From Candidatus Kaiserbacteria bacterium (GTDB lineage: Bacteria > Patescibacteriota > Minisyncoccia > Phycocordibacterales > UBA918): 61,891 bases of DNA. Positions within the stretch are counted from its first letter, which is position 1. Every line of letters begins with the position of its first letter. The notes beneath the pieces were generated by a model. That model saw nothing but the letters and a program-made list of their open reading frames with translations, had not been told where the DNA came from and did not search any database. Below are positions 1 through 61,891 of the stretch, piece by piece. The stretch covers positions 1 to 61,891 of the forward strand of contig JANPGF010000057.1 of NCBI GenBank assembly GCA_031423775.1, read 5' to 3'. A program made the position numbers and the translations under genes.

Positions 1-473
1 TGAGTGATCAAGCGCTTCAGAAATTTTCAGGTACCTGGCGTCGATTTGAATACAAAGGAGAAGTGAAAGGAGTGTCGGTCTATGATGATTACGGGCATCA
101 CCCAACTGAACTTCGGGTGACAATGGCTGGAACCCGTGAACTCTATCCAAATCACAAATTAATTGTGGTAACTCAAACTCACACTTATTCGCGTACTGCG
201 GAATTGTTTGATGATTTTGTACAAGTACTGGCTACGGCTGATCAAATCTATTTACTGCCAATCTATGCAGCCCGTGAAGAAAATGTATCGGGGGTTACTA
301 GTGAGCAATTGGCAGAGGCTGTGACGAAGTTGGGAACTGAGGCCAGGGTGATGCAAACTGCGGCTGCAGCTGCAGAGGTAGTTAAAGAATCTCTATCAGA
401 AAATGAACAAGCAGTAGTATTGGTGATTGGGGCAGGGGATGTAACGGTGGTGGCACAAGAATTGACAAAATAG
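1..473 (+). CDS. murC: UDP-N-acetylmuramate--L-alanine ligase, C-terminal fragment (5' end upstream of window)
   Basis: The frame is open from nt 3 (SDQALQKFSGTWRRFEYKGEV...) and continues into listed ORF 63-473. DDYGHHPTE and VIGAGD motifs match the Mur-ligase C-terminal domain, and RRFE is typical of MurC. Confidence 0.85.
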   Translation, partial: SDQALQKFSGTWRRFEYKGEVKGVSVYDDYGHHPTELRVTMAGTRELYPNHKLIVVTQTHTYSRTAELFDDFVQVLATADQIYLLPIYAAREENVSGVTSEQLAEAVTKLGTEARVMQTAAAAAEVVKESLSENEQAVVLVIGAGDVTVVAQELTK

Positions 474-546
474 CATTGTATACGTATAATTAAACGTAGA
501 TAGTACCCTCGCTGTTGAGGGTGTTCGTAATAAGGAGGTCGTTCTA

Positions 547-1095
547 GTGGTACATGTTCCTGTTCGTTATATTCTGTGCATCATCGCCAACGATGCAGAA
601 TATGCCGGCAATCGGTATTGCGATGTTGGTTCGAATTTTAAATTACGAGCTAACGAAGCGATGACTTGGTCTGAAGCACGTTTGCCGGGACAAACCATCG
701 TGTGGGCGTTCGGCGCTGGAGCAGATACTCCGTATGCTCAGGGGCCAACCCTGGGGATGCTGGGTGAAGCATATTTGCGGCAGAGGTTTCCTCATGCTGT
801 GACCCTTACGAATCATGAGCACTCCAAATACTATGGTACGCTCGAAGAAATCTACTGGATGGTGAAACGTGCAAGGCAAACGTATCGCGGAGAAAAGCTA
901 GTGTTTGTGTTCTTTACACAATCGCGGCACATGCCACGAGTCAGGCGTATTCTGCGCAAATTCCACAGCAATGTGTCGGCTCAGTTTGTAAAGACTGGCC
1001 AGACCAAGGAAATACCTTGGCGCGATGTTGTGAAATCGTACGTAAAGCTGCGTATGATCGAGCGGGGTTGGGTAGAGCCGCGCTATGTTTCCTAA
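547..1095 (+). CDS. DUF218 (YdcF/SanA/ElyC-like) domain protein
   Basis: 182-aa ORF with a GTG start about 9 nt after AAGGAGG. FVFFTQSRHMPRVRRIL resembles the S/T-x-x-H-M-x-R core of DUF218. Paralogous to the next gene. Confidence 0.55.
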   Translation: MVHVPVRYILCIIANDAEYAGNRYCDVGSNFKLRANEAMTWSEARLPGQTIVWAFGAGADTPYAQGPTLGMLGEAYLRQRFPHAVTLTNHEHSKYYGTLEEIYWMVKRARQTYRGEKLVFVFFTQSRHMPRVRRILRKFHSNVSAQFVKTGQTKEIPWRDVVKSYVKLRMIERGWVEPRYVS

Positions 1096-1112
1096 GTAAT
1101 GTGAAAAAGAGT

Positions 1113-1143
1113 AAAAACGGCCTGCACCACAGGCCGTTTTTTT
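1113..1143 (+). terminator. Rho-independent terminator
   Basis: Stem ACGGCCTG (1117-1124) / CAGGCCGT (1130-1137), 5-nt loop, followed by a T7 run. Confidence 0.8.
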
Positions 1144-1230
1144 ATAGTAGGAAAAAATTGTTTGACAAATGTAGAATAGAGTGTATAAATCTGCATTAGA
1201 ATTGCACCAGTAAAATGCGGAGGGTGTTAG

Positions 1231-1782
1231 ATGGATGTTGGTAATGCAGATATAGTCTTGTGGTTGGCAAATGAGCTGACTGAAGACGGACAGGGGTTGG
1301 GAACAAAATCGTTGATGCGGTTGATAGCCGCCTGGTCGTATGCCCGTAAAACCGGCGCGACGATCGTGGTAGCGGCGGCAAAATCGAAGGATTTTCCGAC
1401 ACAAAGGGTGACAATGGCAGAGATGGCAGCGGAAACGCTAGCGTCTCTGGAATATGACAAGGTTATCGTCCTTGAGGCAGATGATTTCACAACTGTTGGT
1501 GAACTCCGCGCATTCATGGGTGTGAAAACGACCGGAAAGCGCACCATTGTGAGTGCTGATTGGCACCTGCGGAGGACCCGTGTCATTTTCAGTAAAATGT
1601 ATGGCCGCGCGGCGCGAGATCAGATCAATTGGGAGTCGACTCCTCTTGATACCCTTGATTCTTTCAAGGGGCATGTCCTCGAAGTCGCTAAGTGGGCGTA
1701 TATCTTTATGCCTCAGTGGCTGCAGAAGATTGCGGTGTCTGCGTACCGATTGGTATTCGGCAATCCGTCATGGGTCAGGTGA
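1231..1782 (+). CDS. DUF218 (YdcF-like) domain protein, paralog of 547-1095
   Basis: GGAGGG lies 6 nt upstream of the ATG. IVSADWHLRRTRVIF matches the DUF218 core. 183 aa. Confidence 0.55.
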   Translation: MDVGNADIVLWLANELTEDGQGLGTKSLMRLIAAWSYARKTGATIVVAAAKSKDFPTQRVTMAEMAAETLASLEYDKVIVLEADDFTTVGELRAFMGVKTTGKRTIVSADWHLRRTRVIFSKMYGRAARDQINWESTPLDTLDSFKGHVLEVAKWAYIFMPQWLQKIAVSAYRLVFGNPSWVR

Positions 1783-1793
1783 ACTAAAACAGA

Positions 1794-1828
1794 GCAGGGT
1801 GGCACTTTGTCACCCTGCTTTTTCTTTT
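1794..1828 (+). terminator. Rho-independent terminator
   Basis: GCAGGGTG (1794-1801) / CACCCTGC (1811-1818) stem followed by TTTTTCTTTT. Confidence 0.8.
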
Positions 1829-1884
1829 GCTAGCGTGCGATGTAACTTTTTTGTTGTAGCTGGTGTTTATATACGGACAACTAA

Positions 1885-2045
1885 ATATGTATCCAGAGTA
1901 TGGACGAGGGACTTGACCTTATGACTCCATCCGCAACCTGATATCAATTTGATATCAAGGTGCGACTTTCAACACTATGGCGAAACTGTAGTGAACGATA
2001 TCTGACTCCTGGATACAACGTATATTTATGTGCGTTGTTTTTTGT
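1885..2045 (+). promoter_or_regulatory. SAM-I (S-box) riboswitch with terminator expression platform, leader of metK
   Basis: P1 is GTATCCAG (1889-1896) / CTGGATAC (2009-2016). Conserved S-box core reads AGAG..GGA.GAGGGA....ATGA..CC..CGCAACC-[P3 hairpin TGATATCA..TGATATCA]-AAGGTGCGA..TC. P4 is CACTA..GCGAAA..TAGTG. A terminator ACAACG/CGTTGT plus T6 follows at 2015-2043, directly upstream of a SAM synthetase gene. Confidence 0.75.
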
Positions 2046-2071
2046 TGTTGTTACAAAATTAATTAAACTCT

Positions 2072-3019
2072 ATGATCAAAACAGCTGAATGTGTCTCACC
2101 GGGACACCCTGATAAAATGTGTGACCGAATTTCGGATGCGGTGTTGGATGCGTATTTAACCCAGGATCCAAAGAGTCGGGTAGCGATCGAAGCTGTGGGG
2201 AGTCATGGTCAAGTGTGGGTGACTGGTGAAGTGACTTCACATGCGACTGGTATTGATATTCCGGCTATCGTGACTAAGATAGCCGGTCCTGGTCTCGAGA
2301 TCCGAGTCCATGTTGTCGCTCAGAGTCCAGAAATTGCGCAAGGGGTTGATACTGGTGGCGCGGGTGACCAAGGCATTATGACAGGGTATGCCACACGAGA
2401 AACCACAACATTTATGCCTAAAGAGTATGAGCTCGCGCGGACACTCTGTCAAAAGGTATATGAGAAGTTTCCGTATGATGGCAAGACACAAGTGACCGTA
2501 GGAGAGAATGGTGAGATTTTGTCAGTCGTCTGTAGTTTCCAAAAGGCGCCTACCGTTGAACTCCGACCACTGGTTGAATCAATTATTCCAGGGGCAACAG
2601 AATATCACATCAACCCAGCCGGGGATTGGAATCAGGGTGGCTTTGATGCGGACGCGGGCCTCACAGGGCGTAAAATCATCGTCGATAACTACGGGCCTGA
2701 AGTAGCCGTTGGCGGTGGGGCATTTTCGGGTAAAGATCCGAGCAAGGTAGATCGCTCGGGGGCTTATATGGCTCGCCGGATTGCCGTTGATTATCTGGAG
2801 GCTCGACCTACTGCAAACGTAGTCTTGGTAAAACTTGCATATGCCATTGGTCATCCCGAGGCTCTGATGGCGGTCGCCACTGTCGACGGGGTGCCCGAAC
2901 AAATTACTGGCTATGACCTTACGCCAAATGGCATTAAAACGTTCCTTGGTCTCGAAGCGCCGATTTATGCGGAGACAGCGGCCTGGGGACATTTTGGTAG
3001 GGGGTTTAACTGGAAGTAA
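2072..3019 (+). CDS. metK: S-adenosylmethionine synthetase, compact 315-aa form
   Basis: GHPDKMCDRISDAVLD, GAGDQGIMTGYA, GLTGRKIIVDNYG and GGGAFSGKDPSKVDRSGAYMAR are bacterial MetK signatures. The protein is about 70 aa shorter than E. coli MetK through several loop deletions. Confidence 0.95.
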   Translation: MIKTAECVSPGHPDKMCDRISDAVLDAYLTQDPKSRVAIEAVGSHGQVWVTGEVTSHATGIDIPAIVTKIAGPGLEIRVHVVAQSPEIAQGVDTGGAGDQGIMTGYATRETTTFMPKEYELARTLCQKVYEKFPYDGKTQVTVGENGEILSVVCSFQKAPTVELRPLVESIIPGATEYHINPAGDWNQGGFDADAGLTGRKIIVDNYGPEVAVGGGAFSGKDPSKVDRSGAYMARRIAVDYLEARPTANVVLVKLAYAIGHPEALMAVATVDGVPEQITGYDLTPNGIKTFLGLEAPIYAETAAWGHFGRGFNWK

Positions 3020-3039
3020 AATTATCTACAACATAAAAT

Positions 3040-3076
3040 AAATTCGGCCCCGACAGTTTGTCGGGGCCGTTTATAT
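3040..3076. terminator. Bidirectional rho-independent terminator between convergent genes
   Basis: CGGCCCCGAC (3045-3054) / GTCGGGGCCG (3060-3069) 10-bp GC stem flanked by an A-run and a T-rich tail. Confidence 0.8.
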
Positions 3077-3079
3077 TTC

Positions 3080-3394
3080 CTACACTTCGATCGTTTTGCT
3101 TTGGGCAATAAGTATCTCGAGATCTCGGAGGTACTCCGTATGCGCTTTTCGCCAGGCGTAGAGCGTCTTGGGCGCGTTTTTTTTGAGATCGTGGTTTGCA
3201 CACATGCGGTCAAAGAGCTCTTGCAGAAGACCCCTATATATTTGTCGCCAATTACCCCAGACTTGTCCCGTGGCTTGTTTGTGCTGACGGATAGTTCGAA
3301 TATATCCGCGCACACGCTCCTTGATCAAAAGCGGGAACTCGCCACTCTTTTTGGCCATGTCGAGGAGAAGGGGGAGGCTTGCAGTTGATGCCAT
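3080..3394 (-). CDS. Hypothetical protein (about 104 aa, helical, basic)
   Basis: Listed ORF 3080-3454. I prefer the internal start MASTASLPLLL at 3394. No family recognised. Confidence 0.4.
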   Translation of the reverse strand: MASTASLPLLLDMAKKSGEFPLLIKERVRGYIRTIRQHKQATGQVWGNWRQIYRGLLQELFDRMCANHDLKKNAPKTLYAWRKAHTEYLRDLEILIAQSKTIEV

Positions 3395-3482
3395 GTTCAG
3401 ATTCCTTGTCAAGTTCTGAAATGTACTGTATACCAAATAAAAGCGGTCTAACACTAGACATTTTCAAAAAATGTAGTATTGT

Positions 3483-4175
3483 TTGCACACTATGGAAAAA
3501 ACTGGAACACTCTCAATTGTGGCGACACCAATTGGAAATTTGGAAGATATCACCCTGCGCGCCCTCAGAATAATGAAAGAAGCTGATTACGTGCTTTGTG
3601 AAGACACGCGAACGACTGGTATCTTGTGTAAACATCATGGCATCAAGGCAAAGCTCAAGCGGTACGATGCTCATGCGAGTGTTGCTTCTCATGACGCAAT
3701 CGTGGCTGATTTGGTAGCGGGACAGTCTGTGGCACTCGTGTCTGACGCTGGTACGCCAGGAGTGTCTGACCCTGGGGTCATGCTCGTACGACAAGCTCGT
3801 GCTGCTGGCGTGCGTATTGATGCAATCCCCGGAGCGTCTTCAATTACGGCCGCAATTTCTATTGCTGGCGTATCGGGGAATCAATTTAGTTTTCTCGGGT
3901 TTGTCCCAAGTAAAAAGGGGCGCGAGACATTTTTTGTAGACCTTGAACTCTATGATCATCCGGTTGTTTTTCTGGAGGCGACGCATCGAATTTTAAAAAC
4001 GCTCGAGAGCTTAACGGTCAGTTATTCCACTGCAACAGTGTATCTCGGTCGTGAACTGACAAAAATGTACGAAGAAATGTTAGTTGGGACACCGGGCGAG
4101 ATTCTGGAAATTTTGGTAAAGAATGCTGTTAAACAGAAAGGGGAGTTTGTGGTGATTTTTGCGCAAGGGAAGTAG
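3483..4175 (+). CDS. rsmI: 16S rRNA (cytidine1402-2'-O)-methyltransferase
   Basis: GTLSIVATPIGNLEDITLRALRIMKEADYVLCEDTR and VSDAGTPGVSDPG match the tetrapyrrole-methylase-fold RsmI. An alternative start MEKT lies at 3492. Confidence 0.9.
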   Translation: MHTMEKTGTLSIVATPIGNLEDITLRALRIMKEADYVLCEDTRTTGILCKHHGIKAKLKRYDAHASVASHDAIVADLVAGQSVALVSDAGTPGVSDPGVMLVRQARAAGVRIDAIPGASSITAAISIAGVSGNQFSFLGFVPSKKGRETFFVDLELYDHPVVFLEATHRILKTLESLTVSYSTATVYLGRELTKMYEEMLVGTPGEILEILVKNAVKQKGEFVVIFAQGK

Positions 4176-4240
4176 GGAGGTTTTGATATTCTGTTTCTAC
4201 CGGGGTATTTGCCTCGGGAGGGGTGAATCGGGACATGAAT

Positions 4241-4345
4241 AAAAACAAAGTCGCTGCGGGAATTGTAGTGGAGGTATCAGGTTTACAACTGCGTCGATAA
4301 ATTGCGCTAGGACAGGGCGCAATTTACGACATAAATTCGCAATAT
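4241..4345 (+). repeat. Intergenic hairpin repeat unit, copy a (subtype 1)
   Basis: ..AAAGTCGCTGCGGG-N-GGTATCAGGTTTACAACTGCGTCGA-[TAAATTGCGC 4298-4307 / loop TAGGACAGG / GCGCAATTTA 4317-4326]-CGACATAAATTCG. It is about 94% identical to the copy at 55505-55570. Confidence 0.8.
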
Positions 4346-4410
4346 GCCCTTTGGGCATTTGCTCATTTAAGTTTTGTGACAGCGCTAACTTGCTGTATAC
4401 TAGTGGCTAC

Positions 4411-4653
4411 ATGAGCAAGGGCACGTTTGTTTTTCTGTTAGGAATGCTATTGGTTGTAGTGCCTTATTTGGGCATTCCTTCTAGCTATAAGCAGTATATC
4501 TACGTTGGGTTTGGTATTATTTTAATATTGGTTGGGTACGCAATCCGTCGTTCCCGTTATTTGAGTGATATTGATCGAGGAAACGGGGAGCGAGGGGGAG
4601 AAACATTTGTAGAGACAACCCAAAATCTATTTGGTGAAGTAAAAGCTGAGTAA
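4411..4653 (+). CDS. Small membrane protein (two predicted TM helices)
   Basis: Internal ATG of listed ORF 4351-4653. MSKGTFVFLLGMLLVVVPYLGIP...YIYVGFGIILILVGYAI gives two hydrophobic spans followed by a charged tail. Confidence 0.5.
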   Translation: MSKGTFVFLLGMLLVVVPYLGIPSSYKQYIYVGFGIILILVGYAIRRSRYLSDIDRGNGERGGETFVETTQNLFGEVKAE

Positions 4654-4723
4654 GGACCGGGCGGTTTGACAGATAGGAGCAACCGGTATTAAATATCTCA
4701 CAGGATAGTTGGGGGAGGGAACC

Positions 4724-4975
4724 ATGTCTGAATCAGTAGAAACCTGGGGAGCTTTGATTGGCTCCGCAAATCCTGAAGGTCATGATTATCTGGCTTCGTT
4801 TAACCAGATGACCGAGAACTTCGAGCGTGAGCTCGGCAGTCTCAGTGACGATTCGTTTGCGGTACTTTACGAACGGTTGTCTGACAATCATTCGGTTCAT
4901 GACTGGAGATTGCATTCGGCGCAGAAAGAACATGAGCGTCGTCAGAAGGTGCGTACTGTACCCGGACCTGTCTGA
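4724..4975 (+). CDS. Hypothetical small acidic protein (83 aa)
   Basis: ATG lies 4 nt after GGGGGAGGGA. Listed ORF 4709-4975. No family recognised. Confidence 0.45.
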   Translation: MSESVETWGALIGSANPEGHDYLASFNQMTENFERELGSLSDDSFAVLYERLSDNHSVHDWRLHSAQKEHERRQKVRTVPGPV

Positions 4976-5013
4976 ACCGTGTTTCCATATTCCCGTTATG
5001 AAGTAAAGATTAC

Positions 5014-5039
5014 GGTCGCGTGAAAACGCGACTTTTTTA
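5014..5039 (+). terminator. Rho-independent terminator
   Basis: GGTCGCG / CGCGAC stem with TGAAAA loop followed by T6. Confidence 0.75.
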
Positions 5040-5067
5040 TATACCGAATAAGCTCGAAGAGAATCAG

Positions 5068-5210
5068 AAATTTTATGTCGTGAGTTCCTTAAAAACTAGG
5101 TCTACCACAAGAGTATTCCCGTTTTTATAGTCGCAAGCTCCTTAAAAACTAGGTCTACCACAAGAGTATTTCCGTTTTTATAGTCGTTCCACTCCTTAAA
5201 AACTAGGTCA
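5068..5210 (+). repeat. 53-54-bp tandem repeat, about 2.6 copies
   Basis: The unit TCCTTAAAAACTAGGTCTACCACAAGAGTATT(T/C)CCGTTTTTATAGTCG.. starts at 5086, 5139 and 5193. The same repeat occurs at 55361-55468. Confidence 0.85.
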
Positions 5211-5340
5211 AATTCGAAATAGTCACGACGGGAGTTGATGTGCAAAAGTAACAGGTTTACAACTGCGCGGATACTTTGCCCTAGGGCAAGGGGCAAAGTA
5301 CTCGCATAAATTCGAAATAGTCACTACGTTCGTTTTCTCA
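5210..5340 (+). repeat. Intergenic hairpin repeat unit, copy b (subtype 2), flanked by AAATTCGAAATAGTCAC direct repeats
   Basis: CAGGTTTACAACTGCGCGGA-[TACTTTGCCC 5272-5281 / TAGGGCAAG / GGGCAAAGTA 5291-5300]. AAATTCGAAATAGTCAC occurs at 5211-5227 and 5308-5324. The tail ACGTTCGTTTTCTCATT is shared with the copy upstream of obg. Confidence 0.8.
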
Positions 5341-5392
5341 TTCATGTATATAAGAGGGTAAAATCAATCCTCCACTACGGTACTATATATGT

Positions 5393-6958
5393 ATGGATAA
5401 CGAAGAGCAGAATGCTCGGCGCTTTTATGCGGTGAGCTATGACGAAGAAGAACCAACTGTCACCCTGGGTGCGTTTATTCCGGCACGCCCTAAAAAACGT
5501 GATGCGACATTTTCGTATACACCAGCCAGTGTGGCTGGGGAAATCAATGGCGTACGCAGTCCGTACATCCTCTCTGTGAAAGTCATTACGATGATGTTTG
5601 CTCTCCTGCTCTGTCTCTTTGCCGGTCGAGCGACCGCACCCTATATGAGGTCTGTTGGGGCGACTCTCGGTGCTCAGTTAGCGGCGAGTAAGACTGCCAT
5701 TGTGCCGGTGCCAGTCATTGTACAAAACCCGTACACAGCAAAGCAGGAGCCGTTAAATTACGGGGTGCAGGTGGCTCTCTCTGAGCCGAATTTTTATATT
5801 GAAACGCGGGATGCCTTTATTGAAGGTGAAAAAACGTTTATTGAAGCAGACCTCACGACAATGCAGCTTCGTTATTTTGATAAAGGAGTCATGCGTGAGC
5901 AGGTACCAATTGTTTCAAAAGGACAGAAAGGGTCCTGGTGGGAGACCCCGGCTGGTCTGTATGAAGTAAAGGATAAAAAAGAAAAGCAATTTTCACCATT
6001 CGGCCAAGTAAATACGCCGTACGCGATTACTTTTCAGGGTAACTTCTCGATTCATGGCTGGCCGCAATTCCCAAATGGGGAACCGGTACCTGCAGACTAT
6101 CCAAGTGGTTGTATTCGTTTAAGTGATGATGATGCTAAAAAGATATACGATCTGGCCATGCCGCACACACCGGTATTGGTACATGAAGCGCCTATCGTAG
6201 CGGACAGCTTTGTCTATGAGCCAAAAATTCCTGAACTGGCAACCCCGCACTATTTGATTGCTGATGTTGAAAGTAGTACGGTGCTTGCGAGTAGCGATTT
6301 GTCTGAAGCTGTCCCGATTGCCTCACTTACAAAACTGATGACGGCACTTGTCGCAGCTGAATATTTGAATCTCGATGAGACCATCGAAGTCACTCAGCCA
6401 ACGTTTGTACAGTCTCTGATTCCGCGTTTAGGTGATCGAGACAAGGTTTCTATGTATAGCTTGTTACAGCTCTTGCTCGTAGAATCGTCAAACGAAGCCG
6501 CTGAAGTGATTGCAAACCAGGTGGGACAAGAGAAATTTGTAGGCTATATGAACGAAAAAGCGGCATCGCTCGGACTCGTGAATACCCATTTTGCCGATCC
6601 GTCAGGTCTGAGCGCCTCAAACACCTCGAGTGTCCGTGACCTACTCAGTCTCACTCAGTATATCTATAATAATCGAAAATTTATTCTCGATTTGACTGCA
6701 AACCAGGATTTACCTACTGCCTACGTGAGTGGTCAATTTGGTGAACTCAGTAACTTTAACAAAGTGGCTGGTCTCGATAACTTCCTCGGTGGTAAAGTAG
6801 GGGAAACGACTGCGGCGGGACAGACCTCAATCTCCCTCCATAAACTCCATGTAAAAGGAGCAGATCGAGTGATTGCAATTATCTTGCTCGATTCAAAGAG
6901 TCGTGGTGCGGATGTAAAAGAACTTCTGCAGTATGCACAAGACCGATTTGGTAATTAA
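5393..6958 (+). CDS. Membrane-anchored L,D-transpeptidase (YkuD) fused to D-alanyl-D-alanine carboxypeptidase (peptidase S11)
   Basis: N-terminal TM (VITMMFALLLCLFAG). YkuD motif SIHGW...YPSGCIRLS. The C-terminal half carries S11 motifs ASLTK (SxxK), SSNEAA (SxN) and GGKVGETT (KTG-like, with T replaced by V). Confidence 0.8.
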   Translation: MDNEEQNARRFYAVSYDEEEPTVTLGAFIPARPKKRDATFSYTPASVAGEINGVRSPYILSVKVITMMFALLLCLFAGRATAPYMRSVGATLGAQLAASKTAIVPVPVIVQNPYTAKQEPLNYGVQVALSEPNFYIETRDAFIEGEKTFIEADLTTMQLRYFDKGVMREQVPIVSKGQKGSWWETPAGLYEVKDKKEKQFSPFGQVNTPYAITFQGNFSIHGWPQFPNGEPVPADYPSGCIRLSDDDAKKIYDLAMPHTPVLVHEAPIVADSFVYEPKIPELATPHYLIADVESSTVLASSDLSEAVPIASLTKLMTALVAAEYLNLDETIEVTQPTFVQSLIPRLGDRDKVSMYSLLQLLLVESSNEAAEVIANQVGQEKFVGYMNEKAASLGLVNTHFADPSGLSASNTSSVRDLLSLTQYIYNNRKFILDLTANQDLPTAYVSGQFGELSNFNKVAGLDNFLGGKVGETTAAGQTSISLHKLHVKGADRVIAIILLDSKSRGADVKELLQYAQDRFGN

Positions 6959-6982
6959 TTTTTTGGTATACTGTAGCTGATT

Positions 6983-9295
6983 ATGACTTCGTTTGATCCT
7001 GAAAAAATTACCTTCTTTGCCAAGACTGATGCTCGTGGTAAGCATGTGCAGTTTGGTATTAAGGCCAAAGACCGTCAGCGCCACATGTATGTGGTCGGCA
7101 AGACTGGGATGGGTAAATCTACCCTGCTTGAAAACATGGCGGTGCAGGATATTCAGAATGGGGAGGGGATGGCGTTTATTGACCCGCACGGTTCTGCTGC
7201 TGAGACCTTACTCGAATATGTTCCTGAACACCGGGTAAACGACGTTGTTTATTTCGCGCCGTTTGACCTCGATAATCCGATTTCTTTTAACGTGATGGAA
7301 GACGTTGGTCAGGATAAGCGACACCTCGTGGTGTCGGGACTCATGTCTACCTTTAAGAAAATTTGGGTAGACGCTTGGAGTGCGCGTATGGAGTACATCC
7401 TAACCAATGCCCTATTGGTACTGATTGAGTATCCAGACACAACACTCCTCTCGGTCAACCGTATTTTTAATGATAAAGCCTTTCGCTTGAAGGTGGTTGA
7501 TTACTGTACTGATGCAGCGGTAAAGTCATTTTGGGTTGATGAATTTGCTAACTACACAGAACGATTTGCTGCCGAGGCACTACCAGCGATTCAAAATAAA
7601 ATTGGTCAGTTTACGGGGAATCCACTGATCCGTAATATCATCGGACAACCACACTCCAGTTTCGATTTTCGTGAAATGATGGACAAGAAAAAGATTGTGA
7701 TCATGAACCTCTCAAAAGGTCTCATTGGTGAAACGAATGCTAATTTGCTTGGGTCAATGCTCACTACCCGTATATATCTCGCTGCGATGAGTCGGGCTAA
7801 TTTGCCTGTGGCCGAAATGAAAAAGATGCCAAACTTTTATTTCTACGTGGACGAATTCCAATCGTTTGCGAATGCCACATTTGCCAATATTTTGTCTGAG
7901 GCGCGAAAATACCACCTCAACCTCATTATTGCGCACCAGTATATCGAACAAATGGAAGAAGAAGTGCGAGATGCGGTGTTCGGAAACGTTGGTACGACTA
8001 TCGCTTTTCGGGTTGGTCCATTTGATGCAGAGACGCTTGAAACCGTATTTACGCCTCGTTTCCTCGCGGCAGATTTGGTGAATCTTGGATTTGCACAGAT
8101 TTACCTCACTCTTATGATCGATGGCATTGGGTCTCAACCGTTCTCAGCGGTGACGTTACCTCCGATTGCACTGCCGGCTGTATCTTGTCGTAATATGGTA
8201 ATTGCTGCCAGCCGTAAAAATTATACCCATCCCCGCGAAGAGGTGGAGAAGATTGTGCTGGAATTACACACACCAGTCAAAGAGGAGAAAAAGCCGCCAA
8301 TGGTAAAGCCTGCGGTAAAGGTAAATGGGGTAGTGTCTGTCGTTGACGAAAAAAAAACGACTGGTTGGAACTCCCCGAAACCTTCGACGACATCGAGCCG
8401 ACCAGCCATTCCTAGACCAGTTCCTGCTGCAACCCCAACAACAACTGCGACAACGACAGTTACTGCTACAGCAGTTGCTACTGAATCAGTCGTAACAACG
8501 GTAGAGTCAGTTCCTACAACAACACCTGCAATTGCTCCAACTCCAACTCCAACTCCAACTCCAACTCCAACTCCAACTCCAACTCCAACTCCAACTCCAA
8601 CTCCAACTCCAACTCCAACTAGTGTTTCTTCCCCAGTAGTTTCGCCTGTCTCTCGAGAAGATCGGGGGCAATCAAATTCGACCACTCGTCGTCCGGTAAC
8701 ACCGATTATGGCAGTAACGGTTAATGGTCGAAATACTCCCCGGACACAAAATTCTCGGCCGCCTGGTCCTTCGGCAAATCGGCCAGCACCTAAAGCAACG
8801 GCTTCTGTCGACGATCTCAAAAGTATTTTAGCCCGCATTGCAAAAACCCCCGCTGAATCCGAGAAGCCTAAATCACCACTAGCTAATAAAACTGGCGCTG
8901 CTCCATCTGCGGCTGCGGTGTCTCCATTACAGGCCGCCCTGGCTTCTCTTGAAAAAGTTGATCAGAGTGCACCACGTGAATTACCGCCTAGACCTGTGTC
9001 GGCTGCATCCCTGCCGCCACTTTCTCATGTTGACCGAATCACGGCAGAATACATGGCAGCAGAAACGGAAGCTGCCTTTGCCGCCCTTGAAACCAAACAT
9101 ACACAGAGTGTTGCAGCAGCCCCCGTACCTGAGTCGTCACCAATCGTGTCTCCCTTCACTCCTCAATCAGTGACCGCTAAGACTGAAAAAAAAGTAACAA
9201 CTGCGCATCATAAACCGAAGTCAGATGAGGTGGATCCGAAAAAGGTAGCTAAATTACTGAAACATGCTGGCAATGAACGCTCACCATTCCGATAG
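6983..9295 (+). CDS. VirD4/TraD/HerA-like P-loop ATPase with long Pro/Thr/Ala-rich disordered C-terminal tail
   Basis: Walker A VVGKTGMGKST, Walker B FYFYVDEFQSF, and RKYHLNLIIAHQ typical of coupling-protein/DUF87-type ATPases. From about aa 440 the sequence is low complexity and includes (PT)14. Confidence 0.65.
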   Translation: MTSFDPEKITFFAKTDARGKHVQFGIKAKDRQRHMYVVGKTGMGKSTLLENMAVQDIQNGEGMAFIDPHGSAAETLLEYVPEHRVNDVVYFAPFDLDNPISFNVMEDVGQDKRHLVVSGLMSTFKKIWVDAWSARMEYILTNALLVLIEYPDTTLLSVNRIFNDKAFRLKVVDYCTDAAVKSFWVDEFANYTERFAAEALPAIQNKIGQFTGNPLIRNIIGQPHSSFDFREMMDKKKIVIMNLSKGLIGETNANLLGSMLTTRIYLAAMSRANLPVAEMKKMPNFYFYVDEFQSFANATFANILSEARKYHLNLIIAHQYIEQMEEEVRDAVFGNVGTTIAFRVGPFDAETLETVFTPRFLAADLVNLGFAQIYLTLMIDGIGSQPFSAVTLPPIALPAVSCRNMVIAASRKNYTHPREEVEKIVLELHTPVKEEKKPPMVKPAVKVNGVVSVVDEKKTTGWNSPKPSTTSSRPAIPRPVPAATPTTTATTTVTATAVATESVVTTVESVPTTTPAIAPTPTPTPTPTPTPTPTPTPTPTPTPTPTSVSSPVVSPVSREDRGQSNSTTRRPVTPIMAVTVNGRNTPRTQNSRPPGPSANRPAPKATASVDDLKSILARIAKTPAESEKPKSPLANKTGAAPSAAAVSPLQAALASLEKVDQSAPRELPPRPVSAASLPPLSHVDRITAEYMAAETEAAFAALETKHTQSVAAAPVPESSPIVSPFTPQSVTAKTEKKVTTAHHKPKSDEVDPKKVAKLLKHAGNERSPFR
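8537..8620 (+). repeat. Perfect hexanucleotide repeat (CCAACT)x14 inside the ATPase CDS
   Basis: Read directly: 14 uninterrupted CCAACT units encoding (Pro-Thr)14. Confidence 0.95.
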
Positions 9296-9303
9296 AATAG
9301 TTT

Positions 9304-9494
9304 AAAAACCTTATCTGCTGCGTTGTCTTCGTTGCTCAAACAGTCAACGTACAAAAAGTACGTCTCGTGTTTTCGTTCCTCTCTTCCTTACAGGAACTGT
9401 CCAGTCATTGGCTCGTTTATTTCGCTGCTCTCGCAAACCACCTCAATGACTCTTGCGGAAGCTGGCCGCTTCCTCACTTGCATCTAAGGCTTTT
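9304..9494 (+). other. Candidate structured intergenic element (CGTTGT...CGTAC-N5-GTACG family), copy A
   Basis: Long-range pairing 9304-9318 / 9480-9494 (12 of 15 bp). Hairpins are ACGTAC/GTACGT (9347-9363), GTTCCT/AGGAAC (9375-9397, loop contains TTCCTT), AGTCATTG/CAATGACT (9403-9451) and GGAAGC/GCTTCC (9457-9473). Confidence 0.4.
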
Positions 9495-9553
9495 AATTCT
9501 ATTCTAAATAGTAAGGGGTACCTTATACTGTGGGATTTGATACTATAGAGGGT

Positions 9554-10429
9554 ATGCAAAAAACGATACTAGTTACGGGCGGGGCAGGGTTTGTTGGTTC
9601 GCATCTCTGTGAGCGTTTGGTATCTTTTGGGTTTCGGGTTATTTCACTTGATAATTATTTTACAGGGAGCGTTGATAATCATGTAGCTGGCGTTGAATAT
9701 CGAGTTGGTCATACCAAGGATATTAGAGCACTCGTGCCAGAACAGATTGAGGTGATTTATCATTTGGGTGAATATTCACGAATTGCACCGAGTCTCGAAG
9801 AACCAGCGCTCGTCTGGGATTTAAATATTACTGGTACTTGTGCCGTTCTCGAATTTTGGCGTGCTCAAAAATGTAAACTAGTGTACGCCGGTTCATCCAC
9901 AAAATTTGTCGAAGCGACTGAGGCTGGGGAAGTGGATGGTCGCGACCGTGCCCCTTATAATTTTGCGAAAGCGATGAATTCAGAATTGGTCCATAACTAT
10001 GGTCGTTGGTATGACCTTGAGTATTCGATTGCCTATTTTTATAACGTCTATGGCCAGCGGGAACGAGCAGGGCAGTTTACTGGCGCGTATGGCACAGTGG
10101 TTGAAACATTTCGACAGTGCGCACTTGCACATACTCCGTGTACTATTAATGGCACTGGGGAGCAGACACGTGCCTTTACGCATGTATCTGATACGGTTGA
10201 CGCACTCATTATCATTGCCGATAAAGGTGGACGAGAAGAGTATGCTATCTCTGCTCGAGAAGCATACTCACTTAATCAGTTAGCGGATATGTTTGGTCTG
10301 GAAAAACAGTATAATTCCGCCACCGCATCGACTCGTTCGTCAGGAGCAGATAATACATCGAAACTTGAAGCTCTCGGTTGGAGTCAGCAGCATACACTCA
10401 CAGAATACGTCAAAACTTCCATTGGTTGA
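9554..10429 (+). CDS. NAD-dependent nucleotide-sugar epimerase/dehydratase (extended SDR, UXS/GalE-like)
   Basis: ILVTGGAGFVGSHL Rossmann motif, DNYFTG, and catalytic YNFAK (YxxxK). Start chosen at MQKT after AGAGGG. Confidence 0.8.
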   Translation: MQKTILVTGGAGFVGSHLCERLVSFGFRVISLDNYFTGSVDNHVAGVEYRVGHTKDIRALVPEQIEVIYHLGEYSRIAPSLEEPALVWDLNITGTCAVLEFWRAQKCKLVYAGSSTKFVEATEAGEVDGRDRAPYNFAKAMNSELVHNYGRWYDLEYSIAYFYNVYGQRERAGQFTGAYGTVVETFRQCALAHTPCTINGTGEQTRAFTHVSDTVDALIIIADKGGREEYAISAREAYSLNQLADMFGLEKQYNSATASTRSSGADNTSKLEALGWSQQHTLTEYVKTSIG

Positions 10430-10479
10430 TTTTTCTGTTTTCTATTGTACTATGTCGGTAGTATGATCAGGAGGGTTTG

Positions 10480-10956
10480 ATGACACATCTCGTACGTGAA
10501 GATCTGAAAGGTGAGTACATTGAGGCAACAATGAAACCGATGCCAAATGGTGAGGTACGTTGCCGGCTAAAGTCAAAAACTACGCTTGATATGCAGACAC
10601 GCGCTGTGCATGCGACACGTGCTACCAGACTGTCCTGGCAAGGTCAGTTCCATCGTCATCTTCATCAGAAAGAGCAGTACTTGGTTGTACAGGGCTCAAT
10701 TGCGTCGGTAAGCTGTTCGTTTGATGGTAACGATCCGACTGTCACTGGGAGGCTCCATAGTTCTGGAACAATTGTGACGTTTTATGCTGGTGTGTGGCAT
10801 GACATCTTGACCACCCCTGGTTCGGAGTTTGTGACACTGCAGATTGCTGAGTCTGATACTGATGTTGAAGGTGATCGGGAAGTGATGTCTGAAATCCCCG
10901 AGGCCGTAACAGCTGAAAAAGAACGACTATTCAACTTTTTGTTTGAGAGGTACTGA
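10480..10956 (+). CDS. Cupin-fold protein (possible sugar ketoisomerase/epimerase)
   Basis: AGGAGGG RBS. FHRHLHQKEQYLVVQG...VWHD resembles a cupin metal motif. It sits next to an SDR sugar enzyme. Confidence 0.4.
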   Translation: MTHLVREDLKGEYIEATMKPMPNGEVRCRLKSKTTLDMQTRAVHATRATRLSWQGQFHRHLHQKEQYLVVQGSIASVSCSFDGNDPTVTGRLHSSGTIVTFYAGVWHDILTTPGSEFVTLQIAESDTDVEGDREVMSEIPEAVTAEKERLFNFLFERY

Positions 10957-10961
10957 GAGAT

Positions 10962-10999
10962 CCCAGCGCACAAATTCGTGCGCTGGGCTTTATTTTTTT
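10962..10999 (+). terminator. Rho-independent terminator
   Basis: CCCAGCGCAC / GTGCGCTGGG 10-bp stem followed by a T-rich tail. Confidence 0.8.
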
Positions 11000-11018
11000 G
11001 TATACTACATGAATATCT

Positions 11019-12200
11019 ATGACACAAAAAATTCTTATTTTCTCGCTCGCGTACTATCCGAGTTTTGTATCAGGAGCTGAGGCGGCTGTCAAAGAAATCA
11101 CTGAACGGATTTCGCCGGATGATATTTCTTTTCAGATGATTACGTTACGGTTTGAACCGAACGCTCTTTCGGTCGAACAGATTGGTAATGTACTGGTGCA
11201 CCGCGTTGGGAAAGGTGGTGGTAAGTTTGATAAGGTGTTGTTTTTATTCAAAGCTGCCTCGAAGGCTCGTCAGCTCCATAGAGAAGTGCAGTTTACCGGC
11301 ATGTGGGGACTCATGTCATACATGAGTATTCCAATTACGTTTGCTCGCATGCTCGGCGTACGAGTGCCGTATGTCATGACGCTCCAGGATGGTGATCCTT
11401 ATGACAAGGTATTTAAACGAAAATCTATTCTCCCGTTTGTACCATTTATAAATCAAGGCTTTCGAAAAGCGAGTGTATTTCAAGTAATTTCAGATCATCT
11501 CGCTGCCTGGCCAGGGATGCGTGGCTATACGGGTCCTGTCGTCAAGATTTTCAACGGTGCCAATCCCGCCGCTATCAAAGAAGACTCGTATACTGAGACT
11601 GAAATTACTACTCTTAAAACTGAACTAGGAAAAAAGGAGGGTGAAATATGGCTCGTCAACACCGCCCGTTTGGTTCATCAAAAAGCGTTCGATAGTGTGA
11701 TTCGAGCATTGCTACTTTTGCCAGCACACATAAAGTTTATGGCAGTGGGGCAGGGAGAGGAAGAACAGATGTTGAAGACGCTCACCAAAGAATTAAGTCT
11801 CGAAGATCGAGTAATTTTTACGGGACAAGTTGATCGGTCGGTGGTGACCAAGTATCGACTGGTGAGTGATATTTTTGTCATGCCGAGTCGGTCGGAAGGA
11901 TTGGGAAATGCAGGGTTATCAGCCCTTGCCTCACGATTACCATTTATTACGACCGCGGCGGACGGTCTCGCTGAATACTCATTTGCAACAGATGTTGAAA
12001 GTCCGTATGGCCGAACAGCATGGGTAGTACCAATTGACGATTCACAAGCGATTGCTGACGCGGTCGTAGATATACTCGCACATCCTGATGAAGCGCACCG
12101 AGTTGCGGATAACGCTCGGCGGATGGTGGTCGAAGTCTATAATTGGGACGTGATTGCGAAAAAGATGCAGATCGAAGTATTTTCGCTGCTTACTAAATAA
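11019..12200 (+). CDS. Glycosyltransferase, GT4 family (GT-B)
   Basis: The C-terminal half ...FVMPSRSEGLGNAGLSALASRLPFITT... is a typical Glycos_transf_1 E-x7-E region. Confidence 0.8.
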   Translation: MTQKILIFSLAYYPSFVSGAEAAVKEITERISPDDISFQMITLRFEPNALSVEQIGNVLVHRVGKGGGKFDKVLFLFKAASKARQLHREVQFTGMWGLMSYMSIPITFARMLGVRVPYVMTLQDGDPYDKVFKRKSILPFVPFINQGFRKASVFQVISDHLAAWPGMRGYTGPVVKIFNGANPAAIKEDSYTETEITTLKTELGKKEGEIWLVNTARLVHQKAFDSVIRALLLLPAHIKFMAVGQGEEEQMLKTLTKELSLEDRVIFTGQVDRSVVTKYRLVSDIFVMPSRSEGLGNAGLSALASRLPFITTAADGLAEYSFATDVESPYGRTAWVVPIDDSQAIADAVVDILAHPDEAHRVADNARRMVVEVYNWDVIAKKMQIEVFSLLTK

Positions 12201-12208
12201 TTATCTGT

Positions 12209-12751
12209 ATGACTCTCTACCAAACTGCCCTGACGCTCGCTGTAGATGCGCATGCCGGACAAATTCGCAAACATAATGGCACACCGTATATTGTGCACCC
12301 GATTATGGTCGCTCGGATTGTTGAGGCGGCTGGTTATACTGAAGATGTTGTGTCAGCCGCCCTGTTACATGATGTGCTCGAAGATACTACAGTGACAGCA
12401 GAAACTATCGAAACTGTTACTGGTACTGAGGTACTTCATATGGTGCAGGCTCTCTCTGAAGAGAAGGGAATGGAATGGCGAGCACGTAAGGCGTTGTATA
12501 TTGAAACGGTGGTGGCTGCAGGTGAATCAGTGTGGGCTATTTCGGTATCAGATAAAATCCATAATGCGGAGTCACTTCTGGCTTTTCATGCAGAAGTGGG
12601 GAATCAAGCGTGGAGTGTTTTTAATAAAGGAAAAGCCGATAAAATCTGGTTTGAAGAAACATTGCTGGCGGCGTTACAAAAAGTCTGGCAACATCCTTTG
12701 TTGGAACAATATGCGGCACTGGTACAGAAGATGCAGTTGTTAGAAGCTTAG
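12209..12751 (+). CDS. HD-domain (p)ppGpp hydrolase-like protein (small alarmone hydrolase type)
   Basis: AHAGQIRKHNGTPYIVHPIMVA...AALLHDVLEDT matches the RelA/SpoT hydrolase (HD) domain. There is no synthetase domain. Confidence 0.7.
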   Translation: MTLYQTALTLAVDAHAGQIRKHNGTPYIVHPIMVARIVEAAGYTEDVVSAALLHDVLEDTTVTAETIETVTGTEVLHMVQALSEEKGMEWRARKALYIETVVAAGESVWAISVSDKIHNAESLLAFHAEVGNQAWSVFNKGKADKIWFEETLLAALQKVWQHPLLEQYAALVQKMQLLEA

Positions 12752-13851
12752 TGGAGGCCTTTCTGGCGGCGTTTTTCTTCGTCACTGCGGAGGTTGTCGC
12801 GAGTGGTTTGGTAAGCCGTTACAATGTCCCGTGAGACACGCGTGTTGTGTAATTCAGCAGTGAGTACATCGGTCCAAAATTGTATCCGGGTTGTATTGAG
12901 TGTCAGCAGTTCGTTCTCGCTTCGGCCTAGTGTCTTTGTGTAGTAGGTAATGAGCTCTGCGAGACGGAACAATCTCATTAATTGTAATGACTCGCGTTCT
13001 TCAGGTGCTCGGTTTGCTTCGACATAGTCCAAAAGTGTATTTTCGAGGGCAGGGTTGTAGAGCGTCATAAAGTTCAGAAATCGTGCCCAGCCCTCGTGTT
13101 TATTTCCAAAACGAATGGCAGAGAAATCGAGGAGGTAGAGCTGCTCGTTTTTAATCCGGAAATTATGAGGGACAAAATCAGTGTGCGTTAAAAAACCGCA
13201 GTACTGTTCGATACGTTCTTGCCCTTGTTCTAGTCTAGCTACTACCTTTTTTAGTAGTGTGTGTGCATCATGTGTTGTCGGTAATACTGAGATACCGCTT
13301 GCAAATTGAGTACCGAGCGTTAGGTAGTCGACACTGGTTTTGTACCCAAAGGTTTTTGAAATATGCCGCACGTGTCCGCTGGTTGTGGCGCGAGAATGTT
13401 CTTGCGCTTTGAATGATGTAAGAGCGTACGTAAATTGTTCAGTCAGGGGACGTTCCAAAAAGGTAGTGTCTTGTTCGATGTATTCTTGCACGTTGATGAC
13501 AAACCCAGCCTCTTCGAGGTGGAGGAGTTCAGATGGAGCAGCAAATACGTTATATGCAAAATTGAGTTCATTAATGAGTGACCGACAAAGTCGTTCGTGC
13601 GTAATTTCATTTTTGCCTACGGTGTCACGTGTAGCTTTGATAATGACCGGGTGACCGTTCTGATCATTACCCCGCAGAATTAATTTTTGTCCGCCGACGG
13701 TGGTTACTGCTTGCATTAAAAATCGTTCCCCAATGGTATGCGGTTGTACCGTATCGAGAGTAAAGCCAGAGCTCGCCAGTATCGGCGAAAGCACTGCAAG
13801 CTCGCTTGCAATATAGGTATCCCAGGAGGCTTTGTTAGTGACGAGTACCAT
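12748..13851 (-). CDS. Aminoglycoside/choline-kinase-like (APH fold) phosphotransferase
   Basis: HTDFVPHNFRI (catalytic H-x-D-x4-N) and LLDFS (DFG-like). Start placed at MVLVTNK (13851), overlapping the upstream gene by 17 nt. Confidence 0.65.
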   Translation of the reverse strand: MVLVTNKASWDTYIASELAVLSPILASSGFTLDTVQPHTIGERFLMQAVTTVGGQKLILRGNDQNGHPVIIKATRDTVGKNEITHERLCRSLINELNFAYNVFAAPSELLHLEEAGFVINVQEYIEQDTTFLERPLTEQFTYALTSFKAQEHSRATTSGHVRHISKTFGYKTSVDYLTLGTQFASGISVLPTTHDAHTLLKKVVARLEQGQERIEQYCGFLTHTDFVPHNFRIKNEQLYLLDFSAIRFGNKHEGWARFLNFMTLYNPALENTLLDYVEANRAPEERESLQLMRLFRLAELITYYTKTLGRSENELLTLNTTRIQFWTDVLTAELHNTRVSRDIVTAYQTTRDNLRSDEEKRRQKGLH

Positions 13852-14383
13852 GTGTGAGGTATTTGTTAATTGTAGCGATGTGGTTCGTCCAGGCGGCTTC
13901 GTACCGGATTTCTGTCTGCGCTGGCTGCGGGATAAGAGGATGGATTTCTGGACGTAGTAATTGACCAAAGGCTCCGGTGAGCGTGACTGTTCCCTGTGCA
14001 CGATATCTCAGCCAGCTATGGATAGATGCGTACAGTCCGGTGTGTGTAATAGTGTCTGAACTGAGGAGTAGTATCGGTTTTGTAGTAAAAAACGAGAGTG
14101 CTAACGCTGCAAGTTCCGTAGACGGGCCGTTTGTAACAATAAACCAATCAGTCGTTTTGCGTACTGAAAGAAGTGCTCGGAACATTTGCCAGAGGCGGGT
14201 TAGAGTACCAGCACGTTTATCAATAGTGATGAATAAGACGTTGTGTACCTGTTCGGGAAGGTGGCCAAAGAGTGCAACGGTGACCGTGTGCTCAGTTCCT
14301 AGTCTGGTGATGAGATCTTTGTGATAGCTCGCCACGTCGTGGACGTCGGGAGGAAAGAGTGGGGTGACAACCGTAAGGCGCAT
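13835..14383 (-). CDS. GT-B N-terminal-half-like protein (182 aa, stand-alone)
   Basis: MRLTVVTPLFPPDVHDVASY... is a typical GT4 N-domain start. The protein ends before any nucleotide-sugar-binding C-domain. Confidence 0.45.
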   Translation of the reverse strand: MRLTVVTPLFPPDVHDVASYHKDLITRLGTEHTVTVALFGHLPEQVHNVLFITIDKRAGTLTRLWQMFRALLSVRKTTDWFIVTNGPSTELAALALSFFTTKPILLLSSDTITHTGLYASIHSWLRYRAQGTVTLTGAFGQLLRPEIHPLIPQPAQTEIRYEAAWTNHIATINKYLTHGTRH

Positions 14384-14476
14384 ATGGAGTCTAGTATACC
14401 GCACTCAGTCTGGGTTCCGCCACGGCATTTATATGTCGTAGTTTCAAGGTGGGCAAAATGGTATACTTTGTTTTAT

Positions 14477-15592
14477 ATGAAGATTTTACTTGCGGCCGGT
14501 CTCTATCCTCCCGATATAGGTGGTCCGGCTACCTATGCGGAACTGGTTGCAACTGAATTACCAAAGCGAAATATTGAAGTCGCGGTCGTTCCATACCGAC
14601 AGGTCCGCACGGTACCCAAAGTATTTCGCCATATAGCGTATGCTTGGAAACTCTGGCGCGCGAGCCATGATGTGCAGGCAATTTTTGCCTTGGATCCGAT
14701 GAGTGTCGGAGTGCCGGCTCGGGTAGTTGCTCTGCTACGGCACGTACCGTTTGTAGTACGGCTCGGTGGTGATTATGTGTGGGAGCAGGGGGTGCAGCGA
14801 TTTGGTGTCACCGATACGCTTGATGTCTATACTGCGCGGACTAACACTCGACCGCTTTCTGTACGTCTGCTCGCACGTGTACAAACCTGGGTAACACGCG
14901 GCGCGTCAGCTGTGATTTTGCCGAGTAAGTATTTAGAGCAAATCGTGCTCACATGGGGGATTGATCCGGCGCGGACACACGTGGTGTATAGCGCAGTCAC
15001 TCCCTGTCAGGTGACCGAGACACGCGCTGATATTCGAACAGAGTATGGACTCACGAGTCCGGTACTCGTATCAATTGCTCGTCTCACACCGTGGAAGGGA
15101 TTTCGAACTCTGATTGATGTAGTGGCGCGTCGAGTAGCACACGGGGACGTGACAACGCTCGTGATTGGTGGTGACGGTCCCGATCGTGCGGCGCTCGAAC
15201 ACTATGTGCATGATCGTGATGTGACGGCACATGTTCGTTTTACCGGCGCACTCACTCATGATCAGGTATTTCGCTATATCAAAGCAGCTGATATCTTCCT
15301 CTTGAATACTGCATACGAAGGACTCTCTCATCAGCTGCAGGAAGTGATGTCGATTGGGACTCCGATTATTACCACCCCTGTTGGTGGCAATCCAGAACTC
15401 ATTACGGATGGTGTCGAAGGACTCTTGGTTCCGGTTGACGATGTAGCGGGTTTTGATACTGCGATCGACCGTCTATTGGCGGAGGCTGAGGTGTGTGACG
15501 AAATGACGGCTGCGGCACGAGCGCGTCTCGCTCATTTTGCTCCCGACGCTTCGATGAGTACTCTCGTAACTTTGCTTAAGAGTGTCGTGTAA
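14477..15592 (+). CDS. Glycosyltransferase, GT4 family
   Basis: Internal start MKILLAAGLYPPDIGGPATY. C-domain ...NTAYEGLSHQLQEVMSIGTPIITTPVGGNPE. Confidence 0.8.
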   Translation: MKILLAAGLYPPDIGGPATYAELVATELPKRNIEVAVVPYRQVRTVPKVFRHIAYAWKLWRASHDVQAIFALDPMSVGVPARVVALLRHVPFVVRLGGDYVWEQGVQRFGVTDTLDVYTARTNTRPLSVRLLARVQTWVTRGASAVILPSKYLEQIVLTWGIDPARTHVVYSAVTPCQVTETRADIRTEYGLTSPVLVSIARLTPWKGFRTLIDVVARRVAHGDVTTLVIGGDGPDRAALEHYVHDRDVTAHVRFTGALTHDQVFRYIKAADIFLLNTAYEGLSHQLQEVMSIGTPIITTPVGGNPELITDGVEGLLVPVDDVAGFDTAIDRLLAEAEVCDEMTAAARARLAHFAPDASMSTLVTLLKSVV

Positions 15593-15603
15593 TACATATT
15601 TAT

Positions 15604-16743
15604 ATGCATGTGTTAGCAATTGGGTATGGGAAAAATTTATTTACAGCTGGACATCCGGAACAAGTGCGGCAGTTAGCCTGCGCTGCGGTAGTTGATGAGT
15701 ATCACATGATTGTGTTTTCTCGTACGACTGAGGGGCTGCAGTCGCAACAAATTGGAAATTTCTTTATCTATCCGAGTGGTGGACGAACGAGAGTCGGAAT
15801 GGTGTTTAGAGCGTATCTTCTCGGTCGGAAAATTGTTCGAAAATCGAACCGTCCATCCGATTTTGTAGTGACCGCACAGGATCCGTTCGAAGCTGGTCTT
15901 GTAGGGTACTTGCTCACTCGACTTACGAAATTACCCCTTAATCTCCAGGAGCATGGTGATTTTTTCAGTACAGAGAATTGGCGACAAGAATCAGTCATGA
16001 ATACACTTCGTGCAAAAATGGGGAAGTGGCTGGTGCGCCGAGCTGACACCGTGCGAGTAGTATCGACGCGGATGCTCTCCACACTACAGCAGATCGGTGT
16101 TGTTCCGACAAAACTTCGGCTGCTCTCAGTTGAGGTACCGCTGCAACGTTTTTTACAAGCAGCAACATCAGATGTGGCCCGGAAACTATTTCCCACTGAT
16201 TCCGTTATTATTCTGTCAGTAGCACGGTTGGTACCACAAAAAAATCTCACCCTCTTACTTCACGCATTTGCAAAAGTTGTTGCTCAACATTCACAATCAC
16301 GACTGCTCATTATTGGTACTGGTCCTGAACAGTCAAAGCTCGTTACTCTGGCCTCAAAATTAGGACTGCTGGATAGTGATCGCCCGCTTGTGATGTTTCT
16401 TCCGTGGACCGACGATGTACCTGCATATATGAAAAGTGTCGACCTCTATGCTCTCTCTTCAAACTATGAAGGGTATGCTCGCGTGATCCCTGAAGCTATG
16501 GCATCAGGTTTGGCGCTAGTGTCGACTGATGTTGGTTGTGTCGGAGAGGTGTTACAAAATGGACAACACGGCCTCGTGGTTCCGGTCGGTGATGAGAATG
16601 CGCTCCACGACGCACTCTGCCGTCTCGTAACTGACTCGCGCCAGAGACTACAATTTGGACAAGCTGGTCATGCTGCTATGAGAGCAGCGGCTGCCGCAAA
16701 AAGCGAATCATATGCAAAACGCTGGCGAGCGGCACTACAGTAA
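15604..16743 (+). CDS. Glycosyltransferase, GT4 family
   Basis: SSNYEGYARVIPEAMASGLALVSTDVGCVGEV is a Glycos_transf_1 signature. Confidence 0.8.
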   Translation: MHVLAIGYGKNLFTAGHPEQVRQLACAAVVDEYHMIVFSRTTEGLQSQQIGNFFIYPSGGRTRVGMVFRAYLLGRKIVRKSNRPSDFVVTAQDPFEAGLVGYLLTRLTKLPLNLQEHGDFFSTENWRQESVMNTLRAKMGKWLVRRADTVRVVSTRMLSTLQQIGVVPTKLRLLSVEVPLQRFLQAATSDVARKLFPTDSVIILSVARLVPQKNLTLLLHAFAKVVAQHSQSRLLIIGTGPEQSKLVTLASKLGLLDSDRPLVMFLPWTDDVPAYMKSVDLYALSSNYEGYARVIPEAMASGLALVSTDVGCVGEVLQNGQHGLVVPVGDENALHDALCRLVTDSRQRLQFGQAGHAAMRAAAAAKSESYAKRWRAALQ

Positions 16744-16759
16744 CATTTCTCTATACCGG

Positions 16760-16787
16760 TTGACATTTTTTTGTTCTAGCGTATATC
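16760..16787 (+). promoter_or_regulatory. Putative sigma70-type promoter
   Basis: TTGACA (16760-16765), 16-nt spacer, TATATC (16782-16787), upstream of an AGGAGG RBS. Confidence 0.4.
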
Positions 16788-16821
16788 TGTAGACGGAATA
16801 GAGTCTGGTCAGGAGGAAAAT

Positions 16822-17679
16822 ATGGCCCATACGCTAAGTACCGATGTTATCGATGCATTTGCAGCGGACATCCAAGATACGATTTTTGAAGCCCGTCGTT
16901 TGTTTGAAAAAAGCGACTTCACTGTCGAAAAGAAAGCTGACGATTCACCAGTAACTTCGATCGATACTACGGTACAGGTACTGTTGAAAGATATTTGCCG
17001 TCTCTATCTCGGTGGTCAGATTCACTTTGTGGCTGAAGAGCTGGAAACAGGTGAGGTGTTGACTAGTTCCGAAGGGAACCGGTGGTGGGTTACTATCGAT
17101 CCAATTGATGGGACGACCCCCTTGTGTGCCGGTGACCCGAACAATGCTTGTATTGCACTGGGGATATTCCTCGACGGGAAACCTTACGCGGGATTTGTCG
17201 CCAAATTGGGTGATCTGAGTATCATCTATGGCGGCACTGGTATGAACGACATCGTGTACCAGCGTGATAACGGCACCAGTTGGACGAGAAAAAATATCGG
17301 CGCAAAAAACAAAATGTGCTGTATTGATCTCGCATCAGGACCGGCCGCTGATCCGGTGATGTCGAAGTTTATTCTGTCGGTCGTGGCTGACCGGACGCTC
17401 GGCGGGTATCCGTACAATGTTCCCAGTATTGCTTCGGCCCTGAAACTGATCGAGGGTCATGCCAAGTTCTTTATTGGCTCGAACAGCAAACCATGGGATG
17501 TCGGCGCGATTATGCCAATGCTCGAGTATCTCGGGTATACATTCCAGTCGCTCGAAACTGGTGAACCAATCGTGCTCGATGGATCACGAGAGACCGTCCC
17601 TGCCTTTGTGATGTCGACCGGTGGAGACTACGCCGAACGACTGATTGCGCTCTATCAAAAAATTGCGTCATCCGTCTGA
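16822..17679 (+). CDS. Inositol monophosphatase / CysQ (3'-phosphoadenosine-5'-phosphatase) family protein
   Basis: DSPVTSIDT and WWVTIDPIDGTT metal-binding motifs of the IMPase superfamily. Confidence 0.7.
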   Translation: MAHTLSTDVIDAFAADIQDTIFEARRLFEKSDFTVEKKADDSPVTSIDTTVQVLLKDICRLYLGGQIHFVAEELETGEVLTSSEGNRWWVTIDPIDGTTPLCAGDPNNACIALGIFLDGKPYAGFVAKLGDLSIIYGGTGMNDIVYQRDNGTSWTRKNIGAKNKMCCIDLASGPAADPVMSKFILSVVADRTLGGYPYNVPSIASALKLIEGHAKFFIGSNSKPWDVGAIMPMLEYLGYTFQSLETGEPIVLDGSRETVPAFVMSTGGDYAERLIALYQKIASSV

Positions 17680-17687
17680 AATAAAAT

Positions 17688-17720
17688 ACCCGCCGCACAA
17701 ATTGTGCGACGGGTTTTACT
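17688..17720. terminator. Bidirectional terminator between convergent genes
   Basis: ACCCGCCGCACA / TGTGCGACGGGT 12-bp stem (one G-U) flanked by an A-run and TTTT. Confidence 0.75.
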
Positions 17721-17771
17721 ATGGAATTTTCACGGGTGAATGAAGGGCTTGTCAGGGTTCCTTTATTCACC

Positions 17772-18488
17772 TCAAACGGTAGCCGATAATTTCTTGAACA
17801 CGGCAGCCATAATCTTGCTTTCGAGTCTCCCGATCGCCAGGTACGCTGCCCACTCAATCAGATACCCTTTGTACGAAAGATCATCGAGATGGTCGGATAC
17901 CTCGAGGATAGGAATTGCGTAGGCAGTGACGATACCTTCCTCCTTTTGACTCTCAGTTGGTTTCGGAAGATCAACCGCAATGATCAGTTCCATTCCGTAT
18001 CGTTCATGTTGGTGGCCAGCGCTGTTGGCCAGGTACCCATGATAGAACGGTACGGAACAGAGAACGTTACCCACCCCCGCTTCTTCCAAAAGTTCCCTAC
18101 GGGCGGTCAATTTTGCGTTCTGGCCCGGCTCTTGAATGCCTCCTGAGAGTTCTACCTGGACGTTGTGCCGCAGGCCAGTGCTGGTATTGTCATCAAGGAA
18201 GGGGAGGTGGGTGATTGGACGGTCTTGGTGAATGAGCACCATTTTTGCTCTATCGGCAATGTCTGCGAGTTGCATGACAATTGCTCCGAGGTCAGTTAAC
18301 CCTTCAAATTGTATGGCTGTTTCCGTTGGCACTACGATAGCAAGTGCTTTCATGGCCAGTTCAGCACCATCTTTATTTCGGCCGAACACAATATCAGGAA
18401 AACTGCTGCCAGGACGGGTAAATTCCGCGTAGCGCAGATATGCTCGTTCGTGGGCTGGTTTCCACGCGGGGTCGATAGTATATCGCAT
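17772..18488 (-). CDS. Nudix hydrolase
   Basis: Nudix box SGGIQEPGQNAKLTARRELLEEAGV. Confidence 0.75.
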   Translation of the reverse strand: MRYTIDPAWKPAHERAYLRYAEFTRPGSSFPDIVFGRNKDGAELAMKALAIVVPTETAIQFEGLTDLGAIVMQLADIADRAKMVLIHQDRPITHLPFLDDNTSTGLRHNVQVELSGGIQEPGQNAKLTARRELLEEAGVGNVLCSVPFYHGYLANSAGHQHERYGMELIIAVDLPKPTESQKEEGIVTAYAIPILEVSDHLDDLSYKGYLIEWAAYLAIGRLESKIMAAVFKKLSATV

Positions 18489-18596
18489 CTGATTGTCCTC
18501 TCCTGTATACTAGTGCGCAAGGGGACCCTTAGCGTCACGTTTACTCTGGTCACCTTGTACCACTTTTTTTATACTTTAGCAAATTACGCGAATCGT

Positions 18597-19256
18597 ATGT
18601 TCCATCAATCAATTATTGATCTCATTAATGACGAGCAGAAAATTGAAGCCCTCACCAAGGAAATTATTGATAATGGGTTCGTCGCCGTGCCGAATTTTTT
18701 TGATGCGGGCACCCTCGCTGAGCTCCATCGAATGGCGGCTGATCAGCGTTACCAGAATAAAAAAATGTCCGAGATTATGGACACGTTAATCGGTAAAATG
18801 GGTTTTAGTGATGAAATAATTACGCTCAGTCAAAAAATATGTGACGCCCGTTCAAAAATCACTGGAAAGCCAAAAATTGTCATAAATAAAGCAAAGCAAG
18901 CTATAGGACTTGCATATAAAAATGCAAATGACGCCACTAATGTTCAAACACCCTTTCACTATGATGGTGCATACATAAATCTGCTGTTTGCGCTCACTAT
19001 GCCGCCACACCAAGGCAAGGGTGACGGCAACCTCGTGCTTTTCCCTAGTATCCGTGAACGGTATTCACCGTTTATGGCTAAAATTGTGTCTCGTATCCTC
19101 CGTCATTCAAAACTGGCACGCAGCATTTATGGCTATAAAGAGGTCATCTATACAGTTGACTCAATGCATATTTTCTTTGGCGACATTTCATTCCACGGGG
19201 TTGAACCAATTAAAAGTGGGGAACGGGCAGTCATAACTATCAATAGTCACTGGTAG
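18597..19256 (+). CDS. Possible Fe(II)/2-oxoglutarate-dependent oxygenase-like protein
   Basis: Internal start MFHQSII of listed ORF 18309-19256. PFHYDG (HxD) and distal FHGVEP suggest a facial triad. The match is weak. Confidence 0.35.
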   Translation: MFHQSIIDLINDEQKIEALTKEIIDNGFVAVPNFFDAGTLAELHRMAADQRYQNKKMSEIMDTLIGKMGFSDEIITLSQKICDARSKITGKPKIVINKAKQAIGLAYKNANDATNVQTPFHYDGAYINLLFALTMPPHQGKGDGNLVLFPSIRERYSPFMAKIVSRILRHSKLARSIYGYKEVIYTVDSMHIFFGDISFHGVEPIKSGERAVITINSHW

Positions 19257-19268
19257 TTATATCCAGGA

Positions 19269-20327
19269 ATGAAACTCCTCATCATTACCCAAGTTCTCGA
19301 TACCGAACACCCAATTTTGGGGTTTTTTCACCGGTGGGTGGAGGAATTTGCGAGTCAGGTTGATGAGGTTCAGGTCATTGCTTTGCAGGTAGGAACCTAT
19401 GACCTTCCACCCAACGTACAGGTTTACTCGCTAGGCAAGGAAAGCGGCGCTAATCGCCTAAAATATCTCTGGCGTTTTTATACGTATAGCTGGCAACTTC
19501 GTCATTCGTATGATGAGGTATTTGTTCATATGAATCAACAGTACGTGCCGCTCGGGTACCCACTTTGGAAACTGTTGAGGAAGCGTATCGGGCTCTGGTA
19601 TGCCCATGGGGCAGTTAGCCGCTCGCTTGAAATTGCTGTGCGGTTGGCTGATGTCGTATTCACGTCAACTCCCCAAGGTCTGCAGATTGATACCCCAAAG
19701 CGAGTGATCGTGGGGCAGGGGATTGATTTTGCTCATTTTGCTCCTGCTTCAGCAGAACGACCAATGCGGGCGACTCTTGAACTGATAACTGTCGGTCGTA
19801 TTTCAGCTAGCAAAAATCTGGCTACACTCCTCGCCGCATGCTCGCTGTTGCAGCTGCAGGGGGTTTCTTTTCATTTTTCAATTATCGGTACGCCCTTAAC
19901 CGAAGTAGATATTCAGTATGAAAAAAACTTGCATCACTATTGTGCCGAAAATCACCTCATTGATTCAGTATCATGGATTGGTGGTGTGAATCAAGTCAAG
20001 TTGCCAGCGTATCTTCAGCAGGCTGATATTTTTATCCACGATGGGGCAACTCAAAGTCTCGATAAGGTGCTCCTCGAGGCGGTAGCAGCTGGATGTGTAG
20101 TGCTGTCTTCAAATGCGGCGTATACGGCGCTCACATTGCCACTTGCGCCACAAAATCTGTTTATGAGTACTGACAGTAGTGCTTTGGCAGCTCGCATTAT
20201 TGAATGCAGTCAGATGTCAGAAAGCGTAAGGTCTGAAGTTATGTTACCAATTCGTCAAGTCATACAAAAAGAACATAGTATCCAGGGGCTAATCGCAAAA
20301 ATAGTCGCACACTATATATGTGTATAA
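19269..20327 (+). CDS. Glycosyltransferase (GT-B, GT4-like)
   Basis: MKLLIITQVLDTEHPILGFF... N-domain, and the C-domain has the ...IFIHDGATQSLDKVLLEAVAAGCVVLSS pattern. Confidence 0.65.
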   Translation: MKLLIITQVLDTEHPILGFFHRWVEEFASQVDEVQVIALQVGTYDLPPNVQVYSLGKESGANRLKYLWRFYTYSWQLRHSYDEVFVHMNQQYVPLGYPLWKLLRKRIGLWYAHGAVSRSLEIAVRLADVVFTSTPQGLQIDTPKRVIVGQGIDFAHFAPASAERPMRATLELITVGRISASKNLATLLAACSLLQLQGVSFHFSIIGTPLTEVDIQYEKNLHHYCAENHLIDSVSWIGGVNQVKLPAYLQQADIFIHDGATQSLDKVLLEAVAAGCVVLSSNAAYTALTLPLAPQNLFMSTDSSALAARIIECSQMSESVRSEVMLPIRQVIQKEHSIQGLIAKIVAHYICV

Positions 20328-20390
20328 GTCAATATGATGTATCTATAGCAAAGTGATAGCATATAAATATATAAGCGTAATATATTAAGT

Positions 20391-21194
20391 ATGAGTTACC
20401 AGTTCGTATTAAAAAGTGCATTGAACCGTCGATATTCGTTCGGTCTGAAGGTGGTAGTAATGATTTTAATATTAGCAGGATTAAGTTTTGTGTTTGATTC
20501 CTCGAGTGCATTTGCATCAGAAACAGAAAAAAATTACTGTTCAACATCAGAAAAAAATAAACAAGATTTACCACTCGAACTACACAGCCAACTTCAGCAG
20601 TATGTTGGCATTACTGATGCTAATCAGATTGGGCTAGGTATAACTGGTGATATGACAATATCTCTGTTGGTGAAACCAACAACACTGTCTGGGAATATGA
20701 CTTTAGTGTCAAAATGGCAGCATGTAGCTAAAACATCCTACCTGCTATTTATTGAACAGGGTAATCTCGGAATTGCCTTAAATTCTTCAGAAAGTGGTTT
20801 TGGTTACAAAGTCTTTTATGCGCCATATACAAAAAATGCAAATGAATGGACACATGTAGCAATGGTTTATACTGCAGCGAGTGGGACAGTTGAATTTTTT
20901 ATTAACGGTGTATCGGTAGGTAAGTCTGCCGACTATGCAATGCCGACCAGCATCGCTAATTCGCAAGCCAATTTTATGATTGGATCTCGAGAAAATCTCG
21001 ATACATTTTTTGATGGAAAAATCGATGATGTTCGTATTTGGAGCCGCGCTATGTCAAAAGGTCAAGTTAACCAACTATATACACATCCGAAGAAGTTTAG
21101 TGGTGATAATTATCGTCTACAAGGATATTGGAAATTTAATGATGGTTTAAAAGATGAATCTGCAAATAGCAACAATCTTTCGATTGTTCTCTAA
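20391..21194 (+). CDS. Membrane-anchored LamG / concanavalin-A-like lectin domain protein
   Basis: N-terminal TM (VVVMILILAGLSFVF). WTHVAMVY...FFDGKIDDVRIWSRAMS is a typical LamG-3 jelly-roll signature. The DNA is AT-rich. Confidence 0.65.
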   Translation: MSYQFVLKSALNRRYSFGLKVVVMILILAGLSFVFDSSSAFASETEKNYCSTSEKNKQDLPLELHSQLQQYVGITDANQIGLGITGDMTISLLVKPTTLSGNMTLVSKWQHVAKTSYLLFIEQGNLGIALNSSESGFGYKVFYAPYTKNANEWTHVAMVYTAASGTVEFFINGVSVGKSADYAMPTSIANSQANFMIGSRENLDTFFDGKIDDVRIWSRAMSKGQVNQLYTHPKKFSGDNYRLQGYWKFNDGLKDESANSNNLSIVL

Positions 21195-21247
21195 TTAAAG
21201 GCTAACACATTAAACATACAACACCATACGATTAAGTATGGTGTTGT

Positions 21248-22072
21248 ATGTTTAATTTCTGTTATAATGCAGCTGCAAAATACTTTGGCATGCACTTACT
21301 CTTTATCTTTTCACCTAAAATTGCTTGGCAGCTGTCCGGCAAGTCAGCCATAGCTGCTTTGCGAATCTGTTTGCTAATGTGGTTATTTATCTTTAGTAGG
21401 AAACTATTACGTAGCATTGATGATTTTAAGATATGTGGTGAGTATAATGGTATGCCAATCGTTTTATATCTCAGATCACTAATGGATGTAGGTGTACTGC
21501 TTGAAGTATTTGTGGATAAAGAATACTCCTGGTGTCCAGTCAGCAATCCTCAGGTTATTATTGACCTAGGTGCACATTTTGGTGACACCGTTTTGTATTA
21601 CCATGCTCTTTTCCCAACTGCAAAAATTATTGCAGTTGAGCCGTCGGCTGAAAATTATGAACGTTTAGTTAAACATGTAGGTCATATTCATAATGTTACA
21701 TTAGTTCACGCTGCAATCGGTCAGGTTGATGGGGAGGTTGTTTTGCATCTCATGTCAAATTCTCTTGGTCATTCAACCTCAAATCGCGCAGGATCCGATT
21801 CAATGATTACTGTACCTCAATTGTCATTGGCTAGTTTATTGCAATTAAATGATATAATAAAAGCTGATTTAATTAAATTTGATATTGAGGGGGCAGAATT
21901 TAGTTTATTTAATCAATCACAGCCAGAAATATTTGCTAATGCTTATATTGGTGAAGTTCATAATGATTTAAACGATAAAAAATTACCGCCAGTGGAGAAT
22001 TGGTTTACTGAATTTAAACTTTCCAGTCAACCTATAAAGGAAAATAGATTTTTATTAAAAGCGTTTCGTTAA
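21248..22072 (+). CDS. FkbM-family methyltransferase
   Basis: IIDLGAHFGDTVLYY, AVEPSAENYERL and IKFDIEGAEFSLF. The start codon is uncertain. Confidence 0.7.
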   Translation: MFNFCYNAAAKYFGMHLLFIFSPKIAWQLSGKSAIAALRICLLMWLFIFSRKLLRSIDDFKICGEYNGMPIVLYLRSLMDVGVLLEVFVDKEYSWCPVSNPQVIIDLGAHFGDTVLYYHALFPTAKIIAVEPSAENYERLVKHVGHIHNVTLVHAAIGQVDGEVVLHLMSNSLGHSTSNRAGSDSMITVPQLSLASLLQLNDIIKADLIKFDIEGAEFSLFNQSQPEIFANAYIGEVHNDLNDKKLPPVENWFTEFKLSSQPIKENRFLLKAFR

Positions 22073-22082
22073 AATTTTATTT

Positions 22083-22715
22083 ATGAGTATTGCAGAAGCT
22101 TCAATTATTCGAGGACGTGAGTATACACTACTCTCAGGAATGACTTTGGATGGTGTAATTTTAGATGTTGGGGGAGGGAGAAGGTCCGGTTATCATGAGT
22201 TAATCAAAGGGAATCATTCGTTTTATGTAATTAATCTTGATCCTGGTTGTGATCCAGATGCTTTTGTAGATATCGAAAAACCTTTTCCAATTGAGAGTGA
22301 AAAGTTTGATCATGCTATCTGCTTAAATGTAATGGAACACATTTTCGAATTCGATCATGTATTTCGTGAGCAGTTACGTTGTGTAAAAAAGGGCGGTACG
22401 TTAATTTTTGCCACACCAATGGTTTACCATATCCATGGTTCGCCAGATGACTATTTGCGATATACAGCATCGGCATATCGACGGTTGGCAGAAAAGTATA
22501 ATTGCAAAATTATTTTAATCGAACCTATAGGTACAGGAATTTGTTCATTAATTTTTCAAACTATTGAAGGTGGAATTCCAAGAGGATTCTTAAGAAGAAT
22601 TGGTAAGTCTATTGCTGTAAATTGTGATTTTGTTTTAAATAAAATTTCTAAAAAATATAGAATTCTTACAGAAAGAGTACCTCTGGGCTATTTTGTTATT
22701 TTAGAAAAGAACTAA
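22083..22715 (+). CDS. Class I SAM-dependent methyltransferase
   Basis: ILDVGGGRRSGY (motif I) and LNVMEHIFEF...VKKGGTLIF (Methyltransf_11-like). Confidence 0.7.
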   Translation: MSIAEASIIRGREYTLLSGMTLDGVILDVGGGRRSGYHELIKGNHSFYVINLDPGCDPDAFVDIEKPFPIESEKFDHAICLNVMEHIFEFDHVFREQLRCVKKGGTLIFATPMVYHIHGSPDDYLRYTASAYRRLAEKYNCKIILIEPIGTGICSLIFQTIEGGIPRGFLRRIGKSIAVNCDFVLNKISKKYRILTERVPLGYFVILEKN

Positions 22716-22811
22716 TCGTAATATTTAAACCGAGGCTAATGTTTATTGTAGTAGTTAAATAACTATTTCATGAATTGCAGCGTTATATACAGCGAAACTT
22801 ATTAGACTGAT

Positions 22812-23951
22812 ATGAAACTGTATTACGTCGTTAATGCTCGGCTGCCGAATGAAAAGGCGCATGGGATTCAGATTGCGAAAACGTGTGAGTCCTTTATAGA
22901 GGCGGGGAAGGAGGTCGTTCTTGTTGTGCCTAATCGTCAGCACGTGTCTCAAAGTATGCAGGAATTTTATGGGCTACGTACCGCAGTGCCGATTGTGTAT
23001 TTACCATGTATTGATTTATATACAAAAGGTCGGTTTGGTTTTTTCCTCAGCTCACTCTCGTTTATTACGAGTTATCTGGTGTATTTCATCATAAAAATTG
23101 TACGAGATGAAAAGTTCGTTTTCTATAGTGTTGATATGGATACCTTTTCTATGACACTGCTTGCGCTTCTGCCACGACGTTTTTTCTCTGAATTACACGG
23201 TGCGCGCAAACCAAATCTAGCAACGAATCTTTTTTTTAAATGGAGTGCCGGTATTATCGCCATTAACACTGCAGTACAAGAGGTGGTGCGTGAAAAATTC
23301 TCGCAGACTGTGCCAGTGTTGGTAGAGCCAAACGGTGTAGATGTGGCGGCGTTTGATATTGGAATGTTGCAGACTAGAGCGCGTACGACTATTGGTTTGC
23401 CGGATTTGGACGGTAAACCAATGGCACTTTTTGTGGGTAGATTTTATGGGTGGAAAGACGTGGGGATTTTAATCGAGGCAGCAACTGTTGCGCCAGATAT
23501 TCAGTGGTATGTGATTGGAGGGAGCGAAGCAGATTTTCTCCGGGTGACTGGACTCACCGCCGTTCCCTCAAATTTAAAAATTTGTGGTGACAAACCTGCT
23601 CGCGAGGTACCACTTTGGGTGGCGGCATCAGACACGGTTCTAGCACTCGGGACACAAAAAAATATTGACTCGTGGCGGTTTACGTCTCCGATGAAAGTGT
23701 TTGAATATATGGCTTCGAAACGGCCGATTGTGGCCAGTCGGACGCCTGCCCTCCTGAGTATTTTGAACGAAAGTGAGGTATACTTTTACACGCCTGATGA
23801 CGCAGCTGACTTGGCTGCTAAGGTACGAGACGCAATTGCGCACAAGCGATCTGACGTAACGGCTCTCGCTCATGCCAAGGCGCTCACTCATGCCTGGGAC
23901 AAGCGAGCTGCGCGTATTCTTGGATTTATCGACCAAACCCGTAACATTTAA
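22812..23951 (+). CDS. Glycosyltransferase, GT4 family
   Basis: MKLYYVVNARLPNEKAHGIQIAKTCE N-domain. C-domain ...PMKVFEYMASKRPIVASRTPAL. Confidence 0.75.
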   Translation: MKLYYVVNARLPNEKAHGIQIAKTCESFIEAGKEVVLVVPNRQHVSQSMQEFYGLRTAVPIVYLPCIDLYTKGRFGFFLSSLSFITSYLVYFIIKIVRDEKFVFYSVDMDTFSMTLLALLPRRFFSELHGARKPNLATNLFFKWSAGIIAINTAVQEVVREKFSQTVPVLVEPNGVDVAAFDIGMLQTRARTTIGLPDLDGKPMALFVGRFYGWKDVGILIEAATVAPDIQWYVIGGSEADFLRVTGLTAVPSNLKICGDKPAREVPLWVAASDTVLALGTQKNIDSWRFTSPMKVFEYMASKRPIVASRTPALLSILNESEVYFYTPDDAADLAAKVRDAIAHKRSDVTALAHAKALTHAWDKRAARILGFIDQTRNI

Positions 23952-23955
23952 TTTC

Positions 23956-24585
23956 ATGAGAAAACTGACAAGTGCACCGATGGATGCGTTTTACCGAGCA
24001 AATGCGACAGATGCCAAAGTGCTGGATGTGGGGTCAGCTGGTGGTCGTAACAAAGAATATTTTCCGAATAGTCTTACAGTTGATTTGTTTCCTGATAATA
24101 ATCCGGACGTGGTGGCAGATGCACATGATTTACCCTTTGCAGATGCCTCGTACGATACGATTGTGTGTAAAGAAGTGCTTGAACATGTAAAGCGGCCACA
24201 AGTCGTGATTGATCAATTCCATCGCGTGCTCACCCCGGGCGGAAAACTCATTCTCTCGACCCGATTTCTCTTTCCTATTCATGAGGCTCCTCATGATGGA
24301 TTCCGCTTTACGAAATACGCCCTCCTCGATTTATTTAAAGATTGGAAAGAAGTGAAAATTATTGACGAAGCTGATCCAATTTTAACGATTGTAATTTTGA
24401 TTGATCGAATGATTTATCAATCAGATTTCCGTTTTAATAAAATCTCTAAAGGGTTACTCGTCTTGATTACGTACCTCATTTTGCCATTCCGTCATTTGTT
24501 ACTACGGCAGTATGGTGATGTACGAAAAAGCCAGCCAGTTGATTCTGCGTTTACGACCGGATACTACGTAGTTGCCAAGAAATAA
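23956..24585 (+). CDS. Class I SAM-dependent methyltransferase with hydrophobic C-terminal segment
   Basis: Internal start MRKLTS. VLDVGSAGG, ADAHDLPFADASYDTIVCKEVLEHV and LTPGGKLILS. Confidence 0.7.
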   Translation: MRKLTSAPMDAFYRANATDAKVLDVGSAGGRNKEYFPNSLTVDLFPDNNPDVVADAHDLPFADASYDTIVCKEVLEHVKRPQVVIDQFHRVLTPGGKLILSTRFLFPIHEAPHDGFRFTKYALLDLFKDWKEVKIIDEADPILTIVILIDRMIYQSDFRFNKISKGLLVLITYLILPFRHLLLRQYGDVRKSQPVDSAFTTGYYVVAKK

Positions 24586-24595
24586 GTAAACGGCG

Positions 24596-24603
24596 CCCCC
24601 CCC
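24596..24603 (+). repeat. Poly-C(8) homopolymer 18 nt upstream of the GT9 start codon
   Basis: Read directly: GGCG-CCCCCCCC-ACTCGCATTCCATCCAC-ATG. Confidence 0.95.
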
Positions 24604-24620
24604 ACTCGCATTCCATCCAC

Positions 24621-25682
24621 ATGAAAAAAGCAAAACAAACCGACGTCTGGTTTTTCGTGGGTCACAGTATTGGTGTCACACTCCTTGCTATCCATACGCT
24701 TGAAGCGGCGTATTTTGGTTTGCCAGTAAACGAACGAGGACGCTGTTTCTTGGTCATTAATGGAGATAAAACGCAACTCTATCTCGACCTGATTGATCAG
24801 TACCCACATATCACACTCGTGACGCTCAGTCGTCGCAGTATGCCAGATTTAATTCGCATTCTAGCTCGTTCTATTGGTAGACGGCAGGTAGTGCTCCATC
24901 CGTTATCGTTTGGTTCAGTGCATCCGCTTCATGCGCTCTTAACACTCGCCATTACCTGTCTGCACCCGCGTAGTCGATCGGTGGTTCTTGATGAAAGGTC
25001 GTGGTATAACTGGTTTTGGTTTACTGATGTCTTGCCGCAGAAACTCGATCAATCGATTTTTACGTCGATGGAAGAGGCAGTAATACATTGTGAAATCAAA
25101 GTTACCGCGAGACATCCACAGTTACTCCACGCGGTAACTCCAGTTCATTCGGCATTGGCAAAGGTGGGGAAGCCATACATTGTCGTCCATCCGTTTGCCG
25201 CAAATCCGATTCGTTCATTACCAAAAGAACGCTGGGAGGATATCTTTGATTTCATTACGAGTACGTACCCTGATCATCAGTTAGTAATTTCAGGCGGGCC
25301 GTCTGATCGTGCCGTGGCATTGGCCTTTATTCGACCAAGCTATAAAAATGTCTTTTATACTGAAGATATTATCACTACTTTTTTGCCAAAAATTGGTCTG
25401 ATTGATAATACTGCCCTGTACGTAGGTGTAGATACAGGACCAACCCATCTGGCTGCTCATTTGGGTGTTCCTACCATTGTGATCGGGAATAACTCAAATC
25501 CGTGTTGGCTACCAACGTATAATCCAGAAGTTACCATCCTGATGCACACTGAACATTGTACGTGTACGAATGACAAAGGCGGGAATTGTCGAGAGACGGT
25601 AGACGGAAAAGTGTACTACCGCTGCATGATAGAAATTACTCAAGAAGAAATTAAACAGCATATAGCGGCCCGATTAGCATAG
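24621..25682 (+). CDS. Glycosyltransferase family 9 (heptosyltransferase-like)
   Basis: VVHPFAANPIRSLPKERW, LVISGGPSDR and LYVGVDTGPTHLAAHLGVPTIVIG are canonical GT9 motifs. Confidence 0.8.
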   Translation: MKKAKQTDVWFFVGHSIGVTLLAIHTLEAAYFGLPVNERGRCFLVINGDKTQLYLDLIDQYPHITLVTLSRRSMPDLIRILARSIGRRQVVLHPLSFGSVHPLHALLTLAITCLHPRSRSVVLDERSWYNWFWFTDVLPQKLDQSIFTSMEEAVIHCEIKVTARHPQLLHAVTPVHSALAKVGKPYIVVHPFAANPIRSLPKERWEDIFDFITSTYPDHQLVISGGPSDRAVALAFIRPSYKNVFYTEDIITTFLPKIGLIDNTALYVGVDTGPTHLAAHLGVPTIVIGNNSNPCWLPTYNPEVTILMHTEHCTCTNDKGGNCRETVDGKVYYRCMIEITQEEIKQHIAARLA

Positions 25683-25786
25683 ATATCTTTGTTTAATGTA
25701 TGGCCACGTCTGCCTAATAAAATAAATTGTTCGGAGGATGTGCTACTTTGTGCTATGATGTCGCAAATTATTGCTGAAGTCCATGT

Positions 25787-27847
25787 ATGCATAAAAGCTT
25801 TTATCGACCTGACATCGATGGTTTGCGCGCCATCGCAATAATCGCTGTTGTACTTTTCCATGCAAAATTGTTTGGTTTTTCAGGTGGGTTTGTTGGTGTT
25901 GACATTTTCTTTGTTATTTCTGGTTTTTTAATTACTTCCATTTTACAACGTGAACTCGAATTAGGAACTTTTTCATTTTTGCAGTTTTGGGCACGTCGAA
26001 TAAGGCGGATTTTCCCGGCACTTATAACGGTAATACTTGCAACGTTTGTTGTTGCAAATTTGTTTCTATTATTCCCTCAAGATTTTCTAAATTTTGGCAG
26101 ATCTTTACTTTTACAGAGTCTGTTTCTATCGAACTTATTTTTTTTACAACAACAAGGTTATTTTGCTGGACCAGCTGAAACATCCCCGTTATTACATACC
26201 TGGACACTCTCAGTTGAAGAACAGTTCTATATTATTTTGCCCTTCCTTTTATATTATGTACGGAAAATTTTTAAAAAAAGAGTACCTCTAGTGTTATGTT
26301 TGATAGGCATAGTTTCATTTGCAGTCAACATATATTTGGTACATTTTGCGCCAGGAAATAACTTTGCAGTACCATTTATACCAAATATTTGGGGTGGAGC
26401 AATTAACAGTACGGCCGCCTTTTTTTTGTTACCATCTCGGATTTGGGAATTTATGATTGGAGCTCTCATTACTCAGTTGCCAACAGTAATCAATATTTCA
26501 AAAAGAGTAATTGAAATACTGAGTGTAGTGGGTGTACTAGCGATTGGGTATGCAGTGACTCAGTTTAATAGTGGAACACTATTCCCTGGAGTGAATGCTT
26601 TACTCCCAGTGCTGGGTGCTGCTGCAATTATTATAGCGGGTACATATCGGGTGACGTTTGTAAGTAAAGTACTTTCTTTACCAGCGTTTGTTTGGGTTGG
26701 GCTGATTTCATATCCGCTCTATTTATGGCATTGGCCAACTTTAGTATTTGCTCGAATCATATTTGGTTCCTTGTCTACAATACAGCTCATTCTCCTGGTG
26801 GCGATTTCAGTTGGTATGGCATGGTTAACCTATAAGTATATCGAGGCGCCTTTTCGTGAGAAAAGATTTCTTTCTGGATCTGTACAGATACTAGTTGCAG
26901 GTTTTTGTTGCTTGTTAGTGATGGGGATGTCCGGGTATATGATTAGATTTAGTGATGTTTCTTCTCGGGTGCCAGATTATGCGATTGATTTTAGTGGTCT
27001 AGCTTTAAAACAAGGTCCTCGGTATATAGAGTGTAATCGGACAAAAACATCCACAACTATTCTGCGAGACGGTCCGTGTTTATTGGGTAGTGAAAATAGT
27101 GAGGTCTCGTTTGTTCTGTGGGGAGACAGTCATGCCGGCGCTATACTAGATACGGTTGACACTTTAGCTAAACAAAATCATGTGAGAGGCGCTGCTTTTA
27201 ATAGCGGTGATTGTATACCAATAATTGGTGTCTCACGATTTCCTGTTCGGGATGAGTGTCAGGCAATCAAGCAGCAGGCACTATCGTATATTCAAAAGCA
27301 TGATATCAAACATGTATTTCTCGTTGCGCGGTGGAATTCATATGTAGGAGAGGGTTCTACTGGGCCTATTATAGATATCTATTCGCCTGGTGTTTCAATG
27401 GCAGACTCTGAGAGAGTATTTACCGATCGCTTTGATGATATGTTACGCACTTGGACTGAGGATGGTCGTGCTATTACAATTTTAAAACAAGTGCCCGAGT
27501 TTTCACATTTTAATCAGCGTGATGCCTTTTATCAGTCAGTGAGAGATAAAATAGCTGTACCTATTTCCAATCAACCGTTTCATGACCATGAAAAGTACGC
27601 AGCATTTACCGATAAAATATTTTCTCAATTTGCCCAGCGATATAACGTGTCAATTATTGATCCGGCTGAAACTTTTTGTACAATTGTAAGTGGATGTAGA
27701 TTCTACACAGATACTACTATTCTTTATGAAGATGATAATCATCTTAATTTTACAGGTGCAAACCTGTTGGCTCCTCAGTTGCAAAGTTTCTTTGATTCGG
27801 TAAGTATAGAATCGAGTTCCTCGCCTAAACTTATTAAGTCAGTATAG
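25787..27847 (+). CDS. Acyltransferase family 3 (OafA/OatA-like) membrane protein with C-terminal SGNH domain
   Basis: RPDIDGLRAIAIIAVVLFH start, about 10-11 TM helices, and a C-terminal FVLWGDSHAG (SGNH block I). Confidence 0.85.
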   Translation: MHKSFYRPDIDGLRAIAIIAVVLFHAKLFGFSGGFVGVDIFFVISGFLITSILQRELELGTFSFLQFWARRIRRIFPALITVILATFVVANLFLLFPQDFLNFGRSLLLQSLFLSNLFFLQQQGYFAGPAETSPLLHTWTLSVEEQFYIILPFLLYYVRKIFKKRVPLVLCLIGIVSFAVNIYLVHFAPGNNFAVPFIPNIWGGAINSTAAFFLLPSRIWEFMIGALITQLPTVINISKRVIEILSVVGVLAIGYAVTQFNSGTLFPGVNALLPVLGAAAIIIAGTYRVTFVSKVLSLPAFVWVGLISYPLYLWHWPTLVFARIIFGSLSTIQLILLVAISVGMAWLTYKYIEAPFREKRFLSGSVQILVAGFCCLLVMGMSGYMIRFSDVSSRVPDYAIDFSGLALKQGPRYIECNRTKTSTTILRDGPCLLGSENSEVSFVLWGDSHAGAILDTVDTLAKQNHVRGAAFNSGDCIPIIGVSRFPVRDECQAIKQQALSYIQKHDIKHVFLVARWNSYVGEGSTGPIIDIYSPGVSMADSERVFTDRFDDMLRTWTEDGRAITILKQVPEFSHFNQRDAFYQSVRDKIAVPISNQPFHDHEKYAAFTDKIFSQFAQRYNVSIIDPAETFCTIVSGCRFYTDTTILYEDDNHLNFTGANLLAPQLQSFFDSVSIESSSSPKLIKSV

Positions 27848-27949
27848 ATTGAATAATTGCCGCTCACCTATGAGTAAGCATTGAGACATGGTACGATAAA
27901 ATGTCAATACTGTATCAAGTAGTGGAGTGTACTATAATCGTCAGTACGT

Positions 27950-28516
27950 ATGGCTTCACTTGATACTTATATGGCTGAGGCACTGGCGGTTTTTGCAGCT
28001 GTTGCGGCTGACGCTGAAACGCAGGCGGCCTGGACAAAAGCTCGTGACGTTATGTTAGATGCTCTAAAGGCTGGAAAGACGATTTTTGTTGCCGGTAATG
28101 GTGGGAGTGCGGCTGATGCACAACATTTTGCAGCGGAACTCACCGGCCGCTTTAAAGCGGAACGACGTTCGTGGCCTGGAATTGCGCTCACGGTAGATAC
28201 GTCAGCCTTAACTTCTATCGGAAACGATTATGGTTTTGTCCGCGTGTTTTCGCGTCAGCTTGAAGGGCTCGGCCGCGAGGGAGATGTACTCGTGGTGATT
28301 TCAACAAGTGGAAACTCGGCAAACCTCGTACATGCGAGTGTGGTGGCGCAGCAAAAAAAGATGTCGGTTATTGGACTTCTCGGTCGTGATGGGGGAGTAC
28401 TCAAGGAATTTGTCGATGTTCCCGTGATTGTGCGCGCGAGCGTGACCGCTCATATTCAAGAAGTCCATTTACAGATGTATCACTGCTGGTGTGTCGCCGT
28501 TGACGAGCTAGCATGA
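27950..28516 (+). CDS. gmhA: Sedoheptulose-7-phosphate isomerase (SIS domain)
   Basis: FVAGNGGSAADAQHFAAELTGRF and VISTSGNS. Confidence 0.85.
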   Translation: MASLDTYMAEALAVFAAVAADAETQAAWTKARDVMLDALKAGKTIFVAGNGGSAADAQHFAAELTGRFKAERRSWPGIALTVDTSALTSIGNDYGFVRVFSRQLEGLGREGDVLVVISTSGNSANLVHASVVAQQKKMSVIGLLGRDGGVLKEFVDVPVIVRASVTAHIQEVHLQMYHCWCVAVDELA

Positions 28517-29490
28517 ACAAGGAATTAATTACACAAAAACTTGCAGACGTTACTTCTCTCCGTATCGGGGTAATTGGTGATTTAATGCTCGACACGTACA
28601 CCTATGGCCGAGTTGATCGTATTTCCCCTGAAGCACCGATTCCGATTTTGCAGATTGAAAGTGAAATGGCTGTACTCGGTGGAGCGGGAAATGTGTATGC
28701 TAATTTAGTTACGCTAGGAGTGAATACCATTATGATGGGTTCTGTAGGAGCTGACACATTAGGAATTAAACTTATCGATTTGCTTCTGACTGACACTGCT
28801 AAGGCCGTGCCACACCATATTGTGGTCGATCGAAACAAGCCAACCATTAACAAGCAGCGGATTGTTGCGGGGACACAACAGCTCCTCCGCATTGATACCG
28901 AAAATACCGCAACGTTGGATGATGCGCTCACGGATACGCTTATTAGCGGTATCCCAGTATATTTTGCAGGTGTAACCGCTATTTGTGTGGCTGATTATGG
29001 AAAGGGATTTATGACCAAGCGACTCGCTGAAGCGGTCATTTCTTACGGTATGGCCAATCGTATTCCGGTTGTTGTCGATACCAAACCAAAAAATATTGAT
29101 TTTTATCACCACTGCACGCTCATGACGCCAAACGAAGGGGAGCTCATGCAGATGACGGTTTCCGGTACAGTCGCTGAACGCGCACAAGCGCTCGCCCGTG
29201 CGACTGAATCGAATGTGCTCGTGACGCGTGGGGGTAACGGTATGTTATATGCTGACGTGCGGAACGAGTCATCCAATTTCTCACTCCCTAGTTTCGCGAC
29301 TGATGTACGAGATGTTTCCGGTGCGGGGGACACCGTCGTCGCCTTTGCTGTGGTTGGTTTGGCATTGGGGCTTGGTATGGAGGATGCGGTTACTCTCGCA
29401 AATCATGCCGCCGCAGTGTCCGTATCAAAGCCACACACTGCGGTTGTAACTGTGGCTGAGCTGCTCTCGAAACTTTCGGCGGCTGAATAA
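28513..29490 (+). CDS. hldA: D-glycero-beta-D-manno-heptose-7-phosphate kinase (RfaE domain I, PfkB family), stand-alone
   Basis: VGDLMLDTYTYGRVDRISPEAPIPIL and DVSGAGDTVVA. There is a 4-nt ATGA overlap with gmhA. Confidence 0.8.
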   Translation: MNKELITQKLADVTSLRIGVIGDLMLDTYTYGRVDRISPEAPIPILQIESEMAVLGGAGNVYANLVTLGVNTIMMGSVGADTLGIKLIDLLLTDTAKAVPHHIVVDRNKPTINKQRIVAGTQQLLRIDTENTATLDDALTDTLISGIPVYFAGVTAICVADYGKGFMTKRLAEAVISYGMANRIPVVVDTKPKNIDFYHHCTLMTPNEGELMQMTVSGTVAERAQALARATESNVLVTRGGNGMLYADVRNESSNFSLPSFATDVRDVSGAGDTVVAFAVVGLALGLGMEDAVTLANHAAAVSVSKPHTAVVTVAELLSKLSAAE

Positions 29491-29494
29491 TAGT

Positions 29495-30529
29495 ATGATA
29501 CGACCTGATTCCCCGAGTAAAAAAATTGTAACGCTCGCGGCTGCTGCCCGCCTCGCACGGCAGTATCAGGCTGAGGGAAAGGTCGTGGGCTGCATCAGTG
29601 GCTCATTTGATGTGATGACAGCCATTCATTTTAAGGCGCTTGAAGAACGGTCGAAAAAATGCGATGTCTTTTTTGTACTTCTCAACAGTGATAATTCGGT
29701 GCGGTCATATAAAGGTAAAGCCAAGCCAATTTTAAACGAGAGTGAACGGAGTTATATGCTCGTTCAATCGCCGTTTGTGGCACATGTGGTTATTTTTAAT
29801 GAACTCACTCCAGTGGTGGTGCTCGAACAGCTACGACCAGATGTGTATTTAAATGTAGGGGAGTGGGGGCAGGAATGTGTTGAAAAACCAGTTGTCGAAA
29901 AGCATGGCGGCAAGGTCGTCATGTTTGACTTTGATGAGCCGGAGACCTGGTGCAAATCCACCACTCAATTAATTAAGCGCATTCAGACATCAGAAGCTAT
30001 GCAGGTAGGAAAAGCAATTTTTCTTGACCGCGATGGTGTGCTCAATGAAAATAAAAACGGCTATCTCTATCGATTTGAAGATATCGAGTGGAAGCCGTAT
30101 GTTGTATCGTCTCTGAAGGCCTTTGCGAAGGCTGGTTATAAACTGATTATAATTACCAATCAGTCGGGGATTGCGCGGGGATACTATACAGAAAAACAAA
30201 TGCATACCTTGCACCGCAAAATGAAAACTTATCTCAAAGAACAAGGAGTTGTTATTGATGCGGTGTATCATTGCCCGCACGGTCCTACTGACGGGTGTTC
30301 GTGTCGTAAGCCAGGTATTGGTATGTTATTACAAGCGGCGACTGAACAAAATTTAAACCTAAGCAAGTCTTGGTTTATTGGTGATAGTGATACTGATATT
30401 ATTGCCGGCCGTCACGCTAATGTGCACACGGTGTATATTGGAAATGAAACCGAGTATCCGGAACATACACTGCGTCCAAATCATTTTGTCACCAATCTAA
30501 AGGAGGCGCAAAAACGGATACTAACGTAA
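29495..30529 (+). CDS. Fusion: heptose-1-phosphate nucleotidyltransferase (RfaE domain II-like) + D,D-heptose-1,7-bisphosphate phosphatase (GmhB, HAD)
   Basis: N-terminal part: GCISGSFDVMTAIHFKAL...LNSDNSVRSYKGKAKPI (cytidylyltransferase fold). C-terminal part: FLDRDGVLN, ITNQSGIARGY, CPHGPTDGCSCRKPGIGM and GDSDTDI (GmhB signatures). Confidence 0.75.
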   Translation: MIRPDSPSKKIVTLAAAARLARQYQAEGKVVGCISGSFDVMTAIHFKALEERSKKCDVFFVLLNSDNSVRSYKGKAKPILNESERSYMLVQSPFVAHVVIFNELTPVVVLEQLRPDVYLNVGEWGQECVEKPVVEKHGGKVVMFDFDEPETWCKSTTQLIKRIQTSEAMQVGKAIFLDRDGVLNENKNGYLYRFEDIEWKPYVVSSLKAFAKAGYKLIIITNQSGIARGYYTEKQMHTLHRKMKTYLKEQGVVIDAVYHCPHGPTDGCSCRKPGIGMLLQAATEQNLNLSKSWFIGDSDTDIIAGRHANVHTVYIGNETEYPEHTLRPNHFVTNLKEAQKRILT

Positions 30530-30539
30530 TATAGGGCGT

Positions 30540-31373
30540 ATGGCATTTAATTTGAAACAAATTTCTCGTGGTTTTGTCGGCAGAAATGCGCGACTAGTAT
30601 ATCAGACTTATGTGATGTTACTGATACAAAATCGATTTATTGCACCGGGGGCGGCCGGCACAGCTCGACTGTTACAGGCAAACATGGAGTATTCAAAACG
30701 CGCAAGCCTCCACGGTATGTTCAAGGAGATTTTCTTCGATCAAAATTATTTTATTCCGGCAACTGATGCGCCGCTTACTATTATTGATTGTGGTACTAAT
30801 ATCGGTATTTCACTTTTGTATTTTAAAACACAGGCACCAAATGCAGTGATTGTTGGGTTTGAACCAAATCCTCATACATTTGCAATCGTGTCCCGAAACG
30901 TTGCTGCAAATAATTTAGGGACGACTTTGCATAATGTTGGTCTCGGTGCTCGGCCAGAGAAGGTGACTTTTTTTACTGATGTAAAAGATTTAGCCTCCCA
31001 AAGTGCGAGTACGACCAAACAGCTTGGCACCAAGAAAAATTATACGCTCACTGAACTCGCAGTGCAGCTTGAACCCCTTTCGCAGTACATTACTGGGCCA
31101 ATTGATATCTTGAAACTAGATATCGAGGGAGCTGAAGGTGTGGTCATTGATGAGCTCGTGGCGGCTAATAAATTACACTTGGTAAAAAAACTCTTTATCG
31201 AGTATCACTTTGATGGAGTAAACACCACGTATCCTCTTGGCAAATTGCTCTCGCAATTGGAAGCGGCTGGTTTTCTCTACGTCATTAATTCGGGGATTGA
31301 ACTCCCGTACCATATTTCTGCAAAACTCAATTCAATTTGGTATAAGATTGTGGCGTGGCGACCAGAGGTATAA
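30540..31373 (+). CDS. FkbM-family methyltransferase
   Basis: IIDCGTNIGISLLYF, GFEPNPHTFAIV and LKLDIEGAEGVVI. Confidence 0.75.
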   Translation: MAFNLKQISRGFVGRNARLVYQTYVMLLIQNRFIAPGAAGTARLLQANMEYSKRASLHGMFKEIFFDQNYFIPATDAPLTIIDCGTNIGISLLYFKTQAPNAVIVGFEPNPHTFAIVSRNVAANNLGTTLHNVGLGARPEKVTFFTDVKDLASQSASTTKQLGTKKNYTLTELAVQLEPLSQYITGPIDILKLDIEGAEGVVIDELVAANKLHLVKKLFIEYHFDGVNTTYPLGKLLSQLEAAGFLYVINSGIELPYHISAKLNSIWYKIVAWRPEV

Positions 31374-31399
31374 TTTCTTTTAAGCTCGCGAATAGTGCA

Positions 31400-32710
31400 T
31401 TACAAAGTAGGTCGTTTCTCTTGAGGGGTCTCATGTTCGTAATGCACAATCTCCTCGTATTCTTTAAAGAAAAACCAGACAATAAGGCCTCCGTGAAAGA
31501 TTTGTTCGGTAAAGAGAGAGGCGACGACTCCCCAAACTCCAAGCCAAGGAACAAATACCAATGTAGCAATAAGTTTAGGCACTGCGGTCAAAAAGGTGAT
31601 GTAGTAAAGCTCGCGGTGTTTGCTGTGGCTCACAAAGGTATCTGCGAGTACCTTGATTGGTAAAAAGAGAAACGCGAGACCAAGCACCTGCGCATAAAGT
31701 ACAGACGATTCGTACTTTGGAAAAACGTAATGGAATGTGAGCGGTGTGAGAAGTATATAGCAAATGGTAAAGGGGATGATGATGGCGTATAACAGCAATA
31801 ATTTGCGCGGTAAAGTTTTTTGGAGAATATGAAAAGAACGGTTCGTTAGTTTGGGTATTGCAATACTATTCATACTCTTAAACAGGTGTGTGAACTGCCG
31901 TTCAAAGTTCATAGCCAATAGGAATTCCGCGAGTGCAGCTGGTCCGGCAAACTGAAAGAGAATGAGTCGATCAAGATACGCAATACCACGACTGATGATG
32001 GCATCAATAGAGAGATGAACCGCTTCGTGGGTAAGGTGGGGATCGGTATCGTTATTCCGTTTGTAGGTACGACTCCAGAAAAAGAGTCCTAGGTTAACAA
32101 TTGCGCTAGTAAGTAAATACGCCAGGAGCAAGATAAAAACATTGTTGGTGAGACAAAGCGTAATCACCATCACGATACCAGGAACCAGAATACCGGTGAC
32201 GGTCGAGGTGCTCGTTTGTTTAAACAATTTTCGACCGTTCAAAAAAGAGATATAAATTTTTGCTGCAATGGTCACCATGGTCAAGAACGCACTGAGAGCA
32301 ATACCAAACCCAAAGAGGTAGTCTCCTTTATAGAGGTAGAAGACGCCCATCCCAGCCCCCACTAACACTGAGGGGATTCCCCAGAGGAGAGCCTGCTTAA
32401 AGCCTGCATCGAGAGCGCCATCTTTACCTTTGGCTACTGAAGTAATGGCGGCTCGACCAATCCCTATGAGGGAGAAGGTAGTCAAGAACTCACCAGTGGT
32501 GAGGATATATTGGTAGGTACCGTAGGCCTCTTTGGAGAGGAGGTTGGCAAACGCAATTGAAGTTAGGAGAGCAATGCCAGTCACTAGCACTTGGCCAATT
32601 GCCATTGCACCACCACCAAAAAAGATGTAATGGACATCTATTTTAAGTTTCTTTTCAAGCTTGGTAAGTATTGGTAAAACTTTTCGTTTCAGTGAGTTTC
32701 GTAAAGACAT
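31400..32710 (-). CDS. Polysaccharide flippase-like membrane protein (MOP/Wzx family)
   Basis: About 12-14 hydrophobic helices with a Wzx-like N-terminus (KIDVHYIFFGGGAMAIGQVL...). Start set at MSLRNSLKRK. Confidence 0.65.
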   Translation of the reverse strand: MSLRNSLKRKVLPILTKLEKKLKIDVHYIFFGGGAMAIGQVLVTGIALLTSIAFANLLSKEAYGTYQYILTTGEFLTTFSLIGIGRAAITSVAKGKDGALDAGFKQALLWGIPSVLVGAGMGVFYLYKGDYLFGFGIALSAFLTMVTIAAKIYISFLNGRKLFKQTSTSTVTGILVPGIVMVITLCLTNNVFILLLAYLLTSAIVNLGLFFWSRTYKRNNDTDPHLTHEAVHLSIDAIISRGIAYLDRLILFQFAGPAALAEFLLAMNFERQFTHLFKSMNSIAIPKLTNRSFHILQKTLPRKLLLLYAIIIPFTICYILLTPLTFHYVFPKYESSVLYAQVLGLAFLFLPIKVLADTFVSHSKHRELYYITFLTAVPKLIATLVFVPWLGVWGVVASLFTEQIFHGGLIVWFFFKEYEEIVHYEHETPQEKRPTL

Positions 32711-32833
32711 GAAATATAGTGTTGCGCAACTGCTCAAATATGTAACTTTTGGTACTATAGAAAAGTTATCAGAGGGATACAGGAGGTAGGGAGGACATTA
32801 TAATACCACAACACACAGTAATATTTATACGAT

Positions 32834-34369
32834 ATGGAAATTCAGTTCGGCAAGCAAAAATTCAATTTTGACGGTCTCTTTACGCTTGAAATGGCTAACA
32901 ATCACCAAGGAAGTGTTGAACATGGCAAAAAAATAATCCAAGAATTTGGTACGGTTGTGAGAGCTGCCGGGGTGCGGGCAGCTTTGAAATTCCAATTTCG
33001 TAACTTGGATACGTTCATCCATCCTGATTTCATCAACAGTACAACGAACAAGCATATCCCTCGTTTTCAGAGTACTCGATTGTCGAAAGAAGATTTTGCT
33101 ACGCTCGTAGCTGAAGTAAAAAAGGAGGGGATGGTCACGATGGCAACACCCTTTGACGAAGCGTCGGTGAAGCTCCATTCTGAACTTGGTATCGAAGTAC
33201 TTAAAATTGCGAGCTGTTCGGCTAAAGATTGGCCACTCCTCGAAGCGGTAGCATCAGTCGGAAAACCAGTTATTATTTCTACTGGGGGGCTCACGATGAA
33301 AGAGATCGATAACCTCGTTAGTTTCTTTGAACACCGTCTCGTCGATTTTGCCCTGATGCATTGTGTGGCAATTTACCCCACACCAAACGATAAACTTGAA
33401 CTCAATCAAATCGAGTTGATGCGCAAGCGGTATCCAAAAATTACCATTGGATTTTCAACCCATGAGGCACCAGATAATATGGATGCTATATTGATTGCCT
33501 ATGCCAAAGGTGCGCGCATTTTTGAGCGTCATGTGGGTGTCGCTACCGATGATATTAAGCTCAACGCGTATTCATCAACACCAAAGCAAATTACCGATTG
33601 GTTTGCTGCGTACAGTCGAGCAATTCAGATTTGTGGTTCAACCACCGGTCGTGTTATTGATCAGGATGAGCGAAATGATCTCCGCAGTTTGATGCGCGGA
33701 GTCTATGCTAAGCATGATATCGCTGCTGGTGAAGTGTTGGGGGAGGATGATATCTTTTACGCCTTTCCAATTCAAGATGGACAGCTTAGTAGTGGCAGTT
33801 TTAAAGTGGGTTCTACCGCTGACCGAGCGTACAAACACAATGAAGCGATTACTACGCACCTCGTAATGCAGAAATTTACGCCACGTCAGGTCATTTACCA
33901 AGCGATTCATGGTGTAAAGGGAATGTTGAACGAAGCTCATATCGCGACTGGTATAGATGCAACCGTCGAACTCTCACATCATTATGGACTCGAGAATTTC
34001 GATAAGGTGGGAGCGGTGATTGTGGATTGTATCAATCGTGAGTATTGTAAGAAACTAATTATCCAGTTACCTGGCCAGAAACACCCGTATCACTTCCACA
34101 AGAAGAAGGAAGAAGCGTTCCAGGTGCTTTACGGAGAGGTAACGCTTGACCTGGAAGGACGAGAGCGCGTTCTCCATCCTGGTGATGTCGCGATTGTACA
34201 GCGTGGTGTGAATCATGCCTTCTGGACTGAAACGGGGGTTATCTTTGAAGAAATCTCCACGACACATTTTAACGGAGATTCGTACTACGAGGATAAATCG
34301 GTAAACGATATGCCGCGAGAGTCGCGCAAGACCGTTCTCCATAACTGGGGACGTCACCAATTTGATTAA
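32834..34369 (+). CDS. NeuB-family (sialic/ulosonic acid) synthase with SAF domain and extra C-terminal cupin domain
   Basis: FTLEMANNHQGS, VLKIASCSAKDWPLL, VIISTGG and GFSTHE (NeuB TIM barrel). SAF-like AAGEVLGEDDIFYAFP. The last ~150 aa carry PYHFHKKKEE...VNHAF (lyxose/mannose-isomerase-type cupin). Confidence 0.8.
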   Translation: MEIQFGKQKFNFDGLFTLEMANNHQGSVEHGKKIIQEFGTVVRAAGVRAALKFQFRNLDTFIHPDFINSTTNKHIPRFQSTRLSKEDFATLVAEVKKEGMVTMATPFDEASVKLHSELGIEVLKIASCSAKDWPLLEAVASVGKPVIISTGGLTMKEIDNLVSFFEHRLVDFALMHCVAIYPTPNDKLELNQIELMRKRYPKITIGFSTHEAPDNMDAILIAYAKGARIFERHVGVATDDIKLNAYSSTPKQITDWFAAYSRAIQICGSTTGRVIDQDERNDLRSLMRGVYAKHDIAAGEVLGEDDIFYAFPIQDGQLSSGSFKVGSTADRAYKHNEAITTHLVMQKFTPRQVIYQAIHGVKGMLNEAHIATGIDATVELSHHYGLENFDKVGAVIVDCINREYCKKLIIQLPGQKHPYHFHKKKEEAFQVLYGEVTLDLEGRERVLHPGDVAIVQRGVNHAFWTETGVIFEEISTTHFNGDSYYEDKSVNDMPRESRKTVLHNWGRHQFD

Positions 34370-34426
34370 TCCGGATGACTACTTTATAAAACCACTCGCC
34401 AGATAATTCTGGCGAGTGGTTTTATA

Positions 34427-36163
34427 TTAGGATTCAAAAACGTCAGAATCTCGGAGGCGGAAGAGCCCTTCGTCAATGCGCCTCTGGTCGAGGTGGTGAC
34501 CGATAAAGCCAACTGAACGGGGAATAACAAATAAGGCGTTCATAAATTCCGTGTCCAAGAGCTCACTGATTTCTGCCGAGGTACATTTTTCGTATTCAAC
34601 GAGGTAATCGAGAAAAACCGCAGCAACCGCCCCATCGATATTAAGAATTAAATTAGATTTTTTCTTGGTGGTTAGTTCTGCAATTGACTGCGCAAAGGTG
34701 CTGTACGTTTTTGCAGTGAGGTCCAGGTCAGCTTGAGCCAAAAGGGCTGCAACTCGAGCGTCAGGTCGGTAGATATTGTATTTGAGATGCCCTATACCCT
34801 GTATGTGCTCACGCTTTTTGCTTGCATTTGCCACCACGTCAGCGGGCGTTAGTTTTGCTTTTACACTCTCATACCATAGTGTGGCCGCATTATTCATAGC
34901 CCCACCAAATCGATCACCAATCGTGAGGATGCCAGTTGCGAGTGAGGATACCATATCTCGGCCGGCCCGGGTGGTGATGATGGTATTTGCAGCCCCTGAA
35001 ACATGAGGTCCATGATCAATTAACTCAACAAAAATAGTGTCGGTTACTCGTACCAGTTCAGGCGACACTGTGCGACCGAGGAGTCGAGCGAGGATATGTT
35101 CAGTAAAGCTTCCTGTAGTTGTGCCGGTCACCTGTTTTGGTGCCGTGATGAGGGTGTGATGAGTATTGGCTGGTCGACCAGTCCAAATACGAGCAGTAGC
35201 GGATGTCGTGATTTTCTTTGGGAGGTGGGCGAGCTGCTCGTTAAAATCGGCAAAGGTGTCGCTGACGATAACCCCAGCGGCCCGGAGGGCGACTGATTTG
35301 GCGTTGGCTGTTTCATCAGGATTTTTTGCGAGGGCTTTGGCGTGACCAAATTGAATAACCTGATCACCTGATTCGTAGCGTCCTGCAATGTAGGCGTAGA
35401 TGGGTTTGGTAATTTCACCGTTTTGTACAGCTGCCGCTAAATCGTATTCATCAGTCCCGCCAAGTTCACCAAAGTATATGATCTGTTCGGTTTGAGGATC
35501 GGCTTCGGCTGCACGAATCCAGTCGAGTGGCGAAGTGATAGGGAAGCGATCTCCGCCATACGCGATGGCAAAACTAATGCCCGCTCCGTGCGCGGTTACC
35601 TGGTACATGATTTCATTTACCATTCCGCCTGAACTACAAATAATTGCAGTGTGGCCTAGTGTGGTGCCGAGCTCTGTCACCCGAGCGCCAGCGATACCGC
35701 CGATTGCTCCTAATTTCAAGAGCCCGGGCACGCACAGTCCAACACCAGACGGCCCTGCAATAAATTTCTGGTTAGATGTGCCATCGCCGTAAGAGCTAAT
35801 CAGTGCGAGCGCATCACGTTCTGCAACATTCTCAGCAAAAATATGGGCACCCAGTGCCTGCGGAAAATGGATAAAGAAGTCAGAGACCATACGGTACGCA
35901 CCGCTTGCAGAGGTAATATTGAGAAGGAAATCAGGCGTGAGACCGAGGAGAACCGCTTCCTCCATACTAGGAATCACCGGAACTAATATTTCTGCGTTAC
36001 CCCAAAATAGCTTTTGGCTTTTTTTGCCAACAGAGATAATGGCAAGAACGCTTGGCGTAACGCGGCCACTTGCATAATCAAAATCGAGGATTGATTGAAC
36101 AATACGTTCATGGTTACCTGCTATCAGAATGGTAGGTGTTTTAGTCCGGAGATTTTTTATCAT
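34427..36163 (-). CDS. aclA: ATP-citrate lyase large subunit (CoA-binding/phosphohistidine domain + citrate-synthase-like domain)
   Basis: [10 protein letters not shown] aligns with ACLY VQFGHAGACA (phosphohistidine loop). [45 protein letters not shown] aligns with ACLY [43 protein letters not shown]. Confidence 0.85.
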   Translation of the reverse strand: [578 protein letters not shown]

Positions 36164-37317
36164 AACAAATTACGTTTAACGATTTCGCCAATAGCAGAGA
36201 GTGGTAGGTCAGGGCCATGTACTTCAGCGGGTATGTTGTGCGTAGCGAAAAATTCACGGAGGAAGTTGAGGGCGACATCTTGGTTCAAACCACCACGTCG
36301 GACGCAGACGGTGATGCCGGCTGTTTGGAGCTCTGGAATTACTTCACTGCATGCGTCCATGATACCTAGGAAGGTTTCTTTGATATCAGTAAAATTTGAT
36401 ACACCGCCAGCAATCAAAATAACTTTTTTTGAAGCGGAAGATGCTAACAGGACACCGAGAAGTGTTCTGACATACGCATAGGTTTCATCGCGCGTTGGGG
36501 CGCCACTATACTCACTGTAGTTGATAATCTCGGATTGAAGTCCAGCCGCAACCAGTGCATCAATAGTTACCAAACTGGCCCCGCCGCCTGAAAGGAGAGT
36601 GAGGACTGCACCATTTGGATTTAATACTTTGAGGTTGAGCGACGCCTGTGACCGTTCGTTCTGTTCAGCCACATCTTGTTCCGGTGGTGTGAGTGTCGAG
36701 GTTATAATGTGATCGGTACACCAGTCAGGTAGCAGGTTTGCTTTAGCCGAGTCACATTCAGCGGCCATGTCGAGCGCTATAAAAGTACCATTCTGTACGA
36801 TAAACGGATTAATTTCCAAAAATGAAATATGAAAACGAGCCATGGTTGCGAGTACTGTCATGAGGTCGACGCCAGGCATCGCCGCGAGAATGTCCGAACT
36901 AGGACTGACACTGTGGGGGACAAGATATGTTTCAACACTCGCTGCATGTTCTTCGATAGCGACGCCGCCTGATTTTGAATGGAGGATAGTTGCACCCGTA
37001 CGTCCAATATCAATACTGAGATACTGTTCTTCAGAATCAGTGTGCGGCTGCATAACTTCGACTATGCAGCGGTTATGTCCCAAGGCAAAAAATGCCTGCG
37101 CGGCAGGTGTGATTTCTGCTTTTGTTAAATTAACTTTGACCAGTCCGGCTAAACCGCGTTTCTTGATACCGGTATCAATTTTGAGAACAAAACGCGCAGT
37201 GTCAGGCAGTGACTCGAGGGCAACCGCAAGGGTGTCTGGGGTGAGGGTGGTGCCTGTATAAACGTCACCAAGCATCAGCTTTTTTGCTGCATATTCAGTT
37301 ATTCGGATTCGTGCCAT
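36160..37317 (-). CDS. aclB: ATP-citrate lyase small subunit (ATP-grasp / CoA-ligase beta-like)
   Basis: LEINPFIV, ASLNLKVLNPNGAVLTLLSGGGASLV, NYSEYSGAP, ILIAGGVSNFTDIKETFLGI and VCVRRGGLN align closely with the N-terminal half of ACLY and with Chlorobium AclB. There is a 4-nt overlap with aclA. Confidence 0.85.
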   Translation of the reverse strand: MARIRITEYAAKKLMLGDVYTGTTLTPDTLAVALESLPDTARFVLKIDTGIKKRGLAGLVKVNLTKAEITPAAQAFFALGHNRCIVEVMQPHTDSEEQYLSIDIGRTGATILHSKSGGVAIEEHAASVETYLVPHSVSPSSDILAAMPGVDLMTVLATMARFHISFLEINPFIVQNGTFIALDMAAECDSAKANLLPDWCTDHIITSTLTPPEQDVAEQNERSQASLNLKVLNPNGAVLTLLSGGGASLVTIDALVAAGLQSEIINYSEYSGAPTRDETYAYVRTLLGVLLASSASKKVILIAGGVSNFTDIKETFLGIMDACSEVIPELQTAGITVCVRRGGLNQDVALNFLREFFATHNIPAEVHGPDLPLSAIGEIVKRNLL

Positions 37318-37438
37318 AGATAAACGTTATTTAATCATACTAACGTGATTTGTGCACATATATTACACTAGTGTCGTGATTTGACCGGCAAGTGAGGTGT
37401 AGTACACTAAAATCTCATTAGATAGTAAAAAACATCCT

Positions 37439-38200
37439 ATGGCATACAAAGATAAACAGGTGTTGGCCATTATTCCAGCGCGTGGTGGATCAAAAGGGAT
37501 TCCCGGGAAAAATATCAAACTGCTCGCGGGGAAACCTTTGATTGCGTGGACGATTGATGTAGCGAAAGCTTCAGGTTTAGTTGATCGAGTGATCGTGTCG
37601 ACTGATGATAAGGAAATCGCTAAAGTAGCTCGGGCGCATGGAGCCGAAGTTCCGTTTATGAGGCCGGTCGAAATTTCGGGTGATCTCGCAACGGATGTAG
37701 AGTTTATTGAACACGCGCTCGATTTTATGGAAGCGACCGAAGGGTACGTGCCAGATATCGTGCTCCGTCTACCACCAACCTCTCCATTGCGTCAGGTCGA
37801 ACATATTGATGCGGGAATTATGACGCTCGTTGATACTGAGGGGGCAGATGCATCACGGCCGATTGCTGAGTCGCCAAAACATCCTTATAAGTTCTGGATG
37901 ATTGACGAAGATGATACCGAGTTCCTCCGCCCGTTTTTAGATACCGAATTTACTGGCTTTGCCGAACCACATAATATGCCGCGGCAACTCTTTCCGAAGG
38001 TGTATATGCATACGGGAGCACTTGATGCCGTATGGGTTAAAACGATTCGTGAACAAAAATCGACGTCCGGTAAAAAACTCGCACACTTTCCGATGGATAT
38101 TGAATCTGCTAGTAATATTGATCATCCGATCGATTTCGTCATTGCAGAAGTGCTCATGAGTGAACGATTAAAGAAACGAGGAGACGAAACAGTAGAGTAA
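37439..38200 (+). CDS. Acylneuraminate (CMP-nonulosonate) cytidylyltransferase family
   Basis: AIIPARGGSKGIPGKNIKLLAGKPLIAWTI and VSTDD are NeuA/CMP-NulO synthetase signatures. Confidence 0.85.
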   Translation: MAYKDKQVLAIIPARGGSKGIPGKNIKLLAGKPLIAWTIDVAKASGLVDRVIVSTDDKEIAKVARAHGAEVPFMRPVEISGDLATDVEFIEHALDFMEATEGYVPDIVLRLPPTSPLRQVEHIDAGIMTLVDTEGADASRPIAESPKHPYKFWMIDEDDTEFLRPFLDTEFTGFAEPHNMPRQLFPKVYMHTGALDAVWVKTIREQKSTSGKKLAHFPMDIESASNIDHPIDFVIAEVLMSERLKKRGDETVE

Positions 38201-38274
38201 CTTTTTACTCTTAAAAAAGGTTGTTATAGACATACCGCAAGGCAACAGAGATTATCAAACATAATATTTTCAGT

Positions 38275-39306
38275 ATGACAAAAGTTTTAATTTATGGAGC
38301 GGGTTCAATTGGTAATCATTTATCTCAGGCCGCCCGTCGAATGGGGTTTTCAGTGACGGTGTGTGATACAAGTGCTGATGCTCTTGAGCGAATGAAAACT
38401 AGTATTTACCCAACTCGCTATGGTAAATGGGATGAAGCGATAACGCTGATCCAAAGTGATAGTGAGGTAAAAGACGGCGAATTTGATATTATTGCTATCG
38501 GTACTCCGCCTGACAGTCACCGAGATTTGGCCCTCAAAGCTATCAAATTTAATCCACGAATTTTACATATTGAGAAACCGCTATTTCGTCCGACCGATGA
38601 TATCGAAGCGTTTGCCAAAACGATTGCCGAATATCCTGATACGATAGTAACTGTCGGGTACGATCATGCGATTGCGCCAAGTTTCCAAGTCTTCCTCGAC
38701 TATATTCGTAGTGGCGCCTACGGAACGTTAATTACGGCTGATGGTGCGACTCGAGAACACTGGGAGGGTATTTTCAAAGCGCATCCATGGCTCGCTGGGC
38801 CGCATGATTCGTACCTTGGGTACACTAGTCGTGGTGGAGGATCAGCGTGTGAACACTCACACGCCTTACACCTCACACTCACTACTCTCACGGCAGGTGG
38901 TTGGAGCGGAGTTACTGGCACTGCGAAGCTCGATATGGTGAAAGGTGATAAGGGCGAAGCGTATGATCGAGCCTCATATTTCACTCTCGAAAATACAACC
39001 GGTCAGGTAGCTCGTGTCGTGCAGGACGTGCTCACAAAGCCAACTGAGAAAATGGTCCGAGCGCAGCTTGAACACGCGATTGTGACTTGGCGCTGTGAAT
39101 CAGGTACTGATATTGTCGAAGTAAATTCATACAGCGGAGAACAGGTTGTTCGCAAGTTTACGAAAACTCGTCCCGATGATTTCTTTTACTTGATGAAACA
39201 TTATGCTGCGCTCTTGGATGGTAGTGTCAAGTATGGGCAATCACCAATCGCGGTTGCTACGGGACTGGCTACGATGAAGATTATTGCAACTGGTTTTAAA
39301 GCGTAA
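38275..39306 (+). CDS. Gfo/Idh/MocA-family NAD(P) oxidoreductase
   Basis: KVLIYGAGSIGNHL Rossmann start, and IAIGTPPDSHRDLALKAI...HIEKPL is the typical family motif. Confidence 0.7.
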   Translation: MTKVLIYGAGSIGNHLSQAARRMGFSVTVCDTSADALERMKTSIYPTRYGKWDEAITLIQSDSEVKDGEFDIIAIGTPPDSHRDLALKAIKFNPRILHIEKPLFRPTDDIEAFAKTIAEYPDTIVTVGYDHAIAPSFQVFLDYIRSGAYGTLITADGATREHWEGIFKAHPWLAGPHDSYLGYTSRGGGSACEHSHALHLTLTTLTAGGWSGVTGTAKLDMVKGDKGEAYDRASYFTLENTTGQVARVVQDVLTKPTEKMVRAQLEHAIVTWRCESGTDIVEVNSYSGEQVVRKFTKTRPDDFFYLMKHYAALLDGSVKYGQSPIAVATGLATMKIIATGFKA

Positions 39307-39320
39307 CAACGGTGAAAGAG

Positions 39321-39354
39321 AAAACCCCCAACTCAGATGAGTTGGGGGTTTTTG
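39321..39354. terminator. Bidirectional terminator
   Basis: AACCCCCAACTC / GAGTTGGGGGTT 12-bp stem with A-run and T-run flanks. It lies between convergent genes. Confidence 0.8.
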
Positions 39355-39355
39355 A

Positions 39356-40033
39356 CTATAGTAGTATCAATAATTCATCAAGACGTCGGATGAGTGGAAA
39401 TGATTGGTTACTCCAGTTATTCGAATCATTGGCAACTCCAACAAATCGGCAGCCAACTTCGGTTGCGGCGCGAATGTCGCCACTGCCATCACCGATAAAG
39501 ACCATTGAAGTGATGGGTACTGACTCACGCTCGGCAATGAGCTGCAGGTTTTGCACTTTAGATTCAGGCTGTCCGTAAACGCCGGTAAAGAACGATAGTA
39601 GATGGAGAGCTTGGAGCGATTCGATGATTGCGCCAGTTGGGGTGGCTGTGTTTACATACAAGGGATGGCCAGACCTACTGAGGGTGGTTAACGCGATTAA
39701 GGTTTCGGGGTAGACTCCTAATTCCAGAATCATACCCTGCACCATGTCATTGTAGGTCTGTGCCCAGGTATGTACTAACTCGTTAGAGTTGGTAGACGGA
39801 AGTCCTGTTTCCGTGAGAGCAAGCGCAATGATATCAAAACGTGAGCCCGTACCTTTGCCGGCACCAAATTCTCCCCGTGCGGCCGTAATAGCGGCTGCCC
39901 ATTCTGATCGCGTAGTATGTTCTGGGTGTGGGTGTCTTGTTATCATTCTGTCCCAAGCCTCATCTTTCATGTTTTCACCGCCAGGAAAGATGACTCCGTC
40001 GGCATCAAAAATTATAACTGTATTTTTCATCAT
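39356..40033 (-). CDS. HAD-superfamily phosphatase (subfamily IA-like)
   Basis: VIIFDADGVIF (DxDG motif I) and FIGDGSGDIRAA (motif IV). Confidence 0.75.
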   Translation of the reverse strand: MMKNTVIIFDADGVIFPGGENMKDEAWDRMITRHPHPEHTTRSEWAAAITAARGEFGAGKGTGSRFDIIALALTETGLPSTNSNELVHTWAQTYNDMVQGMILELGVYPETLIALTTLSRSGHPLYVNTATPTGAIIESLQALHLLSFFTGVYGQPESKVQNLQLIAERESVPITSMVFIGDGSGDIRAATEVGCRFVGVANDSNNWSNQSFPLIRRLDELLILL

Positions 40034-40107
40034 GCAACTCCAGTATAACTGACTGGGGGTAGTTAATCCTAGTGCTGGTCACTTGTCAAACAATTGAAAT
40101 CGTGTGA

Positions 40108-40136
40108 TTGATATAGTATATAATCTGTTGTATAAT
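40108..40136 (+). promoter_or_regulatory. Putative sigma70-type promoter
   Basis: TTGATA (40108-40113), 17-nt spacer, TATAAT (40131-40136). A second candidate is TTGAAA-17-TATATA at 40094-40122. Confidence 0.45.
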
Positions 40137-40203
40137 CGCGTCAGTGTTCGAATGCGAATAATCGTGTTCTTTGACTGAGTAAATCTCGTGAAAGGGGATT
40201 TTG

Positions 40204-41241
40204 ATGAAAGTACTGATGGTTGCTTATGATGCAGGGCCGTGTGCTGCGTTCAAGATGATGCTTGGCCGCTGGCCAGATTGGCACGGCTTTCTACTTCAGG
40301 CAGGCAAAGCAGCTCGTCCGACGGGCGAAGAACTGCAGCAGCAGATTCGCCTGGCCGACGTCGTCCTGGTTGGACTGTCATCGAAAAGGACAGCTGACTT
40401 CGAACTCGAAGCGTGTCGTCAAACCGTCGCAGCAGGGAAATCACTGGCATTCTTTTCGGACACCTTTGGTTCCTGGGCGCGGCCTTGGTTTGTCGTATTC
40501 CGCGACTATGTATCACTGGTTACGGTAGTGGTCGACAGTGAGGTGCCGGCGGCCCGGGCCATATATCCGAATGCTCAGGTGGTTGCAACCGGTAACCCAA
40601 CGTGGGAGCAATTTCATGAATCTGGTTATCGGGGGTCAGCCAGACTGGCAATGGGGGCAAAGGAAAAAGAATCGGTGTTCTTTATCTCCGGATGCAAGGA
40701 TTATTCGGTAAATTGCGAGATGCTGAGCGCTACTTTTGAGGCAGTCCGGGACGTGGAGTTGCCTCGCGTAGTATTTTCTAAGCATCCTGGTGACCAGACT
40801 TTGTCCGACAAATATGTGCAGCAGATGAATGTCTCGCCGCCTGAAGTGAACTTTACGTATCATTCGGAACATACGAGGCCGGGGGAAGCAATAATCTGCG
40901 GGGCTGATGTCGTTATTGTGTACAATGCTGCCTCTATTGCCATGCGGGCGGTTGCACTCCAACTTCCGCTGGTTGTGCTGCGAACACCGCTCGCTGCTGC
41001 TCGTTTCCTGGAAGAAAGTGAGAGTGAGGTCAATCCTATCCTACAGGCTCGAGCTGCAGTTGATGGTGGGATGAGTGCAAGCTCACTCGGCAATGCGTTC
41101 AGAGAGGTTATCGGTGGAGTGCCAGCTTTCTGGCTCGTGACCAGACAGAAGAAGTTCTTCCCGACCGTCTCTCGTGGTGCATATGTAAATGCGCTCAGAA
41201 ACGCTGTAAAAGAAATGGTTATTCCAGCTTCAGCAGTATAA
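40204..41241 (+). CDS. Hypothetical protein, possibly Rossmann/GT-B-like; visibly GC-richer than neighbours
   Basis: MKVLMVAYDAGP...ADVVLVGLSS...VVATGNPTWEQF pattern. No confident family. ATG follows AAAGGGGA. Confidence 0.4.
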   Translation: MKVLMVAYDAGPCAAFKMMLGRWPDWHGFLLQAGKAARPTGEELQQQIRLADVVLVGLSSKRTADFELEACRQTVAAGKSLAFFSDTFGSWARPWFVVFRDYVSLVTVVVDSEVPAARAIYPNAQVVATGNPTWEQFHESGYRGSARLAMGAKEKESVFFISGCKDYSVNCEMLSATFEAVRDVELPRVVFSKHPGDQTLSDKYVQQMNVSPPEVNFTYHSEHTRPGEAIICGADVVIVYNAASIAMRAVALQLPLVVLRTPLAAARFLEESESEVNPILQARAAVDGGMSASSLGNAFREVIGGVPAFWLVTRQKKFFPTVSRGAYVNALRNAVKEMVIPASAV

Positions 41242-41248
41242 AATATTT

Positions 41249-41284
41249 ACCCCAACCGATTTATTTTGGTTGGGTTTTCTTTTG
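41249..41284 (+). terminator. Rho-independent terminator
   Basis: CCCAACC / GGTTGGG stem followed by TTTTCTTTT. Confidence 0.6.
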
Positions 41285-41369
41285 CTGCATAGAGGTAGCG
41301 CAACTATTTGAATACGAAGGCGGTAGTAGAAGATATGATACAATGTCGTGTCTGTAATTTTCTCGTGCT

Positions 41370-42797
41370 ATGAATGAATTCACTTCTGTTAAACGTACTC
41401 CAGAACAAACTACAATTTTTATCGACGTGCCGTGTCCAGTGTCGTATCGCAATGCTATAACTGGTCCAAATAGTGTATATCGTCGACTGGTAGCAAAAGG
41501 GTATTCCGTCATTTTGTTGGTGCCTGATTTTGCGGCAGATGCAGTGAGGTCTGCTACAGGGGCTACAATTGAAGTTGTTAGTATTGATCGTCGAGTTACA
41601 CGACTAGAAAAATTCAGTGATTTTATTACGAAACATCTCAATTTAACCCGTATGCAAATACTTGGGAGTAAATATGGATTACGGCATAATCTTGATAAAA
41701 AAACCCGACATGGGTACATGCATATATTGCGGGTTATTATTTCTCAGACAGTTGGGAAATCCCGTCTCTTTCGGTTATCAGTTGCTCCGAAGTTGCATCT
41801 CTTTGCCTATAAACGCCGACCTGCCCAAGCAATCTTTGAAAAATATAAACCCACCCTCCTTTTTTCCCCGAACCCTGGGTCGGTGCAAGGAGAAGAAATT
41901 TTACGTGAATGTAAGAGACAAAAAGTACCTACAGTTGGGATGGTCGGTAGCTGGGATCACCCCCATAAGCGCTTCCATGCTCTTCATACTGACACTGTTT
42001 TTGTATGGTCAGACTCATTACTTGAAGAAATGGTGACCTTACAAAGTTACGATACGTCACAGGTGATTGTGGCTGGAGCGCCGCACTTTGATCTATTTAT
42101 GGACCCCGTTTTCATAGAGCCGCGTGAGAGTTACTTTAAAAAAATGGGACTCGATTCGAATAAAAAATTGATTACGTTATTTTCTGGTACTGGTCGTGCA
42201 CCGGACGAAGGCGATTTAGTAGATATGCTAACCATATGGAGTAAGGAAGGCAAGACTGCTGAACCAGTTGTGATGCATGTACGGGCGTACCCTGGAGATC
42301 CTGATGATCATCTTAAGTTTGACCAATTTGTGGGAAAGTCAGATGTGTTTGTGGACTGGGTCGACAAAGGGAAGGCATTTGGATCAATCCCGATAAACTA
42401 CTTTCCCGATGAAGCCTATATGAAAAATGTCGTGAGTCTCTATTATCATTCCGAAACCGTCATTAGTGTGTATTCGAGTGCCAGTGTGGAGGCAAGTATA
42501 TTCTTTAAACCATCAATTAATATTGCATTTGACGGCTACAAAGATCGCCCGTTTGAAGAGAGTGTAAAACGTTTTGTCTATCAGTCACACTTTGACAAAT
42601 TATTTGCTACTGGCGCAGTGCTGGATACGCATTCTCCTGACGAATTCCTAACAGCAATTAATCGAGTGTTGACCGAACCAGAATGTAATCGTGCTAATAT
42701 TATCAAGCTTCAAGAAACCGTCTGCGGACCCCTTGACGGTAAGACAACAGAGCGTATGGTTGCCCATATCGAAGCGCGTTTGCAGAAAATACCGTAA
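41370..42797 (+). CDS. GT-B-fold glycosyl/glycerophospho-transferase-like protein, family uncertain
   Basis: VGMVGSWDHPHKRF...DTVFVWSDSLLEEM...VIVAGAPHFDLF resembles the MGDG-synthase/TagF-like inter-domain pattern. 475 aa. Confidence 0.4.
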   Translation: MNEFTSVKRTPEQTTIFIDVPCPVSYRNAITGPNSVYRRLVAKGYSVILLVPDFAADAVRSATGATIEVVSIDRRVTRLEKFSDFITKHLNLTRMQILGSKYGLRHNLDKKTRHGYMHILRVIISQTVGKSRLFRLSVAPKLHLFAYKRRPAQAIFEKYKPTLLFSPNPGSVQGEEILRECKRQKVPTVGMVGSWDHPHKRFHALHTDTVFVWSDSLLEEMVTLQSYDTSQVIVAGAPHFDLFMDPVFIEPRESYFKKMGLDSNKKLITLFSGTGRAPDEGDLVDMLTIWSKEGKTAEPVVMHVRAYPGDPDDHLKFDQFVGKSDVFVDWVDKGKAFGSIPINYFPDEAYMKNVVSLYYHSETVISVYSSASVEASIFFKPSINIAFDGYKDRPFEESVKRFVYQSHFDKLFATGAVLDTHSPDEFLTAINRVLTEPECNRANIIKLQETVCGPLDGKTTERMVAHIEARLQKIP

Positions 42798-42858
42798 TTT
42801 GTATATTTAATACATTTCAGTAATCAGACAACAAATTATCCAACCAATTATCTATACT

Positions 42859-43545
42859 ATGAACACAGCTACTCGTTACTTTTTTATTCGTGCAATTCGT
42901 AAAGCCGCCAAGCTGATGGGTTATAAGATTGATTTCGCACCGCTCTCAATGGTGTACAGTCGAGAACAGCGACTACATTATCTCGAGCAGCTTTGTAAGC
43001 GTACATTGAAGTTACCTGGTGATATTGTTGAATGTGGCCTTGGACAAGGAGAATCCTTTGCTCGACTGACAGCGGTCGGATATACCGCTAATAAAAAAAT
43101 CTGGGGCTTTGACTCCTTCGAAGGATTCCCAGAATTAGCTCCTGAAGATGCTTCTTCATATGTAGTAAAAGCTGGTGATTGGGGGAATGTTGATTTGCAA
43201 ATGGTGACAAATAAAATACTAGCGCTCGTACCGGAGGCTTACTTCAAAGAGTCAGTCACTCTGGTTCCAGGTTTTTTTGATGCTAGTGTGCCAAAGACTC
43301 CACTTGGGCAAATCGCATTTTTGCACTTGGACGGTGACCTCTATCAATCATATATGGATTGTCTCACTCTCCTGTATGACAAGGTGGTATCAGGCGGAAT
43401 TATTGCATTTGATGAATGTTTAAATGGTTTTGACTACGCAAAATATCCCGGTGGATTTAAAGCTATCGAACGATTTTTTAGTGATAAAAAAATTGATTTG
43501 TGCCGAGATATGACGACGGGGAAGTACTACGTCGTAAAACCTTAA
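42859..43545 (+). CDS. TylF/MycF/NovP-family O-methyltransferase
   Basis: GDIVECGLGQGESF, WGFDSFEGFPE and FLHLDGDLYQSYMDCLTLLYDKVVSGGIIAFDE. Confidence 0.8.
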   Translation: MNTATRYFFIRAIRKAAKLMGYKIDFAPLSMVYSREQRLHYLEQLCKRTLKLPGDIVECGLGQGESFARLTAVGYTANKKIWGFDSFEGFPELAPEDASSYVVKAGDWGNVDLQMVTNKILALVPEAYFKESVTLVPGFFDASVPKTPLGQIAFLHLDGDLYQSYMDCLTLLYDKVVSGGIIAFDECLNGFDYAKYPGGFKAIERFFSDKKIDLCRDMTTGKYYVVKP

Positions 43546-43668
43546 GACCTACATAAACGGCACACCTCTGCGTTGTTCGGCGGTAAAGTACCCCTCACCG
43601 TACTATTCGTACGGCGCGTCCTATATTCCTTGGACGCCTTGAATTGCACTCGTTTCTGCAGGTCTTAA
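43542..43668 (+). other. Candidate structured intergenic element (CGTTGT...CGTAC-N5-GTACG family), copy B
   Basis: Perfect 9-bp outer stem TTAAGACCT (43542-43550, includes the TAA stop) / AGGTCTTAA (43660-43668). Hairpins are CCGTAC/GTACGG (43598-43614) and GCGTCC/GGACGC (43616-43637, loop contains TTCCTT). Confidence 0.45.
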
Positions 43669-43752
43669 TAAGCACACTAAGTATTTTCGTAACCTCCCGG
43701 TGTTTAAGAGTGTTATTACTGTATATCAGTTAACTAATCCGCTCCTTAGGTT

Positions 43753-44604
43753 ATGACAATTGGATTCATCGGGCAGGGGTTTATTGGGAAGCATATGGCG
43801 GATGATTTTGTCACTCGGGGGTTTGCGGTAGTTCGGTATGCACTCGAGCCAGCTTATAGTGCAAACCGCGACGCAATTGCAGAATGCGACATTGTGTTTA
43901 TAGCGGTACCGACACCTACGACACCACAGGGTTTTGATAGTTCAATTTTAGAAGGCGTCTTATCGCTCGTGGGTGTAGGAAAAATTGCGGTCATTAAATC
44001 AACTGTTGTACCTGGAACGACAACCTGTTTGCAAAAACAATTTCCTGATCGAATACTAGTGCATGCGCCAGAATTTTTGCGTGAGAAATTTGCTGCTGAA
44101 GATACCGCACGTCCCGCCCGGACAATTATTGGTCTGCCGAGTATGGATACTGCTCACACAATAGCTGCGGCAACCGTGCTCAAGGTAGTACCAAAGTCAT
44201 CGTATGAACTCGTGTGTCAGTCAGAAACGGCTGAATTGATAAAGTACGGTGGCAATTGTTTCTTGGCACAAAAAGTGGTGTTTATGAATCTTTTATGCGA
44301 TGCAGCAGCCGCATGTGGTGCAGACTATTCTGCCATTTCAGCTGCAATGGCGGCTGATGCGCGCATTGGATCAAGTCATATGAAAGTGATTGATGAGAGT
44401 GGACATCCCGGCAGTGTGCCTGGTCGTGGCGCCGGCGGCCACTGTTTTCCGAAAGACCTGGCAGCCTTTGCTGCCTGGTATGAGGGGATAGTGTCGAGCG
44501 ATGATAAGGGGATTGCCGTATGGCGGGCCATTGAAGCAAAAAATACAACACTTCTGCAAACTAGTAAAAAGGATCTTGAGTTATTACAGGGCATTTATGG
44601 TTAG
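43753..44604 (+). CDS. Nucleotide-sugar (UDP-glucose/GDP-mannose-type) dehydrogenase, short 283-aa form
   Basis: IGFIGQGFIGKHMA Rossmann, IVFIAVPTP, and catalytic-Cys motif GGHCFPKDL. The usual C-terminal UDP-binding domain is missing. Confidence 0.65.
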   Translation: MTIGFIGQGFIGKHMADDFVTRGFAVVRYALEPAYSANRDAIAECDIVFIAVPTPTTPQGFDSSILEGVLSLVGVGKIAVIKSTVVPGTTTCLQKQFPDRILVHAPEFLREKFAAEDTARPARTIIGLPSMDTAHTIAAATVLKVVPKSSYELVCQSETAELIKYGGNCFLAQKVVFMNLLCDAAAACGADYSAISAAMAADARIGSSHMKVIDESGHPGSVPGRGAGGHCFPKDLAAFAAWYEGIVSSDDKGIAVWRAIEAKNTTLLQTSKKDLELLQGIYG

Positions 44605-44619
44605 TACATAACGATTGCT

Positions 44620-45621
44620 ATGAAAAAAATTGTCATGGTGGGGGGTGGCACTGGTACTTATACAGTCCTCAAAGGACTCAAGCAATATGCGTCTGAATTT
44701 GAAATTTCGGCAGTGGTGACTATGGCTGATTCGGGCGGATCAACCGGTCGACTTCGTGATGAGTTTGGACAACTTCCGGTTGGAGATGTGCGTATGGCGC
44801 TCGTCGCTCTAGCCGCAGACGTTGATAGTCATGATGAGCTCCTCCGACAACTATTTTTGTACCGTTTTGATCGGGGGGAAGGTCTCTCAGGTCATAACTT
44901 TGGGAACCTGCTCCTCACGGCTCTTACCGATATTTTAGGCGGTTCACACGAAGCGATAAAAACCGCTGGACGGTTGCTTCAGGTGCAAGGAAAGGTAATT
45001 CCTGTTACGACTGATAACGTACATCTTGTTGCAGAATACTCGACGGGTGATGTCGTACAGGGGGAGCACGAAATTGATATGCCGCCAGCACATTTAGCGT
45101 CGGCTCGTATTCGCGCGTTATCGGTGACGCCAAAGGCGAATATTACTGAAGCTGCAGCAGCGGCGTTGCGCGATGCTGATGTGATTATTTTTGGTCCCGG
45201 TGATTTATATACCAGTGTACTCGCAAATTGTATTGTTGACGGTTTCACTGAGGCGCTTGCCGCGAGTTCAGCCCGCGTAGTATATGTGTGTAATTTGATG
45301 TCTCGATTGGGTCAAACAGTTGGTATGCAGGCAGCTGAACATATTGCTGAACTGTCTGCATACATCGGCAGACAGCCTGATGACGTACTTATCAATACCT
45401 CGCCATTGCCAGCTGATATTGTTGCTCGATATGACAAAGAGGGGACTTACCCGGTAGAACATAATTGCATGGGTGACTCGTACCGAGTGCATGCCAAGGA
45501 TTTGTTGGCTACTGAATCAATTCATACTACTGCAGGTGATGTGGTGGTCAGAAGTTTAATTCGTCACGACTCAAACAAGCTTGCTGCTGCCATTCGAGAC
45601 ATTACGTTTCTGGACTACTAG
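44620..45621 (+). CDS. YvcK/CofD-family (UPF0052, gluconeogenesis factor-like) protein
   Basis: IVMVGGGTGTYTVLKGLK and VVTMADSGGSTGRLRDEFGQLPVGDVR. Confidence 0.85.
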   Translation: MKKIVMVGGGTGTYTVLKGLKQYASEFEISAVVTMADSGGSTGRLRDEFGQLPVGDVRMALVALAADVDSHDELLRQLFLYRFDRGEGLSGHNFGNLLLTALTDILGGSHEAIKTAGRLLQVQGKVIPVTTDNVHLVAEYSTGDVVQGEHEIDMPPAHLASARIRALSVTPKANITEAAAAALRDADVIIFGPGDLYTSVLANCIVDGFTEALAASSARVVYVCNLMSRLGQTVGMQAAEHIAELSAYIGRQPDDVLINTSPLPADIVARYDKEGTYPVEHNCMGDSYRVHAKDLLATESIHTTAGDVVVRSLIRHDSNKLAAAIRDITFLDY

Positions 45622-45680
45622 TACTTGTGCAATAGGTGCTGTCTCTAGATTTTCAGGTGCGGTATACTACAGGTGATTGT

Positions 45681-47066
45681 ATGCTAGCGCGTCGCCCTGA
45701 TCTTTTGCACACTGATGCGTCGCTTCGAGAGCAGACGGTTTTAGATGATGTATTAAAACAAAAATCATCAGAAACTAAAGAATTAGTACCTCGAGTATCG
45801 ATTGCTGAAGCTCGTCGTAGTGCGGTGCAAGTTGATGTAATATCAGATCGTGATACTACCCGGTTGTTGTTTATCTCACGTGATACTTCACTGCTCAACC
45901 AGACGACCCAGTCACTTGATGGCTATTTAAATTTGTCAGATGTATTTGATGAAGTGCATATCGTCGTGTTGCAGGTTGGTGCCGTACCGCGAAACCCAGT
46001 ACTGCGGGTGTCTGCAAATGTGTGGTTATACGTGGTGACAGCTTCGCATTGGTGGCTAACACCAATGGCGGCCATTAAAGTGATTCAATCCCAGCTAGTC
46101 TTTGCAGAAGGTTTTAGACCTGATTTGATTGTTGCGCGTGATCCTTACGAGAGCGCGCTGATTGCTCAATATATTGGCAAGCATCAGAATCGACCATTTC
46201 AGGTGCATGTCCTCGAGGATATATTCGACAAAAAAGTTCGGGCGCGATTGCCGCACTCCTTTTGGCGTCTTCTTTTTTCGCGATATGTGTTACCGAGGTC
46301 GGTGAGTGTGCGTACCGGAACGGATCAGTTGGCAGCTCGAATAGCAAAACGTTACCCGCGTATTTCTGATCTCGCAACGTTACCGCGTTTTCATAATTAT
46401 CAAGCGCTCCTCACGACACCACCTCGGTATACCTTAAAAGAGAAATTCCCCCAGTATGTCTTTCGCATACTGTATATTGGTACTCTCGATAGTGATGCTC
46501 GCGCTTATCAGGCGCTTGATTCGGTACGTGGACTGCTCAGAAATAAAAACATCTGCTTGGTTTTTTGTGGTGATGGTACCGCCCGAGCTGAGTTACAAAA
46601 ACGGGCTCAGATTTTCGGAGTTGTAGAACAGATTATATTTGAACGCGATCTTGATACCGCAGCCTGTTTAGCAGGTGCAAATGTGTTGATTGTACCTGAA
46701 GTTACTAGTCTGGGTGACGAAGTAGCGATCCTGGGTGCGTTTACTCGAGTACCGCTCGTTGTTGCAATTACGCCGCAGCGGGCAGATTTATTCGTAAATG
46801 GTGAATCTGCATTTTTATGCAAAGAAGGGGATTCGATTGGTATTGGATTGGCGATTAGTCAGTTAATGAGTTCTGCATCGCTCGCCCAGTCATTTGCTGA
46901 TGCTGCTTTTAGTGCGGTGAGTTCACGGCTGCATGAAGATCCGGTTGACTATCGTTTAGCCTATCGGGATAGTGTCGAGGCGGCTCTCTTTTCGCGTGAA
47001 GACGATATGGTTGATGAGGCGTCTACTGACAGTGAGACTGTGACAGAAGAGGTCGACACGGTATAA
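45681..47066 (+). CDS. Glycosyltransferase-like protein (GT4-like C-domain)
   Basis: Internal start MLARRPDL after AGGTGA. ...ILYIGTLDSDA...LVFCGDGTARAEL...NVLIVPEVTSLGDEVAILGAF.... Confidence 0.55.
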   Translation: MLARRPDLLHTDASLREQTVLDDVLKQKSSETKELVPRVSIAEARRSAVQVDVISDRDTTRLLFISRDTSLLNQTTQSLDGYLNLSDVFDEVHIVVLQVGAVPRNPVLRVSANVWLYVVTASHWWLTPMAAIKVIQSQLVFAEGFRPDLIVARDPYESALIAQYIGKHQNRPFQVHVLEDIFDKKVRARLPHSFWRLLFSRYVLPRSVSVRTGTDQLAARIAKRYPRISDLATLPRFHNYQALLTTPPRYTLKEKFPQYVFRILYIGTLDSDARAYQALDSVRGLLRNKNICLVFCGDGTARAELQKRAQIFGVVEQIIFERDLDTAACLAGANVLIVPEVTSLGDEVAILGAFTRVPLVVAITPQRADLFVNGESAFLCKEGDSIGIGLAISQLMSSASLAQSFADAAFSAVSSRLHEDPVDYRLAYRDSVEAALFSREDDMVDEASTDSETVTEEVDTV

Positions 47067-47073
47067 TAGCGCT

Positions 47074-47910
47074 ATGCAAAAAAACGCTCCAGACTTTATT
47101 GGTATCGGTGCTGATCACTGTGGTCTTGGTTTAATTACTGCCCTCGTTGCCACTCATCCCGAAGTAGTGAGTACTGTCCCCGCCGGTAATTTTTTTGATA
47201 GGGTTGTATACAATGAAGAGGGGCTTGCTGTATATGAGGCGAGTTTGCCTCGACGCGGTAAAAAAGCCCATGTCATTGGTGAGGTGTCGTCTGGGTACCT
47301 CGCCTCAGATGTGGCGGCCGAGCGGATTGTTACGGCCTACCCTACAACAAAATTGTTTGCTATCGTTCGGAACCCACTTGATCGAGCGGTGGCTGTCTAC
47401 GAACATGCCAAAGCTACAGGAAAGGTCTCTCCACATATGACTTGTGCTCGGTATTTAGCGAATCATCCAACGGTGCAACGTGGAGGGTTTTATGGCCAGC
47501 ACCTTCATTCCTTTTTTGAATATTACACCTCGCTCCAACTCCATGTTATCGTCTACGAAGATTTCGCGCGTGATCCCCTCAAAGTGCTCGAGGGGTTGTT
47601 TGCATTCTTGGAGATTGACCCACACGTTATACCAAAAGCACTAGCCGCCTACGCGCCACCACCCGAGGAGCCAAAGCATCCGGGTCGCATATATCGTTTG
47701 ATTAGGTTTGTTCGTGGACTATACAAAAAGCTTCGGCCCACACCATTTATTCCCGCCACACCGCCCCCATATGTACTGTCTCGATATTTTTCGCTGAAAG
47801 AATTAGAGGCTTTCAAGGCTGTGTACGCAGCTGATTGCACCCACCTTACTAATTTGTTGCATCGCGATATGGGTGTGTTTTGGGAGTTAGAGCCAGAGAT
47901 TCATGCATAA
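47074..47910 (+). CDS. Sulfotransferase-family protein (non-canonical PAPS motifs)
   Basis: PDFIGIGADHCGLGL aligns with the 5'-PSB loop, and VRNPLDRAVAVYEH with the 3'-PB motif of sulfotransferases. Confidence 0.6.
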   Translation: MQKNAPDFIGIGADHCGLGLITALVATHPEVVSTVPAGNFFDRVVYNEEGLAVYEASLPRRGKKAHVIGEVSSGYLASDVAAERIVTAYPTTKLFAIVRNPLDRAVAVYEHAKATGKVSPHMTCARYLANHPTVQRGGFYGQHLHSFFEYYTSLQLHVIVYEDFARDPLKVLEGLFAFLEIDPHVIPKALAAYAPPPEEPKHPGRIYRLIRFVRGLYKKLRPTPFIPATPPPYVLSRYFSLKELEAFKAVYAADCTHLTNLLHRDMGVFWELEPEIHA

Positions 47911-47998
47911 ACGCTAGCTTTAAACCTATATTGCGCTGCTTTTTCATGGGTGCGTCTAGGTGAAGCTCGCGAGGGGAGTATGGTATATTTGTGACCAT

Positions 47999-50200
47999 AT
48001 GAAAGATATTTTAAAGGGGGCAGTGTTTTTCGGTTTATTTTTAATACCATTACTCACGTTGTATGTCGCAAACGGCATGTTCTTTCCGTACATTACGGGC
48101 AAAAACTTTGTCTTCCGCATTATTGTAGAAATTGTAACAGCAGCGTGGATTTTACTTGCGCTCTACGACGTCGAGTACCGTCCACGTTTTTCATGGATAC
48201 TCGCCACGTTTGCTGCCTTTATGGCGGTGATGTTGGTAGCAAACCTGCGCGCTGAGCATTTTGTAACAGCCTTTTGGAGTAACTTCGAACGTATGGATGG
48301 ATACATCACACTTATTCATGTGTTTATGTATTTCATTGTGCTCGGTAGTACACTCCGCACGCAAAAAGCTTGGACATATTTCTTCCATACTTCGGTAGTA
48401 GTAGCTGGGTTTGTTGCCTTAAATGGTCTCTCTCAATTGTCAGCTGCAAATGTACGTGTCGACAGTACGCTTGGTAATGCGGCATATATGGCTGTGTACA
48501 TGCTCTTCCATATCTTCATCCTCCTGTATTTAGCACTGCAAACAAAAGTAACACCATATCGTATTGTGTATGGTCTACTCGGCGTGCTCTTTGTCTATGT
48601 GCTCTTGCAAACTGGAACGCGAGGAACTGCACTCGGTCTTGTGGCCGGCATGCTTTCAACAGTGGTGTACATTGCACTATTCGCTACGCGCTTTAAGCAA
48701 GTACAAAAGTATGCGTTTGGATCACTAATTGCGCTCCTGATACTACTTGCCGGCTTTATGGCTGCGCGTGATAGTGCTTTTATTCAAAACAATGGTGCGC
48801 TGGCTCGTATTGCTAACATTAGTGTGAGTCATGACTTGGTGACTCGTGGTCAAATTTGGGGAGAGGCGCTGAAGGGTGTGGAGGAGCGTCCAATGCTAGG
48901 CTGGGGTCAAGGTAACTTCAATTACGTATTTAATAAATACTACGACCCACGACTGTATGGACAGGAACAATGGTTTGACCGTACCCATGATATTTTCTTT
49001 GACTGGTTAATTGCTGGCGGTATCTTGGGTCTATTGTCATATCTCTCAATCTTTGCAGCTATTGCATACTACCTGGTTGTACGTCCACTCCGTCGTGCTG
49101 ATGATTCGTTTACCGTAATGGAGCGCGGGGTGTTGCTTGGTTTGATGGTGGGGTATGTGGTGCACAACTTGGTAGTGTTTGATAACATCGTCAGTTACAT
49201 TTTCTTTGGTACCATTATTGCACTTATCCATAGTCGTGTAGCTCGAACGATGCCAAAGGTTGCTCTGTATAAACTACCGGCACCGGTTATTACACAGGTT
49301 GTAACGCCAGTTGTTATTGTACTCGCTGGTCTCTGTGTGTATTTTGTGAACGTACCAAGTATTCAGGCAGCTCAAGACATCATTGTGGCCTTTAGTGATA
49401 CGAATCCAGCATCTCGCTTGAATGATTTTGAAGTGGCACTTGCTCGTGGTTCATTTGCTCGTCAGGAAATTGTCGAGCAGTTTGCTCAGCAAGCTATGAG
49501 CGTAGCAGCAGCACCAAAAGAACAGGTGCCAGAGGCTGTACGAACTGCCTACCTCAAACGCGCTGAAGAGGAAATGCTCAAGATGGTAGCAGAGAAGCCT
49601 GGCGACGCACGCCTCGAAGTGTTCCTTGCGAGTTTCTATCGTTCTATCGGCAACGCACAGAAAGCTGAGGAGTATATGGCAATTGCACGCACACTCTCTC
49701 CAAATAAGCAGGCAATTATATTGCAGCAGGGGGCAATCGCTCTCAGTTTAGGAAAGAATGAAGCGGCGCGTGATTTCTTTAAAAAGGCTTTTGAACTTGA
49801 AACTGCAAATGACGAGGCTCGCGAGTACTACGTCGCAGCACTCTTCTATAACAAGCAGCCTGATGAAGCCAAGAAGCTCATTTCTAATTCGACTCCTGAA
49901 TTCCGTGATCGTATCGCAAAGAGTGACTTCGTAGTGTCGGCTGTTAATGCCGTAGGTGAATTCACGACACTGGCTAGTCTCTACGAAGAACGAGTGGCTG
50001 CTGATAAAACAAATGCACAGAATTGGGCTAGTCTCGCGTTTGTGTACTACCAGTTGAAACAAATTGATAAAGCGGTTGAGACGCTGCAACACGCAGCCTC
50101 AGCTATTACAGCATTTGCACCAACTGCTGATTGTATTAGTAAAAATATCAAAGCTGGCAAGGAACCACAGGCAGGATGTCAGGCGCCTGCAGCACAGTAA
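47999..50200 (+). CDS. O-antigen ligase/polymerase-like (Wzy_C) polytopic membrane protein with C-terminal TPR repeats
   Basis: At least 10 TM helices, LLQTGTRGTALGL loop typical of Wzy_C, and a C-terminal ~250 aa of TPR-like repeats (AEEYMAIARTLSPNK...). Confidence 0.7.
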   Translation: MKDILKGAVFFGLFLIPLLTLYVANGMFFPYITGKNFVFRIIVEIVTAAWILLALYDVEYRPRFSWILATFAAFMAVMLVANLRAEHFVTAFWSNFERMDGYITLIHVFMYFIVLGSTLRTQKAWTYFFHTSVVVAGFVALNGLSQLSAANVRVDSTLGNAAYMAVYMLFHIFILLYLALQTKVTPYRIVYGLLGVLFVYVLLQTGTRGTALGLVAGMLSTVVYIALFATRFKQVQKYAFGSLIALLILLAGFMAARDSAFIQNNGALARIANISVSHDLVTRGQIWGEALKGVEERPMLGWGQGNFNYVFNKYYDPRLYGQEQWFDRTHDIFFDWLIAGGILGLLSYLSIFAAIAYYLVVRPLRRADDSFTVMERGVLLGLMVGYVVHNLVVFDNIVSYIFFGTIIALIHSRVARTMPKVALYKLPAPVITQVVTPVVIVLAGLCVYFVNVPSIQAAQDIIVAFSDTNPASRLNDFEVALARGSFARQEIVEQFAQQAMSVAAAPKEQVPEAVRTAYLKRAEEEMLKMVAEKPGDARLEVFLASFYRSIGNAQKAEEYMAIARTLSPNKQAIILQQGAIALSLGKNEAARDFFKKAFELETANDEAREYYVAALFYNKQPDEAKKLISNSTPEFRDRIAKSDFVVSAVNAVGEFTTLASLYEERVAADKTNAQNWASLAFVYYQLKQIDKAVETLQHAASAITAFAPTADCISKNIKAGKEPQAGCQAPAAQ

Positions 50201-50208
50201 TTTCTGGC

Positions 50209-51231
50209 ATGAGACTATCCGTGTTAGAACAGATACCGCTCACTGACTACACGACGTTCAAAACGGGTGGGCTTGCACGATATTTCTGTACGGTGACAAC
50301 AGTAGCGGAATTGAAAGCGGCAGTTGATTTTGCGCACGCAAAACAACTGCCGTTTTTCGTGCTCGGCTCTGGCTCGAATGTATTGGTGCCAGATGCTGGC
50401 TATGATGGGGTAGTGCTACTGATGGCCATGAAAGGGCGTGAGTTCACTCCAATCCGTGAGTCGATAGTAGAACTTACGTGTGCATCAGGGGAAGTGCTTG
50501 ATGCGGTGATTGCTGATACCGTTGCACGCGGTTTGTGGGGGCTCGAAAATCTATCACATATACCGGGCACCGTTGGGGCAACGCCTGTACAGAATGTAGG
50601 CGCATATGGAGTTGAGGTGGCCGATACGATTGTATCGGTTACAGTGTTTGATACCGTGCGCATGTGTACTGTTGTGCTCGACGCTGCGCAGTGTCAGTTT
50701 GGATATCGTGATTCGATTTTTAAACATGCTGCAGGTGCACGGTTCATTATTACTGAAGTAACGTTTGCGCTCTCACAGGTTCCGCAGCCGCAGCTCTCGT
50801 ACGCCGATCTTGTGACACTTACTCAGCTGGGTGCTCCAACACTCGCTGAAATCCGAGCAACTCTGATTACAGTACGGAGTAGCAAATTTCCTGATTGGGG
50901 AGTGATTGGTACCGCTGGTTCATTTTTTAAAAATCCAACAGTGCCGCGTGAAAGTATCGTCTCCTTAATTGAAACTTTTCCACTTATGCCTGTGTATCCG
51001 GCATCAGATGGTTATGTTAAAGTTTCGCTTGGCTTCATACTCGATAAAATCTGCGGGCTAAAAGGGTATCGACAGGAACTCATCTCGCTATATGAAAAGC
51101 AAGCCCTTGTACTAGTCGCAGATCGCGGTGCAACAACAGCGCAGATCGAAAAATTTGCTGATGATATCACTCGCATTGTTTTTGAAAAAACAAACATTGT
51201 AATTGAACGAGAGGTTACGATGATGAAATAA
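50209..51231 (+). CDS. murB: UDP-N-acetylenolpyruvoylglucosamine reductase
   Basis: LTDYTTFKTGGLARYF, FVLGSGSNVLV, and GYRDSIFK...GSFFKNP. Confidence 0.9.
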   Translation: MRLSVLEQIPLTDYTTFKTGGLARYFCTVTTVAELKAAVDFAHAKQLPFFVLGSGSNVLVPDAGYDGVVLLMAMKGREFTPIRESIVELTCASGEVLDAVIADTVARGLWGLENLSHIPGTVGATPVQNVGAYGVEVADTIVSVTVFDTVRMCTVVLDAAQCQFGYRDSIFKHAAGARFIITEVTFALSQVPQPQLSYADLVTLTQLGAPTLAEIRATLITVRSSKFPDWGVIGTAGSFFKNPTVPRESIVSLIETFPLMPVYPASDGYVKVSLGFILDKICGLKGYRQELISLYEKQALVLVADRGATTAQIEKFADDITRIVFEKTNIVIEREVTMMK

Positions 51232-51253
51232 GTATCATAAAATAAAAAATTTA

Positions 51254-51291
51254 AAAAATATATTTACAAAATTTTTTGTAAATATATTTTT
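51254..51291 (+). terminator. AT-only perfect hairpin (probable terminator)
   Basis: AAAAATATATTTACAAAA / TTTTGTAAATATATTTTT 18-bp stem with a 2-nt loop, followed by Ts. Confidence 0.6.
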
Positions 51292-51331
51292 TTTGTATGA
51301 AATCTTATCCACATGTTTTTATAAAATAAAA

Positions 51332-51360
51332 TTGTGCGAAAAATTTTTACGCGCGATAAT
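51332..51360 (+). promoter_or_regulatory. Putative sigma70-type promoter for the Lys/Ala-rich small gene
   Basis: TTGTGC, 17-nt spacer, GATAAT. Confidence 0.4.
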
Positions 51361-51458
51361 ACTAGTAAGCAGACATTTCTCATCGACTCGTTCTTTGAAA
51401 AATTTGGGAAGGTCATGCGGTCGAAATTTATTTAGTAAAATCTCATCACACACTATCT

Positions 51459-51617
51459 ATGGCAGTAGCAAAAAAGGCCGTTAAGAAAGTAGCGAAGAAG
51501 GCCGCAAAGAAAGTTGTAAAGAAAGTAGCAAAGAAGGCTGTAAAGAAAGTAGCAAAGAAGGCAACAAAGAAAGTTGTAAAGAAGGCCGTAAAAAAGGCTC
51601 CAGCTCGCAAGAAGTAA
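51459..51617 (+). CDS. Histone-H1/Hc1-like Lys/Ala-rich DNA-binding protein, 52 aa (below ORF-track cutoff)
   Basis: Own translation: MAVAKKAVKKVAKKAAKKVVKKVAKKAVKKVAKKATKKVVKKAVKKAPARKK*. A promoter-like site lies upstream and a terminator downstream. No obvious SD. Confidence 0.65.
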   Translation: MAVAKKAVKKVAKKAAKKVVKKVAKKAVKKVAKKATKKVVKKAVKKAPARKK

Positions 51618-51644
51618 ATCACTTGCGAGTGAGACTGATTGCAT

Positions 51645-51670
51645 AATGCTTCCCCAGCGGGAGGCATTTT
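51645..51670 (+). terminator. Rho-independent terminator
   Basis: AATGCTTCCC / GGGAGGCATT stem (one G-U) with CAGC loop, followed by TTTT. Confidence 0.7.
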
Positions 51671-51717
51671 GCTTGTCCGTCCATCCATCCATTCACTAAA
51701 CCCTCATCTACGTTGTT

Positions 51718-51778
51718 GGATGATTAAAAATATTATTCAATGTGCAATCTGCACACCTCATACTATTTTTAATCATCC
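51718..51778 (+). repeat. Long perfect inverted repeat (15-bp arms) with nested hairpin
   Basis: GGATGATTAAAAATA (51718-51732) / TATTTTTAATCATCC (51764-51778). The loop contains TGTGCA-ATC-TGCACA. Confidence 0.85.
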
Positions 51779-52206
51779 GCCTAGTATCTGAGGTTCTATT
51801 GAATGGACTCTTCAGAATTATAAAATAGCTTATTCCGTTGTTGCCCTGCATAAAATATTGTTCACCGTACAGAAAGTACGGCTCGCATTATTTTACTTGT
51901 GCGCGTAGAACTGCATCTATTTTAGTACGTCCCGTAGAATTAATTTTTAAATGGTATTTTGGTACAGCTTGGTGTTCTCTCACTATATAACTTAAATGAC
52001 TGTAGCAATTTCAGAGGGGTTATTGAATGGAATCTGTCAGCATGTTGGTAAAAGTTCATTTCTTTGGTGCTATACGATAGTGTCTCTTTCACTAAAATTA
52101 TCAGTATGGCTTAGAATAATTACTTTCAATGCTTACGCCCCAGACATATTGAGGAGTTCGAAACGTAGGTGCAAAAAAGCCTTATTTCCTATATACTAGG
52201 CGGGTT

Positions 52207-54723
52207 ATGTCATTTTTAGATAGATTTTTTGGTCCAAGTTACGAGAAGGAACTTGCAGCGCTCAAACCTCTGGTTACAGCGATTAATGCTAAAGAAGAAG
52301 AACTAGCCGCCCTTTCAAATGAGGATTTGGTTCAGCGTACCCGAGCATTGCAAACTGCAGTACAGTCAGGAAGTTCGTATGATTCAGTGATTGCAGAAGC
52401 GTTTGCACTCGTGCGTGAATCAAGTAAACGCACACTGGGGCTTCGACCGTACGATGTGCAGTTGATTGGTGGGGCACTCCTCCACAGTGGCAAAATTACC
52501 GAGATGCGAACCGGTGAAGGAAAGACTCTGGTAGGGACATTTCCAGCTTATTTAAATGCGCTTAGCGGCAAGGGGGTACACGTGGTGACCGTGAACGATT
52601 ATCTTGCTCGTCGTGACGGAGTTTGGATGGGGCAAATTTATGCCGCTCTCGGATTGTCGGTTGGTATTATCAATAGTAGCGGTTCCTATCTCTATGACCC
52701 AAATCATCAAGACAAGGATGCTCTTCGTGATGAAGTTGGTTCATTTAAAGTGGTCTATGAATTTTTACGACCTTGTACTCGCAAGGAAGCATATGCAGCA
52801 GATATTACCTACGGTACGAATAGTGAGTATGGATTTGACTACCTTCGAGATAATATCGAATTCGAGGTAATGAATGTGCGCCAGCGTGGACATGCGTTTG
52901 CTATTGTTGACGAAATTGACTCGATTTTAATTGATGAAGCTCGTACACCGCTCATTATTTCTGCTCCTGCTGAAGACTCTGAAAATCTCTATGAACTGTT
53001 TGCCAACATTGCTCGTGGTCTTCGCGTAGAAGAGCATTATACTATTGACGAGAAGCTCAAGAGTGCCACTTTGACCGAGGCTGGTATTGAAGCGGCTGAA
53101 AAAATGCTTGGTATTGAAAACATTTATACTGATAAAGGAATCAAGTATGTACATCATCTTGAAACAGCAGTGCGAGCCAAAGCGCTGTATACCAATGATA
53201 AAGAATACGTTGTCCGTGACAACGAAGTGGTGATTGTAGATGAATTTACAGGCCGTCTCCAACCGGGCCGTCGCTGGTCAGATGGTCTCCATCAAGCGGT
53301 TGAAGCAAAAGAAGGGGTGCTCATTCAGCGTGAATCCCGCACCTATGCATCTATCACGTACCAGAACTATTTCCGTATGTACGATAAATTGGCGGGTATG
53401 ACCGGTACAGGGCTCACTTCACAAGAGGAGTTTTATACCGTGTATAAGCTCGAGGTGGTACCGGTACCAACCCATCGTTCAATTAATCGTGATGATCAGA
53501 ATGATCTTATTTTCCAAAATGAACCGGGTAAGTTCACAGCGATTATTAATCGAGTAAAAGAAATCCACGAAACGGGCCAACCACTTCTGATTGGTACCGC
53601 GTCGATTGAATCGAATGAACGTTTGTCGCATGCTTTGGCTGCGGCTGGTGTACCTCATCAGATGCTGAACGCAAAAAATCACGAACAAGAAGGTGAGATT
53701 ATTGCGGCGGCTGGTAAAAAAGGTGCCGTGACGCTCGCGACAAACATGGCCGGTCGCGGGGTTGATATTAAGCTCGGTGGCCCGACCGCCACTCCGGCTG
53801 AATCGGATGAGGTGCGTGCACTTGGCGGATTGTTCGTGCTTGGTACTGAACGGCATGAAGCTCGTCGTATCGATAACCAGTTACGTGGTCGCGCAGGGCG
53901 CCAGGGTGACCCAGGAGCGACGCAATTCTTCGTTTCGATGGAAGACTCACTTATGCGCGTATTTGGTGGTGAGCGGGTTAAAAATTTAATGGGTACCTTT
54001 GGAATCCCTCCTGATCAGCCAATTGAAATGAAACTCATTTCTCGACAGCTCGAATCAGCCCAGACACGTATCGAAGGTTTCCATTTTGACGCCCGTAAGC
54101 AAGTTCTTGCGTATGATGATGTGCTCAATCAGCAGCGAGTAGCGGTGTATGCGAGGCGAAATCGTCTTCTCACCGGAGATACAACTGAGGTAGCAAAGGT
54201 GCTCAGTGAAGTTCGTGCATCACATGACACTATTGGCGAAGCTATTGATGCAAAAATTGCCGAATTTGGCGAAGAGGTGTTTATGTCATTGTTTCAACGG
54301 CTGGCACTGCAGATGTTCGACTCACTTTGGGTTGAACACCTCGAGGTTATGAATTATACCCGATCGAGTGTGAACTTGCGTGCCTACGGTCAACGTGACC
54401 CTCTTGTGGAGTATCGTTCTGAAGGCACTCGTCTTTTTACTGAGATGCAAGCTGCAGTGTTACAGCGAATCTGCGACATTATCCCACGTCTCCAGCCAGC
54501 GATAGTTGAGCGCGAAGAGGCGGTTCAGCAGAAGCAAGCCGAGGCTGCACTCGAAAGTAGTCTGCAGTCATCAGAACCAAAAGGGAAGGCCGAGCCACGT
54601 GTATCAGCTGATACGCCTAATCGAAATGATATAGTGACAATCTACAGTGGCGAGAATGAACAGCAGATGAAGTACAAAAAAGCCGTACCTTTCTTGGAGA
54701 ATGGTTGGAAGATAAAATCATAG
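52207..54723 (+). CDS. secA: Preprotein translocase ATPase SecA
   Basis: GKITEMRTGEGKTLV, VTVNDYLARRD, AIVDEIDSILIDEARTPLIIS and TNMAGRGVDIKLGG. Confidence 0.97.
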   Translation: MSFLDRFFGPSYEKELAALKPLVTAINAKEEELAALSNEDLVQRTRALQTAVQSGSSYDSVIAEAFALVRESSKRTLGLRPYDVQLIGGALLHSGKITEMRTGEGKTLVGTFPAYLNALSGKGVHVVTVNDYLARRDGVWMGQIYAALGLSVGIINSSGSYLYDPNHQDKDALRDEVGSFKVVYEFLRPCTRKEAYAADITYGTNSEYGFDYLRDNIEFEVMNVRQRGHAFAIVDEIDSILIDEARTPLIISAPAEDSENLYELFANIARGLRVEEHYTIDEKLKSATLTEAGIEAAEKMLGIENIYTDKGIKYVHHLETAVRAKALYTNDKEYVVRDNEVVIVDEFTGRLQPGRRWSDGLHQAVEAKEGVLIQRESRTYASITYQNYFRMYDKLAGMTGTGLTSQEEFYTVYKLEVVPVPTHRSINRDDQNDLIFQNEPGKFTAIINRVKEIHETGQPLLIGTASIESNERLSHALAAAGVPHQMLNAKNHEQEGEIIAAAGKKGAVTLATNMAGRGVDIKLGGPTATPAESDEVRALGGLFVLGTERHEARRIDNQLRGRAGRQGDPGATQFFVSMEDSLMRVFGGERVKNLMGTFGIPPDQPIEMKLISRQLESAQTRIEGFHFDARKQVLAYDDVLNQQRVAVYARRNRLLTGDTTEVAKVLSEVRASHDTIGEAIDAKIAEFGEEVFMSLFQRLALQMFDSLWVEHLEVMNYTRSSVNLRAYGQRDPLVEYRSEGTRLFTEMQAAVLQRICDIIPRLQPAIVEREEAVQQKQAEAALESSLQSSEPKGKAEPRVSADTPNRNDIVTIYSGENEQQMKYKKAVPFLENGWKIKS

Positions 54724-54743
54724 TGCGACAACAGTCGCATGGT

Positions 54744-54773
54744 ACACAAAAGCCCCGCGAGGGGTTTTTGTGT
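54744..54773 (+). terminator. Rho-independent terminator
   Basis: ACACAAAAGCCCC-GCGA-GGGGTTTTTGTGT. Confidence 0.8.
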
Positions 54774-54798
54774 ACGCAGTATGGTAAAATGATACACT

Positions 54799-55131
54799 AT
54801 GAAATTACTTACGAGAGTCGTGGTGGCCGCTTTTGCATTATTGCTCGTTGCCCATTTTATTCCGGGTATTACGATAACGGGTCTGCTTCCTGCACTGCTG
54901 GCTGCAGTTGTTCTTGGGCTTTTGAATGCCCTGGTGCGTCCGATTCTTGTAATTCTCACTCTACCAATTAGTATTCTGACGCTTGGGCTTTTTATCGTTG
55001 TGATAAATGCGGCTCTATTTCAGCTCGCATCAATCTTTGTGGTCGGTTTTTCGGTTGATTCATTTTTAACAGCAGTTATTGGCTCAATCCTCGTGAGTAT
55101 TGTGAGTTCAATTGTGAACCGGATTGTGTAA
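54799..55131 (+). CDS. Phage_holin_4_2 (DUF360/YvlD)-family 4-TM membrane protein
   Basis: LLLVAHFIPGITITGLLPALLAAVVLGLLNALVRPILVILTLPISILTLGLFIVVINAALF is a near-consensus for this family. Confidence 0.8.
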   Translation: MKLLTRVVVAAFALLLVAHFIPGITITGLLPALLAAVVLGLLNALVRPILVILTLPISILTLGLFIVVINAALFQLASIFVVGFSVDSFLTAVIGSILVSIVSSIVNRIV

Positions 55132-55190
55132 TCATAAGGTTGGTAGTGTACTGTGACAGGTGCGAGAGGGGACGGAAGTATGGATATGTT

Positions 55191-55221
55191 GCACCATTGT
55201 CAGCAGACGATGGTGTTTTTT
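55191..55221 (+). terminator. Rho-independent terminator
   Basis: CACCAT / ATGGTG stem followed by T6. Confidence 0.55.
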
Positions 55222-55271
55222 GTGTGTAGGAGAGTAACTCCGCAAGTTCTTTGATTTTAAACATAATTTGT

Positions 55272-55360
55272 AATAGTCGCTATAGCGAGTTGATAAACGG
55301 AGTATCAGGTTTACAACTGCGCGGATAAACTGCCCTAGGACAAGGGGCAGTTTACTTACA
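55272..55360 (+). repeat. Intergenic hairpin repeat unit, copy c (subtype 2)
   Basis: AATAGTCGCTA..GTATCAGGTTTACAACTGCGCGGA-[TAAACTGCCC 55326-55335 / TAGGACAAG / GGGCAGTTTA 55345-55354]. Confidence 0.8.
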
Positions 55361-55468
55361 TCACCACCAGAGTATTTCCGTTTTTATAGTCGCAGGCTCC
55401 TTAAAAACTAGGTCTACCACCAGGGCATTTCCTTTTTTATAGTCGTTCCACTCCTTAAAAACTAGGTC
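55361..55468 (+). repeat. 54-bp tandem repeat, about 2 copies (same family as 5068-5210)
   Basis: TCCTTAAAAACTAGGTC starts at 55398 and 55452, preceded by a partial unit ..CCAGAGTATTTCCGTTTTTATAGTCG. Confidence 0.85.
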
Positions 55469-55598
55469 AAATTCGAAATAGTCGCTACGGGAAATGGTGC
55501 TTGGGTATCAGATTTACAACTGCGTCGATAAATTGCGCTAGGCCAGGGCTCAATTTACGACATAAATTCGAAATAGTCGCTACGCTCGTTTTCTCATT
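55468..55598 (+). repeat. Intergenic hairpin repeat unit, copy d (subtype 1), flanked by AAATTCGAAATAGTCGCTACG direct repeats
   Basis: [TAAATTGCGC 55529-55538 / TAGGCCAGG / GCTCAATTTA 55548-55557, one mismatch]. The flanking 21-mers lie at 55469-55489 and 55565-55585. Confidence 0.8.
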
Positions 55599-55639
55599 TA
55601 GTTTTACTTTAAAAGGGTTCTGTGGTATTACATTAGGTC

Positions 55640-56608
55640 ATGTTTGTTGATCAAATACTTATAACAGCCAAAGCCGGCAATGGTGGAGAGGGGGTGGAGC
55701 GATGGCGTCATGAAAAATTCGTACCAAATGCTGGTCCTTCGGGCGGTAATGGTGGGAATGGTGGTGATATATACGTACAAGCAGTACGTGATTTAGGGTT
55801 GCTCGCAAAATACACCGGCAGTCCAGAATTCGAAGCTGAACCAGGTGAACCTGGGCATAATGACAGTAAACACGGGAAAGGTGGGGTTGACCTAACAATT
55901 TTTGTACCCGTTGGATCGGTGGTTACTGATACAGAACGCGGACGCACCTACGAGTTTTTTACTGAAGGTGTCCGCGAGCGGGTGTTAAAGGGTGGTCAAG
56001 GAGGGTTTGGAAACGAGCACTTCAAGTCTTCAACGAACCGTACCCCAAAGGAAACAACCAAAGGTAAACCTGGTGAGGTAAGTACTCTCAAGATTGAACT
56101 CACTCTCGTGGTTGATGTAGGGCTCATTGGTATGCCCAACGCGGGTAAATCGACTCTCCTCAATGCCTTTACCAATGCACGTAGTCGAGTTGGAGCATAT
56201 CCGTTTACGACCCTCCAGCCGCATCTCGGCGACCTCTTCGGTTTTGTGATAGCTGACATCCCTGGACTCATAGAAGGGGCAGCCGAAGGGAAGGGGCTCG
56301 GACATACGTTCCTCCGTCATGTCACTCGAACTAAAATGTTGCTCCATTTGGTCTCACTTGAGCATGAAGACCCAATAGCTGCGTATTACACCATTCAGAA
56401 TGAACTATCTTCATATCATAAGAGTCTAGTAGAGAAAGAGGAGTGGGTAATTTTTACTAAAAAAGACGTTGCAAATCAAGCTCAATTAGACACAGTGCAA
56501 GACTTTATTGACAAGACCAAGAAACGTGTCTTTGTTATATCTGCAGAAAGTGGAGAAAACATGAAAATGCTTCAAGATTCCCTTGTGCAGTACTTACGAA
56601 ACGCGTAA
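55640..56608 (+). CDS. obg: GTPase Obg/CgtA (short form without C-terminal extension)
   Basis: MFVDQILITAKAGNGGEG...GPSGGNGGNGGDIY glycine-rich Obg fold. G1 is GMPNAGKST and G3 is DIPGLIEGA. Confidence 0.95.
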   Translation: MFVDQILITAKAGNGGEGVERWRHEKFVPNAGPSGGNGGNGGDIYVQAVRDLGLLAKYTGSPEFEAEPGEPGHNDSKHGKGGVDLTIFVPVGSVVTDTERGRTYEFFTEGVRERVLKGGQGGFGNEHFKSSTNRTPKETTKGKPGEVSTLKIELTLVVDVGLIGMPNAGKSTLLNAFTNARSRVGAYPFTTLQPHLGDLFGFVIADIPGLIEGAAEGKGLGHTFLRHVTRTKMLLHLVSLEHEDPIAAYYTIQNELSSYHKSLVEKEEWVIFTKKDVANQAQLDTVQDFIDKTKKRVFVISAESGENMKMLQDSLVQYLRNA

Positions 56609-56650
56609 GATTCTAACATCTGCAGCAACAGTTATGAGTGGCGAGAGGGG

Positions 56651-56688
56651 TGGACCTGTTCCGTGAAACGGGCAGGTCCATTTCTTTT
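56651..56688 (+). terminator. Rho-independent terminator
   Basis: TGGACCTG...CAGGTCCA stem followed by TTTCTTTT. Confidence 0.7.
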
Positions 56689-56804
56689 CAGAAGGGGTTC
56701 GGTGTACCAGAGTGGGTTCGGTAGCGCTCGCTAAAAAATGTAAAGAGGTGTTACTATACTATACAAGGATAAAGATTTAGGAACCAAGTAATTTTAGAAA
56801 ATGT

Positions 56805-58214
56805 ATGTACACGACGACAATTGGGCTGGAAGTCCACGCTGAATTAAAAACCAAGAGCAAAATGTTTTGTGGTTGTCCGAATGAACCGCACGCGAGCGTT
56901 CCGAATACTAATATATGTCCGGTCTGTCTTGCGCATCCAGGAACACTTCCCGTCGCTAATGAGCAGGCAGTAAAAAATGTGATTACGTTTGGTACGGCAG
57001 TTGGTGGGGAAGTTGCAACATACTCAGAATTTGACCGCAAAAATTATTTTTACCCCGACATACCAAAGGCGTACCAAATTAGTCAGTATGCGTTTCCGTT
57101 CATAAAAGGCGGCGAACTAGCTGGTGTGCAACTAACCCGAGTGCATCTAGAAGAAGACACTGCTCGAAGTCAGCATGATAAAGGTGATCAAAGTTTGGTC
57201 GACTTCAATCGGGCTGGGGTACCGCTCATGGAGCTAGTTACCGAGCCAGTTATACATGACGCAAAGACAGCCGGAAACTTTGCCCGGGAATTGCAACTCA
57301 TGTTACGGTCACTTGGCATTTCGGACGCCAATATGGAAAAAGGCGAGATGAGAGTTGAAGCAAATATTTCTGTGAGTGCAACGAGCGAACTCGGAACAAA
57401 GGTTGAGGTAAAGAATCTCAACTCCTTCCGATCTGTTGAGGCGGCTATAGAGTATGAAGTAAAGCGGCAAATTTCTGTTATTGAAAACGGACAAACCTTG
57501 ATCCAAGAGACTCGAGGGTGGGACGAGGTAAAAGGCCAAACCTTTAGTCAGCGATCAAAAGAGACTGCAAAAGACTACCGATATTTTCCAGACCCAGACC
57601 TACCAAAGCTACTTATTTCTGAATATCCCGAATTGCAGATATCTCGTACAAACGAGATATTCAATAAAATCCCAGCTAAATTGAGAGAGTTGTACTCGGG
57701 AATGGGGATTAGTGAACCAACTATTGAAATTATTTTGCAGAGTCAATTCTTAAGCCAATATTTTTCTGACGTCATTTCTACCGGCATTCTCTGTGATACA
57801 GCAGCGGTTGTTGTGGCGGCAAATTATCTCCTGACTGATCTCTCACCCCTTGTAGCTATACAGGCTCCTGGTGACGTACTACTCTCACCTAGGCATTTTG
57901 CAGAGCTCGTACAGGCTGTCTTTACAAAGAAGATGACATCCAGAGTCGCTAAAGACGTTATTATTGCTCTTGCACTCCACGATGCAGATCCTATAGCTTA
58001 CGCAACGGAGCATAATTTGATTGTGAGTATTTCTGCTGCTGATTTAGCGGTTATTGTTGCGCGTATCATTAGCGAAAACCAAACTGTGGTAGCAGAGTAT
58101 AAGGCAGGTAAGACAGCCGCGTTACAGTTCCTCCTTGGTCAGGCGATGAAACAAACAAAAGGAGCAGTAGATCCAAAGGTGATCACAAATCAACTAGTAG
58201 AGACAATCGGTTAG
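56805..58214 (+). CDS. gatB: Asp/Glu-tRNA(Asn/Gln) amidotransferase subunit B
   Basis: TTIGLEVHAELKTKSKMFCGCPNE, NTNICPVCLAHPGTLPV and RVHLEEDTA. Confidence 0.95.
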   Translation: MYTTTIGLEVHAELKTKSKMFCGCPNEPHASVPNTNICPVCLAHPGTLPVANEQAVKNVITFGTAVGGEVATYSEFDRKNYFYPDIPKAYQISQYAFPFIKGGELAGVQLTRVHLEEDTARSQHDKGDQSLVDFNRAGVPLMELVTEPVIHDAKTAGNFARELQLMLRSLGISDANMEKGEMRVEANISVSATSELGTKVEVKNLNSFRSVEAAIEYEVKRQISVIENGQTLIQETRGWDEVKGQTFSQRSKETAKDYRYFPDPDLPKLLISEYPELQISRTNEIFNKIPAKLRELYSGMGISEPTIEIILQSQFLSQYFSDVISTGILCDTAAVVVAANYLLTDLSPLVAIQAPGDVLLSPRHFAELVQAVFTKKMTSRVAKDVIIALALHDADPIAYATEHNLIVSISAADLAVIVARIISENQTVVAEYKAGKTAALQFLLGQAMKQTKGAVDPKVITNQLVETIG

Positions 58215-58242
58215 GCGAGATAGTATTGTTTATAAACAGATT

Positions 58243-58271
58243 AACCAGCTTTTGTGGTAGCTGGTTTTTTT
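58243..58271 (+). terminator. Rho-independent terminator
   Basis: AACCAGCT / AGCTGGTT stem followed by T7. Confidence 0.8.
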
Positions 58272-58296
58272 GTACCTGGTATACTAACAGAAAGAT

Positions 58297-59349
58297 ATGG
58301 ATACTATAACTCACAATGGATTAGTGTTTGTAAAAGCTAGTGTACTCGCCAAGAGACATCGCTATACGACTGACTATATCGGTCAGTTGTGCAGACAGAA
58401 CAAGGTTGAAGCCCAGCTAGTTGGGCGAGCCTGGTATGTGAATGAAAACTCTCTCCTTAACCATAAAATTGATCACAAAAAAAATACTCGTTCAAACGAG
58501 ATAATTAGTAAAAATAGTACTGAAATGGATGTTCAGCAGGCTGAACAGGGCACACGTGTTGCAGTTCATTCCGTTACTTCTAAAAAAACGTTTCGACAGT
58601 TTTTTGCAACTGAATTGCCGGCGCCGATTAATCATCATTGGCAAAATCGTGCTGTTTCCTACGTTGATGATGCAGCTACTCTTGTACCTCAGGTTACGAA
58701 TAAGATCCGTCAGTCGTTAGTAGAAGTACCTTCTGAAATTTCTAAACCAGCTGTAGTTCACGTTGCACTAGCTGAATCACAGAATCTCCCAGTCCAGATA
58801 GTGTCAGAGTCAAACAAACATCTAACCTTTACAGATTTACCTGAAGTAACACTTTCAGGCGATTTACCTATAGAAAATATGGATACTGAGTCTGATTTTA
58901 CAGATCCAGAACCAGTTATGGAGTCCGATTTTGACACGGAACCCGAAGCGGAGCCTATTTCGGAGCAGAAAGTGCGTCCTGGCATAACCTTGCGTTACGA
59001 CCGTTCAGTTGCCCGAAACCTCGCCCCTGCGCCTGCTTTTAAGGAACATGTTGCCACTAGAACTCGTGAACATACAACCATCATCGCAAAACCCGCAACG
59101 CAGTCTATTTCCGGTCCGACAAAGATGGTGGCTCTGCCTACTCTAGCTACGCCTGTGGTAGCTACTCGTGCCCGTTCACGCTCGGTGCTTTTGTTGCCGG
59201 TTGCTGTGTTAGTTGCTGTTGCTGTGGCAACTTTTTTGATGGCTGGTTCGAGTACACTTCGGACCGATGGTTCGACTGCTCGCGAGTCGTTTTCTTTCCG
59301 TTTCTCCACTCTTACCGGTGCTTTGATTTTCTTCTCACAGAAGCCGTAA
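58297..59349 (+). CDS. Membrane-anchored protein with N-terminal excisionase/MerR-like HTH-like domain
   Basis: The N-terminus ...VLAKRHRYTTDYIGQLCRQNKVEAQLVGRAWYVNENSL follows the HTH_17 pattern (G-R-x-W-Y-V). An acidic linker follows, then a C-terminal TM SVLLLPVAVLVAVAVATFLMAG. Confidence 0.5.
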   Translation: MDTITHNGLVFVKASVLAKRHRYTTDYIGQLCRQNKVEAQLVGRAWYVNENSLLNHKIDHKKNTRSNEIISKNSTEMDVQQAEQGTRVAVHSVTSKKTFRQFFATELPAPINHHWQNRAVSYVDDAATLVPQVTNKIRQSLVEVPSEISKPAVVHVALAESQNLPVQIVSESNKHLTFTDLPEVTLSGDLPIENMDTESDFTDPEPVMESDFDTEPEAEPISEQKVRPGITLRYDRSVARNLAPAPAFKEHVATRTREHTTIIAKPATQSISGPTKMVALPTLATPVVATRARSRSVLLLPVAVLVAVAVATFLMAGSSTLRTDGSTARESFSFRFSTLTGALIFFSQKP

Positions 59350-59417
59350 AGTTATACACACTTTTCATACGAGAAATAACCGAAATACGTATAAAATAAT
59401 AGGTATACCTGTTATTT

Positions 59418-60161
59418 ATGTCTGCGCCAGTTCGACTCGGAAAAGCTCAACTAATATCTGTCAAAGAGGCGGCTGAATTTGTACCATACTCACGTGACTA
59501 TGTTGCTCGTCTTGCTCGTGAAGGAAAGGTGATTGCTGTCCAAATTGATCGTCAGTGGTACGTTGAAGTAATTTCACTGCAAAACTTTTTTGCCCATGCA
59601 TCAATCGAAGAGTCAGTGCGTAAACGACATCTCAGTCTCAAACGAAAACATGATCTTGAAGTGAAGGAGGTGTATCAAAGTCAGTTGTCTGCAATCGCTG
59701 TAAAGCATCGTCGCGTTACTCGTTCGGCTTTTTTGCAGACATGTTTTATTTTACTCTGTGGTTTTAGTGCTGGGCTATCTTTTATCGCAGCGAATGAATG
59801 GGGTGACGCAGCACACGTACAGTCACTTGCGCAGTTTTTCTTGTTGGCTCCGGCAGCACAAACAGCGAGTGTTGCTGGTAGTGCAGCATATCCGTTCACG
59901 ACGCTCCAGGCTGTTGATACTCATGTGAGTGTGACTGATGAAGCTCTCGATATGAGTCGAGGTATCGTAGTGTTGCCACAACACGCAACCAGTAGTGATG
60001 CGGTCGAGGATTTCTTCTCTGATCCAGTAACGGTGAATATGATCAGTACTACTACTGGAGAAATCAGGAATACGGTGAGTAACGAATCAGTCCCATTTGT
60101 AAAAATCCCAGACCATACGGTCGTAGTGCCAGAAGTTACCGGTAACGTCGGTACGCCATAA
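59418..60161 (+). CDS. Paralogous membrane-anchored HTH-like protein
   Basis: ISVKEAAEFVPYSRDYVARLAREGKVIAVQIDRQWYVEVISL aligns with the N-terminus of 58297-59349. TM is AFLQTCFILLCGFSAGLSFIAA. Confidence 0.5.
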   Translation: MSAPVRLGKAQLISVKEAAEFVPYSRDYVARLAREGKVIAVQIDRQWYVEVISLQNFFAHASIEESVRKRHLSLKRKHDLEVKEVYQSQLSAIAVKHRRVTRSAFLQTCFILLCGFSAGLSFIAANEWGDAAHVQSLAQFFLLAPAAQTASVAGSAAYPFTTLQAVDTHVSVTDEALDMSRGIVVLPQHATSSDAVEDFFSDPVTVNMISTTTGEIRNTVSNESVPFVKIPDHTVVVPEVTGNVGTP

Positions 60162-60167
60162 ACTGAT

Positions 60168-61891
60168 ATGCGTACCTCACTATCACATCGATTTCGTATC
60201 GCAGTAACAGCCATTCTGTTGCTGGTTTCGGTGTTTAGTGTGTGTGTACTGCCAGCGCGAGCGCAGCAGTTTACCCAGACTATCAACTATCAGGGTAAAC
60301 TGGTAAACGCGAGTTCAGTTGCTGTGGCAGACGGCACAACAACCATGACGTTCAAGCTCTACACGGCTGCTACTGGTGGTACTATCCTATGGACCGAGAC
60401 GCAAGCTGCCACCACTACCAGCGGTTTATTCTCAGTGATGCTTGGTGCCTCTACCACGCTCGCAACTGTTAACTTCAACCAACCGTTGTATCTCGGAGTG
60501 ACAGTAGGCGCTGATAGTGAAATGTCTCCACGTAAGATACTCGGGACAGTGCCAGCTGCCTTTGAAGCAAAAAATTCTCAAACAGTCGGGGGAGTGGCAT
60601 CAACGTCACTTGTCCGTTCAGATGTGGCAGGAAGCATTTCAGCGTCGTCAACCGCTTCGGCGCTCATGAGTTTTATACAACCTGGCCCGGGGAAATTGTT
60701 CACGCTCTTTAGTGGAGCGATTGAAGCTTTTACCGTTGGAAATACTGGTAACGTTGGTATCGGGAGTACTACACCAAATACAAAATTGAGTGTTGCTGGT
60801 GCTGGCTTCTTTGGCGGTAACCTGACAGCAACTGGTACTCTGGCCATAACTGGCACCTCAACCTTCGCCACCACGACAGCTGCATCTAGTACTATTGGGA
60901 CGTTGAATCTTGGTACGGCACTCAATCCAATTTTTGGTGGTACGGGACTTTCGTCAATTACGCCAAACCAACTTTTGATTGGTGGAGCAAATAATACGTG
61001 GAATCAAACCGCAACCAGTGCACTGGGCATTGCGCTGTCTGATACCAATGGAACACTGGCCCCGACTCGAGGTGGTACCGGTTTGGCAACCTATACTGCC
61101 GGTGATTTGATTTACGGCTCTGGTGTAAATACACTCAGTGCCCGCGCCATTGGTGGTACGGGGCAGGTATTGCAGGTGGTCGCTGGATTGCCAACCTGGG
61201 TAGCGACATCCTCACTTGGACTCTTGGGCGGAGCAGTAACAGGCATTGGTCCTGTTGGACAGATTCAAAGTGGATCAACTATTACGCTTGCTACATCAAC
61301 TGGGTCCTTTAACGGTTTGACACTGGCAGAAACAATTACCGCTACTGGTAATACTATTACGTATACTCCTTCTATTACGGGTACTCTGGGTAATGCTGGT
61401 TTAACAAATTCTACGGTGGCATTTGCTACCGGTACCAGTGGGGCCGATATTAACTGGGCTGCTTCACCGGTGTCTTTGGGTGGTACCGCAACGCTCAATA
61501 TTCCAACTGCCGGCGCGAGTGCGCGCGGTTTGCTCGCCACTGCCGACTGGTCACTTTTCAATAATAAAATCTCAACTAGTTCTATCGACACCATTAGCGA
61601 ACTGGATACTTTGATAACTGATGTTACTGGGGTTACTGGTTCTGGCGCGTTTGTACTTTCTACAAGTTCTATTCTCCAGGCAGTTACACTAACAGGCCTC
61701 ACTACCGTTACCGGAACTTCTACATTTGCAACGAGTTCATTTGCTGGTCCCATCTTCGCCTCCTCAACCCTCGGCGTCACCGGCCAAACCAATCTCTTCG
61801 GCCACGCCATCCTCACCAGTGCCACCCTCGCCTCAACTTCTATCGCTCGAATGATGGTCGGTACCTCAACCACCGCCATCACCGGCCTTAC
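60168..61891 (+). CDS. Secreted Thr/Gly/Ser/Ala-rich surface (tail-fibre-like) protein, 3' end beyond window; absent from ORF track
   Basis: Own translation with no stop from ATG 60168 to the window end (574 codons). Signal peptide MRTSLSHRFRIAVTAILLLVSVFSVCVLPARA|QQ. It continues INYQGKLVNASS...MTFKLYTAATGGTILWTE...LYLGVTVG...SPRKILGTVPAAFEA, followed by repeats of GGTGL..T.G.L. Confidence 0.8.
   Translation, partial: MRTSLSHRFRIAVTAILLLVSVFSVCVLPARAQQFTQTINYQGKLVNASSVAVADGTTTMTFKLYTAATGGTILWTETQAATTTSGLFSVMLGASTTLATVNFNQPLYLGVTVGADSEMSPRKILGTVPAAFEAKNSQTVGGVASTSLVRSDVAGSISASSTASALMSFIQPGPGKLFTLFSGAIEAFTVGNTGNVGIGSTTPNTKLSVAGAGFFGGNLTATGTLAITGTSTFATTTAASSTIGTLNLGTALNPIFGGTGLSSITPNQLLIGGANNTWNQTATSALGIALSDTNGTLAPTRGGTGLATYTAGDLIYGSGVNTLSARAIGGTGQVLQVVAGLPTWVATSSLGLLGGAVTGIGPVGQIQSGSTITLATSTGSFNGLTLAETITATGNTITYTPSITGTLGNAGLTNSTVAFATGTSGADINWAASPVSLGGTATLNIPTAGASARGLLATADWSLFNNKISTSSIDTISELDTLITDVTGVTGSGAFVLSTSSILQAVTLTGLTTVTGTSTFATSSFAGPIFASSTLGVTGQTNLFGHAILTSATLASTSIARMMVGTSTTAITGL

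Follow-up and report, generated by a model that had tools for sequence, protein, structure and literature searches.

REP and BIME elements of Enterobacteria and Pseudomonas are short non-coding sequences present in many copies, whose hairpins are kept by compensatory change. They are intergenic, are often located just past stop codons and inside transcripts, and form mosaics or tandem runs with other short motifs, having no inverted terminal repeats. The BOX elements (boxA-boxB(n)-boxC) known from Streptococcus pneumoniae are modular, an internal module of ~45-53 nt being repeated a variable number of times; they are dispersed in intergenic regions near gene starts, are predicted to fold stably and do not code, and no adjacent mobilising enzyme is known for them. 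PATEs, which are derived from IS200/IS605, carry subterminal hairpins, lack inverted terminal repeats and evident target duplication, and have precise borders beside a short constrained flank. Intrinsic terminators, including bidirectional ones, are placed directly after genes and have A/U-rich sequences on both sides of the hairpin. The element described here shares these traits with the respective systems, its second hairpin being flanked by AAAUUC and UCAUUU.

The genomes of Patescibacteria are very small, contain little DNA to spare and encode few known regulators, and almost nothing is known of their non-coding elements. In a 61,891-nt stretch of a Candidatus Kaiserbacteria bacterium (the whole of which is called the window hereafter), a sequence-only reading had pointed out four copies of a hairpin-bearing repeat that it could not assign to any known family. 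The four copies are present with the sequence described, and they are members of a large multi-copy element family in Patescibacteria of the Paceibacteria type. This two-hairpin family is apparently undescribed so far. Indeed, Rfam 15 gave no match at gathering score for the whole window, and nothing on the units at E<=10 (two repeat regions) or E<=1 (12 further loci); no match to the element was found in viral contigs, phages or plasmids, and a literature search for the core sequence found no paper.

A unit is ~85 nt long, non-coding, and made of two unlike hairpins with an A/U-rich linker between them. The first hairpin, P1, has a 4-bp lower stem, a bulge of 1-2 nt, a variable 10-bp upper stem and a GG-rich loop. 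After the linker AUAAAUUC comes the second, irregular hairpin, GCAA-UAGUC-(P2 mini-hairpin)-UCGUUUGC, followed by the tail UCAUU. The arms of the P1 upper stem vary freely between copies, up to all ten positions being different, yet stay complementary; the loop enclosed by them is asymmetric, and each unit has only one such loop. The core of the second hairpin is almost invariant, while the P2 mini-hairpin inside it varies from 7 to 18 nt in length and stays a hairpin. A 35-nt core is nearly identical over many lineages and is found also in a GC-rich MAG labelled Clostridia. The three bases 3′ of CTCATT are constrained to T/C, A/C/T and A/T, with G in 0, 1 and 10 of 156 units, and form no single word.

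The core block ATCAGRTTTACAACTGCG occurs four times in the window, always on the + strand, at 4276, 5250 (with 1 mismatch), 55304 and 55507; 0.07 copies are expected by chance, and four were reached in 0/100 dinucleotide shuffles. Full units are recognized by the covariance model at 4283-4367 (copy a; 61.9 bits, E 3e-10), 5256-5342 (copy b; 72.5 bits) and 55514-55598 (copy d; 76.2 bits, E 4e-13), whereas copy c is the first hairpin only (partial hit at 55323-55355), its P1 being separated from its second hairpin by two modules of another kind, the T modules (Table 1). The repeat unit first proposed is real but was drawn too short, since the model runs further 3′. Likewise, the bordering direct repeats (ATAGTCRC..CG), the 3′ block CATAAATTCG and the tail TTTTCTCATT/TTGCTCATT, once listed as separate features, all belong to one second hairpin. 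The P1 arms are TAAATTGCGC/GCGCAATTTA in copy a, TACTTTGCCC/GGGCAAAGTA in copy b, TAAACTGCCC/GGGCAGTTTA in copy c and TAAATTGCGC/GCTCAATTTA in copy d, and RNAfold predicts P1 in all of the four. Compared with copy a, double changes are found at pairs 3, 4 and 9 of copy b and at pairs 5 and 9 of copy c, which confirms the five compensated double changes counted before (at four distinct positions), as well as the single mismatch of copy d, a C.U at pair 8. This mismatch looks private to copy d, because every other copy from the source metagenomes aligned at position 55550 has G where copy d has T. A covarying pair of the second hairpin is C-G in copy a and A-U in copies b and d. Three copies are near start codons, as had been noted, at distances from the true 3′ end (CTCATT) of 43 nt (4411), 50 nt (5393) and 41 nt (55640) instead of ~60-70 nt. 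The LDT fusion, which starts at 5393, was found only on one 1.7-kb Logan contig, and the obg protein, starting at 55640, is not on record in the sequences searched.

Table 1. Repeat units, modules and neighbouring sites in the window.
Feature	Position	Strand	Basis
Partial ATAGTC-type core motif and semi-variable G/T-rich stretch (AAAGTCGCTGCGGGAATTGTAGTGGAG), before copy a	4241..4272	+	sequence; like arrangement before b, c and d
Lineage-specific 5′ block of copy a, GGTATCAGGTTTACAACTGCG; final G opens P1 lower stem	4273..4293	+	sequence
Copy a P1: lower stem GUCG/CGAC, bulged A, upper stem 4298-4307/4317-4326, loop UAGGACAGG	4293..4330	+	RNAfold, covariance model
Copy a linker AUAAAUUC, GCAA (4339-4342)/UUGC (4359-4362) around P2 UGCCC-UUU-GGGCA, tail UCAUU	4331..4367	+	covariance model
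Terminator-like site of upstream gene (GGTCGCGT-GAAA-ACGCGACT and T run), before region B	5014..5043	+	terminator scan
53-nt T modules: partial 5077-5103, full 5104-5156 and 5157-5209	5077..5209	+	self-comparison
Partial second-hairpin 5′ half (AAATTCGAAATAGTCACGACG) and semi-variable stretch, before copy b	5210..5247	+	sequence
Lineage-specific 5′ block of copy b (GTAACAGGTTTACAACTGCG)	5248..5267	+	sequence
Copy b P1: lower stem GCGG/UCGC, 1x1 internal loop, upper stem 5272-5281/5291-5300, loop UAGGGCAAG	5267..5305	+	RNAfold, covariance model
Copy b linker, GAAA (5314-5317)/UUUC (5334-5337), P2 AC-UAC-GU, tail UCAUU	5306..5342	+	covariance model
Terminator-like site of upstream holin-family gene, before region CD	55191..55226	+	terminator scan
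Partial ATAGTC core and semi-variable stretch (55270-55302), 5′ block (55303-55321), before copy c	55270..55322	+	sequence
Copy c, P1 only: upper stem 55326-55335/55345-55354, loop UAGGACAAG, end ..CAUC	55323..55362	+	RNAfold, covariance model
Two 53-nt T modules between P1 (..CAT) and AAATTCG	55363..55468	+	self-comparison
Partial second-hairpin 5′ half (AAATTCGAAATAGTCGCTACG) and semi-variable stretch, before copy d	55469..55503	+	sequence
Lineage-specific 5′ block of copy d (GGTATCAGATTTACAACTGCG)	55504..55524	+	sequence
Copy d P1: lower stem GUCG/CGAC, bulged A, upper stem 55529-55538/55548-55557, C.U mismatch (T55550), loop UAGGCCAGG	55524..55561	+	RNAfold, covariance model
Copy d linker, GAAA (55570-55573)/UUUC (55590-55593), P2 GC-UAC-GC, tail UCAUU	55562..55598	+	covariance model

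Well over a hundred independent loci carry the element, with many copies per genome. A search pattern taken from the second hairpin only matched 114 loci in metagenomes and 72 in GTDB species-representative genomes, nearly all with Patescibacteria titles (Paceibacteria, Kaiserbacteria, Nomurabacteria). Up to about 6-7 strict-pattern copies are present per incomplete MAG, and more are found by the covariance model; an 8-kb locus can have several units, some of them in tandem. A stable hairpin (dG <= -8) is located just upstream in 145/154 distinct units, though no P1 hairpin was asked of the pattern. When 90 further distinct units were aligned by the model, 92% of the cells were able to pair (68% in shuffles), double-change cells numbered 370 (102 in shuffles), and compensated changes were found in 19/21 pairs. 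Pairing falls to 48-58% if the partner column is slid by one, and a MAFFT alignment gives the same covariation picture. Furthermore, one pair of the second hairpin with both positions free in the pattern is C-G in 128 units, A-U in 27, C-U in 1 and A-G in 0. The claim that structure rather than sequence is under selection is thereby upheld. The family is reachable only through its 3′ core and not through the 5′ block, which appears to be private to the lineage of the window because a 22-nt pattern of this block had no match in GTDB representative genomes and a 31-nt pattern, from its last 10 nt into P1, had none in JGI metagenomes. A 16-nt pattern of the 5′ block gave 119 chance matches in unrelated phyla, which were disregarded. 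No candidate copy was found as a spurious ORF in the protein collection.

Units are combined with other short modules. The window has three mosaic regions; the module order is T-T-T-S-V-H-S-E in region B and S'-V-H-T-T-S-V-H-S-E in region CD. The 130 nt of T-T-S-V are duplicated 50 kb apart with 93% identity by blastn, and 5104-5240 and 55363-55499 are 91% identical. Each T module has a weak hairpin, GUUUUU-AUAGUCGC..-AAAAAC, that resembles the core of the second hairpin, and weak covariance-model hits (model positions 60-77) are found at 5180-5197 in the T modules. T-like inserts at the CAT/AAATTCG junction are carried by six other loci, in one of them inverted. In two metagenomes containing the genome, the modules are covered 25-40 times as deeply as the unique flanks; in one run without the genome, their depth ranges from hundreds to nearly 2000. 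Metagenome contigs break and recombine at module borders, with modules joined in other orders. The same locus can also differ between relatives: the holin-obg spacer has no unit in two of them, one unit in another, and 2.5 units with two T modules in the window, and two orthologous loci upstream of pilB agree in their flanks while their P1 stems, each with full complementarity, have nothing in common. In the 3-kb surroundings of 167 units, no family of transposases, integrases or reverse transcriptases is met repeatedly, and no mobilising enzyme was found among the 40 scanned proteins of the window; a gene for a RAYT, the Y1 transposase that goes with REP elements and is itself flanked by them, was found in neither set. 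Self-comparison of the repeat regions gave no reverse-strand match between unit ends, and neither target duplication nor a fixed flank was seen. Since neither terminal inverted repeats nor a fixed flank is seen, it is copy number, mosaics and polymorphism that point to mobility. A core so nearly invariant is not usual in selfish repeats, and it hints at a partner in the host or one acting in trans.

The loops and the neighbouring genes bear on the strand. The P2 loops read as GNA/GNRA on the reverse complement only (GTA 66, GAA 14, GTAA 10, GCAA 9 and GGAA 6 among 151 hairpins in 159 units). Of the 116 classifiable units, 87 adjoin a gene of the opposite strand, and 72 lie between two such genes. 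In 58 of the 87 (58/116 of all classifiable units), the stop codon is located at -5 to +3 nt from CTCATT, and stop-AUG or AUGA is a very frequent reverse-strand sequence where gene and element meet. The genes ending at the element encode ordinary proteins with native-looking C-termini. By eye, C-termini resembling those of S7, NusG, GroES, L20, SMC, GreA and RNase III are seen. Other strand measures are mixed: the upper P1 stem read on the + strand has 40 A.C against 14 G.U, all stems together are about even (43 G.U, 59 A.C), and MFE slightly favours the + strand (46 vs 24, p=0.02). Terminator-like sites around the units follow no single pattern. One unstranded metatranscriptome contig, possibly of DNA origin, spans the end of a ribosomal-protein gene and the element; searches of RNA runs with two stretches of the window (units included) and one further locus gave no match.

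From the observed fold, family, copy number, mosaic structure and stop-codon position, we infer the acting strand, the role as RNA or DNA, the effect on expression and the spread of copies. Tentatively, and with a little less than even confidence, the family is regarded as a new REP/BIME-like structured repeat. Among the three identities offered earlier, a REP/MITE-like element fits best in being multi-copy, mosaic, polymorphic and deep in metagenomes, apart from the missing terminal inverted repeats of MITEs. Selection acts on the fold of a single strand, most likely the reverse complement of the one first read, which is favoured because the P2 loops are GNA/GNRA there and because it is the sense strand of the neighbours in ~3/4 of the loci. 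The repeat would multiply or be copied within a genome as REP/BIME or BOX elements do; it builds mosaics and tandem runs, varies at one locus between close relatives and is placed at gene borders. On the reverse strand, the element usually begins at, or overlaps, the stop codon of the upstream gene. It is proposed to open the 3′ untranslated region of the transcript, with the two hairpins forming a 3′-end module, which may serve as a 3′ exonuclease barrier, a weak or bidirectional terminator, or an insulator. The second hairpin would be unable to fold during termination by the ribosome, because it starts only ~5 nt after the stop codon. The window copies are all in the minority orientation, between an upstream terminator and a downstream promoter, and are probably recent passengers there that do not serve the LDT, obg or small membrane-protein genes as leaders.

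There is a minor chance that the element is no passive repeat but a conserved device, either a post-stop-codon RNA module or the substrate of a mobility pathway without a neighbouring transposase; in both forms, a conserved factor would bind the near-invariant irregular hairpin GCAA-UAGUC-(GNA/GNRA mini-hairpin)-UCGUUUGC. In the RNA form, the terminating ribosome would control folding and thereby the decay or processing of the mRNA, or reinitiation downstream. An RNA device of this kind, acting in cis on the reverse strand and kept by host selection, would couple translation termination to mRNA fate (ribosome stalling or release, decay, inter-cistron processing, reinitiation) and have many copies as many genes use it; as an alternative to a selfish repeat, it is unlikely. 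It would agree with the stop codons of many ordinary genes at <=5 nt from the element, with the core being near-invariant across lineages, the loop types and the stop-AUG or AUGA junctions, and with the repeated association of particular genes in several genomes: an S7-like C-terminus ..AFAHFAW (before the stop) recurs with the element in four loci, an acidic ..DSFDD.DE. protein (likewise before the stop) in four, and a NusG-like protein in six. In E. coli, a REP within ~15 nt of the stop codon reportedly lowers translation by stalling ribosomes (Liang, Rudd and Deutscher 2015). However, the window copies have no reverse-strand gene alongside and form mosaic and tandem stacks, relatives can differ at one locus in the number of copies and in the sequence of P1, about 1/4 of the units are opposite in orientation to their neighbours, and a reverse-strand terminator-like site precedes the element in 24/144 units. 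The opposite choice of strand, a small RNA or 5′ leader on the + strand, had been among the first proposals and is quite improbable; the GG(A)-rich P1 loop would then bind a protein or the ribosome, and the second hairpin with UCAUUU would terminate. Same-strand genes do start 1-61 nt downstream in 29/116 units, GG is found in 98/145 P1 loops and GGA in 62/145, folding is slightly better on this strand, and at six pilB loci an extended -10-like motif (TGTTATAAT, by eye) precedes P1 by ~40 nt, so that the element would be part of a leader. Against it, no shared promoter at a fixed distance upstream of P1 is evident by eye in the extracted upstream regions, most units are antisense to both neighbours, and the P2 loop signature is on the other strand. 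Moreover, the terminator scan flags nothing at the second hairpin of copies b and d and only a small overlapping hairpin (4352-4365) in copy a; the -10-like hexamers of the window are downstream of the element, 6-9 nt before the start codons, and that of obg is kept in relatives without the element.

As DNA, the hairpins could be single-stranded signals that mark the ends or recognition sites of a non-autonomous element. A single-strand transposase or nickase with its gene at another place in the genome (IS200/IS605-type, a REP-associated tyrosine transposase or some other HUH enzyme) would move it, and the RNA effects would be by-products. This reading is unlikely, although several features are in accord with it: the ends and flanks described above, hairpins maintained by covariation, copies spread within a genome along with the lineage-specific flank, T-like modules inserted at one junction in both orientations and in several genomes, and the Y-H-W restriction after CTCATT with almost no G. 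On the reverse strand, the most frequent P2 is GCGTAGC/GCGAAGC, which is of the GCGNAGC form, a DNA mini-hairpin of exceptional stability. A gene for such an enzyme was seen neither near the units nor in the window, though, the flank does not appear to be a fixed tetranucleotide, orientation is unlinked to local GC skew (40 vs 49), and the two hairpins lack the mutual likeness of IS200/IS605 ends. A palindromic double-stranded site for a dimeric protein, also suggested at first, would account for the two-fold symmetry of P1 in every copy, but it is scarcely credible with freely changing complementary arms, an asymmetric loop, and a P2 that stays a hairpin as its length varies.

If the element is a selfish repeat, even streamlined genomes carry and tolerate proliferating elements, and assembly breaks at such places are accounted for; if it is functional, it is a candidate general 3′-end or termination-coupled control element of a major bacterial lineage. 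In practice, the conserved core is a direct handle for pull-downs and reporter tests, and the covariance model is usable to annotate elements and to flag assembly breakpoints.

Several other identities were considered and rejected. MITEs are defined by terminal inverted repeats and target-site duplication, both absent here. Integron attC sites would have R''/R' boxes (RYYYAAC ... GTTRRRY), which are absent, and no cassettes or integrase were found. TIGR-Tas arrays consist of ~36-nt units with two 9-nt spacers beside a Nop-domain gene (PMC12045711); the units here differ in size and build, and no Nop-domain gene was found in the window. No Rfam ribozyme family matched and no hammerhead core was seen by eye, and a CRISPR-like array of the 53-nt repeats was rejected on defining features. 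A small ORF from the G/T-rich stretch or a reverse mini-ORF (MSKRA and stop) is not conserved in frame or length, and the length changes of P2 are not multiples of three. The tail is not a fixed -35 box, its spacing to the -10-like hexamers being different between copies. Intrinsic terminators consist of a regular G+C-rich stem and a U run directly behind it, while the element has 35 nt of conserved sequence, a stem that is irregular, a poor U run and a second large hairpin. Apart from the small hairpin in copy a, the scan flagged only sites upstream of the units (5014-5033, 55191-55216), and ordinary terminators coexist in the same spacers. Not among these rejected identities are CsrA/RsmA-binding small RNAs, which present GGA in the loops of several hairpins and go with a CsrA gene in the genome; a unit here has one such loop, with GGA in 62/145.

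The closest systems differ in part as well. PATEs have like hairpins and a fixed tetra- or pentanucleotide flank, whereas the hairpins here are unlike, the flank is constrained without being one evident word, orientation in these data follows the genes instead of GC skew, and no tnpA or tnpB partner was found. BOX elements belong to a different phylum and are apparently unrelated in sequence; the invariant irregular hairpin with covariation is a feature of the present family, and abutment on stop codons has, to our knowledge, not been described for BOX. The modular build, with short modules variable in number and order, is common to BIME, BOX and the mosaics of the window. REP/BIME elements have no apparent sequence similarity to the units, and their inverted doublets are not the rule here; the conserved GTAG head of REP is represented only by a GTAG inside the P2 loop on the reverse strand. 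Many dispersed intergenic copies, as in REP, are present, four of them within 62 kb. While REP is a single palindrome of 20-40 nt and species-specific, the ~85-nt unit here consists of two unlike hairpins and has a core that is near-invariant across lineages.

Repeat copies a to d of the window, which the sequence-only reading had described as sharing a hairpin preserved by compensatory changes, are real, and that description understated them: they represent, in one lineage, a structured element that is widespread, well supported and absent from the libraries searched. The sequence at the four positions matches the description, the shared ATCAGRTTTACAACTGCG block occurs four times and on the + strand only (0.07 expected from shuffles), the repeat finder places all copies in one family (D3), and folding predicts the hairpin in 4/4. 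The stem arms are correct, as are the five compensated changes, in which the pairs altered relative to a are 3, 4 and 9 in b and 5 and 9 in c. The one mismatch claimed for copy d is present as C.U, and it is private because every other copy aligned from the source metagenomes carries a pair-restoring G at position 55550.

The element, an approximately 85-nt unit of two hairpins, is not confined to this contig. A 3'-block search of GTDB returned two other Paceibacteria, and when the loci collected were searched with mismatches allowed, L123 proved to carry a homologous unit upstream of obg, one whose compensated stem is new. A degenerate family pattern covering the 3' part alone (AAATTCGMAATRGTC-N8-18-TTKYTCATT) matched 114 metagenome loci and 72 loci in GTDB representatives, with up to about 6-7 strict-pattern matches per MAG. 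By record title, the GTDB loci belong to Paceibacteria/Paceibacterota, Kaiserbacteria, Nomurabacteria, Parcubacteria and "Patescibacteria group", and a few are labelled otherwise (two Clostridia MAGs, one Hyphomicrobiales, one Bifidobacterium). Although the pattern leaves the upstream sequence free, a stable hairpin lies upstream in 145/154 distinct units. The two GC-rich Clostridia-labelled MAGs carry the conserved second hairpin in several copies (AAATTCGCAATAGTCGTGCGGAATCGCACTCCTTTGCTCATT; L329:3800-3930, also L339, L357, L358, L371, L372) within a different GC-rich hairpin mosaic and without the usual first hairpin, P1, which reflects either mis-binning or a core module crossing phyla. A subfamily (L230, L251, L256, L274, L289, L318, L338, L352, L379 and others) has, instead of P1, a longer three-part hairpin, CAGCTCGCTRCAGCC-ATTCTCCCTTGGAGGTCGAAT-..GCTAAGCGCCTG, whose apical part GGTCGAAT recalls the tRNA T arm.

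RNAalifold on 73 units recovered the upper stem of P1 and a second helix joining GCAA/GAAA of AAATTCG[C/A]AAT to UUGC/UUUC of GUUU[G/U]CUCAUU. At the variable pair of this helix, both positions of which are free in the pattern, 156 distinct units have C-G 128 times, A-U 27 times, C-U once and A-G never; among the window copies, the C-G form occurs in a and the A-U form in b and d. The helix encloses a mini-hairpin of variable length, P2, for example GC-UAC-GC, GCGC-UAC-GCGC or GACCC-UUC-GGGUC, and UGCCC-UUU-GGGCA in copy a. With the lower stem of P1 (4 bp) included in the structure, the MAFFT alignment has 87% paired cells against 71% when shuffled, and its double-change cells number 246 against 77. 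The alignment fitted to the covariance model, itself built from the MAFFT alignment, covers 90 distinct further units and is biased by construction towards the model's structure; it gives 92% against 68% and 370 against 102, with compensated changes at 19/21 pairs and only 48-58% pairing when the partner is slid by one column. An unfiltered run of the model over the whole window returned a, b and d at 62-76 bits, c through P1 only, and nothing else of note.

The source of the window is a Kaiserbacteria-type Patescibacteria whose Obg is 80-87% identical to that of the nearest species representatives. The repeats lie in three of the window's largest intergenic gaps and are mosaics of short modules; 50 kb apart, regions B and CD share 130 nt of T-T-core-variable sequence at 93% identity. 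The 53-nt T modules fold weakly (GUUUUU-AUAGUCGC..-AAAAAC) and match the covariance model weakly, and their predicted fold resembles the second hairpin in variant form, its closing stem being a different one. Given terminator-like sites upstream and -10-like hexamers downstream, the repeats are placed between an upstream terminator and a downstream promoter. The hexamers of the three genes lie 6-9 nt before ATG with no Shine-Dalgarno sequence between by eye, which suggests that the mRNAs may be leaderless or nearly so; at obg, TATTAC/TATTAA is also found in relatives.

Repeat modules, expression signals and other features of the window
Feature	Position	Description
Copy a	4241-4345	
Copy b	5210-5340	
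Copy c	55272-55360	
Copy d	55468-55598	
Region B	5077-5342	three 53-nt T modules, partial core, semi-variable G/T-rich stretch, 5' block, hairpin, 3' part
Region CD	55270-55598	first hairpin and 3' part split off by two T modules; then a complete unit
Terminator-like site	5014-5033	of upstream gene, before region B
Terminator-like site	55191-55216	of upstream gene, before region CD
-10-like hexamer (by eye)	within 4396-4413	TATACT
-10-like hexamer (by eye)	within 5381-5395	TACTAT
-10-like hexamer (by eye)	within 55617-55642	TATTAC
Small ORF, 80 aa	4411-4653	between repeat regions A and B; earlier described as small membrane protein; below Pfam threshold (DUF7269 match)
Small ORF, 88 aa	4709-4975	between repeat regions A and B; Pfam threshold not reached
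Fusion ORF	5393-6958	single ORF, L,D-transpeptidase (YkuD) and D-alanyl-D-alanine carboxypeptidase (Peptidase_S11) domains
770-aa protein	6983-9295	weak VirD4/TraG-type coupling-protein matches
(TCCAAC)n hexamer run	8512-8625	inside the 770-aa protein gene; Pro/Thr-rich linker if in the ORF's frame
Glycosyltransferase cluster	9530-34369	long; also heptose-pathway-like genes (SIS, PfkB, HAD), NeuB, FkbM methyltransferases, acyltransferase; G+C down to 0.37-0.43 at 20-28 kb
ATP-citrate lyase / citryl-CoA-like gene pair	34427-37317 (-)	adjacent; Citrate_bind, ATP-grasp, CoA-ligase, citrate synthase C-terminal domain; unexpected for a genome this reduced
12-nt periodic repeat	51464-51607	at least 8 units; + strand would encode Lys/Ala-rich (V/A)AKK repeat of histone-H1-like composition

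The modules are numerous and variable in arrangement. When Logan contigs from four freshwater and sediment metagenomes were aligned to the window, two runs containing this genome had depths of 3-8 at unique flanks against 50-250 at modules, and in one run without the unique DNA the 3' core reached 1300-1900. Furthermore, metagenome contigs stop at module borders and link modules in other orders. Among relatives, the holin-obg spacer has no unit in L121 and L124, one in L123 and a different repeat in L122, a related Kaiserbacteria genome (at 9380-9800, upstream of obg, five copies comprising the perfect 20-bp palindrome CACTATCATATATGATAGTG and its variants), so in several lineages this spacer is a hot spot for repeats. 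The 5'-block pattern had no match in GTDB, nor had a pattern from the block's last 10 nt into hairpin 1 any in JGI; its presence in all four window copies nevertheless argues that a larger piece was copied within the lineage. Upstream of pilB, loci L254 and L296 have both flanks in common while their P1 stems are wholly different and fully complementary, a pattern that suggests the stems were replaced by copying and not altered step by step. T-like modules lie at one junction, CAT/AAATTCG (break at the slash), in L281 (inverted), L313, L321, L335, L367 and L278, and within P1 in L325; tandem units are found in L229, L238, L314, L327 and L330.

Evidence on the acting strand is mixed and leans towards the reverse complement. 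A small RNA or leader on the + strand is improbable, even if folding energy is slightly better there (46 vs 24 units, p=0.02), a crude count including loop-closing U.G gives G.U 50 vs A.C 30, a same-strand gene starts 1-61 nt downstream in 29/116 units, and an extended -10-like motif, seen by eye some 40 nt before P1 at the pilB loci, would make the element part of a leader. In the model-based alignment, read on the + strand, A.C exceeds G.U in the upper P1 stem (40 vs 14), which points to the reverse complement, and over all pairs (59 vs 43). Of 151 P2 hairpins in 159 units, the reverse-complement loops are GTA 66, GAA 14, GCAA 9, GTAA 10 and GGAA 6, that is, C-G-closed GNA triloops and GNRA tetraloops, these counts being partly non-independent since the commonest form is common to many units; among loops of four bases roughly half are GNRA, where chance would give 3%. 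To our knowledge, the + strand loops UAC, UUC, UUGC, UUAC and UUCC match no stable class. A protein site in duplex DNA is very improbable.

As to function, acting strand and means of spread, which we infer, we tentatively rank first, at slightly less than an even chance, a REP/BIME-like repeat that serves as a 3'-end module and folds chiefly on the reverse strand. By crude gene calls, 72/116 units lie between two genes both on the other strand; the gene adjoining the CTCATT end is on that strand in 87/116, and its stop codon falls within -5 to +3 nt of that end in 58/87. REPs near stop codons lower translation. RNase R and PNPase are known to target mRNAs that bear REPs (PMC12320835). The RNA runs searched yielded no stranded data; in an unstranded sludge metatranscriptome, one contig runs from the S7-like gene end through the element. 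A host-selected post-stop device is unlikely, though the likeliest of the alternatives: the three positions following CTCATT are limited to Y, H and W with almost no G, so the reverse-strand junction is usually stop-AUG, stop-A-AUG or AUGA, and identical gene-element pairs recur in several loci. The C-termini encoded by the adjoining genes look native and belong to ordinary proteins, by eye resembling S7 (..AFAHFAW*), NusG, GroES, L20, SMC, GreA, RNase III and a tRNA synthetase; proteins encoded around the units include no recurrent family (the largest cluster, 11/167 loci, is an ordinary gene), terminator-like sites around them follow no single rule, and local GC skew has no link to their orientation. 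A substrate for single-stranded DNA transposition is a little less probable again, and compatible with the REP/BIME-like reading; the 40 window proteins scanned include no transposase, integrase or reverse transcriptase.

That the units belong to no known family held up in Rfam, where no threshold tried gave a match; viral contigs and phage and plasmid collections gave none either, and a literature search with the core sequence found no occurrence. In the literature on repeat elements and RNA motifs in these bacteria, TIGR-Tas alone surfaced, whose arrays are built differently and adjoin a Nop-domain gene (PMC12045711). Neither REP/BIME, BOX nor IS200/IS605-derived elements fit as its family, since its two hairpins differ from each other, its core is shared between lineages in conserved form and no partner gene was found with it; REP/BIME and BOX repeats are its closest analogues, and IS200/IS605-derived non-autonomous elements the closest model for how it may spread.

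Follow-up and report, generated by a model that had tools for sequence, protein, structure and literature searches.

The genes described here lie in a window of 61,891 nucleotides (62 kb), the whole stretch of DNA that was analysed, which comes from a tiny uncultured bacterium in a freshwater sediment metagenome. The SecA protein encoded in this window is 78% identical to that of Ca. Kaiserbacteria, placing the host, by this marker, among the Kaiserbacteria-like Patescibacteria (CPR). The heptose genes and their glycan-related neighbours are the following.

24621..25682, + strand: divergent GT9 glycosyltransferase with a GT-B fold (PF01075, E 6.7e-13, C-lobe only)
25787..27847, + strand: AT3 (OafA-like) membrane acyltransferase with an SGNH domain (PF01757, 2.8e-31; PF19040, 5.7e-46)
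27950..28516, + strand: GmhA, sedoheptulose-7-phosphate isomerase, step 1 (TIGR00441, 2.9e-57; PRK13936, 5e-60)
28513..29490, + strand: stand-alone PfkB heptose-7-P kinase (TIGR02198 rfaE_dom_I, 5.4e-84, aa 11-321; PfkB, 9.2e-33)
29495-30529, + strand: HldC-like nucleotidyltransferase fused to GmhB in a single ORF (rfaE_dom_II and NF006506)
29495..29998, + strand: N-terminal HldC-like nucleotidyltransferase domain of the fusion, aa 1-168, step 4 (rfaE_dom_II; 5x9q; Foldseek 5xf2)
30008..30529, + strand: C-terminal GmhB domain of the fusion, aa 172-344, step 3, HAD-IIIA heptose-1,7-bisphosphate 7-phosphatase (NF006506; 2gmw; Foldseek 3l8e)
30540..31373, + strand: FkbM-family methyltransferase (TIGR01444, 5.1e-23)
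31400..32737, - strand: Wzx-like polysaccharide flippase, Polysacc_synt (PF01943, 2.6e-13)
47960..50200, + strand: Wzy_C membrane protein (O-antigen ligase/polymerase/O-oligosaccharyltransferase family) with C-terminal TPR repeats (PF04932, 1.9e-16, and TPR)

The heptose genes are co-directional and look translationally coupled: the gmhA/kinase junction reads gcATGAac, a 4-nt overlap (ATGA), and 4 nt separate the kinase stop from the start of the fusion. These genes, coordinates and overlap, together with the motifs quoted in an earlier note on this DNA, are all present in the sequence and translation. GmhA reaches 193 bits on TIGR00441 and the kinase 282 bits on TIGR02198, both below the respective cut-offs of 209 and 345. 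Judged by profile matches and folds, which bear out the pathway assignment made in that note, the window holds a complete set of genes for synthesis of an activated seven-carbon sugar, and in its fusion the nucleotidyltransferase step is paired with the phosphatase step instead of the kinase step, as had been proposed.

Residues 172-328 of the fusion match NF006506 (beta-heptose-1,7-bisphosphate 7-phosphatase; 4.6e-49, 166 bits, cut-off 178), and the GmhB domain matches 2gmw at 5.6e-28. This half carries the DxDxV, TNQSG, CRKP and GDSDTD motifs and a Cys/His Zn loop, and the translation contains FLDRDGVLN, ITNQSGIARGY, C260-x-H262...C268-x-C270 and GDSDTD. Residues 20-164 match rfaE_dom_II (4.5e-29, 101 bits, cut-off 181.5), and the N-domain matches the 5x9q HldC at 1.4e-11. 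In the AF2 model of the fusion (pLDDT 95.7), Foldseek aligned the C-domain with E. coli GmhB (TMt 0.86-0.88; 0.86 for 3l8e) and the N-domain with B. pseudomallei HldC (5xf2; TMt 0.89, rmsd 2.0). The profile match and the modelled fold together support the earlier view of the N-terminal half as a nucleotidyltransferase.

The signature motif of this domain is altered. At aa 42-45 (nt 29618-29629), TAIH replaces HxGH, with Thr for the first His and Ile in place of the Gly, whose loss had been correctly noticed before. B. pseudomallei HldC (5X9Q/5XF2), a mono-domain heptose-1-P adenylyltransferase, shares its fold and the NSD, KG, ExTP and STT motifs with the window's N-domain, which retains these nucleotide-/sugar-phosphate-binding elements as NSD, K73-G74, ELTP and S-T-T. 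In contrast, the HRGH, TNG, KGG and FEHDRSTT of the B. pseudomallei enzyme (PMC7993394) correspond to TAIH, ISG (Ser35 for Asn), NVG and ...ETWCKSTT, the last produced by a 4-residue insertion with an invariant Trp152 that precedes K-S-T-T and is specific to the window's clade. An Arg before STT (STTR5) is a reported hallmark of CDP/UDP-heptose-forming enzymes (PMC11461863), whereas in the window's N-domain this residue is Lys.

A motif survey assigns the degenerate HxGH to one narrow clade, the window's own: it is degenerate in all of the 21 closest homologues, with a Thr at position 1 retained in most and position 3 varying among I, Y, M, V, R and S, a variability that could reflect relaxed constraint at a dead site. 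It is conceivable, though unlikely, that the N-domain of this clade is a pseudo-enzyme and the fusion acts only as a GmhB phosphatase, the dead domain being retained to aid folding, oligomerisation or the binding of substrate, while another enzyme elsewhere in the genome activates the sugar or the pathway stops at heptose-1-phosphate. The motif loss, the changed TNG, the weak Pfam CTP_transf_like match (E 4.5e-6), which the precomputed domains of several clade members do not include, and a related locus (L090) with gmhA and kinase but no NT-GmhB gene near them are all consistent with this explanation. However, the conservation of the domain argues for function. His45, at motif position 4, is kept in 20 of the 21 members, Lys73, NSD, ELTP and STT are retained, and the mean pairwise identity of the N-domain is near that of the GmhB domain (0.58 vs 0.63, compared with 0.60 vs 0.61 in canonical fusions), which points to purifying selection. 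The invariant Trp152 insertion resembles adaptive remodelling more than decay. In addition, neither the window (62 kb) nor the syntenic loci were found to contain another heptose-1-P nucleotidyltransferase, and a GT9 whose donor site is intact would require NDP-heptose. HxGH is also absent from 23 of the 150 nearest representatives of 50%-identity clusters, the Gly being lost in most of them; since other HldC relatives also show this replacement, it has no obvious lethal effect.

The fusion had been described as non-canonical, but it is not peculiar to this locus. At least 120 full-length homologues have the NT-GmhB arrangement, which accounts for 30 of the 150 representatives, with the reverse order, GmhB-NT, in five; by this survey, NT-GmhB is the arrangement that CPR usually have. 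The heptose nucleotidyltransferases (HENases) of Tang et al. 2024 belong to the same catalytic domain family and pathway and, according to PMC11461863 and PMC11573728, comprise mono-domain, kinase/NT and isomerase/kinase/NT architectures; the nucleotidyltransferase/phosphatase fusion is not among these three types, despite its frequency here. Canonical CPR cassettes (L087, from GCA_964361755.1, and L089) share the NT-GmhB architecture at 44-45% identity, an adjoining PfkB kinase and GT9, and a setting of glycan clusters that include flippases, GT4s and methyltransferases. Unlike the window's clade, their fusions keep HxGH (HFGH, HVGH), their GT9s keep a Gly-Asp motif with a full-length heptosyltransferase II match (105-113 bits), and L087 has a genuine HldD directly downstream (310 bits, above the cut-off of 274.6). 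In this comparison, the unusual features are limited to the narrow clade of the window, namely the degenerate HxGH, the lack of HldD in the cassette, and a Val-for-Asp GT9 with four conserved Cys.

Within this clade, the GT9-gmhA-kinase-fusion-FkbM cassette is conserved in L081, L083 and L091 (fusion identity 68%, 62% and 49%, respectively), with the GT9 syntenic with the heptose genes and the FkbM gene always following the fusion. A flippase adjoins the GT9 in L083, L084, L085, L086 and L090, and a GT9...Wzy_C-MurB-SecA backbone, in which the Wzy_C-TPR gene adjoins MurB and SecA, recurs in L084, L085, L090 and L091. The AT3-SGNH gene is absent from the syntenic loci L081 and L083 and is specific to the window; its local GC is 0.39.

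The GT9 is the second divergent enzyme. Its AF2 model (pLDDT 92.7) gave Foldseek matches to WaaF (1psw, TMt 0.72), WaaC (0.70) and TibC (0.54, range 0.52-0.56). A family profile compared with WaaC (E 2.5e-12) aligned G18-V19 with G12-D13, so that Val19 (nt 24675-24677) occupies the position of Asp13, a residue implicated as the catalytic base by mutagenesis and described as strictly conserved. The ADP-heptose donor site is conserved, with R198 corresponding to WaaC K192 and GVDTGPTH to SVDTGLSH. A clade alignment further revealed four conserved Cys at aa 313, 315, 323 and 335 (nt 25557-25625), in a C-lobe insertion just ahead of the last helix. They recall the substrate-recognising Cys4 iron finger of TibC (C339/342/358/370), which is likewise inserted in the C-lobe; TibC and AAH (BAHT family) are also ADP-heptose-dependent GT-B enzymes with non-LPS acceptors. 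Given this resemblance, the presence of TibC among the structural matches and the missing LPS-type Asp, the GT9 might act in the manner of TibC/AAH, adding heptose within the cytoplasm straight to a surface protein (S-layer or pilin) and not to a lipid-linked glycan. We regard this as improbable: similarity to WaaF and WaaC exceeds that to TibC, the Cys spacing differs, the N-lobe, Rossmann-like and of ordinary alpha/beta type, starts at residue 7 without an N-terminal beta-barrel, and the gene constantly lies beside a flippase and a Wzy_C protein.

GT9 and ADP-heptose genes are classically LPS genes. The window shares with the LPS-type ADP-heptose pathway the same four chemical steps, the superfamilies of its enzymes (SIS isomerase, PfkB kinase, Zn-loop HAD-IIIA phosphatase, cytidylyltransferase-like nucleotidyltransferase) and a GT-B transferase of family GT9 whose ADP-heptose donor site is conserved; it differs in its stand-alone kinase, its nucleotidyltransferase fused to GmhB instead of the kinase, TAIH, a GT9 lacking Asp13, and the absence of a cassette HldD and of an LPS context. 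As reported earlier, neither HldD nor lipid A/Kdo genes were found by profile and Pfam scans of the window: the sole SDR (9530-10429) reaches 61 bits against an HldD cut-off of 274.6, and Pfam scans, covering 54 of the 55 listed ORFs of ≥150 aa, detected no lpx, kds or waaA in the 62 kb. A KdsB-superfamily cytidylyltransferase gene (37439-38200) was considered as KdsB and rejected, its PseF match being better (137 vs ≤53 bits); it shares its island stretch with NeuB. Ordinary LPS inner-core synthesis in a diderm host with lipid A and Kdo genes outside the window, for which the classical association and this cytidylyltransferase would speak, is highly improbable in view of the PseF match in an island stretch that also holds NeuB, the missing lpx, kds and waaA genes, a GT9 that lacks Asp13 and scores only 24-34 bits on LPS heptosyltransferase models (cut-offs 135-467; donor lobe only), and a SecA pointing to CPR bacteria, which PMC6146748 describes as monoderms bearing an S-layer. 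A non-LPS heptose acceptor is likely, since the window lacks both HldD and a lipid A context, and it is well supported by the absence of lpx and kds genes from these 62 kb.

The most likely reading, to which we assign a probability of roughly 0.6, is a working NDP-D,D-heptose pathway, with predicted enzyme activities, that feeds a Wzx/Wzy_C-type surface glycan. The region would then probably be the sugar-nucleotide supply module of a cell-surface glycan island of ~40 kb, which contains the flippase, Wzy_C, GT4, methyltransferase, sulfotransferase and NulO genes. GmhA would isomerise sedoheptulose-7-P, the stand-alone PfkB kinase would form beta-D-heptose-1,7-bisphosphate, the GmhB domain would remove the 7-phosphate, and the HldC-like domain would transfer the nucleotide, probably giving an ADP-sugar. 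Lacking HldD, the cassette probably leaves the sugar unepimerised, and a D,D-heptose product is plausible in light of the HldD that canonical CPR cassettes have and this one does not. The adjacent GT9 would then use the heptose to modify a non-LPS acceptor. This is most likely a lipid-linked oligosaccharide assembled by the neighbouring GT4 enzymes, which may be methylated, O-acetylated or sulfated before it is flipped; the FkbM protein is a candidate heptose or glycan O-methyltransferase and AT3-SGNH probably an O-acetyltransferase for extracytoplasmic glycan. The Wzx-like protein would flip the oligosaccharide, and the Wzy_C-TPR protein, likely responsible for the final transfer step, would attach or polymerise the glycan outside the membrane. 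For this pathway, we infer from the sequences that both the TAIH domain and the Val19 GT9 are catalytically competent. Counted against it are a nucleotidyltransferase motif that departs from the superfamily signature HxGH, the Ser for the TNG Asn, the GT9 without its Asp, L090 without a nearby NT-GmhB, and the absence of an initiating phosphoglycosyltransferase from the window in Pfam scans of ORFs ≥150 aa.

The suggestion that ADP-heptose might matter here as an innate-immune agonist has no footing, because the sequence derives from a freshwater sediment metagenome. Two features had escaped the earlier note: the confinement of the degenerate motif to a narrow clade and the GT9 without its canonical catalytic Asp. 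The fusion is common across the phylum, and what sets this lineage apart is that two of its enzymes lack residues normally thought essential.

The five heptose-related coding sequences proposed in the earlier note were recovered at exactly the coordinates it gave, and all the motifs it quoted are present in the fusion protein, TAIH included:

24621-25682, open reading frame (ORF) of a GT9 protein
25787-27847, ORF of an AT3-SGNH acyltransferase
27950-28516, gmhA (TIGR00441 2.9e-57; PRK13936 5e-60)
28513-29490, stand-alone PfkB kinase, matching the beta-heptose-7-P kinase model rfaE_dom_I over its full length (5.4e-84)
29495-30529, two-domain ORF of 344 residues joining a nucleotidyltransferase (NT) to a GmhB phosphatase

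GmhA is a SIS-type sedoheptulose-7-P isomerase (TIGR00441, 193 bits, slightly below the equivalog cut-off of 209), while the kinase is a PfkB-type heptose-7-P 1-kinase that gives the beta-1,7-bisphosphate (rfaE_dom_I, 282 bits against a cut-off of 345). Within the fusion, residues 20-164 match rfaE_dom_II (4.5e-29) and residues 172-328 match beta-heptose-1,7-bisphosphate 7-phosphatase (4.6e-49), the beta-specific model scoring 166 bits against 137 for the alpha-specific one. Scores for GmhA, the kinase and both fusion domains all lie somewhat below the equivalog cut-offs, and Pfam and NCBIfam concur on the identities. The GmhB domain carries DxDx(T/V), TNQSG, the Lys of CRKP, GDxxxD and the Cys/His zinc loop, all invariant in the alignment. 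An AlphaFold model of the fusion, built from 120 homologues (pLDDT 95.7, pTM 0.82), superposes in Foldseek on E. coli GmhB over its C-terminal domain (TMt 0.86-0.88) and on Burkholderia pseudomallei HldC over its N-terminal domain (TMt 0.89, rmsd 2.0 A). A separate comparison of this domain with the HldC entry 5x9q gave 1.4e-11. The possibility that the N-terminal half of 29495-30529 is not a nucleotidyltransferase, which the earlier note regarded as fatal to its reading, therefore fails at the level of the fold.

The gmhA and kinase genes overlap in the sequence ATGA, and the kinase (28513-29490) and the nucleotidyltransferase (from 29495) are separate ORFs divided by a stop codon and a 4-nt spacer. 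Unlike in HldE, the bifunctional kinase/adenylyltransferase, these two activities do not share a polypeptide. Promoter and terminator scans gave matches no more numerous than in shuffled sequence, and tRNA and Rfam scans were empty.

The NT-GmhB arrangement had been presented as non-canonical, and in that the nucleotidyltransferase is joined to GmhB and separate from the kinase, this holds; it is common in CPR bacteria, however, and not exceptional. A word-indexed search with the fusion as query returned at least 120 homologues of 317-356 residues and 40-87% identity, mostly with at least 90% query coverage (lowest 83%), nearly all with both Pfam domains, and named as Patescibacteria, Microgenomates, Sungbacteria and one 'Deltaproteobacteria' MAG. 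An exhaustive HMMER search of 1.84 billion cluster representatives was run with the N-domain alone, the best 150 being classified by phmmer.

Domain architectures among the best 150 cluster representatives
NT with no partner or an unrecognised one: 84
NT-GmhB: 30
Kinase-NT (HldE type): 27
GmhB-NT: 5
NT-GmhA: 2
Kinase-NT-GmhB: 1
NT-kinase: 1

Many proteobacteria simply have gmhB after hldE or hldC, and there the loss of the intervening stop would fuse the pair. Most apparent full-length fusions from a pattern search of genome contigs proved to be hldE/hldC with a neighbouring gmhB in another frame and were rejected. Among the matches listed, the only true fusions were one from Saccharibacteria (L001) and one in reversed order, GmhB-HldC, from a Micrarchaeota MAG, a DPANN archaeon (L045, 9974-10999, 342 aa, motif HAGH); the window's clade and genome were not recovered among them, and the window fusion protein found no match in the contig index. 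Accessible papers dealing with a 2024 cross-kingdom survey give three architectures for heptose nucleotidyltransferases, mono-domain, kinase/NT and isomerase/kinase/NT, and NT-GmhB is not among these three (PMC11461863, PMC11573728). A literature search on fused HldC-GmhB found nothing relevant. Thus, as far as we have seen, the NT-GmhB protein is abundant in databases yet uncharacterised in the accessible literature.

What sets the window fusion apart is its active site. The (H/T)xGH signature is not matched: residues 42-45 (nt 29618-29629) read TAIH, with the Gly replaced. The superfamily motif tolerates Thr at position 1, pantetheine-phosphate adenylyltransferase being an example. Among the 120 fused homologues listed, the motif is degenerate in all 21 of the closest relatives (44-87% identity), whereas HxGH is kept in 96 of the remaining 99, the exceptions being HSDH, HSDH and HAGQ. 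Nine of the 21 read TAIH, the others showing TAYH, TARH, TAMH, SGIH, AGIH, AAVN, AARH, IARH, TGRH and TGSH, and His at position 4 is retained in 20. In the sugar-phosphate motif that reads 'TNG' in BpHldC (PMC7993394), this clade also has Ser at the Asn position. In the C-terminal (F/L)xxGxSTT motif, K-S-T-T is present, the Gly is Cys or Ser, and a four-residue insertion with an invariant Trp lies ahead of K/x-S-T-T. The window protein has Lys directly before STT, the position at which Arg (STTR5) is a reported hallmark of CDP/UDP-heptose formation (PMC11461863).

The clade is narrow: a 50%-identity library holds one close representative of the window N-domain (58% identity), the next being at 42%. 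Departure from HxGH is wider, occurring in 23 of the best 150 representatives; most of these are altered at the Gly (HAAH, HASH, HSSH, HANH, TAKH and others), and loss of this Gly is therefore recurrent in the HldC family. Against the degenerate signature, which would fit a dead nucleotidyltransferase domain, stand the retained NSD, Lys73-Gly74, ELTP, Arg85 and S-T-T, together with mean pairwise identities of 0.58 (N-domain) and 0.63 (GmhB) in the degenerate clade versus 0.60 and 0.61 in canonical fusions. Judged by these identities the N-domain of the clade is not decaying, and a dead domain is considered unlikely.

The second altered enzyme is the GT9 protein, which belongs to a small and separate family (40 matches among 5.8 billion clusters). 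Its model (pLDDT 92.7) finds its best structural matches in Foldseek among WaaF, a Veillonella GT9 and WaaC (TMt 0.65-0.72; 5.8e-14 for WaaF, 1.2e-12 for WaaC), and the family profile aligns with WaaC residues 5-296 (E 2.5e-12). The GT-B fold and the ADP-heptose donor site (K192-equivalent, D-T-G-x-x-H) are present. On the donor side, Arg198 corresponds to WaaC Lys192 and GVDTGPTH to SVDTGLSH, with D271-T272-G273-H276 kept. The Gly-Asp after beta1 reads Gly-Val, so that Val19 aligns with WaaC Asp13, the catalytic base implicated by mutagenesis and described as strictly conserved (bioRxiv 10.1101/2021.06.16.448588). Position 19 is Val in 21 of 21 members of the window subclade and Asp in the seven most distant family members (7/7); Glu28, His63 and His280 are among the residues conserved only in the Val subclade.

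Four cysteines near the C-terminus (313, 315, 323 and 335), conserved throughout the family, might suggest a TibC-like protein heptosyltransferase, since in sequence they appear to recall the C-lobe Cys4 iron finger of TibC, formed by Cys 339/342/358/370 (PMC4358343). Their spacing differs, however, TibC is a poorer structural match (TMt only 0.52-0.56) than WaaF or WaaC, and the model lacks the N-terminal beta-barrel and four-stranded N-lobe of the BAHT type (TibC/AAH), its DSSP assignment being alternating beta/alpha from residue 7. A TibC-like role is accordingly held to be improbable.

A Gly-Val GT9 was the companion of a TAxH-type fusion in every locus observed to have both, namely the window and three related CPR loci, L081 (GCA_031430855.1), L083 (GCA_040384025.1) and L091, whose fusion proteins are 68%, 62% and 49% identical to that of the window, the last with the motif TGRH and a GT9 reading S-I-G-V. 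These loci also keep the order GT9 - (methyltransferases) - gmhA - kinase - fusion - FkbM. No heptose genes lie within 8 kb of the closest Gly-Asp relatives of the window GT9 (loci L084-L086). Another related locus, L090, holds two GT9 paralogues (G-I-G-G and S-I-G-V) with gmhA and the kinase and has no NT-GmhB nearby; the place after its kinase is occupied by a secreted protein of 662 residues (L090, 12293-14281) that weakly matches a C39 peptidase.

A third departure concerns the ADP-heptose 6-epimerase HldD, which was found neither in the window nor in the syntenic loci L081, L083 and L091. The only SDR gene in the window (9530-10429), a conceivable cryptic HldD, was dismissed on its score of 61 bits, the cut-off being 274.6. 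A CPR heptose cassette with an HxGH fusion, L087, serves as positive control: in the order TylF - GT9 - cupin - PfkB kinase - fusion (HFGH) - HldD, its HldD lies directly downstream of the fusion at 310 bits, above the same cut-off, and its GT9 has GGIGD and a full-length match to heptosyltransferase II. In a second such cassette, L089, the kinase and the fusion are accompanied by GmhA and by a GT9 with AIGD.

The window also encodes SecA, Obg, GatB and MurB. Its SecA is 78% identical to Candidatus Kaiserbacteria proteins and 74% to those of Nomurabacteria, the fusion and the GT9 have their closest named relatives among proteins labelled 'Patescibacteria group bacterium', and the DNA occurs in freshwater sediment metagenomes. 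One survey of freshwater CPR classes reported the ADP-heptose pathway only in Paceibacteria (PMC9166423), and the published picture of CPR bacteria is of monoderm cells with an S-layer, although their genomes have been noted to contain 'LPS-type' genes (PMC6146748). In the 62-kb window, 54 of the 55 listed ORFs of at least 150 residues were scanned with Pfam, and no lpx, kds, waaA, lpt or bam gene was found. Given this result for the window and the CPR taxon, ordinary LPS synthesis, for all that it is the usual home of these enzymes' relatives WaaC and WaaF, is highly improbable in this organism. A CTP_transf_3/KdsB-superfamily gene (37439-38200) was considered as KdsB and rejected (PseF 137 bits, KdsB models at most 53). 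The earlier note's interpretation is thus retained in part: transfer of heptose to a non-LPS acceptor is well founded, on the missing lpx/kds genes of the window and the CPR taxon, but the fusion is not exceptional, and its point that ADP-heptose is an innate-immune agonist, relevant to a host-associated organism, is not applicable to a sediment CPR bacterium.

The surroundings of the heptose genes form one large surface-glycan island with five GT4 enzymes, six methyltransferases (three FkbM, one TylF and two class-I), a nucleotide-sugar dehydrogenase and nonulosonic-acid genes. Its export and transfer functions are represented by:

31400-32737, minus strand, Wzx-like flippase
47960-50200, plus strand, Wzy_C protein with TPR repeats, directly before MurB

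An initiating phosphoglycosyltransferase was not found by a relaxed Pfam scan of the window's unannotated ORFs. The window (47960-56608) shares with the related loci L084, L085, L090 and L091 a conserved backbone, flippase - GT9 - (variable glycan genes) - Wzy_C/TPR - MurB - SecA - Obg; the Asp-containing GT9 relatives share it from flippase to SecA, and in L091 the heptose cassette lies directly before Wzy_C-TPR and MurB. A variable island appears to be inserted between GT9 and Wzy_C. The AT3-SGNH gene (25787-27847) is window-specific, being absent from the syntenic loci L081 and L083, and GC content is 0.37-0.43 across 20000-28000 versus 0.45-0.50 in the flanks, which suggests that this stretch is a mosaic, exchangeable part of the island.

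Other genes of the region bear on the composition of the glycan. A 511-aa NeuB (nonulosonic acid synthase) with a fused C-terminal cupin (32834-34369, plus) and a PseF-like CMP-nonulosonate cytidylyltransferase (37439-38200, plus) share one stretch of the island, which makes a sialic-acid-like sugar a probable further component of the glycan; the same pair adjoins the heptose cassette in L091. A sulfotransferase (47074-47910, plus; syntenic in L081 and L083) and a CysQ-like 3'-phosphoadenosine-5'-phosphate phosphatase (16822-17679, plus) suggest a sulfated surface glycan. In mid-island, a two-subunit ATP-citrate-lyase/citryl-CoA synthetase-lyase-like pair (34427-36163 and 36160-37317, both minus), with Citrate_bind (2.8e-44), CoA-ligase and citrate-synthase C-terminal domains, may be a local source of acetyl-CoA for sugar acetylation. 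A LamG/pentraxin-like protein with a concanavalin-type lectin fold and an N-terminal hydrophobic segment (20391-21194, plus; syntenic in L081, L083 and L090) may be secreted and may bind or carry glycan. A CofD/YvcK-family gene (44620-45621, plus; PF01933 6.2e-83; syntenic in L081) also lies inside the island. Elsewhere in the window, a YkuD L,D-transpeptidase fused to an S11 D-Ala-D-Ala carboxypeptidase (5393-6958, plus) is followed by a 770-aa TraG/VirD4-like coupling ATPase (6983-9295, plus).

The most economical reading, to which we give a probability of about 0.6, is a working heptose pathway. Fusing its last two steps would favour the hand-over of heptose-1-P, the GT9 would add heptose to a lipid-linked oligosaccharide, and the oligosaccharide would be tailored and flipped before the Wzy_C-TPR protein attached it to a wall polymer or surface protein. 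This reading would imply that the TAIH nucleotidyltransferase and the Val19 GT9 are active, and it carries predictions as to the nucleotide, the D,D configuration of the heptose and the acceptor. A bolder proposal, that a CPR cassette of a Kaiserbacteria-like lineage has been rewired at two consecutive steps and that both catalytic changes represent new chemistry, is a long shot. The TxxH-type nucleotidyltransferase may then make another nucleotide-heptose or use another catalytic arrangement, and the base-less GT9 may transfer heptose to an acceptor needing no deprotonation, possibly a carboxylate or a phosphate, the latter as polyprenyl phosphate or on a phosphorylated wall polymer. If true, such rewiring would furnish the envelope of an ultra-small monoderm bacterium with a lipid-phospho-heptose donor or with phosphodiester-linked heptose.

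Heptose chemistry belongs to textbook LPS biology, and CPR surface glycans are, to our knowledge, essentially uncharacterised. Our analysis indicates that a compact heptose cassette that includes a nucleotidyltransferase-phosphatase fusion is common among CPR bacteria. Three lineage-specific departures mark the cassette described here: the degenerate HxGH motif, the absence of HldD from the window, L081, L083 and L091, and the GT9 Val in place of Asp13. The point of interest is the concurrent, clade-specific remodelling of catalytic signatures in two consecutive enzymes, both of which are kept under selection in one lineage. If both altered enzymes are active, the 'essential' HxGH and GT9 Asp13 motifs would be less universal than assumed, and the pair could reveal new donor or acceptor chemistry; if inactive, they would illustrate how pseudo-enzymes can be conserved in a reduced genome.

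Follow-up and report, generated by a model that had tools for sequence, protein, structure and literature searches.

Described ATP-citrate lyases and their relation to the Kaiserbacteria pair

The occurrence of ATP-citrate lyase (ACL) beyond the autotrophs with a reductive tricarboxylic acid (rTCA) cycle and the eukaryotes has already been published for CPR bacteria, with reports of a two-subunit ACL in a Gracilibacterium and of an enrichment of aclAB in Saccharimonadia MAGs (PMC6851277; PMC12577380). This corrects the premise of an initial sequence-only reading of the DNA studied here, which named those autotrophs and eukaryotes as the sources of the enzyme. The Gracilibacterium ACL has been interpreted as scavenging citrate to yield acetyl-CoA and oxaloacetate in a group described as lacking the TCA cycle (PMC6851277). 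A study of the origins of eukaryotic ACL groups it with the enzymes of DPANN and Thermoplasmatota and leaves CPR ACL unmentioned (Nat Ecol Evol 2025).

The gene pair described here lies in the window, by which we mean the whole 62-kb stretch (61,891 nucleotides) of Candidatus Kaiserbacteria DNA that was analyzed. It shares with the Gracilibacterium system the CPR host, the two adjacent subunit genes and the proposed conversion of external citrate to acetyl-CoA and oxaloacetate, whereas the Gracilibacterium enzyme has a GHAGA loop and archaeal affinities, the comparison being with its published description rather than its sequence (PMC6851277). While the CPR reports state that ACL is "rarely detected in CPR" and give no gene neighborhoods, the clade recovered here spans 409 species-level genomes.

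Among solved structures the top scores are those of human ACLY and Methanosaeta (Methanothrix) concilii ACLY-A/B (PDB 6hxh, 6uuz, 6hxi, 6znw), with 309 and 291 bits respectively for the alpha subunit and about 150 bits for the beta subunit; the identity is roughly 40%, as estimated by eye from the alignments. The human match reaches an e-value of 4.5e-91 for AclA and 1e-42 for AclB, and that of M. concilii ACLY-A to AclB 2.7e-43. The domain order is identical, all mapped catalytic and citrate- or CoA-site residues are common to these enzymes and the window pair, and the two-subunit organization is that of M. concilii. The window pair differs in its shorter ATP-grasp, in the shorter linker that joins the CoA-ligase module to the citryl-CoA-lyase (CCL) domain, in a phosphohistidine loop reading FGHAKA instead of FGHAGA, and in having Leu or, elsewhere in the clade, Lys in place of human R976; it also lacks the fusion and regulatory linker of the human protein.

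The heteromeric AclB/AclA of Chlorobium limicola (PDB 6hxj) has the same aclB-aclA order and, as predicted from sequence, the same chemistry, but is far more distant, at 164 bits for the alpha and 92 bits for the beta subunit. Of the likeness to the ACLY halves and to the Chlorobium subunits that had been proposed at first sight, the former is the closer. The Chlorobium enzyme, reportedly described as an rTCA-type ACL by Kanao in 2001, serves autotrophic carbon fixation, whereas the window ACL belongs to a reduced heterotrophic or symbiotic lineage. More remote still are the citryl-CoA synthetase (CCS) and CCL of Hydrogenobacter (PDB 6hxq, 6hxp; 63, 56 and 38 bits), which are built of homologous modules and jointly catalyze the same overall reaction as separate enzymes; the alpha subunit of the window carries the CCL domain as a fusion, like true ACLs.

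An intact two-subunit ACL

The pair is encoded on the minus strand by aclB (36160..37317, 385 aa), the small or beta subunit with ATP-grasp and citrate-binding domains, and aclA (34427..36163, 578 aa), the large or alpha subunit. The coordinates first read from the sequence are exact, and the peptide motifs quoted at that stage are all present in the translations. The two genes share an ATGA stop/start overlap of 4 nt (36160..36163, minus strand; junction TTG TTA TGA / ATG ATA AAA), likewise present in 31 of 77 related loci, which suggests translational coupling of aclB and aclA.

AclA has a CoA-binding/CoA-ligase module, which bears the phosphohistidine loop, and after it a C-terminal citryl-CoA-lyase domain of citrate-synthase homology. 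Its Pfam matches are Ligase_CoA (1.5e-12), Succ_CoA_lig and Citrate_synt (2.2e-16, residues 347-569), and its NCBIfam matches are a SucD-like family and citryl-CoA lyase (81 bits). AclB matches Citrate_bind at 2.8e-44, scoring 151 bits against a Pfam cut-off of 26.8 bits; a shortened ATP-grasp keeps its Citrate_synth_N score, at 74 bits, under the cut-off of 83 bits. On the strength of these domains and of the ACLY matches, all well outside what chance would give, we identify aclBA as genuine, intact genes for a two-subunit ACL in the aclB-aclA order, as had been read from the sequence alone. The matches to solved ACLY also settle the fold and the active site at the level of sequence.

Distribution in Patescibacteria

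A scan recovered relatives of the pair encoded in the 409 species-level genomes, and the best 80 of these 409 are nearly all from Patescibacteria/CPR, which fits the earlier impression of a reduced genome. The pair falls in a large, compact clade, and of 83 related loci about 79 have the two subunit genes side by side. By sequence, then, ACL of this type is common in tiny-genome Patescibacteria. In a neighbor-joining tree of AclA, which is built from simple distances and carries no support values, the relatives at loci L013, L014 and L042 are basal to the clade of the window.

A probably resident gene pair in a variable glycan island

The immediate setting of aclBA is one of surface-glycan genes. 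A NeuB-SAF-cupin fusion resembling ulosonic-acid synthases (32834..34369, plus strand; Pfam NeuB 144 bits, SAF and Cupin_2) is convergent with aclA, and its NCBIfam scores against NeuB (146 bits) and PseI (127 bits) are each far under cut-off. A CMP-sugar cytidylyltransferase (37439..38200, plus strand; Pfam CTP_transf_3, 91.5 bits) is divergent from aclB and scores 137 bits against NCBIfam PseF, for which the cut-off is 206. An OafA/OatA-type O-acyltransferase with AT3 and SGNH domains (25787..27847, plus strand; Pfam SGNH 158 bits, Acyl_transf_3 109 bits) completes the setting first noted, and the Pfam matches agree with the annotation of all three. Downstream, on the plus strand, lie a Wzy_C/O-antigen-ligase-TPR protein and MurB (47960..51231, Pfam), and then a housekeeping backbone of SecA, a holin-like protein of 110 aa, Obg and GatB (52207..58214, Pfam). 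Scans of the window for tRNAs and Rfam families gave no matches. In the 121-bp divergent intergenic region between aclB and the cytidylyltransferase gene, as set by the ORF coordinates (37318..37438), the promoter scan around the pair recovered one plus-strand promoter-like site (37381-37408), with a site count not above that of shuffled sequences, and the terminator scan detected none in the 57-bp convergent gap between aclA and NeuB.

Synteny was surveyed by searching 83 related loci with 22 window proteins (tblastn). Just two of the 83 have NeuB within 10 kb of aclBA, namely L001, the closest relative (87% identity, same lineage), and L042, from a distant genome; a CMP-transferase lies within that distance only at L042. 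Relatives at about 60% identity form a sister clade with the conserved order HTH_23-aclB-aclA-UPF0102-CNNM/CorA-sigma70 among housekeeping genes, such surroundings being present in at least nine of them, and neither NeuB nor a CMP-sugar synthetase is near aclBA in any of the relatives at this identity that were examined. The survey thus rejects a conserved synteny of ACL with NeuB and CMP-sugar genes save at L001 and L042.

The three basal relatives, L013, L014 and L042, have an AT3-SGNH protein, aclB-aclA and then Wzy-MurB-SecA-Obg-GatB. Their Wzy_C-TPR and MurB genes stand zero to two ORFs downstream of aclA in the same order as in the window (53-54% and 47-48% identity). SecA (71-73%), Obg (62-64%) and GatB (57-80%) likewise keep the order of the window, and these relatives share the whole housekeeping backbone, the holin-like gene included. 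The GC content of aclBA (0.48-0.49) is the same as that of the housekeeping genes, against 0.34-0.39 in portions of the island. That aclBA was inserted horizontally among the island genes is not favored, given this composition, a tree that fits vertical descent and the backbone synteny kept with L013, L014 and L042. The gene orders suggest that aclBA is resident and that a variable glycan island has grown up around it. In the order of rearrangement that we infer, aclBA in the clade ancestor would have been flanked by an AT3-SGNH acyltransferase and by Wzy-MurB-SecA and would have bordered such an island, which in the lineage of the window would have expanded on both sides of the pair, with inversion of the latter. 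Judged by gene order, the glycan setting is lineage-specific and bears no mark of a conserved glycan module.

Our favored reading, which we hold to be probable though well short of certain, is that the window carries the genes of a canonical ACL of the heteromeric type, functional and serving the general supply of acetyl-CoA from citrate, its position among glycan genes being a lineage-specific accident of genome architecture. AclB would bind ATP and citrate, and AclA, with H274 as its phosphohistidine, would supply the CoA site and, at its C-terminus, the domain homologous to citrate synthase, so as to catalyze the reaction citrate + ATP + CoA -> acetyl-CoA + oxaloacetate + ADP + Pi. Since the host belongs to the Patescibacteria (CPR), which generally have no TCA cycle, scavenged citrate would most likely yield acetyl-CoA plus oxaloacetate for general use, in a housekeeping supply role and not in carbon fixation. 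Within the 62-kb window we found no citrate transporter, no TCA or rTCA enzyme and no alternative source of acetyl-CoA.

Acyltransferases upstream of aclB

At 35 of 77 loci, the gene immediately upstream of aclB encodes an acyltransferase that depends on acyl-CoA (a GNAT at 32 and an AT3-SGNH protein at three, counted without phylogenetic correction). The GNATs fall into GNAT1, found at 25 loci, on the same strand in 21 and with gaps mostly of -13 to +12 bp, and GNAT2, found at seven. The arrangement GNAT-aclB-aclA is kept in at least six different flanking contexts, across clades of the Paceibacteria type and the Saccharimonadia type. The AT3-SGNH genes of L013 and L014 directly adjoin aclB, that of L042 is on the same strand as aclB with a 5-bp gap, and at L019 and L020 such a gene is at most two genes away from aclBA. 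Loci with glycan or acyltransferase genes close to aclBA are a minority and come from two separate clades (L013, L014, L042, L019, L020). The window, too, retains an AT3-SGNH gene (GC low, at 0.386), about 6.6 kb from aclBA and with heptose, methyltransferase, flippase and NeuB genes in between; its product is 40% identical to the L013 and L014 copies and 30% to that of L042. CPR bacteria are not known to synthesize fatty acids or to run a TCA cycle, which would leave acetylation as the chief sink of their acetyl-CoA.

These patterns point to an alternative that we regard as possible yet distinctly less likely than general supply, in which ACL is an acetyl-donor module coupled to acetyltransferases, here feeding the AT3-SGNH O-acyltransferase for the modification of a surface glycan or of peptidoglycan. 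In its broadest form, which we put forward just as tentatively, the ACL of Patescibacteria would form the center of an acetyl-donor operon that is conserved as GNAT-aclB-aclA or, in the clade of the window, as AT3-SGNH-aclB-aclA, converting host or environmental citrate to acetyl-CoA chiefly for acetylating envelope glycans, peptidoglycan or proteins, with the position in the window as a remnant of that coupling.

Against this, neither the window nor the 60% sister clade has a GNAT upstream of aclB. At the position of the window AT3-SGNH gene, the 87%-identical L001 carries a TylF methyltransferase instead. No aminotransferase or N-acetyltransferase was found in the NeuB module of the window, which therefore has no evident need for acetyl-CoA. 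In Saccharimonadia the GNAT has a TsaE neighbor. Because of that neighbor the GNAT may be RimI-like, in which case its adjacency to aclB could partly be operon packing. Our literature search found nothing on a link of ACL with GNATs or with O-acetylation in bacteria. The dedicated glycan-supply module proposed earlier is thus mostly unsupported, while a broader tie to acyltransferases survives in weaker form: the pair may feed acetylation generally rather than the NeuB pathway in particular. Accordingly, reading the pair as a neutral general supply may understate its link to acetylation, because GNATs are very often directly upstream of aclB and glycan or acyltransferase genes lie near aclBA in two clades.

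Active-site residues and substrate

The other function suggested at the outset was that of an ACL-like enzyme repurposed to activate another carboxylate, for instance to furnish an unusual acyl-CoA for sugar acylation. Several features of the pair might be read in this way: it is compact, with 385 + 578 aa against about 400-425 + 610-630 aa, its ATP-grasp Pfam match is under the gathering score, the window has Leu, and most clade members have Lys, at the position of human R976, and its best score to any characterized ACL is only about 309 bits.

To the contrary, every catalytic and substrate-binding residue mapped from human ACLY, with roles taken from the literature (PMC10115795; PMC11365397), has its equivalent in the window pair, conservation being counted over 77 AclB and 81 AclA homologues. 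In AclB the equivalents of human K58, E118, N203, D216, G281-283, S308, G309, N346, F347, T348 and R379 are present and conserved in 74-77 of the 77; the first four, which belong to the ATP-grasp, are kept despite its 74-bit domain score. The citrate/citryl-phosphate site includes G244-246, S271, G272, N308, T310 and R341 (human G281-283, S308, G309, N346, T348 and R379). In AclA, whose CoA-ligase module was aligned to ACLY residues 499-798, E111 (E599), S178-G180 (S663-G665), H274 (H760), H384 (H900), H459 (H975), D510 (D1026) and R549 (R1065) are each found in all 81, with the phosphohistidine H274 sitting in the motif IQFGHAKA. The length differences from the solved ACLY fall in the linker and in surface deletions, outside the active-site segments. 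On this conservation we reject an altered substrate specificity and consider repurposing very unlikely.

Though ACL serves as the classical rTCA marker enzyme, that the pair should be the citrate-cleaving step of autotrophic carbon fixation, placed here by chance, is the least credible of the alternatives, as its close relatives are all Patescibacteria on small-genome contigs, as neither the window nor the annotated recurrent neighbor clusters of 80 relatives (about 1.4 Mb of flanks) hold a 2-oxoglutarate:ferredoxin oxidoreductase, a fumarate reductase or any other TCA or rTCA enzyme, and as the TCA cycle is said to be absent from CPR bacteria, their ACL being read as citrate scavenging (PMC6851277).

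Significance

As a single finding, one more intact ACL from the CPR is a modest one, and its eye-catching glycan context reflects a local rearrangement. Of wider import is that a compact ACL clade, closest among solved structures to the eukaryote-type ACLY, is widespread in Patescibacteria, its 409 species-level genomes standing against the rarity noted for CPR in 2019. ACL in metagenomes is no safe marker of the rTCA cycle. As predicted from gene content, the ultra-small cells of Patescibacteria probably obtain acetyl-CoA and oxaloacetate from scavenged citrate, and the recurrent GNAT-aclB-aclA operon offers a testable lead on how acetyl-CoA is used in organisms with almost no anabolism.

The aclBA pair as a predicted ATP-citrate lyase

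The two minus-strand ORFs lie exactly where the sequence-only reading had placed them: aclB (36160-37317) codes for the 385-aa small (beta) subunit and aclA (34427-36163) for the 578-aa large (alpha) subunit. Their 4-nt stop/start overlap at 36160-36163 reads ATGA, and all the peptide motifs quoted from them recur in the two translations. The 385-aa product matches the Pfam Citrate_bind domain (151 bits) and, slightly below the gathering score, the ACL ATP-grasp domain (74 bits). The 578-aa product combines Ligase_CoA/Succ_CoA_lig with a C-terminal citrate-synthase domain in Pfam, and a SucD-like part with a citryl-CoA-lyase part in NCBIfam. Together with matches to solved structures, these confirm the identification as ATP-citrate lyase (ACL), with one correction. 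The large subunit has human ACLY as its top match (309 bits, 4.5e-91), followed by Methanosaeta concilii ACLY-B (291 bits), whereas Chlorobium AclA reaches only 164 bits; the small subunit scores ~150 bits against both M. concilii and human but 92 bits against Chlorobium. Judged by these comparisons, the nearest characterised relatives are of the eukaryote/Methanosaeta type, not that of Chlorobium.

Of 1588 homologues from a protein search, one is 87% identical and is followed by a dense cloud at 57-62% identity (574-579 aa); the few named ones carry labels such as Pacebacteria and Nomurabacteria. Scanning one genome per species, we found relatives in 409 genomes; the best 80 of these are almost all Patescibacteria/CPR, with Saccharibacteria, Paceibacterota, Levyibacteriota, Kaiserbacteria and Magasanikbacteria represented. 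A few bins are labelled Gammaproteobacteria or Azotimanducaceae, which we take to be errors because their AclA nests among Patescibacteria in the tree. The presence of ACL in CPR is already known: the two-subunit ACL of a Gracilibacterium, described as "rarely detected in CPR", is predicted to convert external citrate to acetyl-CoA and oxaloacetate (PMC6851277), aclAB is enriched in Saccharimonadia MAGs according to a 2025 study (PMC12577380), and a preprint points out cases of mis-annotated citrate-cleavage enzymes in CPR and DPANN. On sequence grounds, the window pair is predicted to be a bona fide ACL of this Patescibacteria-wide clade, and the supply of acetyl-CoA and oxaloacetate from scavenged citrate is probably the full explanation of its role.

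The glycan island and its relationship to aclBA

The glycan-cluster setting reported for the pair is real: an island of ~40 kb (roughly 9.5-51 kb of the window), with housekeeping genes on its flanks, contains GT4 and GT9 glycosyltransferases, several methyltransferases, an OafA/OatA-type O-acyltransferase (AT3-SGNH; 25787-27847, plus strand), a flippase and a heptose pathway. Adjoining the ACL pair are a NeuB-SAF-cupin fusion, a CMP-sugar cytidylyltransferase, a GFO/IDH/MocA oxidoreductase and a HAD phosphatase, while a TylF methyltransferase, a UDP-glucose-dehydrogenase-like protein, YvcK, a sulfotransferase, Wzy-TPR and MurB lie farther along. Per-gene GC in the island ranges from 0.34 to 0.53, indicating a mosaic, with aclBA (0.48-0.49) similar to core genes.

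Two low-GC blocks (20391-22715 and 25787-27847; 0.34-0.39 against 0.455 overall), which carry a Laminin_G_3 lectin-like protein, FkbM and another methyltransferase, and the AT3-SGNH gene, suggest recent mosaic acquisition. In the locus of the 87%-identical relative (L001), the slot between GmhA and GT9 holds a TylF-type methyltransferase (L001:8433-9077) in place of the AT3-SGNH of the window, a strain-level exchange of glycan-decorating enzymes between O-methylation and O-acylation. The heptose genes (29495-30529, with 27950-28516 and 28513-29490) show an unusual arrangement: GmhA and the HldE-type kinase domain are encoded by individual genes, and one fusion protein joins the HldE adenylyltransferase domain with the GmhB phosphatase. 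A heptosyltransferase of the GT9 family is encoded at 24621-25682. Patescibacteria are commonly regarded as lacking LPS, which makes a heptose-nucleotide pathway notable here. A surface glycan bearing sulfate groups is implied by the sulfotransferase gene (47074-47910), whose neighbours are a GT4 gene and Wzy-TPR. Elsewhere in the window, 5393-6958 encodes a 521-aa fusion of YkuD L,D-transpeptidase and S11 D-Ala-D-Ala carboxypeptidase domains, and 6983-9295 a 770-aa TrwB/TraG-D (VirD4-like) type IV coupling protein homologue, alone amid housekeeping and glycan genes.

The tri-domain NeuB-SAF-cupin protein (32834-34369, 511 aa) falls far under the NeuB and PseI equivalog cut-offs. No aminotransferase or N-acetyltransferase was found in its cluster, which suggests a route to a non-aminated (Kdn- or Kdo-like) ulosonic acid. 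The module thus has no evident demand for acetyl-CoA, which argues against ACL as its dedicated supply. It further includes two large ORFs with no significant Pfam match (40201-41241, 346 aa; 41370-42797, 475 aa). Since a 28%-identical homologue of the latter adjoins NeuB in the related locus L042, it may be a conserved component of the ulosonic-acid pathway, possibly its transferase; a weak Glyphos_transf match (16 bits) is the sole hint toward that role.

The linkage itself is not conserved. Among 83 related loci, each surveyed with flanks of up to 10 kb, NeuB occurs near ACL only in L001, with identical synteny, and L042, and a CMP-transferase only in L042. The relatives of ~60% identity (L002-L012, L084-L086) instead share the order HTH_23 regulator-aclB-aclA-UPF0102-CNNM/CorA-sigma70/DUF5667, with no glycan genes in this conserved context. 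Their HTH_23 protein (~220 aa), conserved one to two ORFs upstream of aclB in L004-L012 and L084-L086, where other loci have a GNAT acetyltransferase, could be a dedicated regulator. In the AclA tree, three genomes (L013, L014 and L042) branch basally to the clade of the window; they have variable glycan genes followed by a flippase and AT3-SGNH, then aclB-aclA, then Wzy-TPR-MurB-SecA-holin-Obg-GatB. The last block is collinear with 47.9-58.2 kb of the window, and its SecA, Obg and GatB share 57-80% identity with their counterparts there, which marks the window itself as Patescibacterial DNA. In the simplest history, aclBA would be a resident pair bordering a glycan hot spot; within the lineage of the window, the island would have expanded on both sides of the pair, which would also have been inverted.

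Acyltransferases upstream of aclB

We clustered all flank ORFs and tallied the upstream neighbour in the 77 loci with both subunits, as raw counts that ignore kinship. In 32 of them, this neighbour of aclB codes for a small GNAT acetyltransferase and lies immediately next to it: GNAT1 (Acetyltransf_1, 55.7 bits) in 25 loci, co-oriented in 21 with gaps mostly of -13 to +12 bp, and GNAT2, above the Acetyltransf_3 and Acetyltransf_1 cut-offs, in seven. AT3-SGNH takes this position in three loci, being co-oriented with a 5-bp gap in one (L042:6886-10007) and divergent with gaps of 100-124 bp in two (L013:6761-10004; L014:6714-10011). In two Saccharimonadia-type loci (L019 and L020), it lies within two genes of aclB.

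The GNAT-aclB-aclA order recurs in six or more distinct flanking contexts, among Paceibacteria-type as well as Saccharimonadia-type clades, the pattern expected of a functionally maintained operon; we found no mention of it in the literature searched. Examples, all outside the window, lie within L016-L083 (for instance, L063:8422-8865 and L045:8253-8843). This persistence supports ACL-derived acetyl-CoA feeding acetyl transfer, and the earlier idea of a supply for acylation gains from it in general form. However, the GNAT is absent from both the window and its sister clade, the counts disregard kinship, and the best NCBIfam matches of the GNAT are far under cut-off, with a TsaE neighbour hinting that it is possibly RimI. 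We regard a specific coupling of ACL to acetyltransferases or glycan O-acylation as rather unlikely.

Conservation of the active site

Functional residues of human ACLY, with roles as described (PMC10115795, PMC11365397), were transferred to the window through residue-numbered alignments, and every one of them is present. In the beta subunit, K58, E118, N203, D216, G281-283, S308/G309, N346/F347/T348 and R379 correspond to K46, E87, N170, D183, G244-246, S271/G272, N308/F309/T310 and R341, kept in 74-77 of 77 aligned homologues. In the alpha subunit, E599, S663-G665, H760, H900, H975, D1026 and R1065 correspond to E111, S178-G180, H274, H384, H459, D510 and R549, kept in all 81. The sole notable substitution affects human R976, which contributes to non-productive CoA binding: the window has Leu there, and most clade members have Lys. 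The smaller size is explained by a truncated ATP-grasp and a shorter linker ahead of the lyase domain, with no active-site segment lost. These observations make it very improbable that the enzyme acts on a changed substrate, such as the other carboxylate for which repurposing had been proposed. A role in carbon fixation through the reductive TCA cycle is scarcely credible.

The significance of the window pair rests mainly on the size of its clade and on the GNAT-aclBA operon as a lead.
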